Made by a program: the position numbers and the translations under genes
From: a virus
Strand: one strand, 5' to 3'
Length of the DNA stretch: 64,000 nt
Virus record (IMG/VR): IMGVR_UViG_3300045988_102159
Coordinates: 64,001-128,000 of that record
Part shown: one piece after another, positions 1-64,000 of the stretch
Position numbering within the stretch: the stretch's first letter is position 1
Layout: every line of letters begins with the position of its first letter
The notes under the pieces: model-generated
Databases searched by the model: none
What the model saw: the letters and a program-made list of their open reading frames with translations, nothing else
Told to the model about the DNA's origin: nothing

Positions 1-679
1 GGTTAGAACCTGTCCATTTCATTACCCTTTTAATGCGGCGAGGTACATCCTCAATAACGATATTGTTTAAATCTTCACCACCATAATGATTCACTAGCTC
101 TTTGATAATGTCATAGATTAATACCTTTTTAGTAACATATGCGCCACTTGCGTCCTGCGTATCCATTTCATCGAAGATAACAGCCGCGGGTAATGTACCA
201 GAAACATCACCAGATAAACCGCACATCTTATCTTTCAGTGTCAGCTGTAAAGATACCGCAGATGAAACAGAAGATGATGCACTTGCACTTGCAATAAAGA
301 AAACACCTTGAGGAAACCATAAGATAGGATAATTTAGAAATTGATTGCTATGGTTTTCAACGCCAATTTCAATAAAAATTTTCTTGTTGATTGCAAAATC
401 ATATGACATATTTTCAATATCATATTCACCGCTATCAATAGATGCGGTCAATGAGCAAGTGCGTCTGATAGACGAAGAACCGTCTTTAGAAAGACTGCCA
501 GACGCAATAACGCCTTGAATCTCCTTTAACGGTTCTTCGTTCCAATTGAGGAGGGTTAGCCGTACATACTGTTTTTGATTTACAAAATTATCAATAGTCT
601 TGAGAAAATTTCTACGCTTTAATGCACTATTGGCATCTTCATAAAAGCTGTCATTTAAATAAGGATATGTCCTTCTCAT
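1..679 (-). CDS. Tail/baseplate structural protein, N-terminal part only (gene continues beyond left edge)
   Basis: Frame is open from ATG 679-677 down to position 2. A GGAGGG RBS overlaps the stop of the 1013-aa gene. Absent from the ORF track only because no stop lies in the window. Function inferred from position at the distal end of the tail operon. Confidence 0.55.
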   Translation of the reverse strand, partial: MRRTYPYLNDSFYEDANSALKRRNFLKTIDNFVNQKQYVRLTLLNWNEEPLKEIQGVIASGSLSKDGSSSIRRTCSLTASIDSGEYDIENMSYDFAINKKIFIEIGVENHSNQFLNYPILWFPQGVFFIASASASSSVSSAVSLQLTLKDKMCGLSGDVSGTLPAAVIFDEMDTQDASGAYVTKKVLIYDIIKELVNHYGGEDLNNIVIEDVPRRIKRVMKWTGSN

Positions 680-687
680 TTTCCCTC

Positions 688-3600
688 CTATTGATAATTC
701 GTAGTCATTACAGTACCATAGTAGTTAATCATACCCTCTACTGGCATTGCGGCAATACCAATACGCTCTGTCGATGTATTTCCATCAATCGTATCAATTG
801 ATGCAAATGCAAAATCATACCACTGATAATTATAGTATAATTTCAACTCATTGTTAATATTATACACGGTATTTAAAACAGGTTTTTTAATTTCATCTAT
901 TGAATTATACATTTGAGTGCCAGCGTCCATGCCAATAGCATTCCATGTCTCATCAAAGGAATCTTGCGGCTCTTGCTCGTCTTGAATAACTGAAACTGGT
1001 TGTTTCGTATCAGTATTATCTATTACAGTAAACCAATTAAGAGCTGTGGCATTAGTTGCGCCGACAGACGAATCAAGTCTAAATTCATTCTCTTGGAGAT
1101 ACTTTTTCTTATTTGTAAGTTTCATTCGTATACCCAAGAAACATATATCATCTACTGGAACGTCTCTCAGCATATGCAAAACGCCTGTTCCGCCGACAAG
1201 ATAATTCTTATATTCATCTTCATTATGATACTTGATACTAGCAACCGCATAAGGAGTAACATCTAAACAGATGCCTTTCCAATATTTCATGCGTTTACTA
1301 GAAAGCATAACATCACCATTCATTTGAATAAAATTATATTTATTTCTAATCTTATTGCCAAGATAAGCGTTAGGTTTAAATACGCCACTCTCCTGACCTA
1401 CAAGTGTGCGGTCAATTGATGCACCAGATACAGCTTCTTTTGCGCTAGAACGTTCTTTATAGCAAAGCGTGTATTCAATGGTAACAACATCGCCGATTTG
1501 GAAATAAAGACCAGTAACGTCTAGCTTGTTTGGAATTTGGTAATAACCACGTTCATTTACAAAGATATTATGATTACCATCGCTACCACGAGTAATAACG
1601 CCAAAATAATATCCACGCTGAACCTGATTTTGATTCAGCATTTCCGCAAGGCCATTTGTGTTTTCAGTAATTTCTGTTAGACCATCTGAATTTGCTTGAA
1701 ATGTATAATAGCGAGGTTTAGAATGATAAAAAATCTTAACATTTTTAAGAACAATATCCTCTGCTTTATATCCGGCTAAAACGCCACTATACTTCTTTGA
1801 TAGGGCATCGTTAATTTCATTCCTAATATCATTGTTATTTGTCACTGTCATCTTATACATCTGTGCAGGTTTAATTACTTCAATATAATCTTTAGGGTCA
1901 TCTTCTGAATCATGATTGCCGCCATTGATTGAACCAATCATTTTGCGGTTATAGATACCAAGAGTATCAAGAGTATCTAGAGAAGAAGCATCCTCAATCT
2001 CATAAACGGTAGCAGAAAAATTCCATAGCCTGCGGCCAACTGTAGAATTAGGTGTCAATGTAACATCTGTAAGCATTACAACCATTGAACCCTCTGCCAT
2101 TGAACGATATAGCTTAGGCTCACCATCATTTAACCATGCAATTAGCTTTTCACGGAATTCACGCTCGTAGAGCCAATCGTTTGTAGTAGTTGTTAGATAC
2201 TCCTGTGACGTTACACTAGAAATAGGTCCACTGGGATACTGATTTCCTCCAGTCTTTTCATAATTCTTAAAATCATTACGAATTAAATCTTTAACACCAG
2301 TTTCATCTTTATATTCTGAATATAGGTCTTTAAGAGTATCATTATTATGATGAATAAGTTCTGTCTTATTTGCAAATTCAGAATAAACATCAGACTCAGC
2401 ACTAATCAAACCTGAAATACTAAACTGCTTATAATTCAATACAGCATTTTCCGCAAACTTAGGATATTTACCACCAAGAGTATCAATCTTAGCTCTGTTG
2501 ACTACTGGCTTAAAGCTACTAACCTGATAATTATATCTTACCGCATATTGCTCCATACCACGAGAAAAATAAGCGTCATAGAATTGCGGCAAAACCACTT
2601 TTGACATAGTTGGTTTGGCAATAGACATTCCAGTAGAAGTAAGAGCTTCTACGCGATAACGATACCATGTCAGACTTTCTACAGTATTATCTACAATTGA
2701 AAAATCAATTTGCTGTAGCTTTGCGCTATAGATTGTCTCCCATTCTTTAAAGTTATCTTTATTAGATGCGCGTCTTACATATACAGATACACCGTCACTA
2801 AAAGAATATTCATTTTTAACCGAAACCTTAATTGACGCAGTTTCATCGTTGACTTCTGCGGCAATTGTAGGCTGCCATTCATCAGCACCAGTATATTCTC
2901 CAATTTGGAATTTATATTCTTTGCTAAGCTGATACTGATTCTTTGTGCGGCAAGTGATGCGGCATACATAATATGTACTAGTAGGGTCTGATGTAGAACC
3001 ATCCGCGCTGTTCTTTAAAGATGAAAAATCAATATTATATACAATATTATTTGGATTAAGATTTTCACCAGTGTAAATAGTGGGAGTAGAGAATAATACA
3101 TTATTTGAATCATCTAGAATGTCAAATTGATATGCTTCAAGTGTTTCGGTTTCAGTATTTAAAATTACTTCTTCGCCACTTTCATTTTTAGTGACAAAAA
3201 TAAGACCGCCCGCAATTTGCGTTAAGCCTTTATTAAAAGTCATATATGAATTGCCTGTATAGTTTTCAAATACAGACAGATAAATTTTAGGTTGGTGAAT
3301 AGGTCTAATTAGACAAACAGAAGACCATTCTGAAAAATATTGCGTATGTGATAAAAGATAACTATTCTTCTTTGCTTCATCATTAATAGGCACTTCATCA
3401 GTTCCATTATAGCTGTCAAATCGAATCTGAACTTTATAGAACTGATTCGTATTGAAAGCATTGCCCTCGATATAAGCGGTAGGTATCGTTACATAATACA
3501 TACCGCTTACTTTATCGAATTGTAAATCTTCAATTAGAATGCCCGAAAGTTTATTCAAGGCATTCTCATTATTAAGCTGATTTACGCAACTGACATGTAC

Positions 3601-3729
3601 GTGCTTAATCTCAGATGCAGAATTAAAAGAAGAAAGAGTAAAATACACAACAGCATCTTCTGTGTTTACAAAAGCATTTTGAAATGTTGAAACCACAGGT
3701 GGATACAGTGTACTAACGACTGTTGCCAT
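688..3729 (-). CDS. Large distal tail / fibre-like structural protein (1013 aa)
   Basis: Long ORF with AAGGAAG RBS, co-oriented downstream of the tape measure and the 1713-aa tail protein. Function by position only. Confidence 0.6.
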   Translation of the reverse strand: MATVVSTLYPPVVSTFQNAFVNTEDAVVYFTLSSFNSASEIKHVHVSCVNQLNNENALNKLSGILIEDLQFDKVSGMYYVTIPTAYIEGNAFNTNQFYKVQIRFDSYNGTDEVPINDEAKKNSYLLSHTQYFSEWSSVCLIRPIHQPKIYLSVFENYTGNSYMTFNKGLTQIAGGLIFVTKNESGEEVILNTETETLEAYQFDILDDSNNVLFSTPTIYTGENLNPNNIVYNIDFSSLKNSADGSTSDPTSTYYVCRITCRTKNQYQLSKEYKFQIGEYTGADEWQPTIAAEVNDETASIKVSVKNEYSFSDGVSVYVRRASNKDNFKEWETIYSAKLQQIDFSIVDNTVESLTWYRYRVEALTSTGMSIAKPTMSKVVLPQFYDAYFSRGMEQYAVRYNYQVSSFKPVVNRAKIDTLGGKYPKFAENAVLNYKQFSISGLISAESDVYSEFANKTELIHHNNDTLKDLYSEYKDETGVKDLIRNDFKNYEKTGGNQYPSGPISSVTSQEYLTTTTNDWLYEREFREKLIAWLNDGEPKLYRSMAEGSMVVMLTDVTLTPNSTVGRRLWNFSATVYEIEDASSLDTLDTLGIYNRKMIGSINGGNHDSEDDPKDYIEVIKPAQMYKMTVTNNNDIRNEINDALSKKYSGVLAGYKAEDIVLKNVKIFYHSKPRYYTFQANSDGLTEITENTNGLAEMLNQNQVQRGYYFGVITRGSDGNHNIFVNERGYYQIPNKLDVTGLYFQIGDVVTIEYTLCYKERSSAKEAVSGASIDRTLVGQESGVFKPNAYLGNKIRNKYNFIQMNGDVMLSSKRMKYWKGICLDVTPYAVASIKYHNEDEYKNYLVGGTGVLHMLRDVPVDDICFLGIRMKLTNKKKYLQENEFRLDSSVGATNATALNWFTVIDNTDTKQPVSVIQDEQEPQDSFDETWNAIGMDAGTQMYNSIDEIKKPVLNTVYNINNELKLYYNYQWYDFAFASIDTIDGNTSTERIGIAAMPVEGMINYYGTVMTTNYQ

Positions 3730-3745
3730 ATTTCACTCTTCCTTT

Positions 3746-4003
3746 CTATTGGTTAGAAGAACTTGTGTCAATCCAAATGCCAACATGAGTATTAGTAGGC
3801 TGTGTTTTGCCAGTATATACAAATGTTGTATTTTTCATGTAGTCCATGTAATTGTCAAAGAATTGGGCAAGAGAATAATTACCCTTATCTTTACGTGTGT
3901 CCACTACGTTGTCAAAGCCAACTCCAAATTCAGAGTAAGGCAAAGTAAGTGAACCATCTTTGGCCTTTTGACCAACCTTTTTAACAAAGGATTTTACTGC
4001 CAT
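3746..4003 (-). CDS. Small tail-module protein (85 aa), function unknown
   Basis: ORF track. Tightly packed between two giant tail genes, same strand. Confidence 0.55.
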   Translation of the reverse strand: MAVKSFVKKVGQKAKDGSLTLPYSEFGVGFDNVVDTRKDKGNYSLAQFFDNYMDYMKNTTFVYTGKTQPTNTHVGIWIDTSSSNQ

Positions 4004-4260
4004 TATTTAACTTCCTTCTCTTTAGGAGTGGCTTTTTGCTCCACTTGATTGACTTCTTGCTCCTGCTGTTGAGCTTTAGCCGCAACATCCATATCAATAG
4101 CTCTCAGCATTTCTCCTTGAACTTTTGGATAAAGACTGACAAGAATAGAATTAAGAGCATCTACCATAGCAGTAGCGCTAATTTCGTTTCTTAGCATAAA
4201 ATCGTCAATCATATCTTTTGCGAGAGCATGAACCCTCATACGTACTTCTAATTCGTTCAT
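4003..4260 (-). CDS. Small tail-module protein (85 aa), function unknown
   Basis: ORF track. AGGAGA-type RBS region. Its stop overlaps the start of the next gene. Confidence 0.55.
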   Translation of the reverse strand: MNELEVRMRVHALAKDMIDDFMLRNEISATAMVDALNSILVSLYPKVQGEMLRAIDMDVAAKAQQQEQEVNQVEQKATPKEKEVK

Positions 4261-4282
4261 ATCCTTTTATCTCCTTTTTAAT

Positions 4283-7200
4283 CTATTGAGCAGTAGATGT
4301 TATAACTCTATGACTACCAGCAGTAGATGTATTAATAATATCAACAACTGTTGTGTCTGCGTCTCCGCCCTTATGCCCAACAACTTTAATAGTACCATAG
4401 GCAAAAGTATGAGTGTGGTTCTTATCAATTTTGCTATTAGCAGTAGCTTGCGCAGCATTAGCCGCAGCATGTGCCGCATTTGCTTTTGCTCTAGCATCAT
4501 TTACATCAGACTTGCGGGCATTTACTTCATTGTTAATCTGTGTTTGCAGATTATTTAACAAATCATAAATACAACCTAGGTGGTCTGAAACCTTAGTTGA
4601 AGTTCTATTAGCACCCATACAATTATGTGAATAAGCATTGTTATAACAATATTCATTACTATAATTCCAACCACTGATACTACGTATATCTCGTTCAGCA
4701 GTAAGTGATGTAGTTGATTGTGAATCAGGCGTACCTGTGAATACACCCCAGTTTGAAACAACACCATGACCAATGCTAACATAAGTTCGTTTACCGACAT
4801 GCGGTACTTCATCATAATTAGACTGAATGGTACCAGTACCAGACCTAATATAGAAAGCACCATTGCCACCAGACTGTGGAATAAGACTAATGCTTACACC
4901 ACCTTGCGCTTCGTTGTCTTTAATAGCGGTAGCAACTAATTTAATGCCATCAGGTGAAGTATCACTTACGATATTTACACCATTATTTTCAGCATTGAAT
5001 TTAAGACCTTCGCCAACAAGTGTAGTATTCTGTCCTTTATTGTTATTCAATGTCAAAACAGCTTTGGCATTGTTTGCGCCAATAGTAAAAGTACCATCTT
5101 CATTATTTGCAACAGAAGAGAAAGCCTTTGAATACATTAAATAGTCTTCGCCAGCTTTAATTTGGAAATCTTTATCTGCAATATTCGTAATCGAATTTGT
5201 TGCATTGAGTCTTAGATTGCCACCAATTGCATAAGTATAATTTCCATCTTCATCTGTCTTATCATCTTTTGGAGTACCAATAGCAGAAAGAGTAAAATCA
5301 CCAGTAGACATGGTAGTTTTTCTGTCTTTTGGATTCATAAACTCAAAATTATTATTAAGATATAAAACAGATGTCTTAGTCTTTTCATCTGTTATATCAT
5401 CTGCCGCAGATAAAGCAGATAATCTTAAATAAGAATTTTCGTGACCAATAATAGCCTGCTCTGAATCTATATGAATCCTATGCGTTGAACTATCCGCAGA
5501 CTCTTTGCCCAAATCTGGCGCATAAAGGTTAACGTATTTACCATAGACGTTGAAACCTCTTGGATATTCATTATTGGTACCTGTACCAGTAGAAAGATAA
5601 AGGTCTGTACTAGCTTTTTCAGAATTCTTAACTGTACCATCAACAAAGAATTTAAATAGATTAGTATTAGACCAACCAAACTGCGCACCAATATATTTGT
5701 TATCAGCAGCGCTTTTTCCAAAGGCACCAATCTTACCAATGCCCATTGAAGAATCTTGGTCTTGAATGGCATTAGTATAAAATTGCCCGAAAGCGTTAAT
5801 ACCTACAAGAGGATATCTATCCCATTCACCTTTTTCATTTTTATAGTGCCTAAAAATAGAAAATGTAGACGCCTTTGCTGGGTCAATTTCAACTTCAAGG
5901 CTATCTCCTTCTTTAAGAGCGCAATTTGCACCTGTAAAATCAATACCACTAGACTTCCCAAAAAGTGGCTTGCCTTTTACAGAAATATATGCTGGATTAG
6001 CACCAAGAATCAGACCTTGCTGATTATGTGGAACAGCAAATTGAGAACCAACAACTTTTCTCTTATCGGTATATCCTCCAACAAGAACAGATGGGCCATC
6101 AAAAACTTGGTTGCCATTTTCATCTACTTCGTTCTGTTCTGTTCTTGCAATATTATATAATGCGCGAGAACCGATTCTCCATGCGCCAATATAACTTTCG
6201 CCACCTGGAACTAGTTTAATGCGGCCTTCCTCAAAATGATTATTCTGCGATGCCTGCTGCTCTGGCAAACCAAAAGTAGCTGAACCATCTTTAGCATCTA
6301 AGAAAATAGACTGCTTACCTTCTGAGAACCCCATTAAACCAATTTGAGATTCATCTGAATCATAAGTCTTTGAAGTTCCCATTACAACGCCAGTGAATTG
6401 ATTGTTCTTATTCTTTTCACCAGCGCCAATTTGCGGCGCAAGGATGTAATTTTCATCTTCATTGATTTCTAGGTGCGTTCCATCCCAGTCATTCAAAGAT
6501 TTAAGACCATAAGTATTCAGTGACATATAGATAGGAATATATAGCTCAACAACAGGATTAGCCGCATCTGCTGACGTATAAACTTTACAATGAACTAAAT
6601 TATTTCCATACTCACCATCATACACGTCATTTGGAAGAATATAGATTTGACTTAATCCTTTTGTGCGAACTGTCTTTTGCACACCATCTGACGTATTCTT
6701 TTCTGTAATAATCTTAAAGCAAGCACTTAATGGATTCTCGTCATATATTTGACTAGTTTTTGAAGGCTCGCCGCCCTCAGCTATCCATTCAATAAATAAA
6801 TCTTCAATGTCAGAGCCAATAAGCGTAACACCTTGATTCTTGTTATATAGCGGATTACGTCCATCTGCGTTATAAGTAATAGACTTTAAAAGAGAAGTTT
6901 TGTCAATTTGAATATCAGTATCTGCGTATTTCTTAATTACTGGAATGCCATAAAAAGCATAATACTTATATGAAGAATCTCCAACGGTATAAGTCGTTTG
7001 AGCCTTAACGATTTGGTTCATAAACTTCCGCTTATCCGCATCGGTCGCATTCCAAGAGACAACGCCATCATTACAACTCATATATTTGCTTTGACCGTAG
7101 CCCATAGACCAATAGACAGCAGAATCGTCATTGATTTTCTCATTGCGCTGATAGAGCTGAAATTGCAAAACTTGTTGCGAGATTGCTTGCCCTGTATTCC

Positions 7201-9424
7201 ACGCAACTTTATTATTCTTATCAATAATAAGCGCAAGCATTTTATTCTTTAGACTCTTGGAAGTAGGAGAAATCTTAGCAACAATATCTGTGCCATTTGT
7301 GCCATTCTCGCCTACCTTAGTAAATAGAAAATCAGTCATTTGACTATATGTAACACCTTGGTATGTTACGATAGCTTCAATCTGATTTGATACAGCGGAA
7401 TAGTCAAAGTTTGCGGCAATCGCCATAGGGTAAATTTGTGAAGTACAATATTCAATTTTCTGATTAGATTGATTAAGTACCATTCCTTCTTTTGGAATAG
7501 TAATCATTGAATCTGTTAATGGTACTCGCCATTTAATATCATATGTATCTTTGTTAACTTCAAGCCCAGCCGGGTCGAAGAAATGGCAAGTAAGTGGTTT
7601 AACCTCTAATGGGTCTTCATATCTATCATCATCAGGTGATACACCAGATTCACTATACTGGAATACTTGGTCGCCATTTTCAATAGTGATATAATAATCA
7701 GTAGGGTTTGCGGCAGTTGCATTCTTTAAAGTAAGTGTCGCAACACCGATATTATATTCAACATCTTCTACAGATTCATCTTTTGAAGGCTCCCTATCGC
7801 GCAAATAGACCGCGCATTTGAAAGCAGCCTTAGAGTCAATGCCTTTAACTGGATAAGTAAGCGTATTTTTATCCCATGACGCACCTTCAAGCGCATTCAT
7901 TTGATTCTTTAAAGCAGACAGGCTATTATATCCGATACCCTGCTTCATACCATCTTCGTAGCGCTTCTTTAACTCTTCAACTGTCTCGTTGAAAGATAAT
8001 GTTTGACCATAATCGTCAACTTTAGACCAAACAAATCTAAAGAAATTATCTGGATGCCCATTTGCTTTACCTGCTTCAAAGCTAGAAGATTTGCCGTCCA
8101 AGAGACAGGTTAAAGTTGGTTTACCACGGTCAAAACTAAAACTAACTCCAAGAGAAGAAGTAATTTCAATATCACGTTTTGCTGCTTCATTATATAAAAT
8201 AAAATAATCTTTTAAAACCATTTGCTCTTTATAGACGCAAACGCACATATATTTATTTTCATAAGCACGATTTTCCGCACCAGTAGTAACAAAGCCATAC
8301 TTATTGCCTTTGGCTTCAAGATAAGACCAGCCAGCTCCACCGTACATCTTATAATCTTTTGAGCTTGCGGTTACTCGTCCATCTTCTTTGAACCAGTAAA
8401 ACATAGCATCGCCTGATAAGTCTTCGTTTTTATGACGAAGAGTGCTGACAACGCTTAAAGAAGAGTTTTCAGTTAAGTCTCTAAGAGTTGAACCTTTCGG
8501 CATAGACAAGTGCATCTGATAATCACCATTTGCCGCACTAATCTTTTTCAGACCATAGAATTCAATATCTTTAATAAAAATATCATCGCCCCAGCCAATC
8601 GGCCTATCTTGTGATTGAATTGGGTCTGTTGTTTCTACGAAGTCTTTACAATAGAAGATAATCTGGTCAATATATAAGAAATTTTCAACATCTATTGGAA
8701 AAATCTGATATTGGTCAAAATAGTTTTGATATTTAAGTGGCGAACCTGTCATGCTATTGCTGTCGATAGTATACGACAGTTTTTTAACTAGCGCCTGACC
8801 GTTATCATCTGTAGCGTCTCCGTCTTTAAAAGCTAAGATAAAAGTAATACCATATTCGCCAGTCTTTGTAAGTTTATGCTCTCGCGGCAGAGATGTGCGG
8901 AAAGACGCTTCAATCAGCACCGCTTCTGCCTGTTTAATATTATTCTCTAGCTCTTGGGTATCAATAGATAAGAACTTAGGCTGAGAGCCACTTACATCTT
9001 CATCTTTCTTATATAGAACTTTGTAATCTTCCTTCTTATAAGAACGAAGTCCCGCAGGCATGACTTGATTTTTATCACTAAGGCAATTGCGGCCAATGAG
9101 ATTGTAGTTACTAATGGCCGAAGATACGAAACTGATATTATTATCATCTTCTGCCGCCTGTGCAACACCTACGATATTCTTTTTCTTGGTGAAATCACCT
9201 TCTGGAATAAGGACATACACTGATTGACCTTGAGTATATGTGTTTCCTTCTTGGGCATATGCTTTTAATTTGCCACCATTATAGGAAACGAGATATTCAC
9301 CTGTAAGTGAATTAGTACAGCCAGCGACAGTGGCGGTAACTGTTTTATCCGTAGCTATCTGTTCTATTCTATTGGATACAATTGTATCCACAGCTTCAAG
9401 AACAACGTCCTGTAGATTCGCCAT
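4283..9424 (-). CDS. Giant tail protein (1713 aa), candidate tail-tip / host-recognition protein
   Basis: 5.1-kb ORF with AAGGAG RBS, directly downstream of the tape measure and its terminator. Ala/Asn-rich coiled segment near the C-terminus. Function by position. Confidence 0.6.
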   Translation of the reverse strand: MANLQDVVLEAVDTIVSNRIEQIATDKTVTATVAGCTNSLTGEYLVSYNGGKLKAYAQEGNTYTQGQSVYVLIPEGDFTKKKNIVGVAQAAEDDNNISFVSSAISNYNLIGRNCLSDKNQVMPAGLRSYKKEDYKVLYKKDEDVSGSQPKFLSIDTQELENNIKQAEAVLIEASFRTSLPREHKLTKTGEYGITFILAFKDGDATDDNGQALVKKLSYTIDSNSMTGSPLKYQNYFDQYQIFPIDVENFLYIDQIIFYCKDFVETTDPIQSQDRPIGWGDDIFIKDIEFYGLKKISAANGDYQMHLSMPKGSTLRDLTENSSLSVVSTLRHKNEDLSGDAMFYWFKEDGRVTASSKDYKMYGGAGWSYLEAKGNKYGFVTTGAENRAYENKYMCVCVYKEQMVLKDYFILYNEAAKRDIEITSSLGVSFSFDRGKPTLTCLLDGKSSSFEAGKANGHPDNFFRFVWSKVDDYGQTLSFNETVEELKKRYEDGMKQGIGYNSLSALKNQMNALEGASWDKNTLTYPVKGIDSKAAFKCAVYLRDREPSKDESVEDVEYNIGVATLTLKNATAANPTDYYITIENGDQVFQYSESGVSPDDDRYEDPLEVKPLTCHFFDPAGLEVNKDTYDIKWRVPLTDSMITIPKEGMVLNQSNQKIEYCTSQIYPMAIAANFDYSAVSNQIEAIVTYQGVTYSQMTDFLFTKVGENGTNGTDIVAKISPTSKSLKNKMLALIIDKNNKVAWNTGQAISQQVLQFQLYQRNEKINDDSAVYWSMGYGQSKYMSCNDGVVSWNATDADKRKFMNQIVKAQTTYTVGDSSYKYYAFYGIPVIKKYADTDIQIDKTSLLKSITYNADGRNPLYNKNQGVTLIGSDIEDLFIEWIAEGGEPSKTSQIYDENPLSACFKIITEKNTSDGVQKTVRTKGLSQIYILPNDVYDGEYGNNLVHCKVYTSADAANPVVELYIPIYMSLNTYGLKSLNDWDGTHLEINEDENYILAPQIGAGEKNKNNQFTGVVMGTSKTYDSDESQIGLMGFSEGKQSIFLDAKDGSATFGLPEQQASQNNHFEEGRIKLVPGGESYIGAWRIGSRALYNIARTEQNEVDENGNQVFDGPSVLVGGYTDKRKVVGSQFAVPHNQQGLILGANPAYISVKGKPLFGKSSGIDFTGANCALKEGDSLEVEIDPAKASTFSIFRHYKNEKGEWDRYPLVGINAFGQFYTNAIQDQDSSMGIGKIGAFGKSAADNKYIGAQFGWSNTNLFKFFVDGTVKNSEKASTDLYLSTGTGTNNEYPRGFNVYGKYVNLYAPDLGKESADSSTHRIHIDSEQAIIGHENSYLRLSALSAADDITDEKTKTSVLYLNNNFEFMNPKDRKTTMSTGDFTLSAIGTPKDDKTDEDGNYTYAIGGNLRLNATNSITNIADKDFQIKAGEDYLMYSKAFSSVANNEDGTFTIGANNAKAVLTLNNNKGQNTTLVGEGLKFNAENNGVNIVSDTSPDGIKLVATAIKDNEAQGGVSISLIPQSGGNGAFYIRSGTGTIQSNYDEVPHVGKRTYVSIGHGVVSNWGVFTGTPDSQSTTSLTAERDIRSISGWNYSNEYCYNNAYSHNCMGANRTSTKVSDHLGCIYDLLNNLQTQINNEVNARKSDVNDARAKANAAHAAANAAQATANSKIDKNHTHTFAYGTIKVVGHKGGDADTTVVDIINTSTAGSHRVITSTAQ

Positions 9425-9445
9425 TGTCAGCTCCTTTTCAATCCA

Positions 9446-9480
9446 AATAAAAAACGGGAGAACATAAAGTTCTCCCGTTT
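9446..9480 (-). terminator. Intrinsic terminator between tape measure and 1713-aa gene
   Basis: Stem AAACGGGAGAAC/GTTCTCCCGTTT with a 5-nt loop, followed by a T-run on the minus strand. Confidence 0.7.
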
Positions 9481-9543
9481 ATAAAATTATGCTCTAAGAC
9501 ATATCAAAACCACAAATATTCGATTATAAAATTTTGCCCATGT

Positions 9544-12500
9544 TTATCTAAACTTATAGGCGTATTGAATTGCTCTATCGTTCAGAGACATAAGCGCAGA
9601 TTCGATTTCTGCTGCATTGTTCGCAGCTGGGAATTCAGCTGTGATATGTACGTTTTGGTCAATTGTCTCAGATGCGTTATTTGCTTTCGCGCCATTTACC
9701 GCTCCAAGAGCAGTAGAAAGTGATTGCGCAAGACTTGTAGATTTAAGTTTGTCCGCAAAAGACCTTACGGATTCAACTGCTGCAAGAATATTTTGCGTAT
9801 CTGTAGCATTAAGGACAAGTTCTTTTTGATGTAGGAATGCAAGTTTACCATTCTTAGCATCCGCTGTCTTGTCAGACCAAGAACCTGTGTAGCCGCCTGT
9901 ATCATATCCGATTAGATTCTTTGAGCTATATTTCATAGAACCGTAATCAACAAGTTTACCAGACCTAGAATATTGGTCGATAATATCCTGAACGTGGCGG
10001 GCAAAAGCGGTACCGTATGCGCCAGTCAGCTTGCTGGAACGTACAGGGTCATTGCCCCAGCCAGAAGCCCAGCCATAAGTCCAAATCGCCTTAGCAATGC
10101 CCCAAGCAGTATCTTCATTGGCGCCAGCTCCACCGCCGCCACCGCCAGATGAAGGACCGTTAGCGTTACCATAGTGTTCATAATTATAGTTCTTTTGCTC
10201 AGCCTGCTTTAGAGCTTCACTTAGATTAGCATTTTCTTGCTCTTTCTTGGCCAGCTTATTAGCAGTTTCATCAGCGAGTTGCTTGAATGCCTGCATATTG
10301 TTGTTAGCATCTGTAATACGATTGGCGTAATCAGTCATCGTAGATTCGGTCTTTTTGACTTCACCAGATACATCTTTAAGAATGTTAATAAATTCTTTTG
10401 TGCTGTCCGCAAGTTCTTTTGTCTTATCCGTTGTGCCGCTGATACTATTGGAAATATCATCAAAGTTAGTCTTGGCTATGTCTGCGATAGTCTTTGTACC
10501 ATCCGCATAATCTTTACCAGCTTGCGTCAAATCACCAAGCATCTTATCAGTGTCGGCTTTGAACTGGTCCATATTCTGTAACCAAGAGGTCAAAGAAGTA
10601 GACCAACGTGTATCAATCTGGTCAAAAGCATCGGTACTACCATTAACAATCTGGTCGTATACGTCTTGTAGATTATCTTTGTTCTCGCCAGTAAGCATAT
10701 CGCACATGCCGATGAAATCATTGATAATGTTCTTCTGGGATGTGCTTAGCTGTTCACTGGTTCCAGCGAGATATTCTTTGAGTGAGTCAATGATGGCCTG
10801 CGTTCTCTTAGTCTTCTCTTCAAGAGACAGATTAGCATTGTTCCAAATGTCATTGACTGTAGACTGGGCATCCTGTAGAGCAGACAGTGAATCCGCCTGA
10901 GTTTGCTTCATCTGGTCTTTAGACATATTGTATGCGTTGTTCTGTGCATCTAGAAGGTCAGACTGCGCGGAACGGACATTATCATCATTCGCTGTATAGA
11001 CATATGAATAGTTACCCTGAGTATCCCTGCGAAGTTTCATTTGAGACTTATTGCGCTGGGCTTCTTCAAGTGCAATTTGCTTCTGTAAGATTTCAAGCTG
11101 TGCATTTGCATAGTTTACATCATATTCAGATAGCTTAGTCTTATCACGCAGATATTCAAGCTGTTCTTTCATCTGTGCTGAAATCTTTTGCTGGATAGCC
11201 AAATCATTTGAACCATCCAAGAGGTCAAGATACTTGCTCTGTAGCTTTTGGATGTTATAGGATTTATTAACGTCATCGAGATAGTAATCAGCGTTGCGAT
11301 TGATTAGCTCCCACTGTGTATTCATCCAATCGAGGTCAGTGCCGACAGCTTTGGTTCCCCATGCTTTAGTAATCTTTGAAACTGTATTTGAATACTGCTT
11401 TTGTAGATTCTCTAAGGAGTTTTGAATAAGGTCATTAATGTCAGAAGTAGCATCTTTAATCTTGTCAGATACTTCATTCCACTCTTCCGAACCTTCTTTC
11501 ATGGAGCCAAGCATATCTTTCCAAATATCACGTTGCTGCATTAACTCATTCAACTGTGCTTTGTAATTATTCTGCTGCGCGCCAAGGATGGTATTTAAAT
11601 CATCGTAAGACTCTTCGCCATGTAGAAGTTCTGTAATATCTAACCAATGTTCAAGTTCATCTGTGATAGCTTCATACTGGTCTTTACGTCTATCCATCTT
11701 ATCGCTAATATCATCAATCATATCCATAACATTGTCATGGAGACTTTCAATTAATGACCAATAGTCCTGAGCAAGTCCTGCGGCCTGTTCATATACTGTC
11801 TTAGCCACGTCATAGAGGTCTGCGGAATTCTCACCGAAAATATCAGATTTACCAGTCTCTTCAAACTGCTTCATCTGAGCGTTAATATCAGTTAGATTCT
11901 TCATAGACATATCGAAATAACCAGTGCCGTAGTAGTCTACACTCTTGTCACCATTGAGCGCACGCTGTTTGGCAGCTTTAAGTTCCTCTACGCGGCCTGC
12001 TGACCATTTCTTGTATGCGTCAGATGCGCCTTTAGCATTTGCAGCATCCTCTTGCTTCTTGATAAGATTATCGTAGTATTCGTCAACGCTCATTGTTGCA
12101 ACATCAAAATATTTGCCGAGTTTGGCAACATTATCTGCTGCTTCTTGATAAGGCGTTAGCTGAATACCGCGATTGAACGCACGGTCGAAATCAACTAGAC
12201 TTTCTTGAATATCTTTAAGATTATCAAGCGATTCAATTTGAGTCTTTAATACGTTGATACGCAGGTCTTCAATTTCATCATTGAGGTCTTCAATTTGCTG
12301 GATTGTATCTCTTAAATCACTTGAAATCAAAGTGTCATAACGCTGATATAAAGTCTTAAATTTATCAAGGTTATCATTAGCCGCGTCAATTTGGTCATTA
12401 ATAGCATCTTGAGCTTCTTCTGTACCAGCCGCATTATATTGGTTAATAAGATTATTAACATTATCAATTAATCCTTGATGAATCTTTGCATAGTTAGAAA

Positions 12501-15500
12501 TATAACCTTCATCATCAAATTGAATACCATATCCAGATAATTTAGATTGCAGTTCATTCATTTCATCATTCTGGATACTTAACTTTTCTTTCTGTAAGTC
12601 AATTTGACGTTTTAAAAGTGAAGTCTGCTTAGAAAGATTCTCAACTAATTTATCACCAGTTAAGCGTTCCTGCTCTTTATTGATACGTTCATAGTCATTT
12701 GCGATTGCTTCAAGAAGTGTATTAACACGTTCATAACGGTCAATTTCATCATCAAGAGCTTCTTTAGTATCAGGAGTGAAGGAGCCACCGCCACCTCCAC
12801 CACCGCCGCCACCTCCGCCGCCTGAGCCAGACGAAGGAAATCCAAAGTTTGACGGTGGCACAGCGCCACCAACACCAGAAGGCGCCCAATCTTTAATGCT
12901 AGGAGTTGAAGACCCAAATAGTGAGCTTAGACCCTTTGCAAGTTGCTTAGAATGTTCTTTAATAGATGCTTGCGAACCTGTAGTAGCATTTGACCAAGTA
13001 GATTTGCCAGTAAATTTATTAACGTATTCTTCTTGAACAATTCCGTCAGCAGTAGTTCTTGTTTTACCAGTAGAAGTAAGATTCTTATTTCTGCTTGCAG
13101 CAGAACCATTAGAAGTAGAGTTATTGGTTCCTTTGATGTGCATCTTAAAGTTTGGAACAGTAATGGTACCTACTTTGTCTGTACCTTTTCCATCCTCGGT
13201 AGACTTAATATCATAGGTAGAAGCTGTAACTTCTTCTGTACTACTGCTAACGTCACCATCAATGCCACCAAACATAGCCATAATATCAGAAATAATACCT
13301 GATATGCCATCTGCCATATTTGAAACTGCGCCTTCGGCTTCTGCCATTGTTCCTTGCATCGCCGCACCAGCAACTTCACTATTGGACATCATAGCTTTTG
13401 CTAAGCCCTGTCCTGTAGTAAGCATGGTATATGCTTGGTCAAGTGTCATTGCTCCAGTAGACGCAATTGAAGCAGCTGTGTTTTTCGCGGCATCGGTATT
13501 TGTCTGATAAAAAGTTGTCATTGAACTAGCTAAGCCAGAAATGGTATCAGCATATTGCTCTTTAATGCCACCCATTTCATTTGTTGCGCTAGTAGCTACT
13601 TTACCAGTATCCTCAAATACTTCATTAATTTTTTCAAAATTGTCTGTAACAAAATTATTAAAATCAGCAGCAGCATCAAGATTTTTCATGCTCTTGGCTA
13701 GTTTATTAATTTGTTTGGCGGCATCTCTCTGCTTTTTTGACATACCAGCAGTAACATTGCTAATATCCCTAGAATTCTTAATTTGCTCAACTTGTTCATC
13801 AGTTAAACCACTAGTTGCCTGTTCCATTTTAATAGATTGCTGTGCAGCTTTTTTCATTGTATTGGAATACTGAGTAACATTCATTTTGCCACTCTTGAAC
13901 TGCTTATTAGCTTGCTGCAAGCCAGTATACAGTTCATTTGTCATAATCTGAGCAAAATTAGAAATATCATCATCGTTTAATACGTCAGCAAGTTTCTGAC
14001 CGCTGTTAACAGCGTTATCAATTTTGCTTGCTAAAGTATCAAAACCAGAATTTAACCTATCTAAGAAATCTGTGTTTGAAATAGCGCCATTAGTAAGTAA
14101 GTCATTAAGTTGTTGTATTTCTTGAAGTGGTTGTTGTAAATCAAGATTATTATTAGAAAGGTTCTGGTATGCCGCAAGAATGTCTGTATTCGCTTGAGAC
14201 ATATTAATGGCTTCGCCAGTTGCTTCTTTCATCGCAGCGGTCTGTTCACGTGTTTTTTGTGTCCACTGTTCAACCGCACGCTGATTCAGCTGATATTGGT
14301 CGCCAACCTTTTGCAAGAATTCAACATACCCTGGATGTTCTACCATAATATTAGCGGCTTCATCTTCTGTAAAACCACCGTTCTTTTGGTAAGCAGTTTG
14401 ATAGTCTTCAAGAACGTCTTTCATTGAAGACTTGCTCTTGACCGCACTCTCTAGGTTATCTGTTGAAATATCAGAACTTAATCCTGCCATAACAGAATTT
14501 TTAACATCGTCCTTGCCACCTTGCATAGCAGAAACGAGTCCGTCGATATATTCTTGTCCAGCTTCTTTTCCAAGAGACTGATATTTAGCTTTAATAGCTT
14601 CATTATCTAGAAGAGAATCTTCAATTTCTTTCTTAGATTTATTAACAAAATCACTCTTATTCAATCCGTCTTCTGCGGCACTAGCCATATTGTCAATAAT
14701 GGTTTTTGCATTAGCAATATTTTCGTCATTTAAGTAATCCTGAGCATCAGAAACATGTTGTTTTGCTTCATCTAGCTTTGACTTTGTATGTTCATACATA
14801 ACATCGTCTTTGCTCATGCTATTAAGTTTTTTCTGATACTTATCTACTTCTTTTTGAGCTTTAGCAGATGCTTCTGTAACATTACCGATTTTCTCTTGGA
14901 TAGATAATCCGCTAGTATCTTGACCAATCCAATTTGTAGTTAAACCAGCCTGATTGCTTAAAAAGTCATTCTCAAATGCAATTCTAGCGGCATTATTAAC
15001 AAAAGGCGTATAAGTAGAAGCTCCTTTATCTAGTGCAGTTAAAGCTTGCTTACCTTGTGACGCGGCTAATTCTTTAGATGCCGTACTAGCTTTACTAATT
15101 TTTTCGGCTAAAGTATCAAAGTCTCCTGAATTTTCAAGCGCCTTACCACCCGCGATGTCAAGAGAATCAATTAGATTATCAGTAGCACTCTTTAATTCAT
15201 CAGTAACTTCCCCAGTTTGCTTATACGAAGCATATGCCGCATCAAAGGAAGAGGTATCAACAGATGCCATCTGTTGAGTATTTGTATATGTCTCAACTTG
15301 TTTGTCTCTTTCAGCTTGATTTTTTTGATGAAGAAAATTGAGCAAAGCGCCACCAGCGGTAGCGATTCCAATAGTTGCCATACCAAGAGGACTACTTAAA
15401 CCTTCGATAAGCGCTTTAAATACTTGAAGACCAGCAGATGCAATTTTTGCTCCTGCACCAAAAGCCTTAAACTTAATAGTAGTTGCTGTAAGTCCATTCG

Positions 15501-17373
15501 CAAAAGAGCCAAGTTGCATTGAATCTAATGCTGTTTGCATTTTTGCAACTTCATTTGTTTTAATGGATGCAAAAAGGTTTCCAAAATCTAACTTTGATGC
15601 TTCTTTAAGCTCAATAAAACTAGAAATCAACTGTGGAACAGTCATAGAAAGATTCATTATAGTCTGTTCAACTTTTTCTCCAGTAGTTAAATCAGCATTT
15701 GCCCATATAGAACCTAAGTTTTGGAAAGATTGCCAAGCAAAACTAAGTTGCCCAATAGCAGCTGTAGCTTGAACAATATTTTGTACGTCCATTTGCTTTT
15801 TCAGCGTATCTTCAAGACCTTCGTTTTGACCTATAACTCCTCCAAGTACAGCATGTGCGCCAGTAACTTTTTGATTTTTACGGGTCAAATCGCCAGCTGA
15901 ACCTACAGCAACACGACTTTTAACTGATGGATTATTTGCTTTATCTAAAGCCCCTTCTGCTGTTTGGTAAACTTCATTCAAATATTCTTGAAGTTCATCT
16001 ATTAAACCTAAACCTTCACCTAAATTATCAGAATTTAAACCATTCTTTTTACCATTAGCAAGTATTGAAAGTTGACGTAATACTTTAATAACTTTATAAA
16101 TCGGCTGTAAACATTCAGTAGCTTGTTCATCTAACACTGCAAAAATAGAATCTTTTCCTGCAATATTAGTTTCAGTTATACCGTAGGCTTTAAGTAACTT
16201 TTTAGTATCATTATATATAATTCGTAAGCTTGACCGACCATCTGTAGCAATTTTTGTATTGTCAGAATCAGCACCAAGTGCAGCAATTTTATCACGATGT
16301 TTTGGAATGGTTACTGAACTAATACCAGAAGATTCATTTGCAATTCCTTGGAGTCTTTGCTTTGCTTCGTTGGAAGAAATATTTTTATATAAATCTTCTC
16401 TGCCAGCATTTACATTGTTATAATACTCTTGAGTACCTCTTGCTTGAAGGACTCCATTTTCGTCTCTTAAAAGCTGAATATATTCTTTATATTCACCAGT
16501 TGCCGCGCCAATAGCCATATTAGTTTCATTAACGGATTCACGAAGTTTGGCTTCTGCATCAGTAACGCCATTAATTGCGTGGCTTGTGTCAATAAGTAGT
16601 TTATTATATTGTGTTTGCTGTTCATTGCTCATGACTGATTGGTAATTTGTTCCAACATCAATCATATTTTTCAACGGGTCTAAAGACTTATCGTCAATCT
16701 TTTGATAACCCATTGCGTTAAGTTTTTCTTTTCTTACTTTGGCATTATTTTCTTTAATCTGCCCAAGTGAGAAATTCTGTGCCATCGCTGTTAAACCATG
16801 TGCTATCTGTTTACTAAATACTCTTGAAGCAGTAGCACCAAACAAAGTTAGTGCGGCAGAACCGCCACCAATAGAATCTATCAATTTCTGCATTAAATCT
16901 AATGCAGTAGATAATCCATCAATGAATCCATAAAAATCAGAAGAATTGCCAAGACTATTGATAATACCTTCAAAAGTAGTCTGTAATTTATTTAATTTTC
17001 CTTGTAATGAATCAACATACTTTTCATTCATTACATCTAGCGTACCGCTAGCATTTTCAGAACCAGCCTTATATTGATTATATAAGTCTGAACGATTCAT
17101 CAATGCTTCAAAACGTGTAAGCTGGAATTTACCAGCAAGCGTTTGACCTACGGCAGCTTTTTGCGTAGCATCAATAGAATCCCAAACTTTCATAAGGTCT
17201 TCCATGATGTTACCAACACCACGCATCTTTCCATCGCCGTCTGTGACTTGTACACCAATTTTCTCTAATGTGGATGTGACTTTTCCTAAGTCTACTCCGT
17301 CGTCTAGAGTCTTACCCATTGATAGGTCTGAAAAGCGTGCATAAAGTGTCTTTAATCCATTACCGATTTGTTC
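9544..17373 (-). CDS. Tape measure protein, exon 2 (2609 codons)
   Basis: Comprises the 2591-aa ORF plus 18 in-frame codons upstream of its first Met (EQIGNGLKTLYARFSDLS-MGKT...). These continue the TP901-type TMP core begun in exon 1. The C-terminal GYDTGGYTGSW...GKLAFLHQKELVLN pattern is typical of Firmicutes siphophage TMPs. A 13xGly tract lies at 12784-12822. Confidence 0.8.
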   Translation of the reverse strand, partial: EQIGNGLKTLYARFSDLSMGKTLDDGVDLGKVTSTLEKIGVQVTDGDGKMRGVGNIMEDLMKVWDSIDATQKAAVGQTLAGKFQLTRFEALMNRSDLYNQYKAGSENASGTLDVMNEKYVDSLQGKLNKLQTTFEGIINSLGNSSDFYGFIDGLSTALDLMQKLIDSIGGGSAALTLFGATASRVFSKQIAHGLTAMAQNFSLGQIKENNAKVRKEKLNAMGYQKIDDKSLDPLKNMIDVGTNYQSVMSNEQQTQYNKLLIDTSHAINGVTDAEAKLRESVNETNMAIGAATGEYKEYIQLLRDENGVLQARGTQEYYNNVNAGREDLYKNISSNEAKQRLQGIANESSGISSVTIPKHRDKIAALGADSDNTKIATDGRSSLRIIYNDTKKLLKAYGITETNIAGKDSIFAVLDEQATECLQPIYKVIKVLRQLSILANGKKNGLNSDNLGEGLGLIDELQEYLNEVYQTAEGALDKANNPSVKSRVAVGSAGDLTRKNQKVTGAHAVLGGVIGQNEGLEDTLKKQMDVQNIVQATAAIGQLSFAWQSFQNLGSIWANADLTTGEKVEQTIMNLSMTVPQLISSFIELKEASKLDFGNLFASIKTNEVAKMQTALDSMQLGSFANGLTATTIKFKAFGAGAKIASAGLQVFKALIEGLSSPLGMATIGIATAGGALLNFLHQKNQAERDKQVETYTNTQQMASVDTSSFDAAYASYKQTGEVTDELKSATDNLIDSLDIAGGKALENSGDFDTLAEKISKASTASKELAASQGKQALTALDKGASTYTPFVNNAARIAFENDFLSNQAGLTTNWIGQDTSGLSIQEKIGNVTEASAKAQKEVDKYQKKLNSMSKDDVMYEHTKSKLDEAKQHVSDAQDYLNDENIANAKTIIDNMASAAEDGLNKSDFVNKSKKEIEDSLLDNEAIKAKYQSLGKEAGQEYIDGLVSAMQGGKDDVKNSVMAGLSSDISTDNLESAVKSKSSMKDVLEDYQTAYQKNGGFTEDEAANIMVEHPGYVEFLQKVGDQYQLNQRAVEQWTQKTREQTAAMKEATGEAINMSQANTDILAAYQNLSNNNLDLQQPLQEIQQLNDLLTNGAISNTDFLDRLNSGFDTLASKIDNAVNSGQKLADVLNDDDISNFAQIMTNELYTGLQQANKQFKSGKMNVTQYSNTMKKAAQQSIKMEQATSGLTDEQVEQIKNSRDISNVTAGMSKKQRDAAKQINKLAKSMKNLDAAADFNNFVTDNFEKINEVFEDTGKVATSATNEMGGIKEQYADTISGLASSMTTFYQTNTDAAKNTAASIASTGAMTLDQAYTMLTTGQGLAKAMMSNSEVAGAAMQGTMAEAEGAVSNMADGISGIISDIMAMFGGIDGDVSSSTEEVTASTYDIKSTEDGKGTDKVGTITVPNFKMHIKGTNNSTSNGSAASRNKNLTSTGKTRTTADGIVQEEYVNKFTGKSTWSNATTGSQASIKEHSKQLAKGLSSLFGSSTPSIKDWAPSGVGGAVPPSNFGFPSSGSGGGGGGGGGGGGGSFTPDTKEALDDEIDRYERVNTLLEAIANDYERINKEQERLTGDKLVENLSKQTSLLKRQIDLQKEKLSIQNDEMNELQSKLSGYGIQFDDEGYISNYAKIHQGLIDNVNNLINQYNAAGTEEAQDAINDQIDAANDNLDKFKTLYQRYDTLISSDLRDTIQQIEDLNDEIEDLRINVLKTQIESLDNLKDIQESLVDFDRAFNRGIQLTPYQEAADNVAKLGKYFDVATMSVDEYYDNLIKKQEDAANAKGASDAYKKWSAGRVEELKAAKQRALNGDKSVDYYGTGYFDMSMKNLTDINAQMKQFEETGKSDIFGENSADLYDVAKTVYEQAAGLAQDYWSLIESLHDNVMDMIDDISDKMDRRKDQYEAITDELEHWLDITELLHGEESYDDLNTILGAQQNNYKAQLNELMQQRDIWKDMLGSMKEGSEEWNEVSDKIKDATSDINDLIQNSLENLQKQYSNTVSKITKAWGTKAVGTDLDWMNTQWELINRNADYYLDDVNKSYNIQKLQSKYLDLLDGSNDLAIQQKISAQMKEQLEYLRDKTKLSEYDVNYANAQLEILQKQIALEEAQRNKSQMKLRRDTQGNYSYVYTANDDNVRSAQSDLLDAQNNAYNMSKDQMKQTQADSLSALQDAQSTVNDIWNNANLSLEEKTKRTQAIIDSLKEYLAGTSEQLSTSQKNIINDFIGMCDMLTGENKDNLQDVYDQIVNGSTDAFDQIDTRWSTSLTSWLQNMDQFKADTDKMLGDLTQAGKDYADGTKTIADIAKTNFDDISNSISGTTDKTKELADSTKEFINILKDVSGEVKKTESTMTDYANRITDANNNMQAFKQLADETANKLAKKEQENANLSEALKQAEQKNYNYEHYGNANGPSSGGGGGGAGANEDTAWGIAKAIWTYGWASGWGNDPVRSSKLTGAYGTAFARHVQDIIDQYSRSGKLVDYGSMKYSSKNLIGYDTGGYTGSWSDKTADAKNGKLAFLHQKELVLNATDTQNILAAVESVRSFADKLKSTSLAQSLSTALGAVNGAKANNASETIDQNVHITAEFPAANNAAEIESALMSLNDRAIQYAYKFR

Positions 17374-17739
17374 CTTGTGTCTTAAACTCGGTCGTTAATC
17401 GAGTCCATATATAAATCCTATATGCTTCTCGTTTCCAAGAAGAAGAGACTATATTTTCTATAAAAATAGAACATTCTTTCGGATAGACTTCTATCCTATC
17501 AGAGCCAATCCTGATAGTCGTTGAACCTTTTACTAAATAGCAAAGTGGCTGCGGATTATCCAATTTTTATATCTTTTTACTATACCTAAGACATTACTCT
17601 TCGCCAATATTATATCACTATAATATTTTAGTAATATAAAACTCTAAGGATTTTCCCGCAATTTAATATTTTTCTTATAATTTAAATTATAAGCCCAATA
17701 TTTTCACTTATATATTTTAAGCAACAAGTAAAATCTTTT
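17374..17739 (-). mobile_element. Group I intron in tape measure gene (~366 nt, no ORF of note)
   Basis: Minus strand carries AAUUGCGGGAAA (rc 17653-17663), CCGCAGCC, GUUCAACGACUA (rc 17515-17526) and AAUAUAGUCUC. A G precedes exon 2 (GAACAAAUC). The 5' junction was chosen after GCCCCU. A P1 helix AAGCCC/GGGCUU is visible, but its register leaves +/-2 nt of doubt. Confidence 0.8.
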
Positions 17740-18708
17740 AGGGGCTTCTCGCGTAACGGATTCAATTGTCGCAATCTGGGCGTTTAATTGGTCTGTAGAA
17801 ACTCCAAGCGTAGCTGCCGCTGATGCAGCTTTCTGGGATGCTTCTGCCAACTCTCCAACATCCGCAGCAGAAATATTTGCTACGTTAGCCCAAGAGTCTA
17901 GTGCAGCATTAAGTTTATCAATATTATTATCAAGACCATAAGCATTCATGTATGCTGTGATTTGGTCCGACGTTGTAGCAGTGTCTTGTTGAGAGGCATT
18001 AGCTAATTTAGTTGACATCTCCGCAAGCTGCTGAGATTTGTTTAGGTCAAAACCTTGCTGGCCGAAGATAAGGGTACTATTCGTCATAGCAACAGTTGTA
18101 GAGCCAAGAGCCTTTGCAGCTTCATTAGCCTGCTTAGCATACTGAACCATCGAGTCACGTGAATAGTCAGTAACAAGCATAATTTGTGTCAGCGAATCAT
18201 CAAGGTCTTTTGCATATTCAACAGATTGACGAATAGAATCAGTAACGCCGTTAAAGGCGCTTGACATAATACCCCAACGGACTGTGTTGCCCATTGTGTT
18301 AAATAATTTATCTACCATTGAGCTGGTACTTTTGATACCAGTATCAATTTTACCCAATTGAGCAAGAACGTCTGTAAAGGCAATTTTACCAGTAGACTCT
18401 GCCATAGAAAATGAATTTTGCAGATTACGTAATGAAAGTCCACTCTCATTTAGCTGGCTAGTCAACTTTGTCATATCGAGCATTCCAATTTTAGTGTTAA
18501 AGCTCGAATTTAATGCTTTCTGAAATTTTTGAATATTGTTGATAGCCGCAGAAGCTTGCGTATTATCAATAATATCCCGAGACTGCATTTCCTTTAGCTG
18601 AACAGAAACTTTATTAAGCTCAGTCTGTAATTGAGTCAAACCAGAACGGTCTAATGTAGTTCGTAGATTATACTCAATAGTATTTGAATATTTACTAATG
18701 GTAATCAC
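17740..18708 (-). CDS. Tape measure protein, exon 1 (323 codons, GTG start)
   Basis: The ORF 17704-18708 makes sense up to ...IATIESVTREAP and then runs into intron sequence (KRFYLLLKIYK*). Coiled-coil N-terminus and TMP core motifs are present. The start is GTG 18708, preceded by a 13-codon uORF that holds the strong RBS. Confidence 0.75.
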
Positions 18709-18780
18709 CTACCTTATATTTATCTGTACGATTCATAATCGTACCTCCTTTTATATCTTTATTAACGTTAATATAGGCAT

Positions 18781-18815
18781 AAAAAAAAGAGCCTACTTTA
18801 TATAAAAGTAGGCTC
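18781..18815 (-). terminator. Intrinsic terminator/attenuator upstream of tape measure
   Basis: Stem GAGCCTACTTT/AAAGTAGGCTC followed by 8 T on the minus strand. Confidence 0.7.
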
Positions 18816-18837
18816 ATAATGATTATTGAATTTTGTA

Positions 18838-19488
18838 CTAAAGCTCGAACAGAGGACCTTCCTCTTGTTCGCTATCTTCTTTAACCTCTTTATTTTCTGT
18901 TGGTACGGCAGAAAGATAATCAGTAGCAGCTTTAATTGCATCATTGACTTGTTCAGGAGTTGCCATAGCCTTAACTTTAACTTTCTCCTTTAATTTACTT
19001 TCATCCTTTGGTGTATTATTCATACCCCACTTGTCAGCAATTTCAAGAACTGTCTTAGCATCACTTTCACTAAAAGCATCTTTAAAACGATTTACAGTAG
19101 ACTCTACAATATCGCCACTAAAAGTTTGAAATGTAGAGAAAATACCACGAGCAGATTGTAGATATTTAATATAATCATCAAGCCATACGCTACCAATACG
19201 ACCAAGAGCATCCATATCTACCGCAAAGTTTTTATTCATATCTTCGATAGTGCCATCAGCCAGAAGAGCATCCCAAGCATCTAAAATATTATTTGAAACC
19301 ATGCGGCCAACCTCTTCCTTACGGTCAGGATATAGAATAATCGCCGCATACGCATATAGCGCACGTTCAAAAACAAACTGATTGACAAAGCCATTATCCT
19401 CGGCAGACTGTGCCGCAAAATGGATAATGTCATACATGTCTTGAGAGGTTAGCTTTTTAGCCGTCTCTGTTTCAAAAAGAATTGCCAT
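18838..19488 (-). CDS. Possible tail assembly chaperone (216 aa)
   Basis: AAGGAG RBS and an acidic C-terminus. Sits immediately upstream of the TMP. Assignment by position only; no slippery site identified. Confidence 0.35.
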   Translation of the reverse strand: MAILFETETAKKLTSQDMYDIIHFAAQSAEDNGFVNQFVFERALYAYAAIILYPDRKEEVGRMVSNNILDAWDALLADGTIEDMNKNFAVDMDALGRIGSVWLDDYIKYLQSARGIFSTFQTFSGDIVESTVNRFKDAFSESDAKTVLEIADKWGMNNTPKDESKLKEKVKVKAMATPEQVNDAIKAATDYLSAVPTENKEVKEDSEQEEGPLFEL

Positions 19489-19552
19489 AAAATCTCCTTT
19501 TATCTCTATACCTATATGGTTGTATTATACCATACTTTTAAAACAATGTCAA

Positions 19553-21079
19553 CTAAGATTTAAAAATATCTGGCGTAAATAAATGGCCCATATTAAGTGT
19601 GATACTAATCTTAGTATTATTCAATACCTTGTAGGCAAGTTTATTACGATTTAACGCCATGCGGAAAACGTTATCTCCTTTCTGTGACGGCATAACTTTA
19701 CTTCTTAAAGTACCTAAGTCAAAACCTTCAACAAGATAATATTTGTTGCCGCCATACTTCAAAATAGTATCTGAATTATCGTAAATCTTTCTAAGAATAT
19801 CATAAATTGAAAATATCTTATTATTTACAATAAGTAAAGTTGAATAATCTCCTTTGATACCACTGCCAGCAATAGCATCCACAAGGCTTAAAGCGCCAGC
19901 TGCCTGTCTGATATTGTACCAATCCATAGCATCAACTGTAGTACCAAGAGCACCGACAAGACTATATCCATATTGACCAGCACCGGGCACAAAAGCATTT
20001 AATTTTTTTGCCAACTGCTGATATGTCATACTTCTGGCAACAAATCCTTCAACACCAAGAGCACGAGAACCTGGGCCACTGCCTTGAAATGGCGCACTTT
20101 CACGTAATTTGACATTGCCGCCAAATTCAAGTATTATACCATCTTTATTCCAATAAATATGAACGTCTTCCTTGGACTCTTTACCTTCAAGAGTATCAGT
20201 TATCTGTTGTGCTGTCCAACTTGAATAAAATTTACCATCTGCGGCAGATACAATCTGCTTTATCTTTTCGTCATTTTCCATAATAAGCTGTTGACCTTCA
20301 TTTGCGGCAACATTAATTGCATGTGCTTCTGCCATTTCGTGAACTGTGCCGCCAATAGAGTTGAAAGCAGCAGCGATAGAATCCACAGCAGATTGAAAAC
20401 TATTCTGAATATCCGCAACACCGCCATTGCCAAGAGAAGCAAGAATATCTAAGTTTTCACGTACCTTCTCCATTGCTAAAACCATCTTAGTTTCAGACTC
20501 TTTGACCATTCCCGCACTAATACTTGCGTCTGTTGGAATACCTTGTAAATCTGATGGTACATTTCCATTTGTGTAATAAGCATCTACTAAGCGTGCGGCA
20601 ACTAAAAATTCATAGTTATATGCAAGCGTCCAAATAATATTATTAACAGCTTCATTGACAGCTGTAGTAATGCTCGATACGTGCTCTAAACAGTCCTGCA
20701 CAGATGCATTAAACGCGGAACCAGCATTTGCCAGACTGACACCATCGACAAAAATATCGCCAGATGTACTATATGACTTAGCAATACCTTTGCTGTCAAA
20801 GTTCGCAATATTTTGCATTGCCTTATCAATATTTTGACCTATTACGCCGCCATTTGAAATCCAGTTATCCATCATAGATTTAATCTGTCTACCAGTATAT
20901 TTTTTGCCACTGGCCGCATTCACCTGATTAAATCTCTGAGTAAATGTACTTACTTGGCGTTTCATAATACGGTACATCGTGTCATTATCAATATCGGCTT
21001 GCCCTCTGGCAATAGTATAAGCAAGATACTCTTTACCGCCATTGTATGCTTGGACAGCACGCCAATTGAAATTGCTCAT
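19553..21079 (-). CDS. Tail-module protein (508 aa), function unknown
   Basis: AGGAGG RBS. Lies between the major tail gene and the chaperone-like gene. Confidence 0.6.
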   Translation of the reverse strand: MSNFNWRAVQAYNGGKEYLAYTIARGQADIDNDTMYRIMKRQVSTFTQRFNQVNAASGKKYTGRQIKSMMDNWISNGGVIGQNIDKAMQNIANFDSKGIAKSYSTSGDIFVDGVSLANAGSAFNASVQDCLEHVSSITTAVNEAVNNIIWTLAYNYEFLVAARLVDAYYTNGNVPSDLQGIPTDASISAGMVKESETKMVLAMEKVRENLDILASLGNGGVADIQNSFQSAVDSIAAAFNSIGGTVHEMAEAHAINVAANEGQQLIMENDEKIKQIVSAADGKFYSSWTAQQITDTLEGKESKEDVHIYWNKDGIILEFGGNVKLRESAPFQGSGPGSRALGVEGFVARSMTYQQLAKKLNAFVPGAGQYGYSLVGALGTTVDAMDWYNIRQAAGALSLVDAIAGSGIKGDYSTLLIVNNKIFSIYDILRKIYDNSDTILKYGGNKYYLVEGFDLGTLRSKVMPSQKGDNVFRMALNRNKLAYKVLNNTKISITLNMGHLFTPDIFKS

Positions 21080-21138
21080 ATTACCTCCTAAATAACATTA
21101 GTATATATTGCAATAGCAATACATATTATTGCTATTTA

Positions 21139-21175
21139 AAAAGAAAAAGGGTGTCCCAGTTAAGGAACACCCTTT
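21139..21175 (-). terminator. Intrinsic terminator after major tail gene
   Basis: Stem AAAGGGTGTCCC/GGAACACCCTTT followed by a T-run on the minus strand. Confidence 0.7.
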
Positions 21176-21318
21176 AGCTTATTTAGCTACAGACCTCTTT
21201 AGCTTAGAAACACTGGGAGTAGTCTCAGCTCCTGAAGTCTTAGTAGTCGAATCAACTGCGTTAGCAGTTACGTCTGAATGTTGTTCATCAGCCGCAGATT
21301 CAGTTGACGTTGCGGCCT

Positions 21319-21524
21319 TTATTCCCCCGCTGCTTCTGAGAAGACAGACTTAGAATACCAACTATCTACATCGGAATCCTTTGTGCGGCCATCGTGACCA
21401 AGGACATCCTTATTCTTGTAGTTGTGGGTCGTATCAGTCTTATCAACAACCTGTAGCGTAGCCATAACCTTCTTCTTCTTGTTGAACTTGGTGTAGGCAG
21501 GCATACAGTCAATAGTGAATGTAA
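21319..21524 (-). CDS. Major tail (tube-like) protein, exon 5
   Basis: Encodes (F)TFTIDCMPAYTKFNKKKKVMATLQVV...SEAAGE*. The frame is restored when it is joined to exon 4 after ...GDPST. An omega-G (21525) directly precedes it. Confidence 0.75.
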
Positions 21525-21781
21525 CATTATGTTATCTTATAGTTTCCTATAAGTTCAGACTATATCTTCACCTCTAATAATAGAGGGTTTTCCACTTCGC
21601 TTTGTTATAAAGCTACTCCATAAAGGATAGTCGTTGAACGTACTCGTTCGCTGCTGATTACCAGTTAAGGCTTCCAGCAATTCAAAAAAGATTTTACAAC
21701 GCATCGCTGCGCAGGTACCCGAACATCACTTTAAAAGACTACTAACAGACCAATTAAAGACTAATAGCAGACATTCTAGAC
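21525..21781 (-). mobile_element. Group I intron D of major tail gene (257 nt)
   Basis: P1 GUACCU/GGGUAC with U.G at the splice site. Also GAAUUGCUGGAAGCC, GUUCAACGACUA (rc 21628-21639), AGAUAUAGUCU (rc 21557-21568) and a terminal G. Confidence 0.85.
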
Positions 21782-22431
21782 AGGTACTTGGATCGCCATT
21801 GTTCGCCATAGAGAACGTAAAGTTACTCTGGATTTTACCACGAGGAATGACGAATTCGGCAGGAAGGTCTACGCCAGTCTCTTCATCACGGAAAAGTGTA
21901 GACGCTTCAATGTAATAGTAACCAGCGAAGTTCTCAGCATCAATCTGCATCTCATAGGCTTCATCGTAATGAACCTCATAGCAGTCAATGCGGACGGTAT
22001 CGCCAGCCTTTACAGCGGCATCTTGCTTGCTATCGCCGGGTTCATCGGCGGCAAGCTGGAAAGCGATAGTTTTACCTTCGGCTTGAATCTCACCATGATC
22101 GCCAAGGGTGGCGGCAGCTAGGGTCTTGCCATCATTGATAACAAAGACCTGCTTGTCGGTGACAGCAGAAAGGTAATTAGCTTGAGCACCAGCACTATCA
22201 AGAGTAACAGGATAGATAGGAGCTTCTTTTGTAACGATGATAGTCGCGCCATTGCGGTCTTCATCGGTTAACTTGGCGATAATCTTATCGCCAGAGGTTT
22301 CGGCAACCATATCATATGTAGCATGGACATAGATAGGAGTCTTATTTTCACCAGTTTTCTTACCGTGTACTAGACCAGCACCAGACAGCATAGCGAAACT
22401 GGTAGGACTCATTAGAGAGTCTTCAAGAGTG
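21782..22431 (-). CDS. Major tail (tube-like) protein, exon 4
   Basis: Corresponds to track ORF 21726-22412 plus in-frame upstream codons (..TLEDSL-MSPTSF...). The sense ends at ANNGDPST, and the ORF tail CLECLLLVFNW... is intron. An alternative 5' boundary is 22439. Confidence 0.75.
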
Positions 22432-22658
22432 CTTTTTAAACATATATACTTTCATATATAAACAGACTATATCTTATCTTTCGATTTTCTCACTTCCTTG
22501 CTTACAGCAAGTACACCTATACAGGTTAGTCGTTGAACCATTTTATTTGGCTGCGGATTGTCTAATTCTTATGGATTATTACTATAAAATAGTACCATAA
22601 AACTCTAAAGAGGTTCCCGCAATTCAAGAAATTTAATGACCCCCACATTTGTTAATTA
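22432..22658 (-). mobile_element. Group I intron C of major tail gene (~227 nt)
   Basis: P1 UGACCCU/GGGGUCA with U.G. Also AAUUGCGGGAAC, CCGCAGCC, GUUCAACGACUA (rc 22527-22538) and AGAUAUAGUCU (rc 22464-22475). Confidence 0.85.
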
Positions 22659-22679
22659 AGGGTCAGAGTCTTTTCACCA
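22659..22679 (-). CDS. Major tail protein, micro-exon 3 (~19-21 nt, GEKTLT)
   Basis: GGUGAAAAGACUCUGACCCU lies between the 3' end of intron B and the P1 of intron C. The frame from GGU through exons 4 and 5 is exactly 292 codons. The 5' boundary is uncertain (22676-22679). Confidence 0.6.
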
Positions 22680-22911
22680 CATTTGTATTATCTGTATCTT
22701 TATATATACATACAGCTTAGACTATATCTTTATTCTTTTAGAATATCTTGCACTTCGGATTGTAGCATCCTACACCTTAAAGGTTAGTCGTTGAACTTTA
22801 CTAAAAGTCTTAGCTGCGGATTCCCCTCGAAAGGGCTTTCCCGCAATTCACAAAATTTATTTCATTCTTAATGGTATACAAGCATTAAGCGGCCTGAGCA
22901 GTGAAGAAACT
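22680..22911 (-). mobile_element. Group I intron B of major tail gene (~230 nt, boundaries +/-6 nt)
   Basis: Contains AAUUGCGGGAAAGCC, CCGCAGCU, GUUCAACGACUA (rc 22785-22796) and AGAUAUAGUCU (rc 22709-22720). I could not draw a convincing P1 with a U.G pair, so both junctions are approximate. Confidence 0.75.
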
Positions 22912-22935
22912 TTCCCAGGCGATTAGACGAGGATT
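22912..22935 (-). CDS. Major tail protein, micro-exon 2 (~24-30 nt, NPRLIAWE..)
   Basis: AAUCCUCGUCUAAUCGCCUGGGAA starts directly after the omega-G of intron A (22936). It continues exon 1 in frame (..YAQGGKG-NPRLIAWE). The 3' boundary is uncertain (22906-22912). Confidence 0.6.
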
Positions 22936-23676
22936 CATAATATTCTAAATAGGTCGTTACTCTATTTATTGTTTACACAACTATATATTGCTATATAGAT
23001 TAGACTATATCTTATGCTAGATTACTAACATTTTCCTATTTCAAGCTACTTAGCTTTACTTCCTTGCGGAATAGTCGTTGAACTTTATTGAGTTATCCAC
23101 CTATAACCTCCTGTAGTATGACGTTTACCGCTACAAACAAGGCTAATTTTGCTAACACTACAACCTGTCTGACGATGCGCTTCTGACATACTTTTAAATT
23201 CACCAATAACATTTCCATTTAAATCAAGTTGGTAAACAGGAATCTCTGGATAACTTCCACTATTTACTTTATGCTGAACATAGCTATCATTCTTTTGACG
23301 AATAACCCAACGTAAATTTGTCAAATTATTGTCATCTCGAATTTCGTTTATATGATGACATTCCTCTCCTTCTAATGGAGGGCGAAGAAAAGTCTCAAGA
23401 ACCAAACGATGAATACGCCAATGTTTATAAGTGTTATTCTCTGTATTATATAACTTTACATACTGGTATCCATCTTTGTCATATTGAGGTTTCAACATAC
23501 GTTTAGTTGAAACAGTTCTAATTTCACCATGTTCATTTACCTCATAATAAGGAAAATCTTTTACAACTTTCCACATAAATAGCGCTCCAATCTTAGATGC
23601 TGATTGTCTTATAATACTTATATTATATCATAAGAGTTTCCAGCAGTCAAGGAAATTTTACAAGAGCAATCTATTT
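22936..23676 (-). mobile_element. Group I intron A of major tail gene (741 nt) carrying an HNH homing endonuclease ORF
   Basis: P1 AAGGGU/GCUCUU with U.G. Also UUGACUGCUGGAAAC, CAAUCAGCAUC, then the ORF, then GUUCAACGACUA (rc 23072-23083), AGAUAUAGUCU (rc 23002-23012) and a terminal G at 22936. Confidence 0.85.
23085..23576 (-). CDS. Intron-encoded HNH homing endonuclease (163 aa)
   Basis: N-terminal NUMOD4-like W..V.DFPYYEV...G.I motif, an H-N-H core (HRLVLETF...CHHINEIRDDNNLTNLRW) and a C-terminal HTH-like tail. Located inside the ribozyme core between the P6 and P7 elements. Confidence 0.8.
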   Translation of the reverse strand: MWKVVKDFPYYEVNEHGEIRTVSTKRMLKPQYDKDGYQYVKLYNTENNTYKHWRIHRLVLETFLRPPLEGEECHHINEIRDDNNLTNLRWVIRQKNDSYVQHKVNSGSYPEIPVYQLDLNGNVIGEFKSMSEAHRQTGCSVSKISLVCSGKRHTTGGYRWITQ

Positions 23677-23850
23677 ACCCTTGCCTCCTTGTGCATAAAC
23701 AGTAGTAGCAGCACCCTCAAGGCTAGAAGTCTTGGCAGTATCAATGTAAAGCATAGGCTGACCAGCATCGAAGTGCTGACCACCAAGGTCTACGGATGTT
23801 AGTGGCTTGAAGACCACATCACAAATCTCGCGCACACCAAAACGATTCAT
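23677..23850 (-). CDS. Major tail (tube-like) protein, exon 1 (58 codons)
   Basis: ATG 23850 with AAGGAG RBS, encoding MNRFGVREICDVVFKPL...TTVYAQGGKG. Too short for the ORF track because intron A brings an in-frame stop right after GGU. Confidence 0.75.
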
Positions 23851-23958
23851 AGATTTCTCCTTACGTTTAGGAATTTGTATACAGTTTCCTTAGTCATAGA
23901 AACATAACGCGCTAATTTCTATGTCTATTATATAAACGCGGCAAAACCACGATTATAC

Positions 23959-24729
23959 TCAGTAAATACCATCCATCCAATTATCAGGTTCATCCATCTT
24001 ACTAACATCCATCATTGGAGTAGTAGCAACTTTCTGATATAAGTCGTATGCCATTTTAAGTGTATACCTCTTAATACTGTCAAACAACTGAAATGGAGTA
24101 TAGTTATATATGACATTAATATCAATTGCCAAACCAATAGAAAGAGCAGAAGCATAATTACCAAATATACTATTAGCTTTTTTCTTGTCTTTATCGCTCT
24201 TTATCTGATTTCGTATTTCTCGACCACGTTGAAGTTTGGCCGCAATCTCGGCAGCTGCGTCATTAGCAGGGTTAAATTCTTCTTCATACTTATCAGTGCC
24301 TACTGGTAAAAACAACTCTTTCAATGTAATTCTGAAATTTTCAAAATTCATAGGATTAAGTTGCCCTACTATTGGCCCACTCTCCTGTACCCTAAAATTA
24401 ATGCACCCAGCGTCATATTCAACTATATAATCAGGGAAAATAAGGCCAAAAAGATTATCTACATTTCTTTTTGTATTTTCGTCCTGTTGGATGATTACTA
24501 ATAATATTTGAAAATCGTCCATATACCCTAATTGACTTTTGCCCACGTTTTTCATTTCTGCGGCAAGTTCTTTTGCCTTGACAAAAAGCTCAACGGACAT
24601 AAGAAACGAATCTTCACCAAAAGCGCAAATATCTTTAATAGACGGCTGCGAGATAGCAATATTAGCTCCCGCAACCGTCACTGGCATTCCAGAAAGATAT
24701 TTACCTAAATCTCCTTGTAACTCTGACAT
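23959..24729 (-). CDS. Head-tail joining / tail-module protein (256 aa)
   Basis: ORF track. Co-oriented between the connector genes and the major tail gene. Confidence 0.5.
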   Translation of the reverse strand: MSELQGDLGKYLSGMPVTVAGANIAISQPSIKDICAFGEDSFLMSVELFVKAKELAAEMKNVGKSQLGYMDDFQILLVIIQQDENTKRNVDNLFGLIFPDYIVEYDAGCINFRVQESGPIVGQLNPMNFENFRITLKELFLPVGTDKYEEEFNPANDAAAEIAAKLQRGREIRNQIKSDKDKKKANSIFGNYASALSIGLAIDINVIYNYTPFQLFDSIKRYTLKMAYDLYQKVATTPMMDVSKMDEPDNWMDGIY

Positions 24730-24741
24730 GCCGCACCAGCT

Positions 24742-25353
24742 TTATAAATCTTGCGGCGCAGGCTTAGTATTATCAATATTCTCTGAATCGTCCGCTTCAC
24801 TATGGGAGGAAGAATAGCGTAACATCACGCCACCTAAATATTCATTCAAGACTAGCTGTTGCGCACCTAGGAATTGTAGCTTGCCAATACCAGATAGACG
24901 AGTATCATTCATAATGCCGTCAACATATCCAGCAATCATCCAAGGACGTAACTGATAATCATCTAGTTCCCAATAGTCAAGTTGTGAGATAATTGTAAAG
25001 CTAATAACGCAATTGCGATAGCGAGGATTCTCAGAAGGAGAAAAATCATCAAAGTCTAACATGATATAAGATTTAACCTCTTCATGCTCCCCAAAAGAGA
25101 GTTTAGGAGTAGCCTTAATATATTGATTATCATGTAGGTCTTTAATAGTATATTGTTCAATCTTACGCTGATATTGGTCTTGCGTTTTGTCAAGACAATC
25201 AGGCGTATTGATAATAAGTAATTTTTTTAGCATATCGCTATAAGGTCTACTTTCAACAAAGAGTTTGCGCCAAATGGTTTCTTGGTCTTCTGCGTGTGAA
25301 AGAAAAGTAGACTTATAATTAGTTCGTAAGATATTAGAAGCAACGTGTTTCAT
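24742..25353 (-). CDS. Head-tail joining module protein (203 aa)
   Basis: GGAGG RBS; synteny. Confidence 0.5.
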   Translation of the reverse strand: MKHVASNILRTNYKSTFLSHAEDQETIWRKLFVESRPYSDMLKKLLIINTPDCLDKTQDQYQRKIEQYTIKDLHDNQYIKATPKLSFGEHEEVKSYIMLDFDDFSPSENPRYRNCVISFTIISQLDYWELDDYQLRPWMIAGYVDGIMNDTRLSGIGKLQFLGAQQLVLNEYLGGVMLRYSSSHSEADDSENIDNTKPAPQDL

Positions 25354-25367
25354 GTAACCTCCAATCC

Positions 25368-26504
25368 TTATAACGATTTAATCTTAACTGGTAAATCTGT
25401 TTCAACATCACCATATGCCGCATGAATAACAAATTTACCTTTCTTGCCAGATACAATCTCTACTTTGCAAGAATCATTATTGAAATCTATAATCTTAGCC
25501 ATAGATTCATCATCAATAGAGAATGAAACTCTTTCACCTTCTGGAAGTTTCTTAATCCAATAGGTATGAATATCATATGGATAAACTTCTTGAGGCCCTT
25601 GGATTAACGGTTTCTGCCATTCGATAATTACAGTCTGGAAGAAATCTCCATAGCAAATATCAAAAGTTTTGATTGCACCTGCATATACTTTAACCTTACA
25701 CATGCGGCCATTCTCATATTCATCAAGTATTTTTACTCTTGGATTATTCTTAACTTCCCAATGAATCTTGGGGTCATATGCTTCATTAGAAATAGCATAT
25801 CCAACAATAGTATCTTGCTTAGCAGTTGTCGCACCGCTAATAACATTGATAGGTGTAGTTTCGTCTTTGAGAATACTGGGCAGCTCTGCGATGCTGTTAT
25901 CATAATACTCTTGGATTTCAAGCTCTAAAATACCCGGTACTGTAATCGAATCTGTAACTTGTACTTCCCATGTATGTCCCGCAAGTTTAATATGGGTAAA
26001 ACGATGAAAAAAGTTTCTAGTATTTTCATCATTCTTAATATAGATGCGGCTAGACAAGTTAAGTTCATTGACATTAATGTTATTCTTAATGAACCATCGG
26101 AGGTCTGTTTCTACGGGTCCACGCATATACACCCAGTATTCTTTACCGTTTACATCAAGTGTATAATCACAGCGAATAATCTCAGACCGCAGATAAGCCG
26201 TCTCTGTAATCACTGGCAGATAGACCATCCAATGAGTTCCACTGTCTAATAGCTCAAAAGTTTCACCAGCTTTTAAACCGCTCTTGAAATCTACAGAGAT
26301 ATACTTTTTATCGTAATCAGATTTTAAGCCTCCTGACATGGAATTAATAAGACAAGGCCAAGACTGATTATTGAATTTAATCATTCTTTTATTATAGTCA
26401 TTTTTTAAAGCCGCTTGAAAAGACCTATACTTAGACTGATTAATTCTTCCCATGTTATCGCCGCCAAGATAATTAAGACGAGCACCTAGTGTCTGCATAC
26501 TCAT
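25368..26504 (-). CDS. Head-tail joining module protein (378 aa)
   Basis: Start overlaps the upstream stop (ATGA); synteny. Confidence 0.5.
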   Translation of the reverse strand: MSMQTLGARLNYLGGDNMGRINQSKYRSFQAALKNDYNKRMIKFNNQSWPCLINSMSGGLKSDYDKKYISVDFKSGLKAGETFELLDSGTHWMVYLPVITETAYLRSEIIRCDYTLDVNGKEYWVYMRGPVETDLRWFIKNNINVNELNLSSRIYIKNDENTRNFFHRFTHIKLAGHTWEVQVTDSITVPGILELEIQEYYDNSIAELPSILKDETTPINVISGATTAKQDTIVGYAISNEAYDPKIHWEVKNNPRVKILDEYENGRMCKVKVYAGAIKTFDICYGDFFQTVIIEWQKPLIQGPQEVYPYDIHTYWIKKLPEGERVSFSIDDESMAKIIDFNNDSCKVEIVSGKKGKFVIHAAYGDVETDLPVKIKSL

Positions 26505-26821
26505 AGGCTCTCCCTAATATCGTTGGAAATATTACATGCTTCAAAAATCATGCGGCGAAAAAGCATAAATTCAATATCTTTTCCTTGTTCTTTAATGCCT
26601 TGCAGCTTATATACGAGTTGATAAAGTTTTGGCACATTAGGAGTTACAAGAGCCATGCCTGTAATCTCTATAACTAGAGTATCTAATGGCTTAATCCAAT
26701 CTTTACCACTCTCAAATGTAGGTAGAAGTTTAAAAATTTGATTTGTTATGCGCTCTAAACTATCCTTTACATTTTCTACCTGATAGTTTAAAATCCTATC
26801 ATCTATTACTATTAATGCCAT
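26501..26821 (-). CDS. Head-tail connector-size protein (106 aa)
   Basis: ORF track; tight packing. Confidence 0.5.
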   Translation of the reverse strand: MALIVIDDRILNYQVENVKDSLERITNQIFKLLPTFESGKDWIKPLDTLVIEITGMALVTPNVPKLYQLVYKLQGIKEQGKDIEFMLFRRMIFEACNISNDIRESL

Positions 26822-26822
26822 T

Positions 26823-27332
26823 TTACTTCACTGGTTCCATAATCATGCCAAAAGAAGAACGAACATTGCCTTTCTTATCAACATATCTACGGCAATAAAG
26901 CCGCTGAGCGTGAAAGGCTTTCTGTTCATACTCCTGCTTCATTGTAATAAGTGAGCGCATATGATTGGCCTGAGAAGTGAATGCAAAATCAGAACTTGAA
27001 TATTTCTGACGAATAAGGTCAACAGTGGCAAGCTGATAACTAATCCATTCGGCAATCATATAGTAACGAATGATAATCTTTTCCTCTACAGTAAGGCATG
27101 TAGAGAAACATTTATTTTCATAGTCTAAAGTAAATGGGTGCGCCCAATGCGGAAACTCAAATTTAGGAACTGCCGCAATCAGAATTTCCTCAAGCAGCTT
27201 TTCAGTATCCTCTTTTGTAAGTTCCATAAACATATCATCGGTAACGCCCGCTAGGAAAAACTCATACATCTCCTGAAAAGAAGTTGGAGGTATGACTTCC
27301 ATATCTTTATCAATATCTGTATCTTGTGGCAT
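26823..27332 (-). CDS. Head-tail connector-size protein (169 aa)
   Basis: GAGGAGG RBS; synteny. Confidence 0.5.
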   Translation of the reverse strand: MPQDTDIDKDMEVIPPTSFQEMYEFFLAGVTDDMFMELTKEDTEKLLEEILIAAVPKFEFPHWAHPFTLDYENKCFSTCLTVEEKIIIRYYMIAEWISYQLATVDLIRQKYSSSDFAFTSQANHMRSLITMKQEYEQKAFHAQRLYCRRYVDKKGNVRSSFGMIMEPVK

Positions 27333-27358
27333 TGGGCAAACCTCCTACTTATTTCATA

Positions 27359-27928
27359 TTACTCGGTAGTTGCTTTGACACGGCGCTTGCGTGGCTCGGC
27401 AGCTTTCTGAACTCGGCGCTGACGTGGTTTATCAGCAACATTGGTATCGCTATTATCATAAGCATGTTTATTCTTAATAGCGGCATCAATATCGACACCT
27501 GTCTTTTCCGCAATAGCTTTAATTTTAGCACGGTCATTGATTTCAAGTTCAATAGCCTTATCTTTAAGAGTCTCTACAATACCTTGCGGCGCAAAATCAA
27601 GAGCGTCCAAGAGTACATCAATCTCATCTTCAAGCAAACACTTCTTTACGTCTGCTTCTGTCCAATTATATTCAATGGCATCACAAGGGACGCCAAATTC
27701 TGCGGCAAGTGACTTATTTCCTACATTGATATAGTTCTGTAGAAGAATAGAGCCACCGGGCTGGAAAAATAATTCACGTAGCTCACCTGCGGAAACACGC
27801 ATAGTAACGCCCGGAATAAGACGGCGTGCGCGACCAGAAGACGAAAGAATATAACCAGTCTCGCAGTTTACAATATTGCGGATAGGAACTAGTGTATCAT
27901 CGCTAATTAGTTCAACTTCATTACTCAT
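27359..27928 (-). CDS. Head-module protein with basic C-terminal tail (189 aa)
   Basis: Track ORF 27359-28273 trimmed to Met-116 (ATG 27928, AAGGAG RBS). The longer form overlaps the upstream gene and its terminator. Confidence 0.6.
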   Translation of the reverse strand: MSNEVELISDDTLVPIRNIVNCETGYILSSSGRARRLIPGVTMRVSAGELRELFFQPGGSILLQNYINVGNKSLAAEFGVPCDAIEYNWTEADVKKCLLEDEIDVLLDALDFAPQGIVETLKDKAIELEINDRAKIKAIAEKTGVDIDAAIKNKHAYDNSDTNVADKPRQRRVQKAAEPRKRRVKATTE

Positions 27929-27952
27929 ATTATATTTTCTCCTTTTAAATCT

Positions 27953-27982
27953 AAAAAAAGAAGGGACGCAGAGCGCCCCTTC
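27953..27982 (-). terminator. Intrinsic terminator after capsid/beta-helix genes
   Basis: Stem GAAGGGACGC/GCGCCCCTTC followed by 7 T on the minus strand. Confidence 0.7.
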
Positions 27983-27992
27983 CAATAATTTA

Positions 27993-28895
27993 TTATTTGA
28001 AATTAACAACGGGGTCGTTAACTCCATCAGCAAGGATTCCCTGAGTGTCGGCATATACATAATATACCTTATCCATTCCTTCACCTTTCTCCATGAGCTT
28101 CTTAGAGCCACGAACAAGGTTGTCGAAATTGATTGTAAACTTAGAGAAATCTTGCTTGCTGCCAGCCTTAGAATAATCCTGTAGCAGCATAAAAGCAGTA
28201 TAACCATCAGCATTTGGCGTATCACTATTGAATGAATACGTGGTATCCTTAAAATTAAAGATAGCAGAGACATTCTTAGGATTGCTTAGACGAATTGGGT
28301 TATTACTTACGTCAATATCTTCAAATACGTTACCCACAAAGTTTACGGTAGCACCTTCGGCAAGATTATAAAGGCTTACGCCGTTATTCTTTAGCTTACC
28401 CTTGAACGTATTATTCTTAAAGGTGACATCCGCAATATCACGTGCATTGCTGATGCTAAACTCAACCATATTGTAAATATTCTTATCGCCAGCATCGAAT
28501 ACGTTGTTCTCAAATACAATCTTGCCAGAAGTCATGACAGATAGTGCGGTGTGGGTAGTACCTGAAATTTCACTATTCTTTAGCGTGAAAGGCTTCGTAC
28601 CGTTAACCTTGACGGCAAGTGTCTTGTCATTAGCATCTGCGCCAGTAGCTACAAGTTTAACATTATCAAATGTAACTGCTGCATCTGAAACCACTACTGG
28701 TTTTTCAAAGGTTACACCATTACCCTTAACAGTAATATCATTATTAAAAGTTACAGGCTCTTCGATTGCAGCGGTTCCCGCAGGGACAAACAGTGTGCCA
28801 CCAGCGGGAACATTTGCGATTGCTTCTGAGATAGTATCATAATCGCCAGCATTTACCTCGTCTTTCCCAGGTGTGGGAGGTTCTGGGTCAGGCAT
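27993..28895 (-). CDS. Parallel beta-helix repeat domain protein (300 aa), probably made as a C-terminal extension of the capsid protein
   Basis: Repetitive N-x-x-F/V-x-N strands (pectate-lyase-like pattern). No RBS before its ATG. Its frame is open upstream into the capsid gene in the -1 frame, with a Pro-rich linker. Confidence 0.6.
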   Translation of the reverse strand: MPDPEPPTPGKDEVNAGDYDTISEAIANVPAGGTLFVPAGTAAIEEPVTFNNDITVKGNGVTFEKPVVVSDAAVTFDNVKLVATGADANDKTLAVKVNGTKPFTLKNSEISGTTHTALSVMTSGKIVFENNVFDAGDKNIYNMVEFSISNARDIADVTFKNNTFKGKLKNNGVSLYNLAEGATVNFVGNVFEDIDVSNNPIRLSNPKNVSAIFNFKDTTYSFNSDTPNADGYTAFMLLQDYSKAGSKQDFSKFTINFDNLVRGSKKLMEKGEGMDKVYYVYADTQGILADGVNDPVVNFK

Positions 28896-28906
28896 TGGAG
28901 TTGGGT

Positions 28907-29953
28907 TTAGCGAGTTGCTTTTTTTAGTGCTGTGTTCTGATAAGAGCAGATAGAAGGATTAGAGAATACAGCGACACCAAACTTCTTGTAAGTTTGGAGG
29001 TCGGTTGACCAATCGTCATTATCAGAAACTGTACGAACGGCAGTCTGACCCTCGAAGACAATCTTGACAGGCTTTTCGCCAACAGAAGCAAAGATGTAAG
29101 CCTGAGAGGGGTCAACAACCTTTTCGGCATTAGTTTCATCAACCATAGATTGCTGGAGGATGATTACAGGGTGACCCTTATAATCCGCGAAGAAGCCCTT
29201 GCGGAAAAGCTCTTCTTTCATGGAATCAGAAGCCCAGTCAGCAGAAGCAGGCTTCATAGTAGAAGCAAACTCACGAGTGCAGTAGATGGTAGAAGTACCA
29301 TTGCCGTAGGCGTCGGAAATAGCAAGCAGTTCGTCCATCTTAGTCTCGTCAAAGCCAGCGCCGACATACTTGTTAGCAGTAGGTAGCTGTTCGACAGTCT
29401 GTGTAAGAGCCTTTAGAATTTCAGCATAGATGTATTCATCGACACCTTCAAGCATGATATTAGTGAAGTCAGCGAATGAATAACGACCATCAAGGAATTC
29501 CTCAAAGCCAATGCGGATAGCATAGCCAATAGCGCTAGTAGCAACTTCGAGTTCCTTACCATCAAGCATCATTGTCTCATAACGACCAGCAAGGCCGACA
29601 CGAGTTACGAAAGCCTTGGCACGCTTACGAGCAGCTTCAGTAATGCGGAGCTTGAAGACGGCCTTATCGCCCTGAGCGATTGTCTGAACGTCAGCGAACT
29701 GTTCAAATTGCTGCATAACCTTGACGGGAAGAATCTCGTCAATGGTATTCTCAATTAGTTCGTAGACAGCGACCTCGTTGCGACGGAAGAGACGATAATC
29801 GCCAGCAAGTAGATTGAACTGTTCACGAAGAGTACGGTTAACGGTATCAACGTCAAATGATTCCTCGTTGCCATTTACTGAAAAAGTAAGGGGAGCATTC
29901 TTGGTAGCGGCACGAGCGAGCTTTTTAAGTTCGTCAAATTTCATTAGTTCCAT
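28907..29953 (-). CDS. Major capsid protein (348 aa)
   Basis: AAGGAG RBS. Size and position after the scaffold and the small head protein fit a capsid protein. Sequence feel of an HK97-fold capsid protein, not verified. Confidence 0.7.
   Translation of the reverse strand: MELMKFDELKKLARAATKNAPLTFSVNGNEESFDVDTVNRTLREQFNLLAGDYRLFRRNEVAVYELIENTIDEILPVKVMQQFEQFADVQTIAQGDKAVFKLRITEAARKRAKAFVTRVGLAGRYETMMLDGKELEVATSAIGYAIRIGFEEFLDGRYSFADFTNIMLEGVDEYIYAEILKALTQTVEQLPTANKYVGAGFDETKMDELLAISDAYGNGTSTIYCTREFASTMKPASADWASDSMKEELFRKGFFADYKGHPVIILQQSMVDETNAEKVVDPSQAYIFASVGEKPVKIVFEGQTAVRTVSDNDDWSTDLQTYKKFGVAVFSNPSICSYQNTALKKATR
28919..28925 (-). promoter_or_regulatory. A_AAA_AAA slippery heptamer (candidate -1 programmed frameshift site)
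   Basis: Seven A on the coding strand in X_XXY_YYZ register (CUA AAA AAA GCA), 4 codons before the capsid stop. The -1 frame runs stop-free into the beta-helix ORF. Confidence 0.5.
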
Positions 29954-29972
29954 TATCTATCTTACTCCTTTC

Positions 29973-30497
29973 TTATTCAGCGATGACTTGTAGTTTAAGG
30001 CCGGGCTGACCATCAGGCATGGTGGTGAGCTTAGCAACCTTGACGGCTAGACCTTCGCCCTTAGCGCCTTTCTCAAGAACACCATTAGTGCCGGGGACGA
30101 GAACGTCACCTAGGTCATAATCGTCAGCCTTGACGTTATTTGTGGTGAAAATATCACCAGCATACATGCGGAAAACACGAGGTGTCATAACGCCGTCATA
30201 GAAGTCAGACTTCTTCATGGCGTAGTCACGGTGCATCTGCTTACGCTCGTCATAGAGCTTTTCTTCATTGAAGACCATCATCCAAGGGCCTTCACCAGTG
30301 AAGTTAATTTTGCCAGCAGCATAATCGTACTTAACGAAAGTGCCCTGTTCAAGCATTGTAATAGAATCATCAGCGGGGAGCTGACCATAAACGCCACCAC
30401 TGCGGGGAGCAGAGAGGTGGTTAGGCTCGACAACTGAATAATTGTCGTGGCCTGTAAGCTGAACCTTAGTGTCAGCGCGGTCTACATGTAGAGCCAT
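29973..30497 (-). CDS. Small head protein (174 aa), possible decoration/auxiliary capsid protein
   Basis: AGGAGG RBS. Lies between the scaffold and capsid genes. Confidence 0.45.
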   Translation of the reverse strand: MALHVDRADTKVQLTGHDNYSVVEPNHLSAPRSGGVYGQLPADDSITMLEQGTFVKYDYAAGKINFTGEGPWMMVFNEEKLYDERKQMHRDYAMKKSDFYDGVMTPRVFRMYAGDIFTTNNVKADDYDLGDVLVPGTNGVLEKGAKGEGLAVKVAKLTTMPDGQPGLKLQVIAE

Positions 30498-30510
30498 TTA
30501 ATCCTCCTAT

Positions 30511-31854
30511 TTAATAGTTTTGTGCTTCGCGGAGAGCAGATAGCATTGGGTCAGCATCTTCCGCAATAGTTTCATCGTCTAAAGAGAATGTCGTAAGAGG
30601 TGTAGAATCTACCTCTTCCTCTTCATCAAAGTTAACATTCTTCTGAACGTATAGTAAAGCGAGCTTGCTTTCAATCTCGCCAAGAGTGAATTTATCTTTA
30701 TCAGCGATAATTTCCGCTTTGTCTTCGTCAGAGAGCATATGATATTTAGCAATCATAGCATCCTTGTCGGCATCAATGCGCTCTGCCTTAAACTTACGAA
30801 GCTCTTCTGCTTCTGCTTCGAGAGCCGTAAACTTATCTGTAAGCTCTTTTAGCTGTTCAGAAAGTTCAGAAACCTGATTCTCAAGCTCATGCTTTTTCTC
30901 TGGCTTCTTTTCATCTTCCTTATCATCAGAATCATTAGAATCGTCATCTGATTCATCTTCATTATCTTCGGAATCAGAGTCTTCTTTATCTTCTTTCTTC
31001 TCTTCTTCCTTAGCAAAAGTTTCTTCGGCGGAGTCTTCGCTAGATTCAACGTCTTCATTTGTCTCAACGTTTTCAGCAAACTCTTCTGCCGCAGGAGTTT
31101 CTTCCTCAGCTGTGGCAGTAGGCTCTACCTCAACGCTTTCAACGTTTTCTTTCGGCATAGACCCTCCTTTTGTCAACGCACTTTTTAATTCATTCATCAT
31201 AGCAAATAAAGTATGCGAAAATTCTTTATTATAAGAGAAATGTTCGCTTACTTCTGGGCTAGTGACAGATGCGCCCTCAAAACAAGGTTCTACATCATCG
31301 CCCAAGATACAAAGTTTTGTAAAGATTGCATCATTTATAATAAAAAACTCAATATCGTTGCTATCGGTAGTCCAATGTCCGTCAACGTCATCAATTTCCA
31401 TTGACTGTCCTTGGCCTTGGTTGATACATTTATCCAATTCAGGATACTGCCCAGTCCATAGATAACCAGTAGTCATCATGTATTCACGTGTAGTGGTTTC
31501 ACCGAATTCATTTGTATCATCGAATTTCTGAAACCATACTTCTGCATCTGGAGCAACGAAACCGTAAGGAACGGTCTTGCAAGAGAATTTTACTTCCCCA
31601 TCTTCAATGTGAAGAACTTCACCGTGGTCACCAAAGTCTTCTTTGTTCTCATTATAGGCAGCTACAATTGGCGTAGCAGGTAATGAGTTCGCCATCTGGA
31701 TGGCCGTGTTCTTATCAATGAAAGAACCGTTGCGGTTCTTACCAAGATACATGACCTTAATCTCACATTTAGAAATACCGGGGTTGATAGCATCTGGTGC
31801 TAGATTAATGAATTCTGGACTATCAATTGTAGCCACAGACCTATTTCTTAGCAT
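30511..31854 (-). CDS. Scaffolding protein, possibly with N-terminal prohead-protease-like domain (447 aa)
   Basis: The C-terminal half is extremely acidic and coiled (EEEKKEDKEDSDSEDNEDESDDD...). Sits between portal and capsid. Confidence 0.5.
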   Translation of the reverse strand: MLRNRSVATIDSPEFINLAPDAINPGISKCEIKVMYLGKNRNGSFIDKNTAIQMANSLPATPIVAAYNENKEDFGDHGEVLHIEDGEVKFSCKTVPYGFVAPDAEVWFQKFDDTNEFGETTTREYMMTTGYLWTGQYPELDKCINQGQGQSMEIDDVDGHWTTDSNDIEFFIINDAIFTKLCILGDDVEPCFEGASVTSPEVSEHFSYNKEFSHTLFAMMNELKSALTKGGSMPKENVESVEVEPTATAEEETPAAEEFAENVETNEDVESSEDSAEETFAKEEEKKEDKEDSDSEDNEDESDDDSNDSDDKEDEKKPEKKHELENQVSELSEQLKELTDKFTALEAEAEELRKFKAERIDADKDAMIAKYHMLSDEDKAEIIADKDKFTLGEIESKLALLYVQKNVNFDEEEEVDSTPLTTFSLDDETIAEDADPMLSALREAQNY

Positions 31855-31860
31855 TTAATT

Positions 31861-33462
31861 CTATCCTTCCGCTTCTATATTAGCGATTGTTTTATCAGAC
31901 TTCTCGGAATCTGGCTTCTCAGGGCGACCACCCTTATTGCCCGAAGATGGAGTCTGCTGTTGTTTTGTCTTCGCGGTAGTATCTCCATTGCCGCCATTGC
32001 TCATAGTAGAAGATAGAGCTGGAGCAACGAAAACCTCATTCAAAGACATAATATCATTCTCAAAATATGCGGTCATAAGTACCGCACTTTGAGATTGACC
32101 AAGAGCAACTTGCGGCAATAGCTTGGAGAATCCAAGAGAAGTCATATCTTTATACTGCTTAGATAGGTCTTTATAATTATAAACGGTCGTAGGCAGAATA
32201 TCGACATGATAATAAAGTCGCTTACTGTTCTTGTTAAATGGTGCCAACAGACGTTCCGCAAATGTCTGAAATTGTAAAATAAGGTCAGACATAGTAGCTT
32301 CATCATTTGCAATAGATTTCTCCAATGCAAGATTACCATCCGCATTAAAAAGGTTTTGTCCAGTACCAGCTTCGTTGTACACAGAACGTTCAACCTTATT
32401 GAGCTGGTCAACAGAAGAGACATTACCTTTGTCAGAAAGGTCTGCCACATCAACATCCGCGAACGTTGTCAACACGTCAACTCCAACAGCGTCACCAAGC
32501 ATGGCAACCGCATTAGTGTGGAGCTGTTGCGCTTCTTGGACATCAAAGATTAAATCGCCGTTCTTATCAATTGGCATCTTTTGGATAATAATCTTTAAAA
32601 TCTGTTGAAGCATCTTTTTCTTATCTAAATCCTGCGCGTCTTCCAAATCCAACAGCTTAGGAATAATACTCATGAACAGTGGCGCGTCACCGCCCGTGAT
32701 ATTAAATTTCACTGTTGTCGATGGGTCAAGTAAAAACCAGCCGTTGGTATCGCCAGCATAGTCAATGGGTAACCTCCCATCCTTATAAGCAAGGTAAGCC
32801 TTCTGGACTTCCTTCGGCCACAGTTTTAGAACTCTTAAACGATACGCAGTATCGGAAAAAGCATCATCGAAATATTTCATATTAAATTCAACCGCAGGAT
32901 TACCGTTAAGTTGATAACGGCTGCGGCAATAGGAAATAGGTAATTCTTGAATAAAACAAGCGTCCTTTTGCGGCACAATCACGCCATAATAGGCACCTGT
33001 GCGCACAACTTTTAACGCAATCTCGCCAAACACTTTTTTGAGATTGCAATTTTCAAGATAGCGTGTTGATTTATACCAACCTTCAACTACCTTTTTAGAT
33101 TTACCATCTTGTTTTAATTTTTCATCATATATCATTGGCGTAATAAACCAATCATATTTGAATAGGAAAGCCATATAACGACACAGGCGGCTATAGATAC
33201 CGCTTGTTTTGAAGAAATAATTAGAAATCTTACGCTGTTCATTCATATTATTCTGCTCAAGAGCCTTTAGTACATCTTCTTTAGTGTACTTCTTGCGGCG
33301 AGAATATTTGTCTGTAATAACTTGACCAATATCAAGAACAACGTCATTGGAGAGAGTTTTGTTCCCTACCTTAATTTTATTAAATGCTAAAGAACCAGAT
33401 TGAGTATTACCATTTGCAATGATGCGGCAATCTCGCTCATTTTTATTTTTAACGGTAGCCAA
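31861..33462 (-). CDS. Portal protein (533 aa)
   Basis: TTG start with AGGAGG RBS. Size and position next to the terminase fit a portal. C-terminal Gly/Lys-rich tail. Confidence 0.65.
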   Translation of the reverse strand: MATVKNKNERDCRIIANGNTQSGSLAFNKIKVGNKTLSNDVVLDIGQVITDKYSRRKKYTKEDVLKALEQNNMNEQRKISNYFFKTSGIYSRLCRYMAFLFKYDWFITPMIYDEKLKQDGKSKKVVEGWYKSTRYLENCNLKKVFGEIALKVVRTGAYYGVIVPQKDACFIQELPISYCRSRYQLNGNPAVEFNMKYFDDAFSDTAYRLRVLKLWPKEVQKAYLAYKDGRLPIDYAGDTNGWFLLDPSTTVKFNITGGDAPLFMSIIPKLLDLEDAQDLDKKKMLQQILKIIIQKMPIDKNGDLIFDVQEAQQLHTNAVAMLGDAVGVDVLTTFADVDVADLSDKGNVSSVDQLNKVERSVYNEAGTGQNLFNADGNLALEKSIANDEATMSDLILQFQTFAERLLAPFNKNSKRLYYHVDILPTTVYNYKDLSKQYKDMTSLGFSKLLPQVALGQSQSAVLMTAYFENDIMSLNEVFVAPALSSTMSNGGNGDTTAKTKQQQTPSSGNKGGRPEKPDSEKSDKTIANIEAEG

Positions 33463-33472
33463 AGCTCACCTC

Positions 33473-33829
33473 CTAATATCCTGCTGCTTTCATGATATAA
33501 TCATAGCTTAATCTTCCTTCATCATAATAAGGAATAGTGACTAATTTCAGATTATGTTCCAAGCAAAATTTTCTTTTTAACGTATCGTTATATTTTTGAT
33601 ATTTGAGGGCACGAGCACCACCATAACGACTGACAGGTACATAATGCTGTTCGCCTTGTGCTTCTATTAAAAAATCAATATTGCCGCAATCGTCAAAAAT
33701 ACAAAAATCAAATCTAAGATTTCTGCCAGACTTACCGACAAGTCCCTCAAATTCATACTCTTCCTCAAAAGGTAAACCTGCGTCTTTCAATATGTTATAT
33801 ATTTTTATTTCTAATAAAGAATCACGCAT
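33473..33829 (-). CDS. PD-(D/E)XK-fold nuclease (Vsr/DUF559-like, 118 aa), possible free-standing homing endonuclease
   Basis: Pattern ...RFDFCIF...IDFLIEAQGEQH.... Inserted between TerL and portal. Confidence 0.45.
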   Translation of the reverse strand: MRDSLLEIKIYNILKDAGLPFEEEYEFEGLVGKSGRNLRFDFCIFDDCGNIDFLIEAQGEQHYVPVSRYGGARALKYQKYNDTLKRKFCLEHNLKLVTIPYYDEGRLSYDYIMKAAGY

Positions 33830-33921
33830 AATTTGTCCTTTCGGAATTTCTTACTATACCATATAAAATTACACTCTATAAAATAATACAGTTTTGCCCA
33901 ACTTTTATAAAAATTTTTACA

Positions 33922-33956
33922 TAAAAATAGGGTACGACCGCATGGGCCGCACCCTA
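33922..33956 (-). terminator. Intrinsic terminator directly after terL
   Basis: Stem TAGGGTACGACC/GGGCCGCACCCTA (imperfect) followed by 5 T on the minus strand. Confidence 0.6.
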
Positions 33957-35378
33957 CTAATGCTTCGTAAAGAACATGAATCCACTTAAATCTCTGGAAT
34001 TGCGGCGATTTCGCCTATCCTCTTGGCGTTTACACCAATAGAGTCCATAGATTAGAGCAGACACTTTATCCTTTAGAATCTTTCTATTGGATTGTTTCAG
34101 AATGATATTTGCACCTTCATTATCTTGTACGAGATTTGCCATCTGTGATTTCAAAATATCAGTGGCAACATATGGCCGCAAATAATCTTGACGCTGTAAC
34201 GGAGTCATTTTCTTTCCTTGCGCTTGCTGCAATAGCTTATTCTTAGCAGTATTAGAGTCAATTAAGAACTTTAACTTGCCGTTGCGTAATTGTGTTTGTG
34301 TATAAGAATATAACTCTGTATTCATTGGAGCATTTGCTTTCATCATCCAAATTGCATTCTTGATTGTATTCTCATTCTCGAACGATTTATAGTTCTTGCG
34401 GTCTTGCTCGTTAGGAATATCGTCTAGATTGATAATACCCATGTTAGGAAGAAGCTCGTCTGTTTCTGGGTCGTTCTGGTCTGTAATTAAGTAATCAAGA
34501 AGTCCAATGCCTAATCCGTTCGCGTCTAAAACGATGGCTTCGCACTTGAACGCATTAAAGAGCTGCTTAATCTTAATTGCTTGATATTCAAAGTGAGATT
34601 CAGATAAAGTGAAGATGTTCACTATCTTCTTATCGTTGACACCTGTTGTTCTTGCAGGAGAAGATTCAATGATTACAATTTCTGTAGGGCAGTTAAGACG
34701 GCCTACGTCTACGCCCATAACGTAAAATGTATCTTTATTTTGTCCCTTGTCGTATCCATTCTTGGCGAGATTGATAATCCTGTGTTTGTCAAACTTATTC
34801 ATATCGAAGAAAGCACCGTCTAAAGTTCCGCTCCAGACTGAGCCGTATTCCCGTTCAAAGCCAATCTCGTCCATCGAATTGCCTGTCTCTTGGGCTTGAA
34901 TATAGTTCGCTGGTTGTAACCCTTCGACTACAGGTACTCTCCAGTCGCCTCCTAGAATGAAAGCATCGTATCCATTGCTAGATACCATGCGACACAGCGC
35001 GTCAATTAGTTTGTCGTAAGCGTAAGTACCTTTGAATCCGGCGCTTGTGACGTAGATGTCGTTCTGGTTCAGTGTCTCGTCTGGGTCTACCTTACCATTG
35101 ACTTTTCTAGAAATTACAAGCATAGGCGCAATGATTTCTTCGTACTTTTGCTGGTCTGTAATGGTCGCTACCTCTTCTGTAAGTACTGCTTGAGCACGGA
35201 AACCACGAGAACCAGAAGTCATGCTTACGTTCTTTATCGTACTTCCGTTGCGGAAACTGTAAGTTACTTCGTCTTTCGATTGACTTGTCTTTGCCAAAGT
35301 TCCTCGTGTGTCCCAAACAATTTCTCTAGCGAGTCCGGGGATTAACTTACATATTTCCTGCATCTTTGATTGCAGAAT
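33957..35378 (-). CDS. terL: Terminase large subunit, exon 2 (473 codons)
   Basis: RNaseH-like nuclease pattern (VMGVDVGR..., IVLDANGLGIG...). The ORF's leading Met is probably intron/exon junction sequence. The 5' boundary is proposed at 35378. Confidence 0.8.
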   Translation of the reverse strand: MLQSKMQEICKLIPGLAREIVWDTRGTLAKTSQSKDEVTYSFRNGSTIKNVSMTSGSRGFRAQAVLTEEVATITDQQKYEEIIAPMLVISRKVNGKVDPDETLNQNDIYVTSAGFKGTYAYDKLIDALCRMVSSNGYDAFILGGDWRVPVVEGLQPANYIQAQETGNSMDEIGFEREYGSVWSGTLDGAFFDMNKFDKHRIINLAKNGYDKGQNKDTFYVMGVDVGRLNCPTEIVIIESSPARTTGVNDKKIVNIFTLSESHFEYQAIKIKQLFNAFKCEAIVLDANGLGIGLLDYLITDQNDPETDELLPNMGIINLDDIPNEQDRKNYKSFENENTIKNAIWMMKANAPMNTELYSYTQTQLRNGKLKFLIDSNTAKNKLLQQAQGKKMTPLQRQDYLRPYVATDILKSQMANLVQDNEGANIILKQSNRKILKDKVSALIYGLYWCKRQEDRRNRRNSRDLSGFMFFTKH

Positions 35379-35584
35379 CATAGCTGATTCATAAAATTAT
35401 AGACTATATCATTTTCTCCGAAGAGAAACTTTCCGCTTCGCCGCATAAGCAGCTACTCCCTTTTAGGATAGTCGTTGAACTTATAAATTAGATGCTGATT
35501 GCCAATAGATGGTGTCCCAGCAGTTCAAAAAGTTAGTTTTTCAAGGTATCGCTACCAAGCAGGACAATCAATTCGTCCTTTTGC
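35379..35584 (-). mobile_element. Group I intron in terL (~206 nt, boundaries +/-15 nt)
   Basis: Contains GAACUGCUGGGACACC, CAAUCAGCAUC, GUUCAACGACUA (rc 35469-35480) and GAUAUAGUCU (rc 35401-35410). Proposed P1 is GCAGAU/GU(C)CUGC with U.G, and omega-G is at 35379. Confidence 0.8.
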
Positions 35585-35923
35585 ATCTGCTACTGTAATC
35601 AAAGTTGAACCAGGATAAAGAATTGCCTTAACCATGAGAGACAAAACAGCCATAAAGGATTTAGAAAATCCTCGACTAAATACTTCATAAACAGTCCTAT
35701 ATCGCATATTAATGCGAAGAATCATACGCTGAGTTGGATAAAATTGAAATTTATTATTAGGGTTGAGTGAAGCCATATAATCCACAAACTTATCTGGATA
35801 CATACGCCAATAGGCAATGATACGTTGATATTTATCTAGATTATCTTCAATCTTCTTTGGGTCAATCTCGGCAACGCTTTTCTTATCATGTGCCGCAATT
35901 TTCAATAAATTACTCAACGCCAT
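35585..35923 (-). CDS. terL: Terminase large subunit, exon 1 (113 codons)
   Basis: ATG 35923 overlaps the stop of the upstream gene (AUGGCGUUGAGUAA). Walker-A-like VFSRGFSKSF motif. The track ORF 35552-36049 runs on into the intron (..AKGRIDCPAW*). Confidence 0.75.
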
Positions 35924-37424
35924 ATTGCTCTGCCAATCTCTTAGCTTCTTCTTCACGTTCCTCAATCTGGAACTGCTGGAAGTCCGCAGCTTCTTCATCA
36001 GTGATCGCATTATCTTCATCGGTCTTGATGCCCTCTGCGATAATTTCATCTACACTCTTGGTCTTATTCTCTTCAAGTTTCTTGATATAAGATTCGATAA
36101 GATTTCCTAGACCAAGCTCGTTCTTAACTAGATTGTCTGTATAGTTCTTCATATCATTGATGATAAAATCAATCTTATCTTGCGGCACATTGATTGGGTC
36201 ATCTTGTCTTGGGATAATACCACCCTTGGACTCTACGAACGCAACAAGCTCTCCAATCGAGTCAATGTCTCTCTTCTTCTCTTCCTGCTTCTGAGAATCG
36301 GTGAATTTGCCTGACTTACGCAACATATCATTGGCTCCCTGTAAGTCTTTAAAGGTCTTAATGTCACCTACATCTAAGGCTTGATTCATCTTTAGGTCTG
36401 TCTTACAGATATTCTTTAATACCTGTTCACGGTCTGTAGACAACTCATAGTCTGCCGCATACTTCTGATATAGTTCTTCCATCTTAACCCACTCAGATGG
36501 CTTATAGAGAAGACCCCATTTAAGAGAAAGATATTTAATATCATCTTCTGTAAGGCTTTCTGTAATCTGCGCTTCATCAATACGCGCAACATCTGGGATA
36601 AATTCATTCTGCATTTCGCCAGTAATGTCTAATGGCGCATTATTGATATTTTCTACAGGGTTCACACCAAGAGAAGAAGCAACATCAGGTATGAGGTCAA
36701 GCACTTGCGGCTCAGGCTCTTCTGTTTCTTTTGGTTGCTCTTTTTTCTTCTCCTTTTCAGCTTTCTTGGCTAAAAATTCCTGCTCAACATCTTTTGCCGC
36801 GCTGATAACATCTTCATTCTTTTTTATTTCTTCTGAACTAACTGTATTTTCAGGAACTTCAAGTTCTTTCTTATCAAGTACGCTGTCAGGATTGCTAGCA
36901 ACCTCTTCCTCGCCTTGCCGCATCTTCTCATTGATACGGTCTAAGACACTTTTGCGACTCATGGTATTGTATTCAGCTTGTGAAATCTCGCCAGCTTTAA
37001 GACTTTCCAAGAGTCTGTTCTCAAACTCTTCATCATATGATGTGCCTTTGATGTTCTGTTGCTCTTTCCTAGCTTGCTGGAATTTCTCATTATTAATTCG
37101 CTCAGAATCCGCATACGTTAGATTCTTATATTGTTCCATATTCATAGTGCGAAGATATGTGCCGATAACCGACATAGGACCAAATGTGGCAGGGTTTTTC
37201 ATATAGCTTTTATTTGCTAATTCAACCCATTTCTTCTCAACATACGGCACGTCCATCTTCTTTAAAATCCATTTGAATGTATCTGGACGGCGATTGTCAA
37301 TATACATCGTTAGGCAAGTCTTACAAAGGTCACATCTTTCATCTTTATTAGGTATCTTATAGAAATCTGTTTCCTTTTTTGTCTTGCCGCATTTCGCGCA
37401 TGTTTTCATAGGTACGTCTGCCAT
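35910..37424 (-). CDS. Packaging-module protein with N-terminal zinc ribbon (504 aa), terminase small subunit candidate
   Basis: Start moved to ATG 37424 (AAGGAG RBS). Carries CAKCGKTKKETDFY...CDLCKTC and a long acidic/coiled middle region. Sits immediately upstream of terL. Confidence 0.5.
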   Translation of the reverse strand: MADVPMKTCAKCGKTKKETDFYKIPNKDERCDLCKTCLTMYIDNRRPDTFKWILKKMDVPYVEKKWVELANKSYMKNPATFGPMSVIGTYLRTMNMEQYKNLTYADSERINNEKFQQARKEQQNIKGTSYDEEFENRLLESLKAGEISQAEYNTMSRKSVLDRINEKMRQGEEEVASNPDSVLDKKELEVPENTVSSEEIKKNEDVISAAKDVEQEFLAKKAEKEKKKEQPKETEEPEPQVLDLIPDVASSLGVNPVENINNAPLDITGEMQNEFIPDVARIDEAQITESLTEDDIKYLSLKWGLLYKPSEWVKMEELYQKYAADYELSTDREQVLKNICKTDLKMNQALDVGDIKTFKDLQGANDMLRKSGKFTDSQKQEEKKRDIDSIGELVAFVESKGGIIPRQDDPINVPQDKIDFIINDMKNYTDNLVKNELGLGNLIESYIKKLEENKTKSVDEIIAEGIKTDEDNAITDEEAADFQQFQIEEREEEAKRLAEQYGVE

Positions 37425-37487
37425 AAGTCTCCTTTCTATACAAGAAACCCACTCCATCCAAGAGAAGGAAGAAGTGGGTCAGTAATA

Positions 37488-38576
37488 TTATTTCTTTTTA
37501 GATTTGCGGCACTCACGACATGTAGAATAGAAGCCATCTTTCGCGGAATTATTCTTTGAGAAGAATAAAGGATGTGCCAACTTGGTCTTTCCGCATTTGC
37601 CGCACTTTTTCCATTGTCCATATTCCACATTTGTGTAATACCACATAACATAATTCTTTTGAGCCTGTTCCGCAATCATCTTTGGAATCTTTTTACGCCA
37701 TAGCGTTGAAAAATATTGTGCTGTATGTGAAACACCATATTCAGCTTCCATCATGCCGCATATCTCATCATTCGATTTTCCATCAATCTTCCATATTAAA
37801 AGGTCATACAGCATAGATGTTGTTTGGTCTTTAGATTTAAAGGTCTGTTCAATTAAATTCTCAAGGTCTAGAAGCTCCCAATGCATATCACAATTAAGGT
37901 CAGTATAGCATTCCTGCTTGATTGATGAATAATATGTTAGTAAGAATGAAATGTGGACTGGGTTGAATAATGAAATAACTCCATCGGATACAGGATAACC
38001 ACGTGAATCGAAATAAATCTTCTCAGACAAGTCCATATGCGCCATGTTCTTTAGCTGCGCTGAAACCTTCGACTTTGCGGGCCAGCCCTTGACTGATTGC
38101 TTTAGTAAATACATTTGCTGATATGTCTCGATAATCTGCTTTTTCAGGTAATAACGTTGCTTACCAGTAGCAGAAAGAAATTGTCGTTTTAGTGATGTGA
38201 TGATAGAATCGAATTCCTGCATACCTGGGATATTCTCTAAGTCATCTTCTGAGATAGTATCTTTATTATCTAGTATTTGATTCTTATCGTTATTGACGAG
38301 TGCGTAGATGCCATCCTCGCCATTCTCCATATTTTCAACCATTTCCTCAAAAGAAATCTGTCGTTTGTTTACTGTTGCTTCTCTATTCTTTGTGATAATA
38401 CTACGTTCTTTTTTCTTTTCCTTTTTGGTTTGATTTCTGTCTGCGGCAAAGAGCAAATAATCTGTCATAACACGCAGATAATTTGCATCTAGATTCTCTT
38501 GAGAAGTGGTTTCAATGGTTTCCCGCACACATTTAAGTCGTTCTTCCTGTGTCTTCAATGTGTAATCAAGTGCCAT
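37488..38576 (-). CDS. Putative DNA-binding regulator (sigma region-4-like HTH) with C-terminal zinc ribbon (362 aa)
   Basis: First gene of the leftward late operon. Segment ...GKSNDEICGMMEAEYGVSHTAQYFSTLWRKKIPKM... resembles a sigma-70 region 4 HTH. C-terminal CGKCGKTKLAHPLFF...CRECRK. Confidence 0.4.
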   Translation of the reverse strand: MALDYTLKTQEERLKCVRETIETTSQENLDANYLRVMTDYLLFAADRNQTKKEKKKERSIITKNREATVNKRQISFEEMVENMENGEDGIYALVNNDKNQILDNKDTISEDDLENIPGMQEFDSIITSLKRQFLSATGKQRYYLKKQIIETYQQMYLLKQSVKGWPAKSKVSAQLKNMAHMDLSEKIYFDSRGYPVSDGVISLFNPVHISFLLTYYSSIKQECYTDLNCDMHWELLDLENLIEQTFKSKDQTTSMLYDLLIWKIDGKSNDEICGMMEAEYGVSHTAQYFSTLWRKKIPKMIAEQAQKNYVMWYYTNVEYGQWKKCGKCGKTKLAHPLFFSKNNSAKDGFYSTCRECRKSKKK

Positions 38577-38616
38577 ATCTTTACTTCTCCTTTTCTATTG
38601 GTTTTATTGCAACTAT

Positions 38617-38645
38617 ATTATACCACAAAAAAGTATGAAGTGCAA
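38617..38645 (-). promoter_or_regulatory. Sigma-70-type promoter of the leftward late/packaging operon
   Basis: -35 TTGCAC (rc 38640-38645), 17-bp spacer, -10 TATAAT (rc 38617-38622), with a T/A-rich upstream region. Confidence 0.6.
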
Positions 38646-38699
38646 GTTTGTCAAGAAAAAATTTTAAATATTTTAAAAATTTTTTCTATGTATATTATA

Positions 38700-39300
38700 T
38701 TTAAGTATGCGGCAAATGTGATTACCGTTTTTTGCCCATAAAATGATTACACTCGCTAGTTTGCTCCTAAAATGATTACACCTACGATTGGCCGCATCAG
38801 TAGTGCTGTTATAAGTTGCCGCTCGCTTCGCTGCCCTCAGCGAGCGCAACGGCAGACTATTTGTTTTTTCTATTGGAAAAAACTTGAGCGTAGCGAAAGT
38901 TTATAGCGAATGGCGCTACGTAGTAGCGACAATCGCCTAGTGCTGTATTGGATATACTTAAAATGGATAGAGATGTACCTATAAAGATGTATAGAAAATT
39001 CTGCACGATTACCCATGCTCACTCTCCCCTTGCATGAAACCTATTGGATGTGCTACTTTTCTAAGAGTATCCTATCCCCTCTGTATGCGGCACGGTAGAG
39101 ATACCGTTCGTCTCCTGTAAACTAATAAACCAACGCAAGACCGCTTGGCTACAGAAATATTCTACTGCAAGTGAGAGTACATCCATACTTCTCACGGCAG
39201 AATAAATCTGTAACGTTTAAGACCCAGCTATTCACCTCATTGGGGATTTTTGATTTAGGATAGCTCCTAAGCCGACTGGGAACGGCGCTATGGTTAGTTT
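38700..39300 (-). ncRNA. Candidate large structured non-coding RNA or structured operon leader (~600 nt)
   Basis: No credible ORF. Downstream of a perfect consensus promoter. At least 7 GC-rich stems sit in AT-rich context, e.g. GTTGCCGCTCGCT...AGCGAGCGCAAC at 38817-38857, ACGGTA-gaga-TACCGT near 39093, and a ~70-nt imperfect hairpin at 39152-39222. A G.U pair favours the minus strand. Confidence 0.3.
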
Positions 39301-39307
39301 AAAATGT

Positions 39308-39336
39308 ATTATAATAGATAATTAGATATTTGTCAA
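39308..39336 (-). promoter_or_regulatory. Perfect consensus sigma-70 promoter, leftward
   Basis: TTGACA (rc 39331-39336), 17 bp, TATAAT (rc 39308-39313). Confidence 0.7.
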
Positions 39337-39533
39337 TATCTTTTTCTATTGGCTTATGAGGAACTATCGTCCCTCTCTTGGGTTTTTATTCTAGCATATT
39401 TTTTTTGAAAAGTCAATGGTTTTGTGAAAATTTTTTTATGCGGACAATGCCATAATCGGAAATACCAAGAAAGCCAATAGAGGAAATAAATAAGAAAGGT
39501 ATTTCATTTTATGGAATTTGAAAAATCCTCTTA

Positions 39534-39614
39534 GGTCGTATTTTGGTATTTGAAAAAATGATTTTGGTCGGTATTTTGGTATTTCAAAAAATAACTGAGG
39601 TCGGTAATTTGTGC
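39534..39614. repeat. Three direct repeats GGTCG(G)TATTTTGGTATTT(G/C)AAAAAAT (~32-bp period)
   Basis: Copies start at 39534, 39566 and 39599 (the last partial). An inverted repeat GAAATACC/GGTATTTC lies just to the left (39454-39505). Confidence 0.7.
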
Positions 39615-39655
39615 AGGGCGGGGCGTGCCTGGCCAAAAACCGGACAAAAACCTAA

Positions 39656-39692
39656 AACAGACCCCCGGGCACGCTTGCCCGGGGCGTCTTTT
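39656..39692. terminator. GC-rich hairpin terminator
   Basis: GACCCCCGGGCA-cgct-TGCCCGGGGCGTC flanked by A-run and T-run, directly after the stop of 39694-40059. Confidence 0.65.
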
Positions 39693-39693
39693 A

Positions 39694-40059
39694 TTATTTC
39701 AGTAGCTTAGCGTCCGCGAGTCGGTCAAGCGCTTCCCCCACGTGCGCTGAATAATCGAAGCTCCATCCACCTATGAGCGCATCGGCGAACGTCTCCACGG
39801 TGTCACTGTCGAACGTCTCTAAGTCGTTGACAAGACGCGCGGCAATGGCTGCAACCGTGCTATCAGATACCGGCCTACGGCCCTCAAACGCCACAGACAG
39901 CGCGCTAACGGTTGCGCCGTCCCTAATAGCCGTGAGCGTCAAAACCTCACCGTGAGCGGCCGCACAGACGGCGAGAACGTGGCCCGCGTTGGTCGATGTG
40001 CGAGCGATGCAAACAGGACGATTAGAGCGGGCAAGCAGGCGGACGGTAGACTTTTTCAT
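39694..40059 (-). CDS. GC-rich hypothetical protein (121 aa)
   Basis: AGGAGC RBS and a terminator. GC content is far above the neighbourhood. Confidence 0.6.
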   Translation of the reverse strand: MKKSTVRLLARSNRPVCIARTSTNAGHVLAVCAAAHGEVLTLTAIRDGATVSALSVAFEGRRPVSDSTVAAIAARLVNDLETFDSDTVETFADALIGGWSFDYSAHVGEALDRLADAKLLK

Positions 40060-40153
40060 GTTTAGGCTCCTAACCTAGAATCGAGCGCGGGCGGTATTGC
40101 CCGCTATGGATAGTATAGGGCAAAACTTTATCTGATGCAATAGAAACTTTAGC

Positions 40154-40182
40154 TAGACAACGGGATGGTTTTGACCTATACT
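40154..40182 (+). promoter_or_regulatory. Rightward promoter
   Basis: TAGACA, 17 bp, TATACT. Confidence 0.5.
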
Positions 40183-40237
40183 ATACAGCGTAGCGGGGAT
40201 ATAGGGTCGCCCGCGCGTAGAAGGTCAGGAGGACTCA

Positions 40238-40543
40238 ATGCTTTTCATGGATTATGATAGCGTCAAGTTCAAGGATTACGTCAAGAGTTTTTGCATCATC
40301 CCGCGCGTTCGTAACGGCGCTGCCGAGTTTACACTACTTGTGCAGCTGGTGAACAACGAGCGCACAGAAGTTTACGACGACACTTACAAAGACCCGTGCG
40401 ACCTGCTGCATGACCTCCGCAACGGCTGGTATCTGGGCCGAGGGATGCAGGAGCCAGCATACTATGAGGCCGTCCGAGACCTCACGGCATACGTGGACGG
40501 ACTAGCAGATGCTGGATTAAACGTTGCTCGTATAGACAGATAA
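40238..40543 (+). CDS. Hypothetical protein (101 aa)
   Basis: AGGAGG RBS and a downstream terminator. Confidence 0.65.
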   Translation: MLFMDYDSVKFKDYVKSFCIIPRVRNGAAEFTLLVQLVNNERTEVYDDTYKDPCDLLHDLRNGWYLGRGMQEPAYYEAVRDLTAYVDGLADAGLNVARIDR

Positions 40544-40550
40544 TCAACGA

Positions 40551-40581
40551 GGACCGGGGTTAAAACCCGGTCCGTTTTTTT
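40551..40581 (+). terminator. Intrinsic terminator
   Basis: GGACCGGG/CCCGGTCC stem followed by 7 T. Confidence 0.75.
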
Positions 40582-40904
40582 AGGTAACGTAAAACCTAAA
40601 GGGTGGGGATGATTCCACTAACTCGAATTATGTTTTTTTTGGTGTAAAATTGCAATTCTCGACCTCAACCCAATAGCTTTGTGCTAGACCGAACAAACGT
40701 TCGGTTGTTGACGCATCAACATCGAACAGACGTTCGGGGTGTCGGTAATTCCGTGGTCGGGACTTTGCCTTGTCACGCTCACATATGGCAAAAATTTCAT
40801 GATTTTGGCCTATATTGCCAACAGCCCCTGAATCCTGATTGTCATATAAAGCAAACTATGATATGCTTTCAAGTAAAGAAAAGCCCAATAGAAGGGATAT
40901 AGAA

Positions 40905-41219
40905 ATGGGTGAAAACATTCAGATAGAACTTACTAACGGTGAGGTTCTAGAAATTGATGAGTTCGATTTAGACGCGTTGGCACTGCAAGCTAAGTATCGT
41001 ATGGCTTCTCGCCCGTGGTCACAGAACGGCTATGACCTTTATTGTACGTGCAAAGATACGTTCGTCGATTATTTTGAGGTTCGCGTAACGAATGAAACTA
41101 CAATCGAGGTCGAGAGTAAATGTTGGGGTGACGCAGTAGAGTATATAGCAAAAAATAGCTTAGATGCTAATCGAATGGCATTAGCTTTGATGCAACGTAT
41201 CGACATAATAATAGAGTAA
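40905..41219 (+). CDS. Hypothetical protein (104 aa)
   Basis: Track ORF 40839 trimmed to ATG 40905 with GAAGGGA RBS. A terminator hairpin follows at ~41225-41255. Confidence 0.6.
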   Translation: MGENIQIELTNGEVLEIDEFDLDALALQAKYRMASRPWSQNGYDLYCTCKDTFVDYFEVRVTNETTIEVESKCWGDAVEYIAKNSLDANRMALALMQRIDIIIE

Positions 41220-41340
41220 AGTAAAGGCGTTGCCGCAAGTGGTAGCGCCTTTATTATTGTCTATCTCATGCGGAACAATCCAAGAGACAAAAGAGTATCA
41301 ATACAAACATAAATAGTCGAAACTTTTTAGTTGCGCTCAT

Positions 41341-41369
41341 GCGGCCAAAGTGCTATACTTTCAGTAAGG
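41341..41369 (+). promoter_or_regulatory. Rightward extended -10 promoter
   Basis: TTGCGC, 17 bp, TGcTATACT. Confidence 0.55.
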
Positions 41370-41396
41370 AAACTAACCAAGAGAAAGGATACAACA

Positions 41397-41705
41397 ATGG
41401 GCTATGATACGTATGAGCTTTGGTTTAATTGTTGTAGCTGTCTACTTATTCAAGAAGAAGAATTGGAAACAATTGCAGAACAGGTAAAGGACTATACAAA
41501 CAAGCACCCATATGATAATACTATTTCTGATATTTATGACACTACCCAAAATATACTGCAAGAGTTTTTAGAAAAGCAGATGACCGAAGTAATGCTTTCA
41601 TCTGGAGATGAAAGTAAGATAGAATATAATGCTGCGATTAGCCGAGATGATGAAACATTTTTGATATTTAAAGTATTAGACAAGATAAATGTTACTATTG
41701 AATAG
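41397..41705 (+). CDS. Hypothetical protein (102 aa)
   Basis: Track ORF 41331 trimmed to ATG 41397 with GAAAGGA RBS. A terminator follows. Confidence 0.6.
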   Translation: MGYDTYELWFNCCSCLLIQEEELETIAEQVKDYTNKHPYDNTISDIYDTTQNILQEFLEKQMTEVMLSSGDESKIEYNAAISRDDETFLIFKVLDKINVTIE

Positions 41706-41813
41706 ATTAAAACAAGGCGTTACTAAATAGTAGCGCCTTTATTTTGTTTAGAATAATTAAAGCACTTGCCGCAAACACTATAGTTCTTTAGTCTCATGAT
41801 ATGCGGCCTATGT

Positions 41814-41827
41814 TTCACGTGAAACGT
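41814..41827. repeat. Perfect 14-bp palindrome GTTTCACGTGAAAC (copy 1 of 4)
   Basis: Read directly from the sequence. Confidence 0.9.
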
Positions 41828-41955
41828 TAATAGCATCCTGAAACCATAACCAAGTGCCGCATAGTCAAGCAACTGTTTTAGTTGCTTTTGGTCTGATGCA
41901 ACTGTTTTAGTTGCTCTTCTGGTTGACCATGCAAAAAGGGCGAAGCCCACAAAAA

Positions 41956-42003
41956 GGCCATTTATGGCCGCGAAATTATACACCATGCGTACAGCTTTGT
42001 CAA
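41956..42003 (-). promoter_or_regulatory. Leftward promoter-hairpin cassette a
   Basis: TTGACA (rc 41998-42003), 17 bp, TATAAT (rc 41975-41980), then hairpin GGCCA-TTTA-TGGCC (41956-41969) followed by T's on the minus strand. Confidence 0.6.
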
Positions 42004-42200
42004 GAGTTTTTGACGAGATTTTTCAAAACTTTTTTCTCCACACAGTGCCCACAATCCCGAAACTGGGCATACTTTTGCATTCCATCGCATGGGACAAAAG
42101 CAGGTCTATTTTAAATTGCCGTCTTTTTTGCTTTTGCGCTGAAAATGACTTTTAATCTGATTTTGAAATTGAATCTGAAAATGATTTCTGATTTGAAAAT

Positions 42201-42263
42201 TGATTTTGAATCTGATTTTCAATTTGATTTTGAATCTGATTTTCAATTTGATTTTGAATCTGA
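42201..42263. repeat. 24-bp tandem repeat TGATTTTGAATCTGATTTTCAATT x2.6 within a wider degenerate array (42150-42265)
   Basis: Read directly. It is responsible for the DFESDFQF repeats in the spurious ORF 42145-42354. Confidence 0.85.
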
Positions 42264-42267
42264 AAAT

Positions 42268-42281
42268 GTTTCACGTGAAAC
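42268..42281. repeat. GTTTCACGTGAAAC (copy 2)
   Basis: Read directly from the sequence. Confidence 0.9.
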
Positions 42282-42315
42282 GCAAGCGCGCCGTAGGCGA
42301 AACTTAATCACAAAA

Positions 42316-42363
42316 GCCCATTTATGGGCAGAAAATTGTACTACCGCGATTTAGTTTTGTCAA
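42316..42363 (-). promoter_or_regulatory. Leftward promoter-hairpin cassette b
   Basis: TTGACA (rc 42358-42363), 17 bp, TACAAT (rc 42335-42340), hairpin GCCCA-TTTA-TGGGC (42316-42329). Confidence 0.6.
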
Positions 42364-42406
42364 GAACTTTTTTCAAAAAATTTTTTGGCGCACTTGCCGC
42401 CCGAGT

Positions 42407-42432
42407 CCAAAAAAAGGCTCCCCGAGGGGAGC
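42407..42432 (-). terminator. Terminator of the leftward 63-aa gene
   Basis: GGCTCC-ccgagg-GGAGCC followed by a T-run on the minus strand. Confidence 0.6.
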
Positions 42433-42442
42433 CTAGCCGAAC

Positions 42443-42634
42443 TTATGAAAATTGCTCTATGTTCTGGTCGATTACATTACGGATGGTGGTTAGCGCTTCA
42501 AGTATTTCGTCCTTCTGCTTTTGGATTATCTCGCGCTCGCGGTCGCTTTTGGCGTTAGCGTAGTTCGCCTGAGCCGAGTAAAGCATCCCGAGAAGGTCGA
42601 GGGTAGGCAGGCTTGCGAGGTTTTTGTCGATCAT
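42443..42634 (-). CDS. Hypothetical helical protein (63 aa)
   Basis: Track ORF trimmed to ATG 42634 with AAGGAG RBS. It has its own leftward promoter (TTGCGC, 18 bp, TATACT near 42680-42715) and a terminator. Confidence 0.6.
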   Translation of the reverse strand: MIDKNLASLPTLDLLGMLYSAQANYANAKSDREREIIQKQKDEILEALTTIRNVIDQNIEQFS

Positions 42635-42759
42635 TTGAAACTCCTTTAGTTTGTTCTTCCCAACTGACAAGGTCAGTATACACCTGCTAGGGCATGGTGC
42701 GCAATAGTTATTTTGAAAAAAGTTTCCCCAAAAGCAAAAAAGTTTTTAGAAAAAAGTTC

Positions 42760-42788
42760 TTGCGCTCGGTATAATGTTCCCTTATACT
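42760..42788 (+). promoter_or_regulatory. Rightward promoter of the early-cassette type
   Basis: AAAAAGTTCTTGCGC, 17 bp, TATACT. Same upstream half as the leftward early promoters. Confidence 0.6.
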
Positions 42789-42827
42789 ATAGTTGTAACG
42801 CAAGGAGCTAACCCAAAGGAGTTGCCA

Positions 42828-43010
42828 ATGTTCAAGAACAGCACAATGGCAAAGTGGTATGATATTGTCGAGGTCATTGCATGGATTGTCTATGCCGCAA
42901 CATTCGTCTGGTTCCTGCTCACGGATGCGAACGCTGCTGTAAATGCTAACTTATTAGCGGCTGCGTGGGCGTTTCCCATGCAAATGTACCGCGCCTATTG
43001 GAATTTGTAG
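42828..43010 (+). CDS. Small membrane protein (60 aa)
   Basis: ATG 42828 with AAGGAG RBS and a hydrophobic core. Confidence 0.55.
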   Translation: MFKNSTMAKWYDIVEVIAWIVYAATFVWFLLTDANAAVNANLLAAAWAFPMQMYRAYWNL

Positions 43011-43087
43011 AAAATATGGCGGTTGCAATAACCGCCATAATCTGATAGAATAATAAGCGTAGCGAAGCAACAAGGAAAGGAAATACT

Positions 43088-43558
43088 ATGTGCAACATTG
43101 ACAAGACCATCAAGGAGCTGAACACGGCTCTGGTTCTGCTTGACGCTTTTGGTGATGGGCATGAGTTCACTATGCACCATTATGAGGAACTTGCCGCAAC
43201 CGCCAACGAGCTTTTTGGTGGTCGTTACAGCGATTCAAACGTTTGCTATAGTGTTAGTTGGGTTCGCAAGCATCTAAACTATTTCGGCATTCATAAGACT
43301 GGTTCGCGTGAGATTGAAGTTATTAGTTCTCACAAAGTTTACAAGAGTGTTTATAGTGACTTTTTTAAGGGTATATACGATGGGAACAAAATTGATACTA
43401 AAACCGTTGAGCAATTCATTTACCGCATGGATGCAGTAGAGGACTGCAAGAACTTTATCAAGCGTCGCAAGGATGAAATTCGTTGTGAAATGGATAGAAT
43501 AGAAGCGACCATCGAGCGCGACAAGCAGCGTCTTGAAACACTCAAGAAAATGCTTTAG
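43088..43558 (+). CDS. Hypothetical protein (156 aa)
   Basis: AAGGAAAGGA RBS and a terminator. Confidence 0.65.
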   Translation: MCNIDKTIKELNTALVLLDAFGDGHEFTMHHYEELAATANELFGGRYSDSNVCYSVSWVRKHLNYFGIHKTGSREIEVISSHKVYKSVYSDFFKGIYDGNKIDTKTVEQFIYRMDAVEDCKNFIKRRKDEIRCEMDRIEATIERDKQRLETLKKML

Positions 43559-43570
43559 CAGATAGCAAAA

Positions 43571-43600
43571 CCGTCCATCTGAAAAGGTGGGCGGTTTATT
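43571..43600 (+). terminator. Intrinsic terminator (plus-strand specific)
   Basis: CCGTCCATC/GGTGGGCGG. The two U.G pairs become C.A mismatches on the other strand. Confidence 0.65.
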
Positions 43601-43614
43601 GTTTCACGTGAAAC
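43601..43614. repeat. GTTTCACGTGAAAC (copy 3)
   Basis: Read directly from the sequence. Confidence 0.9.
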
Positions 43615-43636
43615 GTTAAAGCACGCACACTCAAAA

Positions 43637-43684
43637 GCCCATAGTTGGGCAGAAAATTATACACGAGTACAAAACGTTTGTCAA
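43637..43684 (-). promoter_or_regulatory. Leftward promoter-hairpin cassette c
   Basis: TTGACA (rc 43679-43684), 17 bp, TATAAT (rc 43656-43661), hairpin GCCCA-TAGT-TGGGC (43637-43650). Confidence 0.65.
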
Positions 43685-43750
43685 GCGTTAAATTGAAAAA
43701 ACTTGAGAAAAATAAAAATAATTTTATCCCAAAATAATTAGGTTTTTCGC

Positions 43751-43778
43751 TTGCGCTCACACGCAAAGCGTGTATAAT
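43751..43778 (+). promoter_or_regulatory. Rightward promoter
   Basis: TTGCGC, 16 bp, TATAAT. Confidence 0.5.
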
Positions 43779-43818
43779 AATAGCTGTAAGCAAGCAAGGA
43801 ACAGAAAGGACTTGCAAA

Positions 43819-43923
43819 ATGTTTGAAACCATGAACCCCAACAGCCCGTACTTCTCTGATTACATTGATGAGCTTGAAGCCTACTACCCGGACGAACCTA
43901 TGGAATTCGATTTTGAGGACTAG
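43819..43923 (+). CDS. Small acidic peptide (34 aa)
   Basis: Below the ORF-track cutoff. Has a GAAAGGA RBS, its own promoter and the terminator GCCCGCCC..GGGTGGGC. Encodes MFETMNPNSPYFSDYIDELEAYYPDEPMEFDFED. Confidence 0.45.
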   Translation: MFETMNPNSPYFSDYIDELEAYYPDEPMEFDFED

Positions 43924-44191
43924 GACAAGTAACCAACATAAAGCCCGCCCGAAAAGGGTGGGCTACCTTTTACAAGAAAGGCTAAAGTATGGGCGATTTT
44001 GAAAATTGCAATTCTTATGCGGAAGTGTGCGCTTGTATTCTAGGTAAGTTCGTAGGGCTTGCTGCCAAATACAGCATCTTTTGGTGGGTAGGTAAAATAA
44101 TCCTAGGACTATAAAAATTAGGCGGATTGGGTATCCTAATCCGCCTTTTTATGTTATACTTGGGTCGTAGACCAAGAGAAGGGATAGAATA

Positions 44192-44374
44192 ATGTATTAC
44201 CTCAAGCGTGACAACACCAAAGACTTTAGCATTGATAAATACAAATGCTACGATTCGAGCGCTCCACTTGCGGCGCATAAGGCAAGGGCACAAGAGATAG
44301 TCGAGTACGAACGCACAACGTGCGAGGTCGTAGACGATAGCGGCAACGTTGTATTTGTCGCATTAGCTCATTGA
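44192..44374 (+). CDS. Hypothetical protein (60 aa)
   Basis: GAAGGGA RBS and the terminator AAGGCGCT-ttat-AAGCGCCTT followed by T's. Confidence 0.6.
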   Translation: MYYLKRDNTKDFSIDKYKCYDSSAPLAAHKARAQEIVEYERTTCEVVDDSGNVVFVALAH

Positions 44375-44706
44375 TTCTAAGGCGCTTTATAAGCGCCTTT
44401 TTATTTGCCGCTTTGGTTGCACCAATGCGCGTAGGCATTTTATCAAATGGCACCTTGTAGGCGATTCGGTCACAACTTGACCGAGTTGTTTTTTTTATGT
44501 ATTCGCGTATTCACGCTCTCATGGTTTGACTTTTCGCTTGACTTATGTTACACTAAAGGATTAGACCAAAAGACTTATGGAGGAATTGTGTGCGGCAAAT
44601 TGATACTTGCCAAACTAGGACGCTTACCGCATAATAATAGTTGTCCAAAGGCGAGGGCGTAAGAGTAACAGGTAGTTACACGCCCGAACGGGGACAGGAG
44701 GTTACT

Positions 44707-44943
44707 ATGTTGTATCTGGTTTCGGTTAGCGGCGTTAGCGCGGGTGAATCGCTTGACGATTACGAGAACTTTATCGTTGAAGCTGATAGCGAGAAAAAAC
44801 TTGCCGCTGCTATCGTTGCTGACCGTTTGGATGGCATGGAGTCGAAAGAACTTGACGGTTCTGTTTGGCGCGTGCGTGAGTTGGGCGAAGAGTTCGACTA
44901 TAACGTTAATCTTGAGTACGTTTGCAAGGGCGAACGTCTTTAG
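44707..44943 (+). CDS. Hypothetical protein (78 aa), GC-rich paralogue of 45001-45252
   Basis: ATG 44707 with GGAGG RBS. Shares MLYLV...FIVEAD..K.LA.AI...W.VRELG..F...G.RL with the next gene. Confidence 0.6.
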   Translation: MLYLVSVSGVSAGESLDDYENFIVEADSEKKLAAAIVADRLDGMESKELDGSVWRVRELGEEFDYNVNLEYVCKGERL

Positions 44944-45000
44944 TTTTATTTAAAAGGCGGGCGAAACAAAGCCCGCCTACTTTAAAAATTGGAGTTTATT

Positions 45001-45252
45001 ATGTTGTATTTGGTTTGCCATGATACTATTGATACCGTCAACGAATTTATTTGTGATGATAATAATTATTTTATCGTTGAAGCTGATAACGATAAAGAGC
45101 TTGCAACCGCAATTGCTAACGTTGCGATTGAGTATGATTGGTGTAGTGATGCAACAGGAATCGATACTACTTGTTGGAACGTTCGAGAGCTAGGCGATAA
45201 CTTTGAGTTTCAAATTTTTTCGCCCAAGACGTTTGACGGCAAGCGTCTTTAG
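45001..45252 (+). CDS. Hypothetical protein (83 aa), AT-rich paralogue of 44707-44943
   Basis: ATG 45001 with TGGAG RBS; terminator. Confidence 0.6.
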   Translation: MLYLVCHDTIDTVNEFICDDNNYFIVEADNDKELATAIANVAIEYDWCSDATGIDTTCWNVRELGDNFEFQIFSPKTFDGKRL

Positions 45253-45305
45253 TTGAAAAGGGTAGGGCGTAAGCCCTACCCACTTTTGAAAGTGGATACA
45301 GATAG

Positions 45306-45548
45306 ATGAAAAAAATTGTTGCGTGGGAAAACGTGCAATACGTTGTTTTATTCCTTACAGTGGTTGGGCAGATTCTTATTGGCGTTAACTACTTTTTAGG
45401 CCAAGGTACGTGGTTACTTGCAAATGTTATCACTGTTACGCGAAACGTTAAATTAGACCGTCCAAGAGCTGATAAAGTGCAAGGTTGGTTTATGTTTGCA
45501 CTAACGTTTGGCCTTATTGCCGCAAACGCTTTTATTCAGTTGCACTAA
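45306..45548 (+). CDS. Small membrane protein (80 aa, 2-3 TM)
   Basis: ORF track; hydrophobic segments. Confidence 0.55.
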   Translation: MKKIVAWENVQYVVLFLTVVGQILIGVNYFLGQGTWLLANVITVTRNVKLDRPRADKVQGWFMFALTFGLIAANAFIQLH

Positions 45549-45616
45549 TCGCAAACATTTGATACAATAAAGGATGTGGAGCAAACGTTCCACGTCCTAC
45601 TATCACAAGGGAATAA

Positions 45617-46099
45617 ATGAAAGCAATTGTATTAGACCTTGATGGCGTGCTTGTTGATTTTTACAACGTCAACGGTTGGTTGTCTATGTTGCAAGCGGAA
45701 AACGCGGCGCCTTATTTAATCGCAAAACCGTTAGGCGATTACAAGAAACTAAACGGTTTACTTGCCGCGTTGCAAGGCTACGGTTACGCGGTCGAGGTCG
45801 TTAGTTGGTTGGCAAAGGGCGAAACGTCTAAGCAATTTGATAGCGCGGTACGTAAGAACAAACTCGCATGGTTGCGCAAATATTATCCTGCTATTAACTT
45901 GAAGAATGTTCACGTTGTCAAGCATGGTACAAACAAATGGCGCGTATCAAACTACAAGGGCGGCATTTTGTTTGACGATGAAAGCGGCAACGTACACGCA
46001 TGGCAACGTGATACGTCAAGCGGCAAGGCGGTACGTATCAAAGACGAAACTACTTTGCTAGACGCGCTAGAGTCTCTTATTATCCAAGAGCTAGAATAG
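45617..46099 (+). CDS. HAD-superfamily phosphatase, 5'(3')-deoxyribonucleotidase-like (160 aa)
   Basis: Motif I DLDGVL at residues 7-12 and a later ILFDDES motif. Size fits NT5C-like phage enzymes. Confidence 0.55.
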   Translation: MKAIVLDLDGVLVDFYNVNGWLSMLQAENAAPYLIAKPLGDYKKLNGLLAALQGYGYAVEVVSWLAKGETSKQFDSAVRKNKLAWLRKYYPAINLKNVHVVKHGTNKWRVSNYKGGILFDDESGNVHAWQRDTSSGKAVRIKDETTLLDALESLIIQELE

Positions 46100-46129
46100 A
46101 GTTAGGGGAGCGGCAACGCTTCCCTTTTT

Positions 46130-46143
46130 GTTTCACGTGAAAC
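46130..46143. repeat. GTTTCACGTGAAAC (copy 4)
   Basis: Read directly from the sequence. Confidence 0.9.
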
Positions 46144-46156
46144 ATTAAAACCGTTA

Positions 46157-46202
46157 CGCCATAGTTGGCGGCGATTTTACCACAACACGCAACCAAAAGC
46201 AA
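46157..46202 (-). promoter_or_regulatory. Leftward promoter-hairpin cassette d (degenerate)
   Basis: TTGCTT (rc 46197-46202), 17 bp, TAAAAT (rc 46174-46179), hairpin CGCCA-TAGT-TGGCG (46157-46170). Confidence 0.45.
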
Positions 46203-46417
46203 GAGAAAAATTAGAAAAAGTTTTTTATTTTCTCGCGTGCGGCACGTCATAAAAGTGCTATACTAACCTTAGTCGGGAGGACAACGGCACTTAAATAGCC
46301 CACTCATTATGACTTCGGTGTTGGCGCATTCTGCTCCGACCCCGGCGTTTGCTACGCAAACGGCGACACGTTCTCTACAGTTAGGTACCTTGAGTTAGCT
46401 ATAGTTAATTTTTATAC

Positions 46418-46446
46418 TTGACAAATTATGAATTTTATGTTATGAT
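46418..46446 (+). promoter_or_regulatory. Promoter of the free-standing HNH gene
   Basis: TTGACA, 17 bp, TATGAT. Confidence 0.6.
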
Positions 46447-46467
46447 TATTGACAAAGGAGGTAAATT

Positions 46468-46974
46468 ATGGTTTTATCAAAAGAATATCCAGACAACAAA
46501 AATTACATAATTTATTCAGATGGACGTATTTATTCTAAATGTAGTAGCATTTTTCTTAAACCTAAAATAGATAAAGCAGGTTACGCAAATGTTACGTTTT
46601 GCGACAAAGGAAAAAGACGATATTTTAAAGTGCATCAATTAGTGGCAAAAATGTTTATACCAAATCCAAACAATTATGACCAAGTTAATCATTTAGACGA
46701 AAACAAATTAAATAATGACGTTTCTAACCTTGAATGGTCAACGCCTTATTTAAATTCAAATTATGGTACTAGAAATAAGCGAATTGGCATTACTCTAGCT
46801 GTTCCTATTTTAATGCTAGACAAAGAAACAAAGCAACCACTTAAACGTTTCGGTGGCATTGCAGACGCTGAAAAATGGTTAGCTAAAAAAGACGGACGCA
46901 GTAACATAATTGCTGCTCTAAAAGGTCGTAGACCTTATGCTTACGGTTTTTGTTGGAAATATGTAGAGCAATAA
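46468..46974 (+). CDS. Free-standing HNH homing endonuclease (168 aa)
   Basis: AAGGAGG RBS. NUMOD4-like N-terminus, HQLVAKMF...VNHLDENKLNNDVSNLEW core and a C-terminal HTH-like tail. AT-rich insert with the same architecture as the intron-encoded enzyme. Confidence 0.75.
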   Translation: MVLSKEYPDNKNYIIYSDGRIYSKCSSIFLKPKIDKAGYANVTFCDKGKRRYFKVHQLVAKMFIPNPNNYDQVNHLDENKLNNDVSNLEWSTPYLNSNYGTRNKRIGITLAVPILMLDKETKQPLKRFGGIADAEKWLAKKDGRSNIIAALKGRRPYAYGFCWKYVEQ

Positions 46975-47046
46975 TCAGTTGACGCAACAACGCAAAACGC
47001 TATACTAGTTAGTGTAATCAGTTAAGCCTAAGCGAAAGGTTTTAAA

Positions 47047-47760
47047 ATGGCTAACTTCTGTGTTTTAGACTGTGAAACTTGTACAACTGTCAACCACAAA
47101 GACGGCAAGGCTCACCCCGAAACGTCTTTGGTGTATGACTTTGGTTACACCATCCGCGACAACGACAACAACGTTATTCGTGAGCGCTCATTTGTTGTAA
47201 CGGATACGTTTTATCAAGTTGACCTAATGAAAAGCGCTTACTATGCCGACAAAATCCCGACTTATTATGAGGGTATCAAGTCGGGCGAATGGGTTGAAGC
47301 GTCTTTCAATGAGGTTTGGCGCACGTTCAAAGCTGATTGTAAAGAGTGCAACGTCAAAAGCGCGTGGGCTTACAATTGTAGGTTTGACGAAATAGCGCTA
47401 AACAATACGTTGCGCACGTATTCAAACGGTTTCGCTACATGGTTCATGCCTTTCAAGCTACGACTGAAAGACATTTGGGACTACGCAAGTAACATTACTA
47501 GTTCCAAGCGCTATTTAAAGTATTGCGTAGCAACGGGAGCCTTTACACCTAGCGGAAACCCTTCAACTAGCGCTGAAAGTGTTTACCGTTTTATCAACAA
47601 TGAGCACGACTTTACAGAAGACCATACGGCACTTTCAGACGCGCGTATTGAAGCGGCTATTTTGCTTGCGGCAAAGGCAAAGCACAAAAAGACGCGCCAT
47701 AGTTCGCGTGGTCAAGGTTGGCGAGACGCAAGCACGGCATTTAAGGCGCTCGACCTTTAA
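47047..47760 (+). CDS. DEDDh (DnaQ-like) 3'-5' exonuclease (237 aa)
   Basis: ExoI VLDCET, ExoII AYNCRFDE, ExoIII HTALSDA. Confidence 0.6.
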   Translation: MANFCVLDCETCTTVNHKDGKAHPETSLVYDFGYTIRDNDNNVIRERSFVVTDTFYQVDLMKSAYYADKIPTYYEGIKSGEWVEASFNEVWRTFKADCKECNVKSAWAYNCRFDEIALNNTLRTYSNGFATWFMPFKLRLKDIWDYASNITSSKRYLKYCVATGAFTPSGNPSTSAESVYRFINNEHDFTEDHTALSDARIEAAILLAAKAKHKKTRHSSRGQGWRDASTAFKALDL

Positions 47761-47976
47761 ACGAATGGGGAGCCTAACGGCTCCCTTTTCTTTTGCCATG
47801 AGTAAAGGCGATTCTAGCGCTCTAGAGCGTGCGGCAAGCACTTTATTTAAAATAAGGACTTTGACCAAATGGCACCTTAAAACGCGTCTCATGGCTTCTA
47901 TGGCGATATTTTTTTATTTAGGTACCGCATTATCCGGCAAGAAGTTAGCTACAGTTAACACCGCTTAAATCGGCTC

Positions 47977-47990
47977 TCATGGCTTCGTTA
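47977..47990. repeat. Perfect 14-bp palindrome GTTAGGTACCTAAC (copy 1 of 2)
   Basis: Read directly. TTAGGTACC half-sites also occur near 46381, 47920 and 49566. Confidence 0.9.
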
Positions 47991-48041
47991 GGTACCTAAC
48001 TAATCAAGCAAAGTTTGCCATTGGTAACTTTGGATTTAAAA

Positions 48042-48057
48042 GTTTACCCAGGTAAAC
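48042..48057. repeat. Near-palindrome GTTTACCCAGGTAAAC
   Basis: Read directly. Followed by CTCC, as in the 49765 copy. Confidence 0.85.
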
Positions 48058-48067
48058 TCCATCAAAA

Positions 48068-48117
48068 CGCCATTTATGGCGCAAAAAATTTTACACCCGC
48101 CACCATAGTTTTGTCAA
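48068..48117 (-). promoter_or_regulatory. Leftward promoter-hairpin cassette e
   Basis: TTGACA (rc 48112-48117), 18 bp, TAAAAT (rc 48088-48093), hairpin CGCCA-TTTA-TGGCG (48068-48081). Confidence 0.55.
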
Positions 48118-48154
48118 GCACTTTTTTGTCTACATTTTTTCTACATATTTCCTA

Positions 48155-48243
48155 TTTGAAACGCTTCAATTATTGAAACGCTCTAAAAAGTTACCCTAGG
48201 GTAACGCTGATTGAAACGCTTCAAGTTTTAAAACGCTTTAAAT
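48155..48243. repeat. Four direct repeats T(T/A)(G/A)AAACGCT(T/C)(C/T)AA
   Basis: Copies lie near 48155, 48172, 48209 and 48227, flanking the 16-bp palindrome. Confidence 0.8.
48190..48205. repeat. Perfect 16-bp palindrome GTTACCCTAGGGTAAC
   Basis: Read directly from the sequence. Confidence 0.9.
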
Positions 48244-48284
48244 GCACTTGTTTAAACAACCGTAGCTCCGAGGTTGGGTTCAAA

Positions 48285-48314
48285 ATTTTACACCCACCTG
48301 ATTAGGTTTGTCAA
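48285..48314 (-). promoter_or_regulatory. Leftward promoter f
   Basis: TTGACA (rc 48309-48314), 18 bp, TAAAAT (rc 48285-48290), 10-A upstream tract. The hairpin is poorly conserved. Confidence 0.5.
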
Positions 48315-48627
48315 CAATTTTTTTTTTGTAATTTTTCGTTTTGACCACAAACTTTTCACAACCTGAAACTCAAATTTTTTTATGCAAGATTTGCCGCAAA
48401 TGGCCTGATTCTATTCATTTTGCTTTGTCTGGCTACAGTGCCGATATTTTGAGAATCTGAAAAAACTAGGCTATTTACCTGGGGTTTCCATATTTTGAAC
48501 ACAATTTTTAAAATAGTTCTTGCCAAAAAGTTTATGCAAGCGTATAGTAATAGTTGTCCAAAGGGGACAGAGAAAAAAGAGCCGAACGGCGGCTCGCTCG
48601 CGTCTCGGGGACAGATTGGGGTTAGCT

Positions 48628-49056
48628 ATGGCTACCACTCGCACCAAGTTCCAGTTCACCGACTACCAGATGTTCGCGGCTCTCGTGAACGTCGCAGGCG
48701 ATATCTCGCCCGAGGTCATTGCCAAGGCTTTGGGGGATAACTATGACCCCGAGAAGCACACGCCTGAGAGCCTTGCCCGCAAGGTCTCGCATAAGTTCCA
48801 TGTTCTCAAGGAGAACGCGACCAAGCCCAAGGCCCCGAGCAAGACGGCACAGCTGAATAAGGCGCTTGCCGAGCAGGTTGCTGCTGAGTTCGCGGACGGT
48901 GAGCCGTTCACGCTTAATGACGTGATGGCAAAGCACCCAGCCGATATCAAGACGTTTAGCAAGGCGGGTGTTGTGGTGAACGTACTCCTTGCCGAGAAGC
49001 GTGTCCGCAAGGCGGCACCTATCAACAACAAGACCGCCTATGTTATCGTAGCGTAG
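48628..49056 (+). CDS. GC-rich winged-helix-like protein (142 aa)
   Basis: Track ORF 48520 trimmed to ATG 48628. C-terminal pattern ...KAGVVVNVLLAEKRVRKA..NNKTAYVI resembles 50858-51187. Confidence 0.5.
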   Translation: MATTRTKFQFTDYQMFAALVNVAGDISPEVIAKALGDNYDPEKHTPESLARKVSHKFHVLKENATKPKAPSKTAQLNKALAEQVAAEFADGEPFTLNDVMAKHPADIKTFSKAGVVVNVLLAEKRVRKAAPINNKTAYVIVA

Positions 49057-49131
49057 CCGTCTATAGGGTGGGGGAGATAATCCCCCACCCACTACCCAAG
49101 CACCTATAAAACAGCATAAGGACGGTCACGT

Positions 49132-49398
49132 TTGGAATCCTACAGACGTAACGCGCTAATTGCAGCATTTGGCGAGCTACCCGACAAAGAGTTGCAATGC
49201 CTAGGGCGCGGGCTAGAAGCTCACCACGTAAACAGCATGGCAAGCGGAAACGTAGTTTTGCTACCTTGCGAGATTCATAAAGTGGTTCACACACTAACGC
49301 AATTGGGCGGTAACGCCTACGCGAGCGGTGAGATAGAGAACGCCGAAACGCTCACCAAATGCGCACAAATGCTATTAGCGCAATTTACAATAAAATAA
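49132..49398 (+). CDS. Small HNH-motif protein (88 aa, TTG start)
   Basis: EAHHVNS...GNVVLLPCEIHKVVH; AAGGA RBS; terminator. Confidence 0.45.
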   Translation: MESYRRNALIAAFGELPDKELQCLGRGLEAHHVNSMASGNVVLLPCEIHKVVHTLTQLGGNAYASGEIENAETLTKCAQMLLAQFTIK

Positions 49399-49413
49399 CA
49401 CAATTAAATAAAT

Positions 49414-49444
49414 AACCCCACCGGGTAGGTGGGGTTTTCTTTTG
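49414..49444 (+). terminator. Intrinsic terminator
   Basis: AACCCCACC/GGTGGGGTT followed by a T-rich tail. Confidence 0.7.
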
Positions 49445-49553
49445 CGTTTAATTCCTACTAAAAAGGTAGGAAAAAGATCGCCCTGCCCAGCACAAACGCG
49501 CGAAAAAGTCAAGACTTTTTGAAAAAATTCACAGAAATTCCATAGTTGGGTCG

Positions 49554-49583
49554 ATTTTACACGATTAGGTACCTTATTGTCAA
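49554..49583 (-). promoter_or_regulatory. Leftward promoter g
   Basis: TTGACA (rc 49578-49583), 18 bp, TAAAAT (rc 49554-49559). Remnant hairpin CCATAGTTGG lies to its left. Confidence 0.5.
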
Positions 49584-49764
49584 GATTTTTCAAGCAAAAA
49601 CACAACTTTTACACAAAAAACTGAGCGCCTGAAACGCGTTTAAACGACCTTGCGCCCGGTTCCCTTGCGTTCCTAGGCACTTTTGGCTATCGCCCGCTCT
49701 AGGGCTATCTCAGGGCCGCACACGCGAAAAAAATTAACTTCGGTACCGAGCGACCCGAGCAGGT

Positions 49765-49780
49765 GTTACCCTAGGTAAAC
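49765..49780. repeat. Near-palindrome GTTACCCTAGGTAAAC
   Basis: Read directly from the sequence. Confidence 0.85.
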
Positions 49781-49791
49781 TCCGAGTTATT

Positions 49792-49805
49792 GTTAGGTAC
49801 CTAAC
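49792..49805. repeat. GTTAGGTACCTAAC (copy 2)
   Basis: Read directly from the sequence. Confidence 0.9.
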
Positions 49806-49845
49806 TATTATTTGTGGAGATTCCGTGTTGGTTTTGTGAAGGTAC

Positions 49846-49874
49846 TTGACAAATCAATAATTGTATAGTATAAT
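49846..49874 (+). promoter_or_regulatory. Perfect consensus sigma-70 promoter, rightward
   Basis: TTGACA, 17 bp, TATAAT. Confidence 0.7.
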
Positions 49875-50374
49875 ATAATAGAGTAATACTATACAATAAT
49901 ACCATATTTGGGACTGCCGCCGCCGTTGCGCCCATATGGCGAAATTGTGTAGAAATGGGGACTATATGCCAAGAGCCTATAAAATCCTAAAACGAAAGTC
50001 AATCCTAAAATTAAATAAAAAAATCCCTCCACACCTATATAGTGAGAAGGGACAGAACTACCATATGTATATGCCAAGAGAACGTTCTAAAATGAATTTT
50101 AATCGTTTTTTGCGTACCCCTGTACGGCATAAGAAAAATAAGTCTATTTGTCTTGATTCCTGCGGCCAGTAGAAACTCAAAACTAATCGTAAAAGACTTT
50201 AGGCTCACACAAACCAAGAGACAGAAGAAAAAGAAGCGTGCGGCACATGCCTTTTGTAAGTGAAAATTAATGCGGAAATGTGACTAATTTAGTTACATTT
50301 AAAAAGTGTTTTTTTAATATATGTTTTTACTAAGGTATAAATTACACATTCCTGCCCAAAAATTTTGGCCGCAT

Positions 50375-50746
50375 TTACTTTGCCTTGGGCTTGCGCTTGC
50401 ACACCATAGATAGCTCATACGTCTTGGAATTGAGAATGAATCGGATTTTGCCATCATCGCCTACCTCGATGCCATGCGGCGCATCCTCCCAGTCACCGAT
50501 GGTCATGGTAAGTTCTCCCAGTGCGTCCGCAATGGAATTCATAATCAATCGCTTTTCAGACATTTTCTTCTCCTTCTTGTCTGTGTCAGGTCGATAGGCT
50601 GCGTCATATTCGATTCCATTTTCAATCAAAAAAAGGTTGGCAGCGCTTGCCTTGAGTATTGCCTGCTGTCTCTTGGACTCGATATACTCATCAGGAATAT
50701 CTATGGTATGCTCGTTACCCTTCATATCATAATAGGTGTGCCGCAT
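50375..50746 (-). CDS. Hypothetical early protein (123 aa)
   Basis: CCAAGAGA leader and AAGGAAG RBS. Confidence 0.6.
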   Translation of the reverse strand: MRHTYYDMKGNEHTIDIPDEYIESKRQQAILKASAANLFLIENGIEYDAAYRPDTDKKEKKMSEKRLIMNSIADALGELTMTIGDWEDAPHGIEVGDDGKIRFILNSKTYELSMVCKRKPKAK

Positions 50747-50857
50747 ATGCTTACTTCCTTTTGTCTCTTGGAATAGGCCGGGAGTCCCGTCAAATGGACT
50801 CCACGGCCCCTCTAATAAAAAACTCTAATAAGTAGACCCTACTTATTAAATATTTCG

Positions 50858-51187
50858 CTACAGAGCCTTGTAGGTGAAGGTCTTGCTGTTCACCGCAACC
50901 TTCTCGGCACGACCGTCCTCAACGAGGAAACGCATGTTGGCCGCAACCTTGCGGGAGCTGACATCCTCACCCATGTGCAGAGCCACAGCCTTAGAGGTCG
51001 CAGGCTCATCAAAGGACTTGAGAGCTGCGTAAATCTCGTCAAGGAAAGCCTGCTTCTCAGCGGTCTTCTCAGCGTCCTTGGCACGCTTGCGCTCAATCGC
51101 CGCCAGCTGCTTGTCGCAGAACTCTACGACCTCTGCGTTGTCGAACATAGCGGACTTGATGGTGTTATAAATCTCAAACTGGGTCAT
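50858..51187 (-). CDS. GC-rich winged-helix-like early protein (109 aa)
   Basis: Promoter cassette, CCAAGAGAAAGAAG leader and RBS. Confidence 0.6.
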   Translation of the reverse strand: MTQFEIYNTIKSAMFDNAEVVEFCDKQLAAIERKRAKDAEKTAEKQAFLDEIYAALKSFDEPATSKAVALHMGEDVSSRKVAANMRFLVEDGRAEKVAVNSKTFTYKAL

Positions 51188-51249
51188 GTTAATCTTCTTT
51201 CTCTTGGAACCCGTGGGAGGTTTCTTATCCCCTCCATTTCTTTAATTAT

Positions 51250-51278
51250 ATTATACTATAAGTTTTCACTGGCCGCAA
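51250..51278 (-). promoter_or_regulatory. Early promoter cassette 1
   Basis: AAAAAGTTCTTGCGG, 17 bp, TATAAT. Confidence 0.65.
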
Positions 51279-51290
51279 GAACTTTTTCAG

Positions 51291-51370
51291 AATGAATTTG
51301 GTTTTGAAAATGAAAACCGAAATGAAACTCAAAATGAAATTGAAAATGAAATTCAAAATTGAATTTCAAA
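51291..51370. repeat. 12-bp periodic AAATGAAA array (phased A-tracts)
   Basis: AATGAAA occurs at 51309, 51321, 51333 and 51345, plus degenerate flanks. Confidence 0.75.
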
Positions 51371-51590
51371 ACCATTTTTATAAACCAATAGCGCGTTGGA
51401 ATCGAAAATTAAAAGGGTTGGGCTAGATTTTTTTCTTGACATTTGTTTGCTGAACTGGTAAAATGCGCCACTTCAACAAACCACCTCATGTAATCATTTC
51501 CTACCTTATATGGGCTTTCTTCACAGCTTTTGGACTCTATTCAAGACCAATCTTTCATCATTTTTCACGCAGTGAAAAACTAGCGAAGCA

Positions 51591-52442
51591 TCATTTTATA
51601 TCATCGCAGAAATTACCAAGCTCTAATTTCTTATTGGAAAGTGCAAGTATAGCATTCACCTTATCTTTATCCTTGTCACGGTCTGCGAACCTTGCGACAA
51701 ACTTCAACCAAGCATCTCCCCTCTCTTCATCCATTAACAGATAATGCTCTCTAACCTCTTGCAAAGTCATATATCCTAAATCTGTATAGACTTTCATTTC
51801 TCTCAGCGTATTCTCAATAGATTCCTTCTGCGCACGAGCATAATCATTTACCCTATATAGTTCAGTATAAAGACCTTTCTTTCCTTTGCGATACACAGCC
51901 TTCTCCGCATACTCAATAAGACCAACATCTCTAAGTACGATAAGGAATTCATCTACTCGGCGAATATTCCTCGCATCCTTATAATATCCAAGAGCCTTCA
52001 AAATCTCTGTACGAGAAAAGAAATAATTCTCACCGCCCTCGAAGAACGCTTTATGAAGCTGATACCACCTTTTAAGATAACAATATGTCTTGAAGCAATC
52101 CGCACTCAACGCACTAAGACAAAACCTAACTGTATCCACTGGAATCGTAACATACTGCCCTTCCACTGGCTGCACTATAACATTCATGCCATTCATCTTA
52201 ATAACTTCTAAAGATTCAAAGCAGCTCATGACTTTTCTAATCTGATAGTTGGTCAATCCTACACTTTTTAATCTGGCTCGACTATCCTGCATCGACAAAA
52301 TTCTTGTATTGTCTTTCTCTAACTTAGTATCTAACATGAGACTACCCATCGCATTGTAGTTACAATTTTTATTTTCCAACTTCTCAGGGTCTACGCTAAA
52401 ACTTAGCTTAGGCGCTTTATGATTTTCTTCTTTATCTGTCAT
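51591..52442 (-). CDS. Putative replication initiator / origin-binding protein (283 aa)
   Basis: AAGGAGA RBS and HTH-like segments. Its upstream region carries iterons. Function inferred from context. Confidence 0.4.
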   Translation of the reverse strand: MTDKEENHKAPKLSFSVDPEKLENKNCNYNAMGSLMLDTKLEKDNTRILSMQDSRARLKSVGLTNYQIRKVMSCFESLEVIKMNGMNVIVQPVEGQYVTIPVDTVRFCLSALSADCFKTYCYLKRWYQLHKAFFEGGENYFFSRTEILKALGYYKDARNIRRVDEFLIVLRDVGLIEYAEKAVYRKGKKGLYTELYRVNDYARAQKESIENTLREMKVYTDLGYMTLQEVREHYLLMDEERGDAWLKFVARFADRDKDKDKVNAILALSNKKLELGNFCDDIK

Positions 52443-52514
52443 ATTTTCTCCTTCCTTGCACGCACGTGCATGACATGTTATTTATTATATTAATTTATTA
52501 TATAATTTATTAGG

Positions 52515-52719
52515 GGTGTGCATTTTTTAACAGTTTTGAAGGGACTGGTGTGCATTTTTTAACAATTTTACCTTAACTGGTGTGCATTTTTTAACTTTCT
52601 AGCCACTCCTTTCACTTCGTTAAAAATTTAAGATTAAAAAATACCCACCAAAATACCTGCGAAAACTATAACTGGTGTGCATTTTTTAACCGTTTTGACA
52701 CTGGTGTGTATTTTTTAAT
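52515..52719. repeat. Five iterons (A)CTGGTGTGCATTTTTTAAC
   Basis: Copies at 52515, 52545, 52577, 52672 and 52701. Spacing is 32, 32, 95 and 29 bp. Confidence 0.85.
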
Positions 52720-52759
52720 CGCTCCGAAAGTGAAAAAATACCCACCAAAATACCTGCGG
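52636..52759. repeat. 26-bp perfect direct repeat AAAAAATACCCACCAAAATACCTGCG x2
   Basis: Copies at 52636-52661 and 52734-52759, interleaved with the iterons. Confidence 0.85.
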
Positions 52760-52920
52760 TTTTGTCATTTACAAAACCGTCTTGTCCGTTAAAGAAAATT
52801 TACCGCGCTCTTGCGCAATTAGTCAGTTAACACGCAGAAACGCATAAACATATTTCACACGGACATCAAGATACTCTACCACATCTATATTATAACATAC
52901 TTCGTCTATTTTGTCAAATA

Positions 52921-52955
52921 AAAGAAAGACCCACGGCCATAGGCCGCAGGTCTTT
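52921..52955 (-). terminator. Intrinsic terminator
   Basis: AAAGACCCACGGCC-ata-GGCCGCAGGTCTTT. Confidence 0.6.
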
Positions 52956-52962
52956 ACATGCA

Positions 52963-53229
52963 CTATTTAGTTTTTGCAACTACAAAATATCCATCAGACA
53001 AAGTGCGTTCTATTTCATCATTAACAGTTATTCCGTCTTCTTTCAGCATTAACATTACAGGCATGAAAGCTCTACTGCCAAAAGGAAACCAAGAATCACA
53101 TTCTGGAGTAATATTTTGTCGAATTTCTTCTAATGAAAAAAGTCTCATATCTCTATAAGATTGCATTCGACCTTCCAAAGACTCTTCTATATAATCAACA
53201 ACTTTCTGTTGCCATTCTAATTTATTCAT
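52963..53229 (-). CDS. Hypothetical early protein (88 aa)
   Basis: Trimmed to ATG 53229 with AGGTGA RBS. Confidence 0.55.
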   Translation of the reverse strand: MNKLEWQQKVVDYIEESLEGRMQSYRDMRLFSLEEIRQNITPECDSWFPFGSRAFMPVMLMLKEDGITVNDEIERTLSDGYFVVAKTK

Positions 53230-53233
53230 ATTA

Positions 53234-53572
53234 TCACCTACCAGGCACTCCATCAACTCCGTCAATACCCTCAAGGATAGTCTTACCGTCTTCTTCAACT
53301 ATCATACAACCAAAAGCAAAGTCGGTATTATAATTGTCGGTCACACCCCAGCAACTATAGCACTCACCATCTTCGTCTGGGCCAATAGCCAAAGCATCAT
53401 CAATCAAGTCATACATAGTAGGCAACTCAGTATCATTACACGTATCCTTATTGGCCGCAAGAATCCCAACTTGCTTTGCGGCACACTGATAGATATAATA
53501 GTGAGCAGATAACACGAAGTCCAAAGTCCAATAGACATTCTTCTTCTTATACTCTTCGTTGCTCAACAACAT
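53234..53572 (-). CDS. Hypothetical early protein (112 aa)
   Basis: AAGGAG RBS. Confidence 0.6.
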   Translation of the reverse strand: MLLSNEEYKKKNVYWTLDFVLSAHYYIYQCAAKQVGILAANKDTCNDTELPTMYDLIDDALAIGPDEDGECYSCWGVTDNYNTDFAFGCMIVEEDGKTILEGIDGVDGVPGR

Positions 53573-53598
53573 ATATACTCCTTAATTTTAATTATACG

Positions 53599-53952
53599 CT
53601 ATTCTTTTTGGATAAGTAAATAATCAAGACACCAATCATCTACTGGGCCGCATTCATGCACAATTACAGAGTAACGATATTCAAATTCACTAAGGGCATG
53701 TCTAAAATCTCTATAACCGAAAGCAGCAGAGCATTTACTGGAAATATAGTTCAGATACTCAACAGGCACAATGCAAACGTCTTTGCCATAAGTTGCATAA
53801 ATACTGGCAAGATACTCAATAAAACATTCTTTAATTGCATTTATGTCATTGCCAGCAGCTTCAAGCAGGTTCTTATAAGTAACATTAATAAGGTCGATTT
53901 CAGTTGACCAAGGAATATTAAATTTCTTATGACGTCCATCACTCAACAGCAT
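53599..53952 (-). CDS. Hypothetical early protein (117 aa)
   Basis: Trimmed to ATG 53952 with AGGAG RBS. Confidence 0.55.
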   Translation of the reverse strand: MLLSDGRHKKFNIPWSTEIDLINVTYKNLLEAAGNDINAIKECFIEYLASIYATYGKDVCIVPVEYLNYISSKCSAAFGYRDFRHALSEFEYRYSVIVHECGPVDDWCLDYLLIQKE

Positions 53953-53960
53953 ATGCGCTC

Positions 53961-54287
53961 CTAATCCCAATCATTAACAGTCCAATAGACGCTCAAATGA
54001 CCACCAGCGGTGTCATACTTGTCAGCATCATGCCAGTAGTAATCCTCGACAGAAAGACCAAGATTCTCAAGGGTATCCTTGGCATCAAGCATTTCCTTCT
54101 CAGTGCCATTGCAAATAACCCAATAAGCGCAACCAGCATAATAGTCCTTGCGCTCTTCGATAAGCATCTCAGCAGCAATATTCACCAAAGGAGTAACATC
54201 CTTCCAAGACTTGCGGCCATTGACAACCTCATATGCCGCATCCAGAAGACCGTCAACCTGTGCAAGAATCGTCTCAACCTTGGTCAT
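53961..54287 (-). CDS. Hypothetical early protein (108 aa)
   Basis: Promoter cassette, CCAAGAGAAGGAG leader. Confidence 0.6.
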   Translation of the reverse strand: MTKVETILAQVDGLLDAAYEVVNGRKSWKDVTPLVNIAAEMLIEERKDYYAGCAYWVICNGTEKEMLDAKDTLENLGLSVEDYYWHDADKYDTAGGHLSVYWTVNDWD

Positions 54288-54343
54288 ATACTTTCTCCTT
54301 CTCTTGGAGGACTTTATCTTGTCCTCTCCCTTTCTCTATATAT

Positions 54344-54372
54344 ATTATATAATATTATAGAGCAGACTGCAA
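54344..54372 (-). promoter_or_regulatory. Early promoter cassette 2
   Basis: AAAAAGTTCTTGCAG, 17 bp, TATAAT. Confidence 0.65.
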
Positions 54373-54379
54373 GAACTTT

Positions 54380-54670
54380 TTATAGGTCAATTTTATCAAG
54401 ACAAAGATAAACACAATGCTTACCATCAGATGCCGCATAGAACATACAATCCCAAGATGCCTTATAACCAAAAGACACAAGAATATGGTTCAAAGCGGCG
54501 ATTGAATAAATCACATCTTGCACGCCATTAAGAGGGACATGAATATAGTCGAGGCTCTCTTTGTTCTCGTACATGCGTCCAATGGTTTTAGCAATATCAG
54601 CGAGAATATCCAAATCATCAATGCTATCAAGAAGGTAGCCAAGCGGCATATTATCATACTTGTTAGTCAT
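54380..54670 (-). CDS. Hypothetical early protein (96 aa)
   Basis: Promoter cassette and GGAAAGGA RBS. Confidence 0.6.
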   Translation of the reverse strand: MTNKYDNMPLGYLLDSIDDLDILADIAKTIGRMYENKESLDYIHVPLNGVQDVIYSIAALNHILVSFGYKASWDCMFYAASDGKHCVYLCLDKIDL

Positions 54671-54702
54671 TTAAAATCCTTTCCTTGCCTTTCTTTAATA
54701 AT

Positions 54703-54731
54703 ATTATATAATATTATTAGACAGACTGCAA
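54703..54731 (-). promoter_or_regulatory. Early promoter cassette 3
   Basis: TTTTTCTTGCAG, 17 bp, TATAAT. Confidence 0.65.
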
Positions 54732-54756
54732 GAAAAATCTTACGCGGCCAATGGCA

Positions 54757-54915
54757 TTATTTTTCTTTCTCTTGGATTATCTCACGCACAAGAAGCACAG
54801 TCTCCTTGGCCGCATACAGAATCATACAAATACCTGCGATAAAGCCAATGACGCACAGAACAGTAAAAATAAGCAGGCTCATAGGAGAACTACCAATCAA
54901 TGTCGCCAGCGTCAT
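54757..54915 (-). CDS. Small membrane protein (52 aa; alternatively 74 aa from TTG 54981)
   Basis: One strong TM segment. Start ambiguous. Confidence 0.45.
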   Translation of the reverse strand: MTLATLIGSSPMSLLIFTVLCVIGFIAGICMILYAAKETVLLVREIIQEKEK

Positions 54916-55004
54916 TATCGTATCCCCAGCAGGAGAATATAAAAGATAGGACAGCGCATACTCCAACGATTGTAAAAACAAAACAGATAACCCCTAACAC
55001 TTCA

Positions 55005-55166
55005 TTAATCATAATCTTCATAGTCCCATACATCAATTACGTTGCCGAGCCAATCATAGAAATTCTCACCACTGCCACTTTCAATCTTATTAACATAATC
55101 AGCAATATTATCTGTATCATCCGTAGCTTTAAGCGCATCTAAAATATCATCATATGTATAATCCAT
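55005..55166 (-). CDS. Small acidic protein (53 aa)
   Basis: Below the ORF-track cutoff. GGAGG RBS, follows a terminator. Encodes MDYTYDDILDALKATDDTDNIADYV.... Confidence 0.45.
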   Translation of the reverse strand: MDYTYDDILDALKATDDTDNIADYVNKIESGSGENFYDWLGNVIDVWDYEDYD

Positions 55167-55181
55167 ATAACCTCCAATAGC

Positions 55182-55212
55182 AAAAAGGAGAATAGATTTC
55201 TCTATTCTCCTT
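55182..55212 (-). terminator. Intrinsic terminator
   Basis: AAGGAGAATAGA-tttc-TCTATTCTCCTT followed by T's on the minus strand. Confidence 0.7.
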
Positions 55213-55223
55213 ATGCAGCCAAT

Positions 55224-55889
55224 CTAATTTTCAAAATTCATTTCTTTTCGCTCTTGGCGCTCATAGTTTTTACCGTCCTCGAAGCCTTCATCGTAGCCAT
55301 CATCGTGACCTTCAACATAGCCATCATCGCGACCATTTTCGTAGCCAGTATCATAACCATCCTGCCAGCCAGCAGCTTCATCGTTATGTAAATCAGAGCA
55401 ATAAGTCTTTAAAACCTTATTATATGCACCATTAGTCTGGAAATAGCGTTTAGCTACACAAGCATTAAAACCTGCGGCTTCATTATACACATCGGTATCA
55501 GCGCATTTAGAACGCGTCACTTCACCATCTTTCCACCATACGATTGTCCAAGGCTTATCATATTTAACACGCTTAATCTGATTCACTTGAGACTCATTAA
55601 ACTTGCGGCGAACCTTTTCATCTTGCTTTTTCTTCTTTTGGATTAGCTTTTCATGTCCGTCCACAAGCGCATCATAAAGATTCTCAAGCAAATCATCTGA
55701 CAGCTCCATATCAACAATGCGGTCATTGCCGTCAGTACTATAGTTAAACTTACTCAGAAACTTTGCGTTAGTGACCGCAAGCAAATGTGCGGCACGTGCA
55801 ATCTCATTTGCATTGTATACTTGATGCTGAATGCTAGCATCCTTATACAGCACATCATTGGATACTGTAGTCTTCTCAACACCAAGCAT
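55224..55889 (-). CDS. Hypothetical early protein with DGY-repeat acidic tail (221 aa)
   Basis: Trimmed to ATG 55889 with AAGGAGA RBS. C-terminal GWQDGYDTGYENGRDDGYVEGHDDGYDEGFEDG. Confidence 0.55.
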   Translation of the reverse strand: MLGVEKTTVSNDVLYKDASIQHQVYNANEIARAAHLLAVTNAKFLSKFNYSTDGNDRIVDMELSDDLLENLYDALVDGHEKLIQKKKKQDEKVRRKFNESQVNQIKRVKYDKPWTIVWWKDGEVTRSKCADTDVYNEAAGFNACVAKRYFQTNGAYNKVLKTYCSDLHNDEAAGWQDGYDTGYENGRDDGYVEGHDDGYDEGFEDGKNYERQERKEMNFEN

Positions 55890-55890
55890 A

Positions 55891-56313
55891 CTAGTTCTCC
55901 TTATCAAAGTCATTCTGGACTTGCTCAAAATATTTATAAAGGTCATCGTTCAGCTCGCACAGCATTGCAATACGAATCCATGTATCAAATTTAGTGATAC
56001 CATCCTGACCATGCCCAATAAACTCATACCAAGGCACTTCGTCACCATATGTATCTTCAAGCAGCTCACGAATATCTTCGTCAGCGAACGCATTCGCAAT
56101 ATTTTCACGGTCAGGTCCATACGTCACAAGGAAACAATCAGGATGCCCAGCAGACGAAGCATTGCCAGTTACATCATCAGAAAAATACATATCATCGAAG
56201 ACTTCATCCCACTCGGTGTCGGCATTATATGTGCCGTCCTCGAAGTTTGCAACGATGAAATTCTTTACATCGTCCTCGACCATATGATTAAAAGAAGTAT
56301 AAGACCAACCCAT
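55891..56313 (-). CDS. Acidic hypothetical early protein (140 aa)
   Basis: AGAGGAA RBS. Confidence 0.6.
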   Translation of the reverse strand: MGWSYTSFNHMVEDDVKNFIVANFEDGTYNADTEWDEVFDDMYFSDDVTGNASSAGHPDCFLVTYGPDRENIANAFADEDIRELLEDTYGDEVPWYEFIGHGQDGITKFDTWIRIAMLCELNDDLYKYFEQVQNDFDKEN

Positions 56314-56348
56314 TTCTAATTCCTCTCTTGAATAACTAATATATCAGA

Positions 56349-56549
56349 TTAAAGGTTCTCAATACTACCGACATAGCCCTCATAGACAAGATGATGCTCA
56401 CGAAGGTTCTTGGCGGCAACCTCAGCCATGATGCGGTCAAGCTGCTCAAGGCTCTTGAAGATGCACTCGGTATACTCGATACCGCAGAAGCGACCATCGC
56501 CCTCATAGAACTTGTTGAAGATAATGTTAGCCTTCATGTACTTAGCCAT
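56349..56549 (-). CDS. Hypothetical early protein (66 aa)
   Basis: Promoter cassette upstream. Confidence 0.55.
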   Translation of the reverse strand: MAKYMKANIIFNKFYEGDGRFCGIEYTECIFKSLEQLDRIMAEVAAKNLREHHLVYEGYVGSIENL

Positions 56550-56587
56550 ATTGGAAAACCTTTCTTCCTTGCCCTTTCTTTAATTAT

Positions 56588-56616
56588 ATTATATAACAAT
56601 TTCAGGCAGGGCGCAA
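56588..56616 (-). promoter_or_regulatory. Early promoter cassette 4
   Basis: AAAAAGTTCTTGCGC, 17 bp, TATAAT. Confidence 0.65.
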
Positions 56617-56635
56617 GAACTTTTTAAAACTAATG

Positions 56636-56908
56636 TTAATAATGATAACAAACAGTCACTTCTACATCATCAGTATCATCACAATGATGTGCGGTTTGAA
56701 TGATAATATCATATCCAGCTTCTGCATACTTGGCAAGGACTTTCATATCACAACCATTCAAGGCAGGACGAAATAAAGTACAATAAGTGACATTGCTGAA
56801 AGGGTCATATTTGAGAGCCGCATCAATCATGGTTTCAAGACCAACATCTATCTCTGAGTGCGGATTATTATGAAGATACTCGCGTTTAAACTCCAAAGGC
56901 TGAATCAT
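56636..56908 (-). CDS. Paralogue family A, member 3 (90 aa)
   Basis: TAATG overlap with the upstream gene. Shared pattern ..D.AL.YDP......C.L.......KY..AGYD(I/V).... Confidence 0.6.
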   Translation of the reverse strand: MIQPLEFKREYLHNNPHSEIDVGLETMIDAALKYDPFSNVTYCTLFRPALNGCDMKVLAKYAEAGYDIIIQTAHHCDDTDDVEVTVCYHY

Positions 56909-57189
56909 TAATTATCCCTATTATTGAAATAGTGATAAATAGTCAATGTTATATCATTATTCTCATTAGATTCATTGCTAATCATAACATCATATCCAGC
57001 GTCAATATATTTAAAAAGAGTAGTAATGCTGTAAGTGGTAAGACAACCAAGAGCAAGGTCACAATGCACACGATTCTTGCGTGGGTCATACCTAAGAGCG
57101 TCATCAATCCTCACTTCAAGAGTATGAGAATAATTCTCAGGGTCGGAGTTTTGAATAGACTTTCTTTTTACTCCGTTTGGTGTAATCAT
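56908..57189 (-). CDS. Paralogue family A, member 2 (93 aa)
   Basis: AAGGAG RBS. Confidence 0.6.
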   Translation of the reverse strand: MITPNGVKRKSIQNSDPENYSHTLEVRIDDALRYDPRKNRVHCDLALGCLTTYSITTLFKYIDAGYDVMISNESNENNDITLTIYHYFNNRDN

Positions 57190-57218
57190 TGTTGACTCCT
57201 TAATAGAAAAATTATTTG

Positions 57219-57476
57219 TTAAAACTTATAAACAATAGTAATATAGATTTTTGTTTCGCCATTATAAAAACGCGGCTTCATAGTAACTTTATACCCATTG
57301 TCTATATATTTTGTTAAAGTTTTCATCTTGTCAGCAGAAACTTCTGAAAAGACAAAACTTACACTACAAGAATCGGTCCCAGAGCTATATGTTAGTCCTT
57401 TATCAATTTTAAGCTCAAAGGGATCATTATAACTTTGATTAAGCTGCTTATCTTTAACTTCATAGGGTGAAATCAC
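57219..57476 (-). CDS. Paralogue family A, member 1 (85 aa, GTG start)
   Basis: AAGGAG RBS. Confidence 0.55.
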   Translation of the reverse strand: MISPYEVKDKQLNQSYNDPFELKIDKGLTYSSGTDSCSVSFVFSEVSADKMKTLTKYIDNGYKVTMKPRFYNGETKIYITIVYKF

Positions 57477-57485
57477 ATTTACTCC

Positions 57486-57644
57486 TTAATAAGACAAAAG
57501 CTCCCAAGTATTGACCAGAAATGCTTCATTCGTATCGACCGCATACAGAAGAACATGACCATCGCCATAAATCTCTTCAATCTGGCAGATGATGAACTTA
57601 TGAGTATAGGGGTTAAGATACTGTACGTAATCGTTGCGCTTCAT
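57486..57644 (-). CDS. Hypothetical early protein (52 aa)
   Basis: Trimmed to ATG 57644. The longer track ORF would read through its own promoter cassette. Confidence 0.5.
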   Translation of the reverse strand: MKRNDYVQYLNPYTHKFIICQIEEIYGDGHVLLYAVDTNEAFLVNTWELLSY

Positions 57645-57674
57645 ATACTTTCCTTTCCCTCTTGGTATACTTAT

Positions 57675-57703
57675 ATTATATACTATTATTTCACCATCTG
57701 CAA
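57675..57703 (-). promoter_or_regulatory. Early promoter cassette 5
   Basis: TTTTTTCTTGCAG, 17 bp, TATAAT. Confidence 0.65.
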
Positions 57704-57724
57704 GAAAAAATTTAGACATGCGGC

Positions 57725-58138
57725 CTAAAAACTACTCATATAATATAGTTCATCCACCAAGAGATAGAAATAACGCCCAAGTAAATCATTAGGATATTCA
57801 TAACGACTTGGCGGCAAGGTAATTTTAGGATAAACATTGCCAATTTCGTCTACATCTTCTTTATAAGTTCTAAATGAAACAGTCATATAACTACTTGAAG
57901 GTGCATCTGGCGAACACGTATTAATAGAAAATTCACATTCGCCTAATGGCACTTGGTCATATTTACTTAAAACATCAAACCAGCAGCCTGCTGAATAACT
58001 AGTAATCTTGCCAAACTGCACATGCCCAATAGTCCAACGCGTAGAATTTTGTTTAAGACAATAATCTTTTAAGAGATTATATGTATCTTCACAGATTTTC
58101 GTAATATCGTCAACACCCAAAATACTATAAGTATCCAT
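57725..58138 (-). CDS. Paralogue family B, member 2 (137 aa)
   Basis: AGGAGA RBS. C-terminal ..RYFYLLVDELYYM resembles ..QYIYSFVDEIDALI of the next gene. Confidence 0.55.
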   Translation of the reverse strand: MDTYSILGVDDITKICEDTYNLLKDYCLKQNSTRWTIGHVQFGKITSYSAGCWFDVLSKYDQVPLGECEFSINTCSPDAPSSSYMTVSFRTYKEDVDEIGNVYPKITLPPSRYEYPNDLLGRYFYLLVDELYYMSSF

Positions 58139-58145
58139 GACTCTC

Positions 58146-58544
58146 CTAATAGCAACGTATCAAAGCGTCAATTTCGTCTACAAAACTATAAATATATTGT
58201 CCAATAGAATCACAAACATCGTAATGATATGGCATGATGAAACGACCTCTCGCGTCACCAGTATAAGGCCCATATTCCAAAATAGAAAAAATTAAACTAT
58301 GCCGCGCATCTGAAACAGGTCCAGTATAAATTACTAAGTCTTCAACAGATGCACATCCCATAAGAGATTCATCATCAAGATAAACCATATCGAAAAGCAC
58401 TTTATTTGGATGAATTCTATCTACAGAGATGCGTGCGGGTTTCCAATCAAAATGGCAAAGAGGACGCTCACGATATGCCTGCTCAACCTTGGCGGCATAT
58501 TCAGTCAAACTATCAATAATCTCATCAGTCAGATAATAACTCAT
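58146..58544 (-). CDS. Paralogue family B, member 1 (132 aa)
   Basis: AAGGA RBS. Confidence 0.55.
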   Translation of the reverse strand: MSYYLTDEIIDSLTEYAAKVEQAYRERPLCHFDWKPARISVDRIHPNKVLFDMVYLDDESLMGCASVEDLVIYTGPVSDARHSLIFSILEYGPYTGDARGRFIMPYHYDVCDSIGQYIYSFVDEIDALIRCY

Positions 58545-58645
58545 GATTAATCCTTATCAAAATCGTTTGCGGCCAATAGACAAAATACTTAGAAATATTG
58601 TCATATATAAAATCATTGATAAGCTAATTCATAAACTTGTTCATT

Positions 58646-58954
58646 TTACACTCCCAGTGCATCGCAAATAGCAGCGTAAATATATGCACACTCCATATAA
58701 CCTGCGCTATATACGGTCAACTTCTCAACGGCAGCATCATCGAGTGCGGCAATTGTGAATCGCGGCACATATTCAAAGTCCTCGCAGGCAACGCAAGCCG
58801 TGACTGTCACATGCTTATCGCCAAGAGAATAAGTATAAGCCTGCTCGTCCATACTTGCAATTGCTATGTCCTCATGGCACGTGCGCATTACCTTGTTGAC
58901 GCTAGAGAAAACCTGATTGATAGTATGCTCGAATTTCTTGCTGCTTTGTGTCAT
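58646..58954 (-). CDS. Hypothetical early protein (102 aa)
   Basis: Promoter cassette and GAGGGGA RBS. Confidence 0.6.
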   Translation of the reverse strand: MTQSSKKFEHTINQVFSSVNKVMRTCHEDIAIASMDEQAYTYSLGDKHVTVTACVACEDFEYVPRFTIAALDDAAVEKLTVYSAGYMECAYIYAAICDALGV

Positions 58955-58986
58955 GTTTTATCCCCTCTTTGTCTTTCTTTATATAT

Positions 58987-59015
58987 ATTATATAATAATA
59001 TAAGACTGGCCGCAA
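58987..59015 (-). promoter_or_regulatory. Early promoter cassette 6
   Basis: ACTTGCGG, 17 bp, TATAAT. Confidence 0.6.
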
Positions 59016-59023
59016 GTATAAAA

Positions 59024-59356
59024 TTATCGGTAGAGCATCTTAATTGCCATGTCGATAATATCATTCATATAGATACTGCCGACCTCGCATTTATAATCAT
59101 CTACATTAAATTCTAAAGCATCGCAACCATCACAGAATAAGAAATGCACACGACCAACAGGATAATCACAATCGCGTATGTACTCTTCAAAACAGCTTAG
59201 GTCGCAAGAGCAAAGAAGCTGATTGTCTGCCTTTTGCCGCACATCAAATGATACTACGTTATTACGCTCTTTAGGTTTACATGCTTTCCAGTTATACATA
59301 TCGCCATTGCTGCGCTTGCCGTGAATAGTATCAAACAAAACCTTAGCGCTCTTCAT
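59024..59356 (-). CDS. Hypothetical early protein (110 aa)
   Basis: Trimmed to ATG 59356, preceded by CCAAGAGAGGAAA. Confidence 0.55.
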   Translation of the reverse strand: MKSAKVLFDTIHGKRSNGDMYNWKACKPKERNNVVSFDVRQKADNQLLCSCDLSCFEEYIRDCDYPVGRVHFLFCDGCDALEFNVDDYKCEVGSIYMNDIIDMAIKMLYR

Positions 59357-59375
59357 TCTATTTCCTCTCTTGGAA

Positions 59376-59404
59376 AATAAAAACAGGGGCTTGCGCCCCT
59401 GTTT
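59376..59404 (-). terminator. Intrinsic terminator
   Basis: AAACAGGGGC-ttgc-GCCCCTGTTT followed by T's on the minus strand. Confidence 0.7.
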
Positions 59405-59408
59405 ACGA

Positions 59409-59570
59409 CTAGTATAGAGACAACTTATTCTCTGGTACGTAGACTGTAGAACCATTTAGATATTTAACAAGGACTGTCCCATTGCTATTGAAGTGCAGAA
59501 TCTTAACGACACTTACAAGACCATTAGGACCAGTATAGGTAACATAATCTCCAACAGACAGCTTAATCAT
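59409..59570 (-). CDS. Hypothetical early protein (53 aa)
   Basis: Trimmed to ATG 59570 with GAGGA RBS. Confidence 0.5.
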   Translation of the reverse strand: MIKLSVGDYVTYTGPNGLVSVVKILHFNSNGTVLVKYLNGSTVYVPENKLSLY

Positions 59571-59841
59571 TTTCGTCCTCTTCCTCTTTGTCATCCTCAA
59601 TCCACTCATGGTCTTCGTTTAAGAAACCGGCTTCTTCAAGGTCATCTGCCATATAGAACCAAAGATAGTCGTTAATCTCAGTCTCAGTACGGATTTCACC
59701 ATCTCCGTACAGGTCAGCTTCTTCAATCAGGTCAACGATATAATCGTAAGCCTTTGGATGGTCAATCAGCTCTTCCAACCAAGTCTTGCCGCCAGACCAT
59801 GCTTGGAAACGATTAAGTTCACAATCAACAACGTAACGCAT
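59563..59841 (-). CDS. Acidic hypothetical early protein (92 aa)
   Basis: Trimmed to ATG 59841, preceded by GCCAAGAGAAAGAAG. The longer ORF reads through the promoter cassette. Confidence 0.55.
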   Translation of the reverse strand: MRYVVDCELNRFQAWSGGKTWLEELIDHPKAYDYIVDLIEEADLYGDGEIRTETEINDYLWFYMADDLEEAGFLNEDHEWIEDDKEEEDEND

Positions 59842-59874
59842 ACTTTCTTCTTTCTCTTGGCTTTCTTTAATAAT

Positions 59875-59903
59875 ATTATATAATATTAAAGAACGTAGGT
59901 CAA
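59875..59903 (-). promoter_or_regulatory. Early promoter cassette 7
   Basis: TTGACC, 17 bp, TATAAT. Confidence 0.65.
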
Positions 59904-60230
59904 CTAGAAAATAGTGAGAATTTTTGATTCCTTTATCATATCGCAAAAAAGCATGGCTGCAAAATTCTGCACTGGACTCTCACCCATAACGCCCTTCTCA
60001 CCTAGATATGTGCGGCCAATCTTGCTGTACGTAACATCATTTCCATTTTGATATTCACAATAAATATCAAAGTAGACAGGTACTTGCTTGCGGCCAACTA
60101 CTGTGAACTTGATACCATGATAATAGAACGTGCTGCGCGTCTCGCCGTTATACTCACCAACCAGCCAACCTTCATTATATGCGATAGTTTCCAAAGCTGA
60201 CAGAATGTTAGAGATAAGGTTGCAATTCAT
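59904..60230 (-). CDS. Hypothetical early protein (108 aa)
   Basis: AAGGAGA RBS. Confidence 0.6.
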   Translation of the reverse strand: MNCNLISNILSALETIAYNEGWLVGEYNGETRSTFYYHGIKFTVVGRKQVPVYFDIYCEYQNGNDVTYSKIGRTYLGEKGVMGESPVQNFAAMLFCDMIKESKILTIF

Positions 60231-60239
60231 TAAATCTCC

Positions 60240-60458
60240 TTAGAGCTTGCGGCTACAGAAAGGACAATACTTAATCTCATGCGACCAACCGAGCTTATCA
60301 ATACCTTTATCATAATACTCGCCCATGAGATAATAGGCTTTGTCTGCATCAGAATAATGAATATACATACCAACATCAGAATCGGCACTATCATAATCAG
60401 TACAGTCGATGCTCTCGCCCCAACGGGTATTCATCTTGAAATTACAATACTTGCACAT
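60240..60458 (-). CDS. Zinc-ribbon protein (72 aa)
   Basis: Trimmed to ATG 60458 with AAGGAG RBS. CKYC...CPFC. Confidence 0.55.
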   Translation of the reverse strand: MCKYCNFKMNTRWGESIDCTDYDSADSDVGMYIHYSDADKAYYLMGEYYDKGIDKLGWSHEIKYCPFCSRKL

Positions 60459-60468
60459 GTTAAACTCC

Positions 60469-60618
60469 TTAGAGATAGTAGACATCTTCACGCTTGGCAG
60501 TGTGGAACACGCCGTCTTCATCAACAATGACAAGGCTATCGCAGAATAGAAGAACATCCACAACTACGCCATAAACATCGCCGTACAGAGCTTTATAGAG
60601 AACCATTGAGCCAATCAT
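60469..60618 (-). CDS. Hypothetical early protein (49 aa)
   Basis: Trimmed to ATG 60618. The longer ORF overlaps the promoter cassette. Confidence 0.45.
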   Translation of the reverse strand: MIGSMVLYKALYGDVYGVVVDVLLFCDSLVIVDEDGVFHTAKREDVYYL

Positions 60619-60649
60619 GCAATTTCCTTTCCCCTCTTGGTCTATATAT

Positions 60650-60678
60650 ATTATATAATAATATATAGCGAAACGCAA
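60650..60678 (-). promoter_or_regulatory. Early promoter cassette 8
   Basis: AAAAAGTTCTTGCGT, 17 bp, TATAAT. Confidence 0.65.
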
Positions 60679-60688
60679 GAACTTTTTA

Positions 60689-61078
60689 TCACGGCATCAG
60701 AAGATGTACAAAGGCACCATAAGGCGAGATAATCCAAGGGATAATGGTAGCAAATTCTATAACCGCAATACCCGCGAAAGCTGCACTTAGGCCATAGCAG
60801 ACATAACTTGTAGTTTCGAGAGCTTCATATTTATTTCTTACACAGCTTTTTTGATACTTTGTTAACGGTAATTTCTCCCAGTCAGAATATTCCTTACTTT
60901 TAGCCATACAAAATCGAGCTACAACCAAAAGAGCAATAGCAAGAATGGCAAGGATGATAACCCTACTAGCGTATGCCGCAATCACATATGAAGCATATGC
61001 TGGAATTACGTCTTTCGTGACAGCGCTTACGGCGATTCCAAGTTGATTCGCAATTTCTTTAATAACTTCGGTATTCAT
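60689..61078 (-). CDS. Membrane protein (129 aa, 3-4 TM)
   Basis: Hydrophobic segments; ORF track. Confidence 0.55.
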   Translation of the reverse strand: MNTEVIKEIANQLGIAVSAVTKDVIPAYASYVIAAYASRVIILAILAIALLVVARFCMAKSKEYSDWEKLPLTKYQKSCVRNKYEALETTSYVCYGLSAAFAGIAVIEFATIIPWIISPYGAFVHLLMP

Positions 61079-61224
61079 TATTCACATTCTTTCATTATTG
61101 CGCAGTCAGTTTTGGAAACAATATAACCGCAGTTTCTTCCTTTGATAAATAAAAACGTCAAACCAATAAGGCCAATTTAATATTTTATATACTCCATAGT
61201 AAACTTGCATATTTTATATACCCA

Positions 61225-61515
61225 TTAGTACCGAGGAATTCGTCCCTTGAACTTGCGCTCGCAGCATTTAATAAATTTGTCGCAATTTAAGTAAGAACAT
61301 ACAAAGTTATCTTCTTCATCGAAGATACCGTTATCACTATGGAATACATATACATCGTGCGGCTTCTCATACTCTTCCCAAGCATCCATATTGTAAGCAA
61401 TATCATGTGCGAGGAAAAGCGCAATATCTGCATCGTCATCTAGAATAGGGATTACCTTCATTCCACGATAAGAATCAACGCCATCTTCAAACCAGTCCAT
61501 CACAACAAAAAACAT
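61225..61515 (-). CDS. Hypothetical early protein (96 aa)
   Basis: ATG 61515 with GGTGGAG RBS inside the upstream gene's end. Confidence 0.55.
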   Translation of the reverse strand: MFFVVMDWFEDGVDSYRGMKVIPILDDDADIALFLAHDIAYNMDAWEEYEKPHDVYVFHSDNGIFDEEDNFVCSYLNCDKFIKCCERKFKGRIPRY

Positions 61516-61517
61516 AT

Positions 61518-61793
61518 TTACCACTCCACCACTAAAACAAAGTTACCGTTGTCTGGTGTCACATAACAGTTATAACCTAAGCTATGATAATAAATTACAA
61601 TACTGCGGCGAAATTCTACATCTTGCGCACGTTCATCATCGCAAGGAAAAAGCTCGACCTTACAACGGAATTTCATGCGCTCTGCCGCAGCGACAATCTC
61701 TTCATTAATTTTATCTTCTAGCTCTTTTGGAATATCATACTCATATTTATATAGAGTATCATATACCATTGTGCGAGCATCGTTAGCAATCAT
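61518..61793 (-). CDS. Hypothetical early protein (91 aa)
   Basis: Trimmed to ATG 61793 with GAAAGG RBS. Confidence 0.5.
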   Translation of the reverse strand: MIANDARTMVYDTLYKYEYDIPKELEDKINEEIVAAAERMKFRCKVELFPCDDERAQDVEFRRSIVIYYHSLGYNCYVTPDNGNFVLVVEW

Positions 61794-61804
61794 AAAATAC
61801 CTTT

Positions 61805-61999
61805 CTAAATCATTGCGCGACAAGTTACAACTGGGCTACCTTGCCAATCACGCATACAATCTCTATTAAACCAAGTATCACAAGGGCGATACTTAGGTTC
61901 AAACCAAGGACAATTAGGACAAGACGCCCGTAATGGTGTGATACTGCCTGTCTGCCGCATCCATGCACGGCATACGTCTCCATGAATACATGCAGCCAT
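61805..61999 (-). CDS. Cys-rich small protein (64 aa)
   Basis: TAATG overlap with the upstream gene; 7 Cys. Confidence 0.5.
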   Translation of the reverse strand: MAACIHGDVCRAWMRQTGSITPLRASCPNCPWFEPKYRPCDTWFNRDCMRDWQGSPVVTCRAMI

Positions 62000-62310
62000 T
62001 ATTCATGCTCCTTACGATAACGCTCAACATCTGCCGCAGTTGCTAAGAAATATTCATGCTCATGACCGGGCCAATTATACTCAACGAAGATACCCATCGA
62101 GCGCAGAATGGACTGCGCACCGCGAAGCTGCGTCTCATAACGCTCACGGCTCTCAGAGAAAGCCTTTAGCTCACGTTCAGATTTACTCTTTACAGAAGAG
62201 CTGATAATACTGCGTTCAATGTCTTTCGTGGTATTAAACCAGCTTAGAACGCTTTCCTGCTGGTCTTTTGTAAGATAATTATAATGTTCTGGATAATCAA
62301 ATGTACACAT
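61999..62310 (-). CDS. Hypothetical early protein (103 aa)
   Basis: GAAAGAG RBS. Confidence 0.55.
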   Translation of the reverse strand: MCTFDYPEHYNYLTKDQQESVLSWFNTTKDIERSIISSSVKSKSERELKAFSESRERYETQLRGAQSILRSMGIFVEYNWPGHEHEYFLATAADVERYRKEHE

Positions 62311-62312
62311 AT

Positions 62313-62528
62313 TTACTCTTTCTCAACTATAATTATAGACTCACTACCGAGTCTGTGTTCTATAATTGCATTATACCCAAGTTTCTGCAAGATTATACAT
62401 ATATCTTCACACTCTTTTTGTGGCATTTCATATACGCAATATTCAAAGCCAATAGGTAAACCAATCTTTTCTAGCTCTTGGATAGCATCTAAAATCTGCT
62501 TAAAAACATATACGGTATCTTTTTCCAT
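62313..62528 (-). CDS. Hypothetical early protein (71 aa)
   Basis: ATG 62528 with AGGTGA RBS. Confidence 0.5.
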   Translation of the reverse strand: MEKDTVYVFKQILDAIQELEKIGLPIGFEYCVYEMPQKECEDICIILQKLGYNAIIEHRLGSESIIIVEKE

Positions 62529-62534
62529 ATTCAC

Positions 62535-63014
62535 CTACACAATCATATACTCGTCTACAAGACCTGCGGCCTTTGCGCGAGCAGGCATATAACGACCAGC
62601 CCACATGCGCTTAATAACATCCTCGGGGACACGCTCGACTCCACCACGCTTAGCATTTTGCGGCAAAGCAATATCAAGACCACGATTGAAGTATACAAGG
62701 ATAATCTTATTGGCGTTCTTGCCGCAATTCTCAACGGTCTTGCAAAGCGACTTCCAAGAGATATGGGTAGCATCTGCGATAACGTTAATATCATTACAGA
62801 GATTGTCGTTAATCTGATTATAGAAGTCACGGATAACATTCTTCTCATACTTAAAATAATCTATAGAGGGAAGAAAATCAGGGTCGTTTGCTATATAGGT
62901 GAAACGAATGTTGTCACGAGAAATAACCTTGGCATTGCAGTCGGTGTTATGCTCATGCGCCCAAGTGCTCTTGCCGCAAGCGGGACAGCCTGCGAGAATA
63001 TAAAGGTTAGCCAT
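62535..63014 (-). CDS. P-loop kinase (AAA_33 / polynucleotide-kinase-like, 159 aa)
   Basis: Walker A GCPACGKST at residues 9-17. Promoter cassette and CCAAGAGAAGGAG leader. Confidence 0.55.
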   Translation of the reverse strand: MANLYILAGCPACGKSTWAHEHNTDCNAKVISRDNIRFTYIANDPDFLPSIDYFKYEKNVIRDFYNQINDNLCNDINVIADATHISWKSLCKTVENCGKNANKIILVYFNRGLDIALPQNAKRGGVERVPEDVIKRMWAGRYMPARAKAAGLVDEYMIV

Positions 63015-63046
63015 GTGATTCTCCTTCTCTTGGTTTCTTTAACTAT

Positions 63047-63076
63047 ATTATAGCATATCTTTTAACCAAAAGTCAA
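63047..63076 (-). promoter_or_regulatory. Early promoter cassette 9
   Basis: TTTTTTCTTGACT, 18 bp, TATAAT. Confidence 0.65.
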
Positions 63077-63083
63077 GAAAAAA

Positions 63084-63356
63084 TTAAGCATAAAATTCAT
63101 TGAAATCATTTAGCCAATCCAAGAGAGCCAAAGATGTAAGTGGAGCAATGTCCCATAACTGCTCAGCACAATAAATACTAGCATGAGAAGGATTCTTTTC
63201 CATAGCATTTACAACAAGCTCATGGAAAACAGCGCGGTCAACCTTTTTAAGTTCATCTACAATCTTCTCAATATCTTTCTGCTGACTAAGATATACAATA
63301 AAATCAAGAATCATAGCAGTCATTTTGTTAAGATGCATACTACACCTTTCACTCAT
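63084..63356 (-). CDS. Hypothetical early protein (90 aa)
   Basis: Trimmed to ATG 63356 with GGAGA RBS. Confidence 0.5.
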   Translation of the reverse strand: MSERCSMHLNKMTAMILDFIVYLSQQKDIEKIVDELKKVDRAVFHELVVNAMEKNPSHASIYCAEQLWDIAPLTSLALLDWLNDFNEFYA

Positions 63357-63798
63357 ATTTCTGTCTCCAAAGTTCACGTGCGGCCATTCGTGCTTCACGG
63401 CATTCAGGCGAAGAATCATTCTTTCCTGTCTGCTGGAAAACATAATCTTCAATAAAATCATAATGATTTATACCATCGACATTTTTTACGAATTTAGGAC
63501 AGCACGTAGGCCACCAAGCTCCAATTCTGCCAATCCTATAAAAACAAGAACCGAATTTCTCATGGCGTTTTCCTTTTGAAGTAACATCGCCTAACCAATG
63601 AACGCATTCACCGCATGTATGGTCAGAGTTTACATCACAAAACTGAAAACAAGATTCACCAATAACATCGTGCATCTGACCTTTGCAAACGCAAGGAAAG
63701 AAATCATGCCTTACACGATTATTGCGACCTTCACAATGCTGCGGACAATGGCTTAAACCCTTGCAAGAGATTTCATATTCTTCTTTAGTCAGACTCAT
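63349..63798 (-). CDS. Cys/His-rich protein (149 aa)
   Basis: Trimmed to ATG 63798 with TGGAGA RBS. About 16 Cys, suggesting metal binding. Confidence 0.5.
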   Translation of the reverse strand: MSLTKEEYEISCKGLSHCPQHCEGRNNRVRHDFFPCVCKGQMHDVIGESCFQFCDVNSDHTCGECVHWLGDVTSKGKRHEKFGSCFYRIGRIGAWWPTCCPKFVKNVDGINHYDFIEDYVFQQTGKNDSSPECREARMAARELWRQKYE

Positions 63799-63985
63799 GT
63801 TTCTCCAATTTAGGATGAATTGCCCATTCACCGCATCTATCTCCAGGCGCAGGCGATGGATGAACTGTATAGATATTATAATCTGTTGGGTCAATAATTA
63901 CGTTAGGCGGGAAACGATAGCATGAGCAATGTACATAAAATTTACATGTTTTGCATGTTCGGTCTATCTTTTTATTCATTACCAT
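63785..63985 (-). CDS. Cys-rich small protein (66 aa)
   Basis: CKTCKF..HCSC...C pattern; ORF track. Confidence 0.5.
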   Translation of the reverse strand: MVMNKKIDRTCKTCKFYVHCSCYRFPPNVIIDPTDYNIYTVHPSPAPGDRCGEWAIHPKLEKHESD

Positions 63986-64000
63986 TAACTTCCATTAGAA

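Follow-up and report, generated by a model that had tools for sequence, protein, structure and literature searches.

In lambda, PR'-tR' precedes the lysis genes. The site bound by ParB/Spo0J, parS, has the published consensus TGTTNCACGTGAAACA, and in Bacillus subtilis the spo0J/parB gene itself contains a parS. A DNA-level role of a ParB-site match is documented for phi29 (PMC2731898), and 5'-terminal stem-loops are known stabilisers, according to literature cited in PMC3997798. Phass-1, a distant relative of the large, uncultured gut phage studied here, also carries antisense cassettes of promoter and hairpin, but without parS; these are on the + strand, as are the structural genes, within an early region encoded on the minus strand. 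An arrangement of promoter cassettes directed at parS was not found described in a limited literature search.

A search of the window, i.e. the whole 64-kb stretch of viral DNA analysed here, with an nhmmer profile of the cassette gave exactly seven matches (P1-P7), every one of them a minus-strand hit within 41.9-49.6 kb and at the positions where the first-pass annotation had placed seven promoter-like sites. The eighth copy that it had claimed at 49925-49972 is not picked up by the profile, extends into the beginning of a + strand ORF and is not supported. The cassette consists of a sigma-A-type promoter close to the consensus and preceded by an A-tract, followed by a short GC hairpin, which begins at or a few bases from the predicted start site, and usually by a short U-run. 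P1 (type C, 41948-42034, E-value 1e-16), with its upstream A-tract, has TTGACA at 42003-41998 as the −35 and TATAAT at 41980-41975 as the −10, and P3 (type A, 43632-43717, E-value 4.8e-18) has TTGACA at 43684-43679 and TATAAT; with a 17-nt spacer, both match at 12 of 12 positions. P2 (type B, 42311-42385, E-value 6.5e-17) reads TTGACA (42363-42358), 17 nt and TACAAT, and P5 (type D, 48061-48133, E-value 1e-14), P6 (48264-48329, E-value 4e-6) and P7 (49530-49618, E-value 4e-11) have TTGACA from 48117, 48314 and 49583, respectively, followed by 18 nt and TAAAAT. P4 (46156-46222, E-value 2e-3) is weaker, with only TTGCTT (~46203), 17 nt and TAAAAT. The spacer of P7 contains the palindrome AAGGTACCTAAT, one of the operator-like palindromes that are abundant in the cassette region. 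A stringent composite pattern (−35 with no more than one mismatch, 17-18 nt, TANAAT, then within 2-8 nt a perfect GC hairpin with a 5-bp stem and 4-nt loop) occurs four times in the window, against a mean of 0.01 per window in 100 dinucleotide shuffles.

These sigma-A-type promoter sequences have no gene behind them and are directed against the flanking rightward genes, and the earlier statement that no leftward ORF follows them holds, since the minus-strand ORFs of at least 40 aa near the cassettes all begin upstream of the predicted start site. Every cassette lies where a rightward accessory-gene module ends, at its 3' boundary, and faces back at this module, so that the predicted transcript can only be short.

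A hairpin after every promoter, and UUUU after the hairpin, had also been claimed, and both are true of part of the set. A perfect 5-bp/4-nt hairpin stands near +1 in five of the seven cassettes (P1-P5, not P6 and P7), and at least four T follow it directly in P1, P2, P3 and P5, not in P4 or P6, and P7 has TTTCT only. On the minus strand, the hairpins are GGCCA-TAAA-TGGCC in P1 (41969-41956, followed by T5 and by a second hairpin, GGGCTTCGCCC, at 41948-41938, again with T5), GCCCA-TAAA-TGGGC in P2 (42329-42316), GCCCA-ACTA-TGGGC in P3 (43650-43637) and CGCCA-TAAA-TGGCG in P5 (48081-48068), the last three followed by TTTTG, and CGCCA-ACTA-TGGCG in P4 (46170-46157), which is only 3 nt from the −10 and is followed by TAACGG. 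P7 retains on the minus strand only the CCA-ACTA-TGG core (49540-49549), whose 3-bp CCA/TGG stem has a predicted energy of −1.6 kcal/mol, and a leftward terminator-like hairpin lies nearby (49436-49414). The P6 of this window is decayed, with no equivalent hairpin (z ~0), and its orthologues present GCCCC-AACCUC-GGGGC. In half of the D-type orthologues the U-run is interrupted (TCTTGG). For P2-P4 the RNA energies are predicted to range from −6.9 to −8.0 kcal/mol; P1 and P5, each folded only jointly with its second hairpin, gave −13.8 and −14.7 kcal/mol. With a stem of just 5 bp and an energy near −7 to −8 kcal/mol, the hairpin would terminate weakly. In P4 and P7 the stem begins 2-3 nt past the −10, and a normal start would thus fall inside the 5' arm and make the whole stem impossible in RNA, which favours a DNA-level palindrome in these two cassettes.

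Downstream of P1-P4 we identified the palindrome GTTTCACGTGAAAC, the canonical ParB/Spo0J site parS, with the same core as the published consensus. Four perfect sites are present in the window, compared with 0.16 expected, with cores starting at 41812, 42268, 43601 and 46130; they are the most informative neighbours of the cassettes, and the open-ended list of roles in the first-pass annotation overlooked them. parS-1 (41811-41826, core 41812-41825) follows the P1 hairpin after ~130 nt, and beyond this site is the bidirectional terminator (41714-41739) of the + gene 41331-41705. parS-2 (42267-42282, core 42268-42281) is 34 nt past the P2 hairpin, with an A/T-rich, 12-nt-periodic array (42140-42263) leftward of it. 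parS-3 (43600-43615, core 43601-43614) is 22 nt past the P3 hairpin and directly adjoins the terminator (43568-43597) of the + gene 43088-43558, giving the P3 unit a predicted whole length of ~85 nt, and parS-4 (46129-46144, core 46130-46143), 13 nt past the P4 hairpin, adjoins the terminator (46104-46125) of the + gene 45617-46099. In these four of the seven units, a perfect host-type parS is the sole recognisable element beyond the cassette hairpin(s), and the other units have a different palindrome at the equivalent place. In P5 this is AGTTTAC-CTGG-GTAAACT (48041-48058, 9 nt past the hairpin), whose arms are kept in nearly all relatives (one mismatch, one G.U) with the central 4 nt free, and TTGTTTAAACAA (48248-48259) lies downstream of P6.

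Considering the window and the family loci together, there are 37 exact parS cores, each of which follows a cassette hairpin in the downstream direction, a single core at a locus edge excepted; 20 of the 37 are part of the full 16-mer. From hairpin to parS, the interval is free in both sequence and length (13 to ~190 nt), a range of distances that disfavours a single fixed steric mechanism, and in types C and P4 it includes an additional terminator. The link to ParB cannot be the general function of the cassettes, because three of the seven present here and those of Phass-1 have no parS. A Pfam scan of ~35 ORFs of the window, mostly from 39.7-64 kb, revealed no ParB gene.

The comparison with related genomes proposed in the first-pass annotation revealed that ~30 related contigs, which measure roughly 80-147 kb (~140-kb phages), keep the cassettes, often as islands between non-homologous flanks. 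The P3 island (43632 to ~43740) shows 85-94% identity between non-homologous flanks in eight relatives, and this region and 46151-46261/46315 retain 85-96% identity amid unrelated flanks. Across 86 distinct family cassettes, which differ between types in spacers and flanks, the −35 is TTGACA in 67, TTGCTT in 11 and TTGACT in 7, 50 cassettes carry TAAAAT and 30 carry TATAAT as the −10, and spacers of 17 nt (59 cassettes) outnumber those of 18 nt (26), a pattern that points to selection on the promoter; the TTGCTT of P4 is shared by 11 orthologues. Two loci (L014 and L020) are chimeras of a B upstream and a C downstream part, with the crossover within the hairpin loop, and individual cassettes are deleted in two others (L021 and L006).

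The stem co-varies, as first suggested, with the two outer pairs switching G-C/C-G and C-G/G-C/U-A; the covariation score of 0.215 (0.064 in shuffles) was reached by none of 500 shuffles. The proposal that structure rather than sequence is selected holds only in part, since all 32 of the 32 distinct sequences share an unchanged inner CCA/TGG. In at least 90% of these the last loop base is constant, and just two loops, TAAA and ACTA, are common, so the element is partly sequence-constrained. In lineages where the cassette is away from parS, the stem halves mutate independently (ACCCA/TGGAC, GCCCA/TGGAC, CGCCA/TGGAG, ACCCA/TGGAA), which, on the first-pass annotation's own terms, partly counts against a universal structural requirement. 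Cassettes with a parS within 260 nt have 5/5 Watson-Crick pairs, with a single exception at 4/5, and those without parS mostly have 3-4/5, apart from D-type cassettes and those at a few loci whose sequence stops short of where a parS might be visible. Where a gene is inserted between hairpin and parS, the stem has mismatches.

We tentatively favour, at somewhat less than even confidence, the view that the cassettes are conserved, non-coding, self-limiting promoter units that would operate in cis via RNA polymerase, at module boundaries and beside ParB loading sites, with action probably through the host RNA polymerase and not through an encoded product. The anatomy, conservation, covariation, absence of ORFs, association with parS and recombinant copies are established observations, and from sequence we infer firing, the RNA start and stop points, ParB binding and the interplay between RNA polymerase and ParB. 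Termination at the hairpin and U-run would yield a transcript of ~22-25 nt; without early termination it would have ~85-300 nt and end at the terminator hairpin of the convergent gene, or, for P2 and P6, read through into the next cassette. A dense, one-directional and soon-terminated flow of RNA polymerase against the adjacent downstream site would mark the module boundary. Where parS is present, the cassette would define one side of a ParB loading site, at which polymerase and ParB clamps would collide head-on. Host transcription activity would then confine the occupancy or spreading of ParB on the phage DNA, or be coupled to it. The freely varying stretch before parS and the extra terminator in types C and P4 point to a cis role that would need no particular downstream sequence. 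As a by-product, the repeated cassettes may serve as homologous-recombination joints that shuffle gene modules.

The order promoter, hairpin, parS recurs in a second phage family that is unrelated to the window (no tblastx or blastn match). There, a consensus promoter is followed by hairpins of ~6-14 bp, of about twenty different sequences, which end 0-5 nt (once 10) before parS. In the two loci read through (L038 and L061), the cassettes face gene 3' ends and a terminator comes after parS.

Unlikely, yet the least so of the alternatives, is that these are constitutive promoters stopped at the proximal hairpin/U-run until a phage factor, perhaps recognising the conserved CCA-loop-UGG hairpin top, renders RNA polymerase terminator-resistant, following the lambda PR'-tR'/nut logic. 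By collision and antisense RNA, polymerase reading through leftward would shut down the rightward accessory genes; it would also enter a sigma-factor-like gene (37488-38576; PHROG 5767, E-value 2e-41) and the same-strand structural genes. The terminator-like hairpin immediately after the promoter would suit this mechanism, and its invariant top three pairs, near-invariant last loop base and co-varying stem base resemble a protein-recognised hairpin; however, the factor would have to accept two quite unlike loops (UAAA, ACUA), P6, P7 and many relatives have degenerate stems, and neither a candidate antiterminator nor a boxA-like motif was identified. The cassettes are co-oriented with the sigma-factor-like, portal and structural genes, and the topology of Phass-1 is the same, but read-through from P7 would have to pass no fewer than five strong terminators and remain antisense over the whole ~11 kb, and the sigma-like gene has two consensus leftward promoters directly upstream (39416, 39336). 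In two loci (L041/L050) a promoter-hairpin-parS unit stands ahead of a holin-like gene and a lysin-like ORF (assigned by eye only), similar to the position of lambda PR'-tR'. Antitermination leaves the tight association with parS unexplained.

More doubtful is that the cassettes are genes for abundant small RNAs, with a strong promoter, a 5'-terminal stem-loop as protection from 5'-end-dependent decay or 5' exonuclease, then a short body and the convergent terminator as 3' end; in P1-P4 the body, with its self-complementary parS, could pair with parS-containing host transcripts or act as a decoy. This would account for the strong promoter, orientation, multiple copies and absence of ORFs, and draws on the stabilising role of 5'-terminal stem-loops, known from literature cited in PMC3997798. 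The ~85-nt P3 unit, with its 5', parS and 3' hairpins, has a predicted energy of −27.6 kcal/mol (z −2.75), the P2, P4 and P7 units have z values of −1.9 to −2.8, and the second family has the same layout of 5' hairpin and parS, with a terminator next in the L038/L061 copies. Against this, the stretch between hairpin and parS is unconserved, the U-run behind the first hairpin would abort most transcripts, and parS would seldom be transcribed in types C and P4, given the extra terminators before it. In addition, the 3' hairpins are those of the convergent genes, several without a leftward U-tail (P4, P5), and a perfect 14-16-bp match to a ParB site is more simply understood at the DNA level, as in phi29 (PMC2731898). 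The cassettes matched no Rfam family.

We regard as less probable again that the "hairpin" acts as duplex DNA, in the form of an operator (NNCCA-N4-TGGNN) centred just past the start, at which a dimeric phage or host protein would repress the promoter, or, in a variant, as a small cruciform or recombination site, RNA structure being irrelevant in either case. The invariance of CCA and TGG and of the last loop base would fit, as would the core outlasting the outer stem (P7, CGCCA/TGGAG, GGCCA/TGGAG), the 5' arm of P4 and P7 probably lying upstream of the start, the many other operator-like palindromes nearby, including that in the P7 spacer, and the crossovers falling in the loop. However, the outer two pairs change jointly on both sides, which a symmetric dimer would not need, the loops are not palindromic, and the search for a regulator found no candidate. 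The about twenty different hairpins at the equivalent position in the second family exclude a single sequence-specific protein there. The ORF 49936-50172, considered as a regulator, has stops and frameshifts in relatives and was rejected.

Very improbable are functionless homologous linkers (PeSL-like) spreading with gene modules, replication primers or RNA polymerase-titrating decoys: mosaic breakpoints match cassette edges, chimeric cassettes exist and P2 would fire into the A/T-rich periodic array, a possible unwinding element, but orientation is strictly fixed, promoter hexamers and spacing are conserved far beyond the need of a homology patch, priming and titration are without specific support, most copies have no adjacent origin features, and fast-recycling promoters would titrate little polymerase.

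Counted by independent families in IMG/VR, "promoter then parS" (~8 families) does not exceed "parS then promoter" (10 loci) in frequency, and the latter are ordinary gene promoters.

The cassette profile gave exactly seven nhmmer matches in the 64 kb, all on the minus strand (P1-P7, numbered from the left, 41.9-49.6 kb), and the seven leftward promoter-like sites reported in the first-pass annotation were borne out by both the sequence and a promoter scan; the eighth copy that it had suggested at 49925-49972 was not detected by the profile. A strict composite, consisting of a promoter followed within 8 nt by a perfect GC hairpin with a 5-bp stem and a 4-nt loop, is found four times, compared with a mean of 0.01 in 100 dinucleotide shuffles. 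P1 and P3 reach a promoter score of 12/12, and P2, P5, P6, and P7 one of 11/12; P4 has a poor -35 element (TTGCTT). The cassettes carry the sigma-70/sigma-A consensus (TTGACA and a TATAAT-like hexamer, 16-18 bp apart), but recognition by the host sigma-A is indicated by this consensus only, because the phage encodes a sigma-factor-like protein too. We infer that the host sigma-A holoenzyme would fire at these sites and that the transcripts would be short. As had been proposed, no minus-strand ORF begins downstream of any predicted start site. A mini-ORF of the form ATGG(G/C)NTTT, with 3-5 aa in four of the five hairpin-bearing cassettes and 25 aa in P1, has no SD and is treated as a side effect of the TGG before the T-run. 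A sigma-dependent pause element was also discarded on inspection: AACTAT fits A2/T6, but no such hexamer is present in the copies with a TAAA loop.

The cassettes point leftward against the small rightward genes of an accessory island (40.1-50.2 kb, plus strand), each of which has its own promoter and most of which have their own terminator; the minus strand carries the structural genes (688-38576) and, at 50.4-64 kb, a cluster of small early genes. Most of the island and cassette-flanking genes have no Pfam or PHROG match, the exceptions being an HNH endonuclease and a deoxynucleotidase-like protein. The HNH gene (46468-46974), which has its own consensus promoter (region 46316-47046), is carried by only some relatives and behaves as a mobile insertion adjoining P4. 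The plus strand also carries a perfect promoter (TTGACA-17-TATAAT) followed by a 78-codon ORF (49846-50172). As a regulator gene, this ORF (49936-50172) was rejected, since relatives show in-frame TAG stops and frameshifts, with ~85-89% identical DNA, and it is probably non-coding; Phass-1, a distant annotated relative, is filed under the 'code 15' (TAG-recoded) clade. The first gene to the left of the island (37488-38576) matches a PHROG annotated as sigma factor (E 2e-41) and no Pfam family.

The analysis covers 64 kb of the ~140-kb genome of a large tailed phage, with ~76 kb outside the window. No close cultured relative was found by megablast among 50,697 phage records, nor by megablast and blastn with the region and the conserved 38.6-39.45 kb leader, and the sole short exact match in the phage blastn was parS in C. 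perfringens phages. Encoded on the minus strand (31861-33462), the portal protein shares 56% identity with an unannotated human-faecal phage fragment, 40% with the human-gut phage Phass-1, and ~30% with ~140-kb Enterococcus phages. A search for the host by scanning genome contigs returned chance matches only.

A pattern scan of IMG/VR yielded 35 loci, mostly on ~80-147 kb contigs of one metagenome, most of which clearly belong to the phage family of the window; because most relatives come from one metagenome, the independent events are few. Orthologous cassettes could be tracked across this family as types A (P3), B (P2), C (P1), and D (P5), plus P4, P6, and P7. In the 86 distinct cassettes the hexamers and the 17/18-bp spacing are nearly fixed (TTGACA or TTGACT in 74, TAAAAT or TATAAT in 80, a 17/18-nt spacer in 85), and the spacers, upstream A-tracts, and downstream sequence are type-specific. 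Cassettes form islands of 85-96% identity between non-homologous flanks, for example from 43632 to ~43740 and at 46151-46315. Two loci, L014 and L020, have B/C chimeric cassettes with the crossover within the hairpin loop, and in two others (L021, L006) small deletions have destroyed occasional cassettes.

Missed in the first-pass annotation, the sequence GTTTCACGTGAAAC is present four times in the window, compared with 0.16 expected, and by its sequence it is the canonical chromosomal parS, the loading site of ParB/Spo0J. The four copies (parS-1 to parS-4, at 41812, 42268, 43601, and 46130) lie 13-130 nt downstream of the P1-P4 hairpins and, at P1, P3, and P4, between the cassette hairpin and the terminator of the convergent gene. 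In B. subtilis the parS consensus reads TGTTNCACGTGAAACA, and in S. pneumoniae AGTTTCACGTGAAACT (PMC7022226, Table 1). The window sites conform to the 16-bp TGTTNCACGTGAAACA, with ParB binding as a prediction, and with the flanks included three of them match at 15-16 of 16 positions and parS-3 at 14. The window and the family loci together contain 37 perfect cores, 20 of them with the full 16-mer, and all lie downstream of a cassette save one at a locus edge; two further family copies are the GTTCCACGTGAAAC variant, which is compatible with the B. subtilis consensus.

The distance from the end of the profile hit to parS is 6-30 nt in types A and B (13-34 nt from the stem end), 93-124 nt in type C, and 175-191 nt in most P4 orthologues, and before parS type C has a second hairpin with a U-run and most P4 orthologues have another terminator. 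One sub-lineage has a gene inserted between hairpin and parS, and there the stem has mismatches. In type-B relatives the gap between hairpin and parS is just 13-21 nt, in contrast to the window copy, where a 22-nt insertion (42282-42303) with duplicated GTTTC at its ends adjoins parS-2. Directly downstream of parS-2 there is an A/T-rich array with 12-nt periodicity (42140-42263, TGATTTTGAATC), which is kept after the type-B cassettes of relatives; a similar array lies at 51307-51371 (AAAATGAAATTC), and these could be bent DNA, iterons, or an unwinding element.

Cassettes P5, P6, and P7 have no parS but a different palindrome in the equivalent place: AGTTTAC-N4-GTAAACT after P5 (48041-48058), of which the central 4 nt vary freely, TTGTTTAAACAA after P6 (48248-48259), and a weak TGAA-T4-TTCA after P7. 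Those after P5 and P6 could be sites for another ParB-like or other dimeric protein. The outer arms of the P5 palindrome (GTTTA...TAAAC, 16 bp) are also found in the parS of Burkholderia chromosome II, gTTTATGCGCATAAAc (PMC7022226). Another palindrome, TTAGGTACCTAA, has two exact copies (47988-47999 and 49793-49804) and one with a single mismatch (49565-49576) inside the -35/-10 spacer of P7, and follows the D-type cassettes of relatives as well; it is probably the operator of a regulator.

The hairpin that had been reported at each promoter is perfect in five of the seven cassettes; P7 keeps only CCA-ACTA-TGG, and P6 lacks in the window the GCCCC-AACCUC-GGGGC hairpin of its orthologues. The predicted energies are -6.9 to -8.0 kcal/mol for P2-P4, with P1 and P5 folded only jointly with second hairpins. 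A terminator scan called P1, P2, and P3 terminator-like, with stems of just 5 bp and then 4-5 U; the U-tract is absent from P4 and P6, amounts only to UUUCU in P7, and reads UCUUGG instead in half the D-type orthologues. The stem of types A-D starts 5-6 nt past the -10, as read from the sequence, which would place it at the extreme 5' end of the predicted RNA, and in P4 and P7 the same reading gives 2-3 nt, so that part of the 5' arm may be untranscribed.

Pair counts over 32 distinct hairpin sequences show that the inner three pairs (CCA/UGG) are constant and that the last loop base is the same in at least 90%, and that the outer pairs change: the outermost is G-C in 14 and C-G in nine, and the next is C-G in ten, G-C in seven, and U-A in one. 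Paired cells reach 87.5%, compared with 75.3% in shuffles, and the covariation score is 0.215, compared with 0.064, a value attained by none of 500 shuffles. Pairing is missing at the two outer positions in seven and 13 of the 32 rows, respectively, and these rows concentrate in cassettes without an adjoining parS. Since the outer pairs co-vary and these rows are unpaired, pairing is under selection, as had been claimed, but neither universally nor as the sole constraint, and the core looks sequence-specific. The motif CCA-N4-TGG occurs 22 times in the window, with 7.7 expected; as a restriction or methylation site it was rejected, the copies outside the cassettes being patternless, and no enzyme of this specificity is known to us. 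On the promoter strand the stem mismatches are mostly A.C, which would read as G.U on the opposite one, but as a test of the functional strand this corresponds to ~3-4 independent events and is not significant. Between 38.5 and 50.4 kb, Rfam 15 gave nothing at the gathering score, and just two chance-level matches (E ~0.4).

A further IMG/VR scan, for a consensus promoter followed by parS within 15-45 nt, returned 44 loci. These include a second, unrelated phage family (L037-L068) that neither tblastx nor blastn matches to the window. In it, a consensus promoter stands ahead of one or two hairpins of ~6-14 bp, of about twenty different sequences, which end 0-5 nt (once 10) before parS. L038 has four such promoter-hairpin-parS units facing the 3' ends of opposite-strand genes, L061 is alike, and in L041 and L050 such a unit is followed by a holin-like gene and by an ORF recognised, by eye only, as lysin-like. 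The reverse order, parS then promoter, was found at 10 loci, all different, and in nearly all of them the promoter is an ordinary one that leads into the SD and start codon of a gene. A bias in orientation was considered and rejected, because the raw 44 versus 10 loci shrink to ~8 versus 10 when counted by independent families. What is seen in two lineages is the multi-copy, gene-less, convergent promoter-hairpin-parS module, and the same promoter-to-parS design seems to have evolved at least twice, in unrelated phages. In several members of the second family (L038, L040, L047, L055, and others), the -10 of the parS-directed promoter lies within a perfect ~25-bp palindrome, CCAAAATTATA-TGG-TATAATTTTGG, so that the opposite strand reads TATAAT too, with a TTGGCG -35; this could represent overlapping opposed promoters or an operator.

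Phass-1, searched in full, has no parS, but in or next to its early region, which lies on the minus strand, it carries four consensus promoters on the plus strand, all with GC hairpins behind them (nhmmer E 2e-6 to 9e-5). The promoter-hairpin cassette is thus presumably older and more general than its link to parS. The Phass-1 genome (OQ749652) also has pairs of facing consensus promoters with a GC-rich hairpin between them (130714-130804 and 132917-133008), whose predicted start sites are just ~20 bp apart, and more than 20 of its minus-strand promoters have the palindromic spacer TAAAAAAATTTTTAT.

Among described elements, those that come closest are the PeSLs of T4-like phages, ~100-bp units with a strong sigma-70-type promoter, AT-rich upstream DNA, and a stem-loop, repeated between the ORFan genes of a hyperplastic region, where they serve as homologous exchange sites that shuffle gene modules (PMC2839356, PMC4122927). 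The cassettes are likewise promoter and stem-loop composites repeated between ORFans, and their chimeric copies in L014 and L020 and their retention between non-homologous flanks are PeSL-like recombination joints. The PeSL stem-loop, however, is described as a terminator or attenuator for transcription from upstream, and the PeSL promoter leads to the SD and start codon of the next gene, in the same orientation (PMC2839356). The cassettes lack this last, defining feature: their hairpin is downstream of the promoter, at ~+1, with no SD or gene behind, and antisense to the flanking genes. The PeSLs, for their part, have no parS.

For the parS sites the precedent is phi29, a lytic-type Firmicutes phage with five parS sites, which uses the host Spo0J for segregation into the prespore (PMC2731898). 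The window phage, with four, also has several sites of the host chromosomal ParB type, and no ParB-like domain was found when ~35 window ORFs were compared with Pfam. Unlike the window sites, those of phi29 are not known to be linked to non-coding promoters or hairpins of their own. Spo0A boxes (TGTCGAA), with which phi29 completes this strategy, were sought and discarded, as there are 5 in the window compared with 7.1 expected and none at the cassettes. The phi29-like C. perfringens phage CPS2 (MH248069) has two perfect parS 25 nt apart (582-620), in an intergenic region between the DNA-polymerase and encapsidation genes, and at least five related phages share the match (phiCP7R, phiCPV4, phiZP2, CPQ1, and CPS2).

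The P1-P4 units contain no recognisable element save the hairpins and parS, and that of P3 is predicted to measure ~85 nt from promoter to convergent terminator. Whatever follows the hairpin can be exchanged, while the cassette itself is conserved; the most likely seat of the function is therefore the promoter with the initial ~25 nt, which would act in cis via RNA polymerase. The reading that we tentatively place first, with somewhat less than even confidence, is that a self-limiting, head-on stream of RNA polymerase marks the 3' boundary of a gene module and, in the parS-bearing units, bounds or gates the ParB loading site. Such a stream would account for the promoter strength, the fixed direction towards parS, and the early hairpin with its U-run, and also for the tolerance in spacing and the extra terminators in type C and P4; it leaves the constancy of CCA/TGG unexplained and gives the parS-less cassettes only a generic boundary role. 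A more specific proposal, which we consider unlikely, is that the cassettes are transcription-gated centromeres, in which a very strong self-terminating promoter is aimed head-on at a host-type parS. Whether host ParB, and through it SMC or the segregation machinery, loads and spreads on the viral DNA, and in what direction, would then depend on the activity of the host RNA polymerase. In growing cells the parS sites on phage DNA would be kept cleared or confined, and in starving or sporulating cells ParB would take over and the phage genome would travel with the chromosome.

In bacteriophage lambda, PR'-tR' with Q and nut/boxB with N are promoter-proximal terminators under antitermination. 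The cassettes resemble them in the strong, predicted constitutive promoter with a terminator-like hairpin soon after, in the 5-bp stem of that hairpin near the predicted transcript 5' end, and in the co-oriented late genes downstream, and could by analogy be antitermination-controlled promoters feeding the sigma-like gene and the late genes. We regard this as doubtful. It is favoured by the coupling of promoter and terminator-like hairpin, by the conservation of the top of this hairpin, and by the shared orientation with the late genes, which holds for the window phage and Phass-1 alike. The hairpin has the right size for boxB, but no boxA-like motif is common downstream, and neither a boxA, a spacer-shared Q-binding element, nor an N- or Q-like protein was found for the cassettes, nor a simple path through the many terminators. 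Moreover, the cassettes are seven dispersed copies, antisense among other genes, with the hairpin at +1, whereas in lambda it lies tens to hundreds of nt downstream.

KorA and KorB operators come in pairs beside promoters, and the cassettes show a similar arrangement, a ParB-type site tens of bp from a strong promoter with a second small palindrome between. Unlike in RK2, the site is a chromosomal parS and not a KorB operator, the promoters of the window family drive no genes, and the window yielded no gene resembling KorA or KorB. ParB-family CTP clamps do act at promoters, as in the case of KorB/KorA of RK2 (PMC11790492), and chromosomal ParB is reported to repress promoters adjoining parS (PMC5521831, PMC4488948). 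We take the likeness to lambda PR'-tR'/nut and to RK2 KorA/KorB as a lead, and not as membership.

Less likely again is that the cassettes encode stable small RNAs, protected by the 5' stem-loop, in which the self-complementary parS would be the functional part. Stem-loops at the 5' end stabilise mRNAs such as E. coli ompA/papA and the B. subtilis aprE leader (references in PMC3997798), and in types A-D the hairpin is similarly small and stable, with essentially no 5' overhang at the predicted start. Those stabilisers, however, protect long coding mRNAs, and a cassette would leave only a short non-coding RNA, with non-conserved linkers, a U-run favouring termination, and, in two types, terminators before parS. 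A role of the palindrome as DNA operator or cruciform, favoured by the constant core and the geometry of P4 and P7, is more improbable still, as the outer pairs change on both sides and the hairpins of the second family are many and different. Mere recombination linkers, replication primers, or polymerase decoys are very improbable.

The open-access literature searched did not yield any account of antisense promoter-hairpin cassettes that lack a gene and are coupled to parS; the parts are known, and the composite and its genomic logic appear new. If the cassettes fire as predicted, the strongest promoters of this 64-kb stretch make no protein and serve to put RNA polymerase at module boundaries, beside centromere sites, representing a new type of cis-regulatory or architectural element in phages, alongside the T4-like PeSLs. 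The parS link would widen the phi29 precedent, a borrowed host segregation protein, to large uncultured gut phages and a second unrelated family, and it offers a small natural system in which to study the interplay of transcription with sliding ParB-CTP clamps on DNA. In practice, they are predicted to be portable, very strong, and self-insulated promoter units, and may serve as module-boundary landmarks in the annotation of mosaic phage genomes.

Several other features of the stretch were observed. Upstream of the sigma-factor-like gene there is ~1 kb of non-coding DNA (38600-39650), of which 39001-39313 is 94-96% identical in eight relatives, with flanks of 70-85%; it includes two consensus leftward promoters (39416-39388 and 39336-39308) and a 33-nt tandem repeat (39512-39611), and could be a long structured leader, an ncRNA, or a packaging site, with no match to it in Rfam or phage blastn. 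Three group I introns (Rfam RF00028, 61-80 bits) are clustered in the structural-gene region on the minus strand (21536-21767, 22443-22668, and 22698-22916). Direct repeats of 32 nt with the core GTTAAAAAATGCACACC (52515-52700), just upstream of a 283-aa gene (51591-52442, minus strand), look like replication-origin iterons. Finally, the motif CCAAGAGA(A/G)GG is repeated between promoters and start codons in many 5' leaders on both strands (for example 44170-44190, 41375-41395, 39375-39385, and 50775-50760), and a similar leader, CCAAGCAAACAAGG, precedes one gene of the second-family locus L038.
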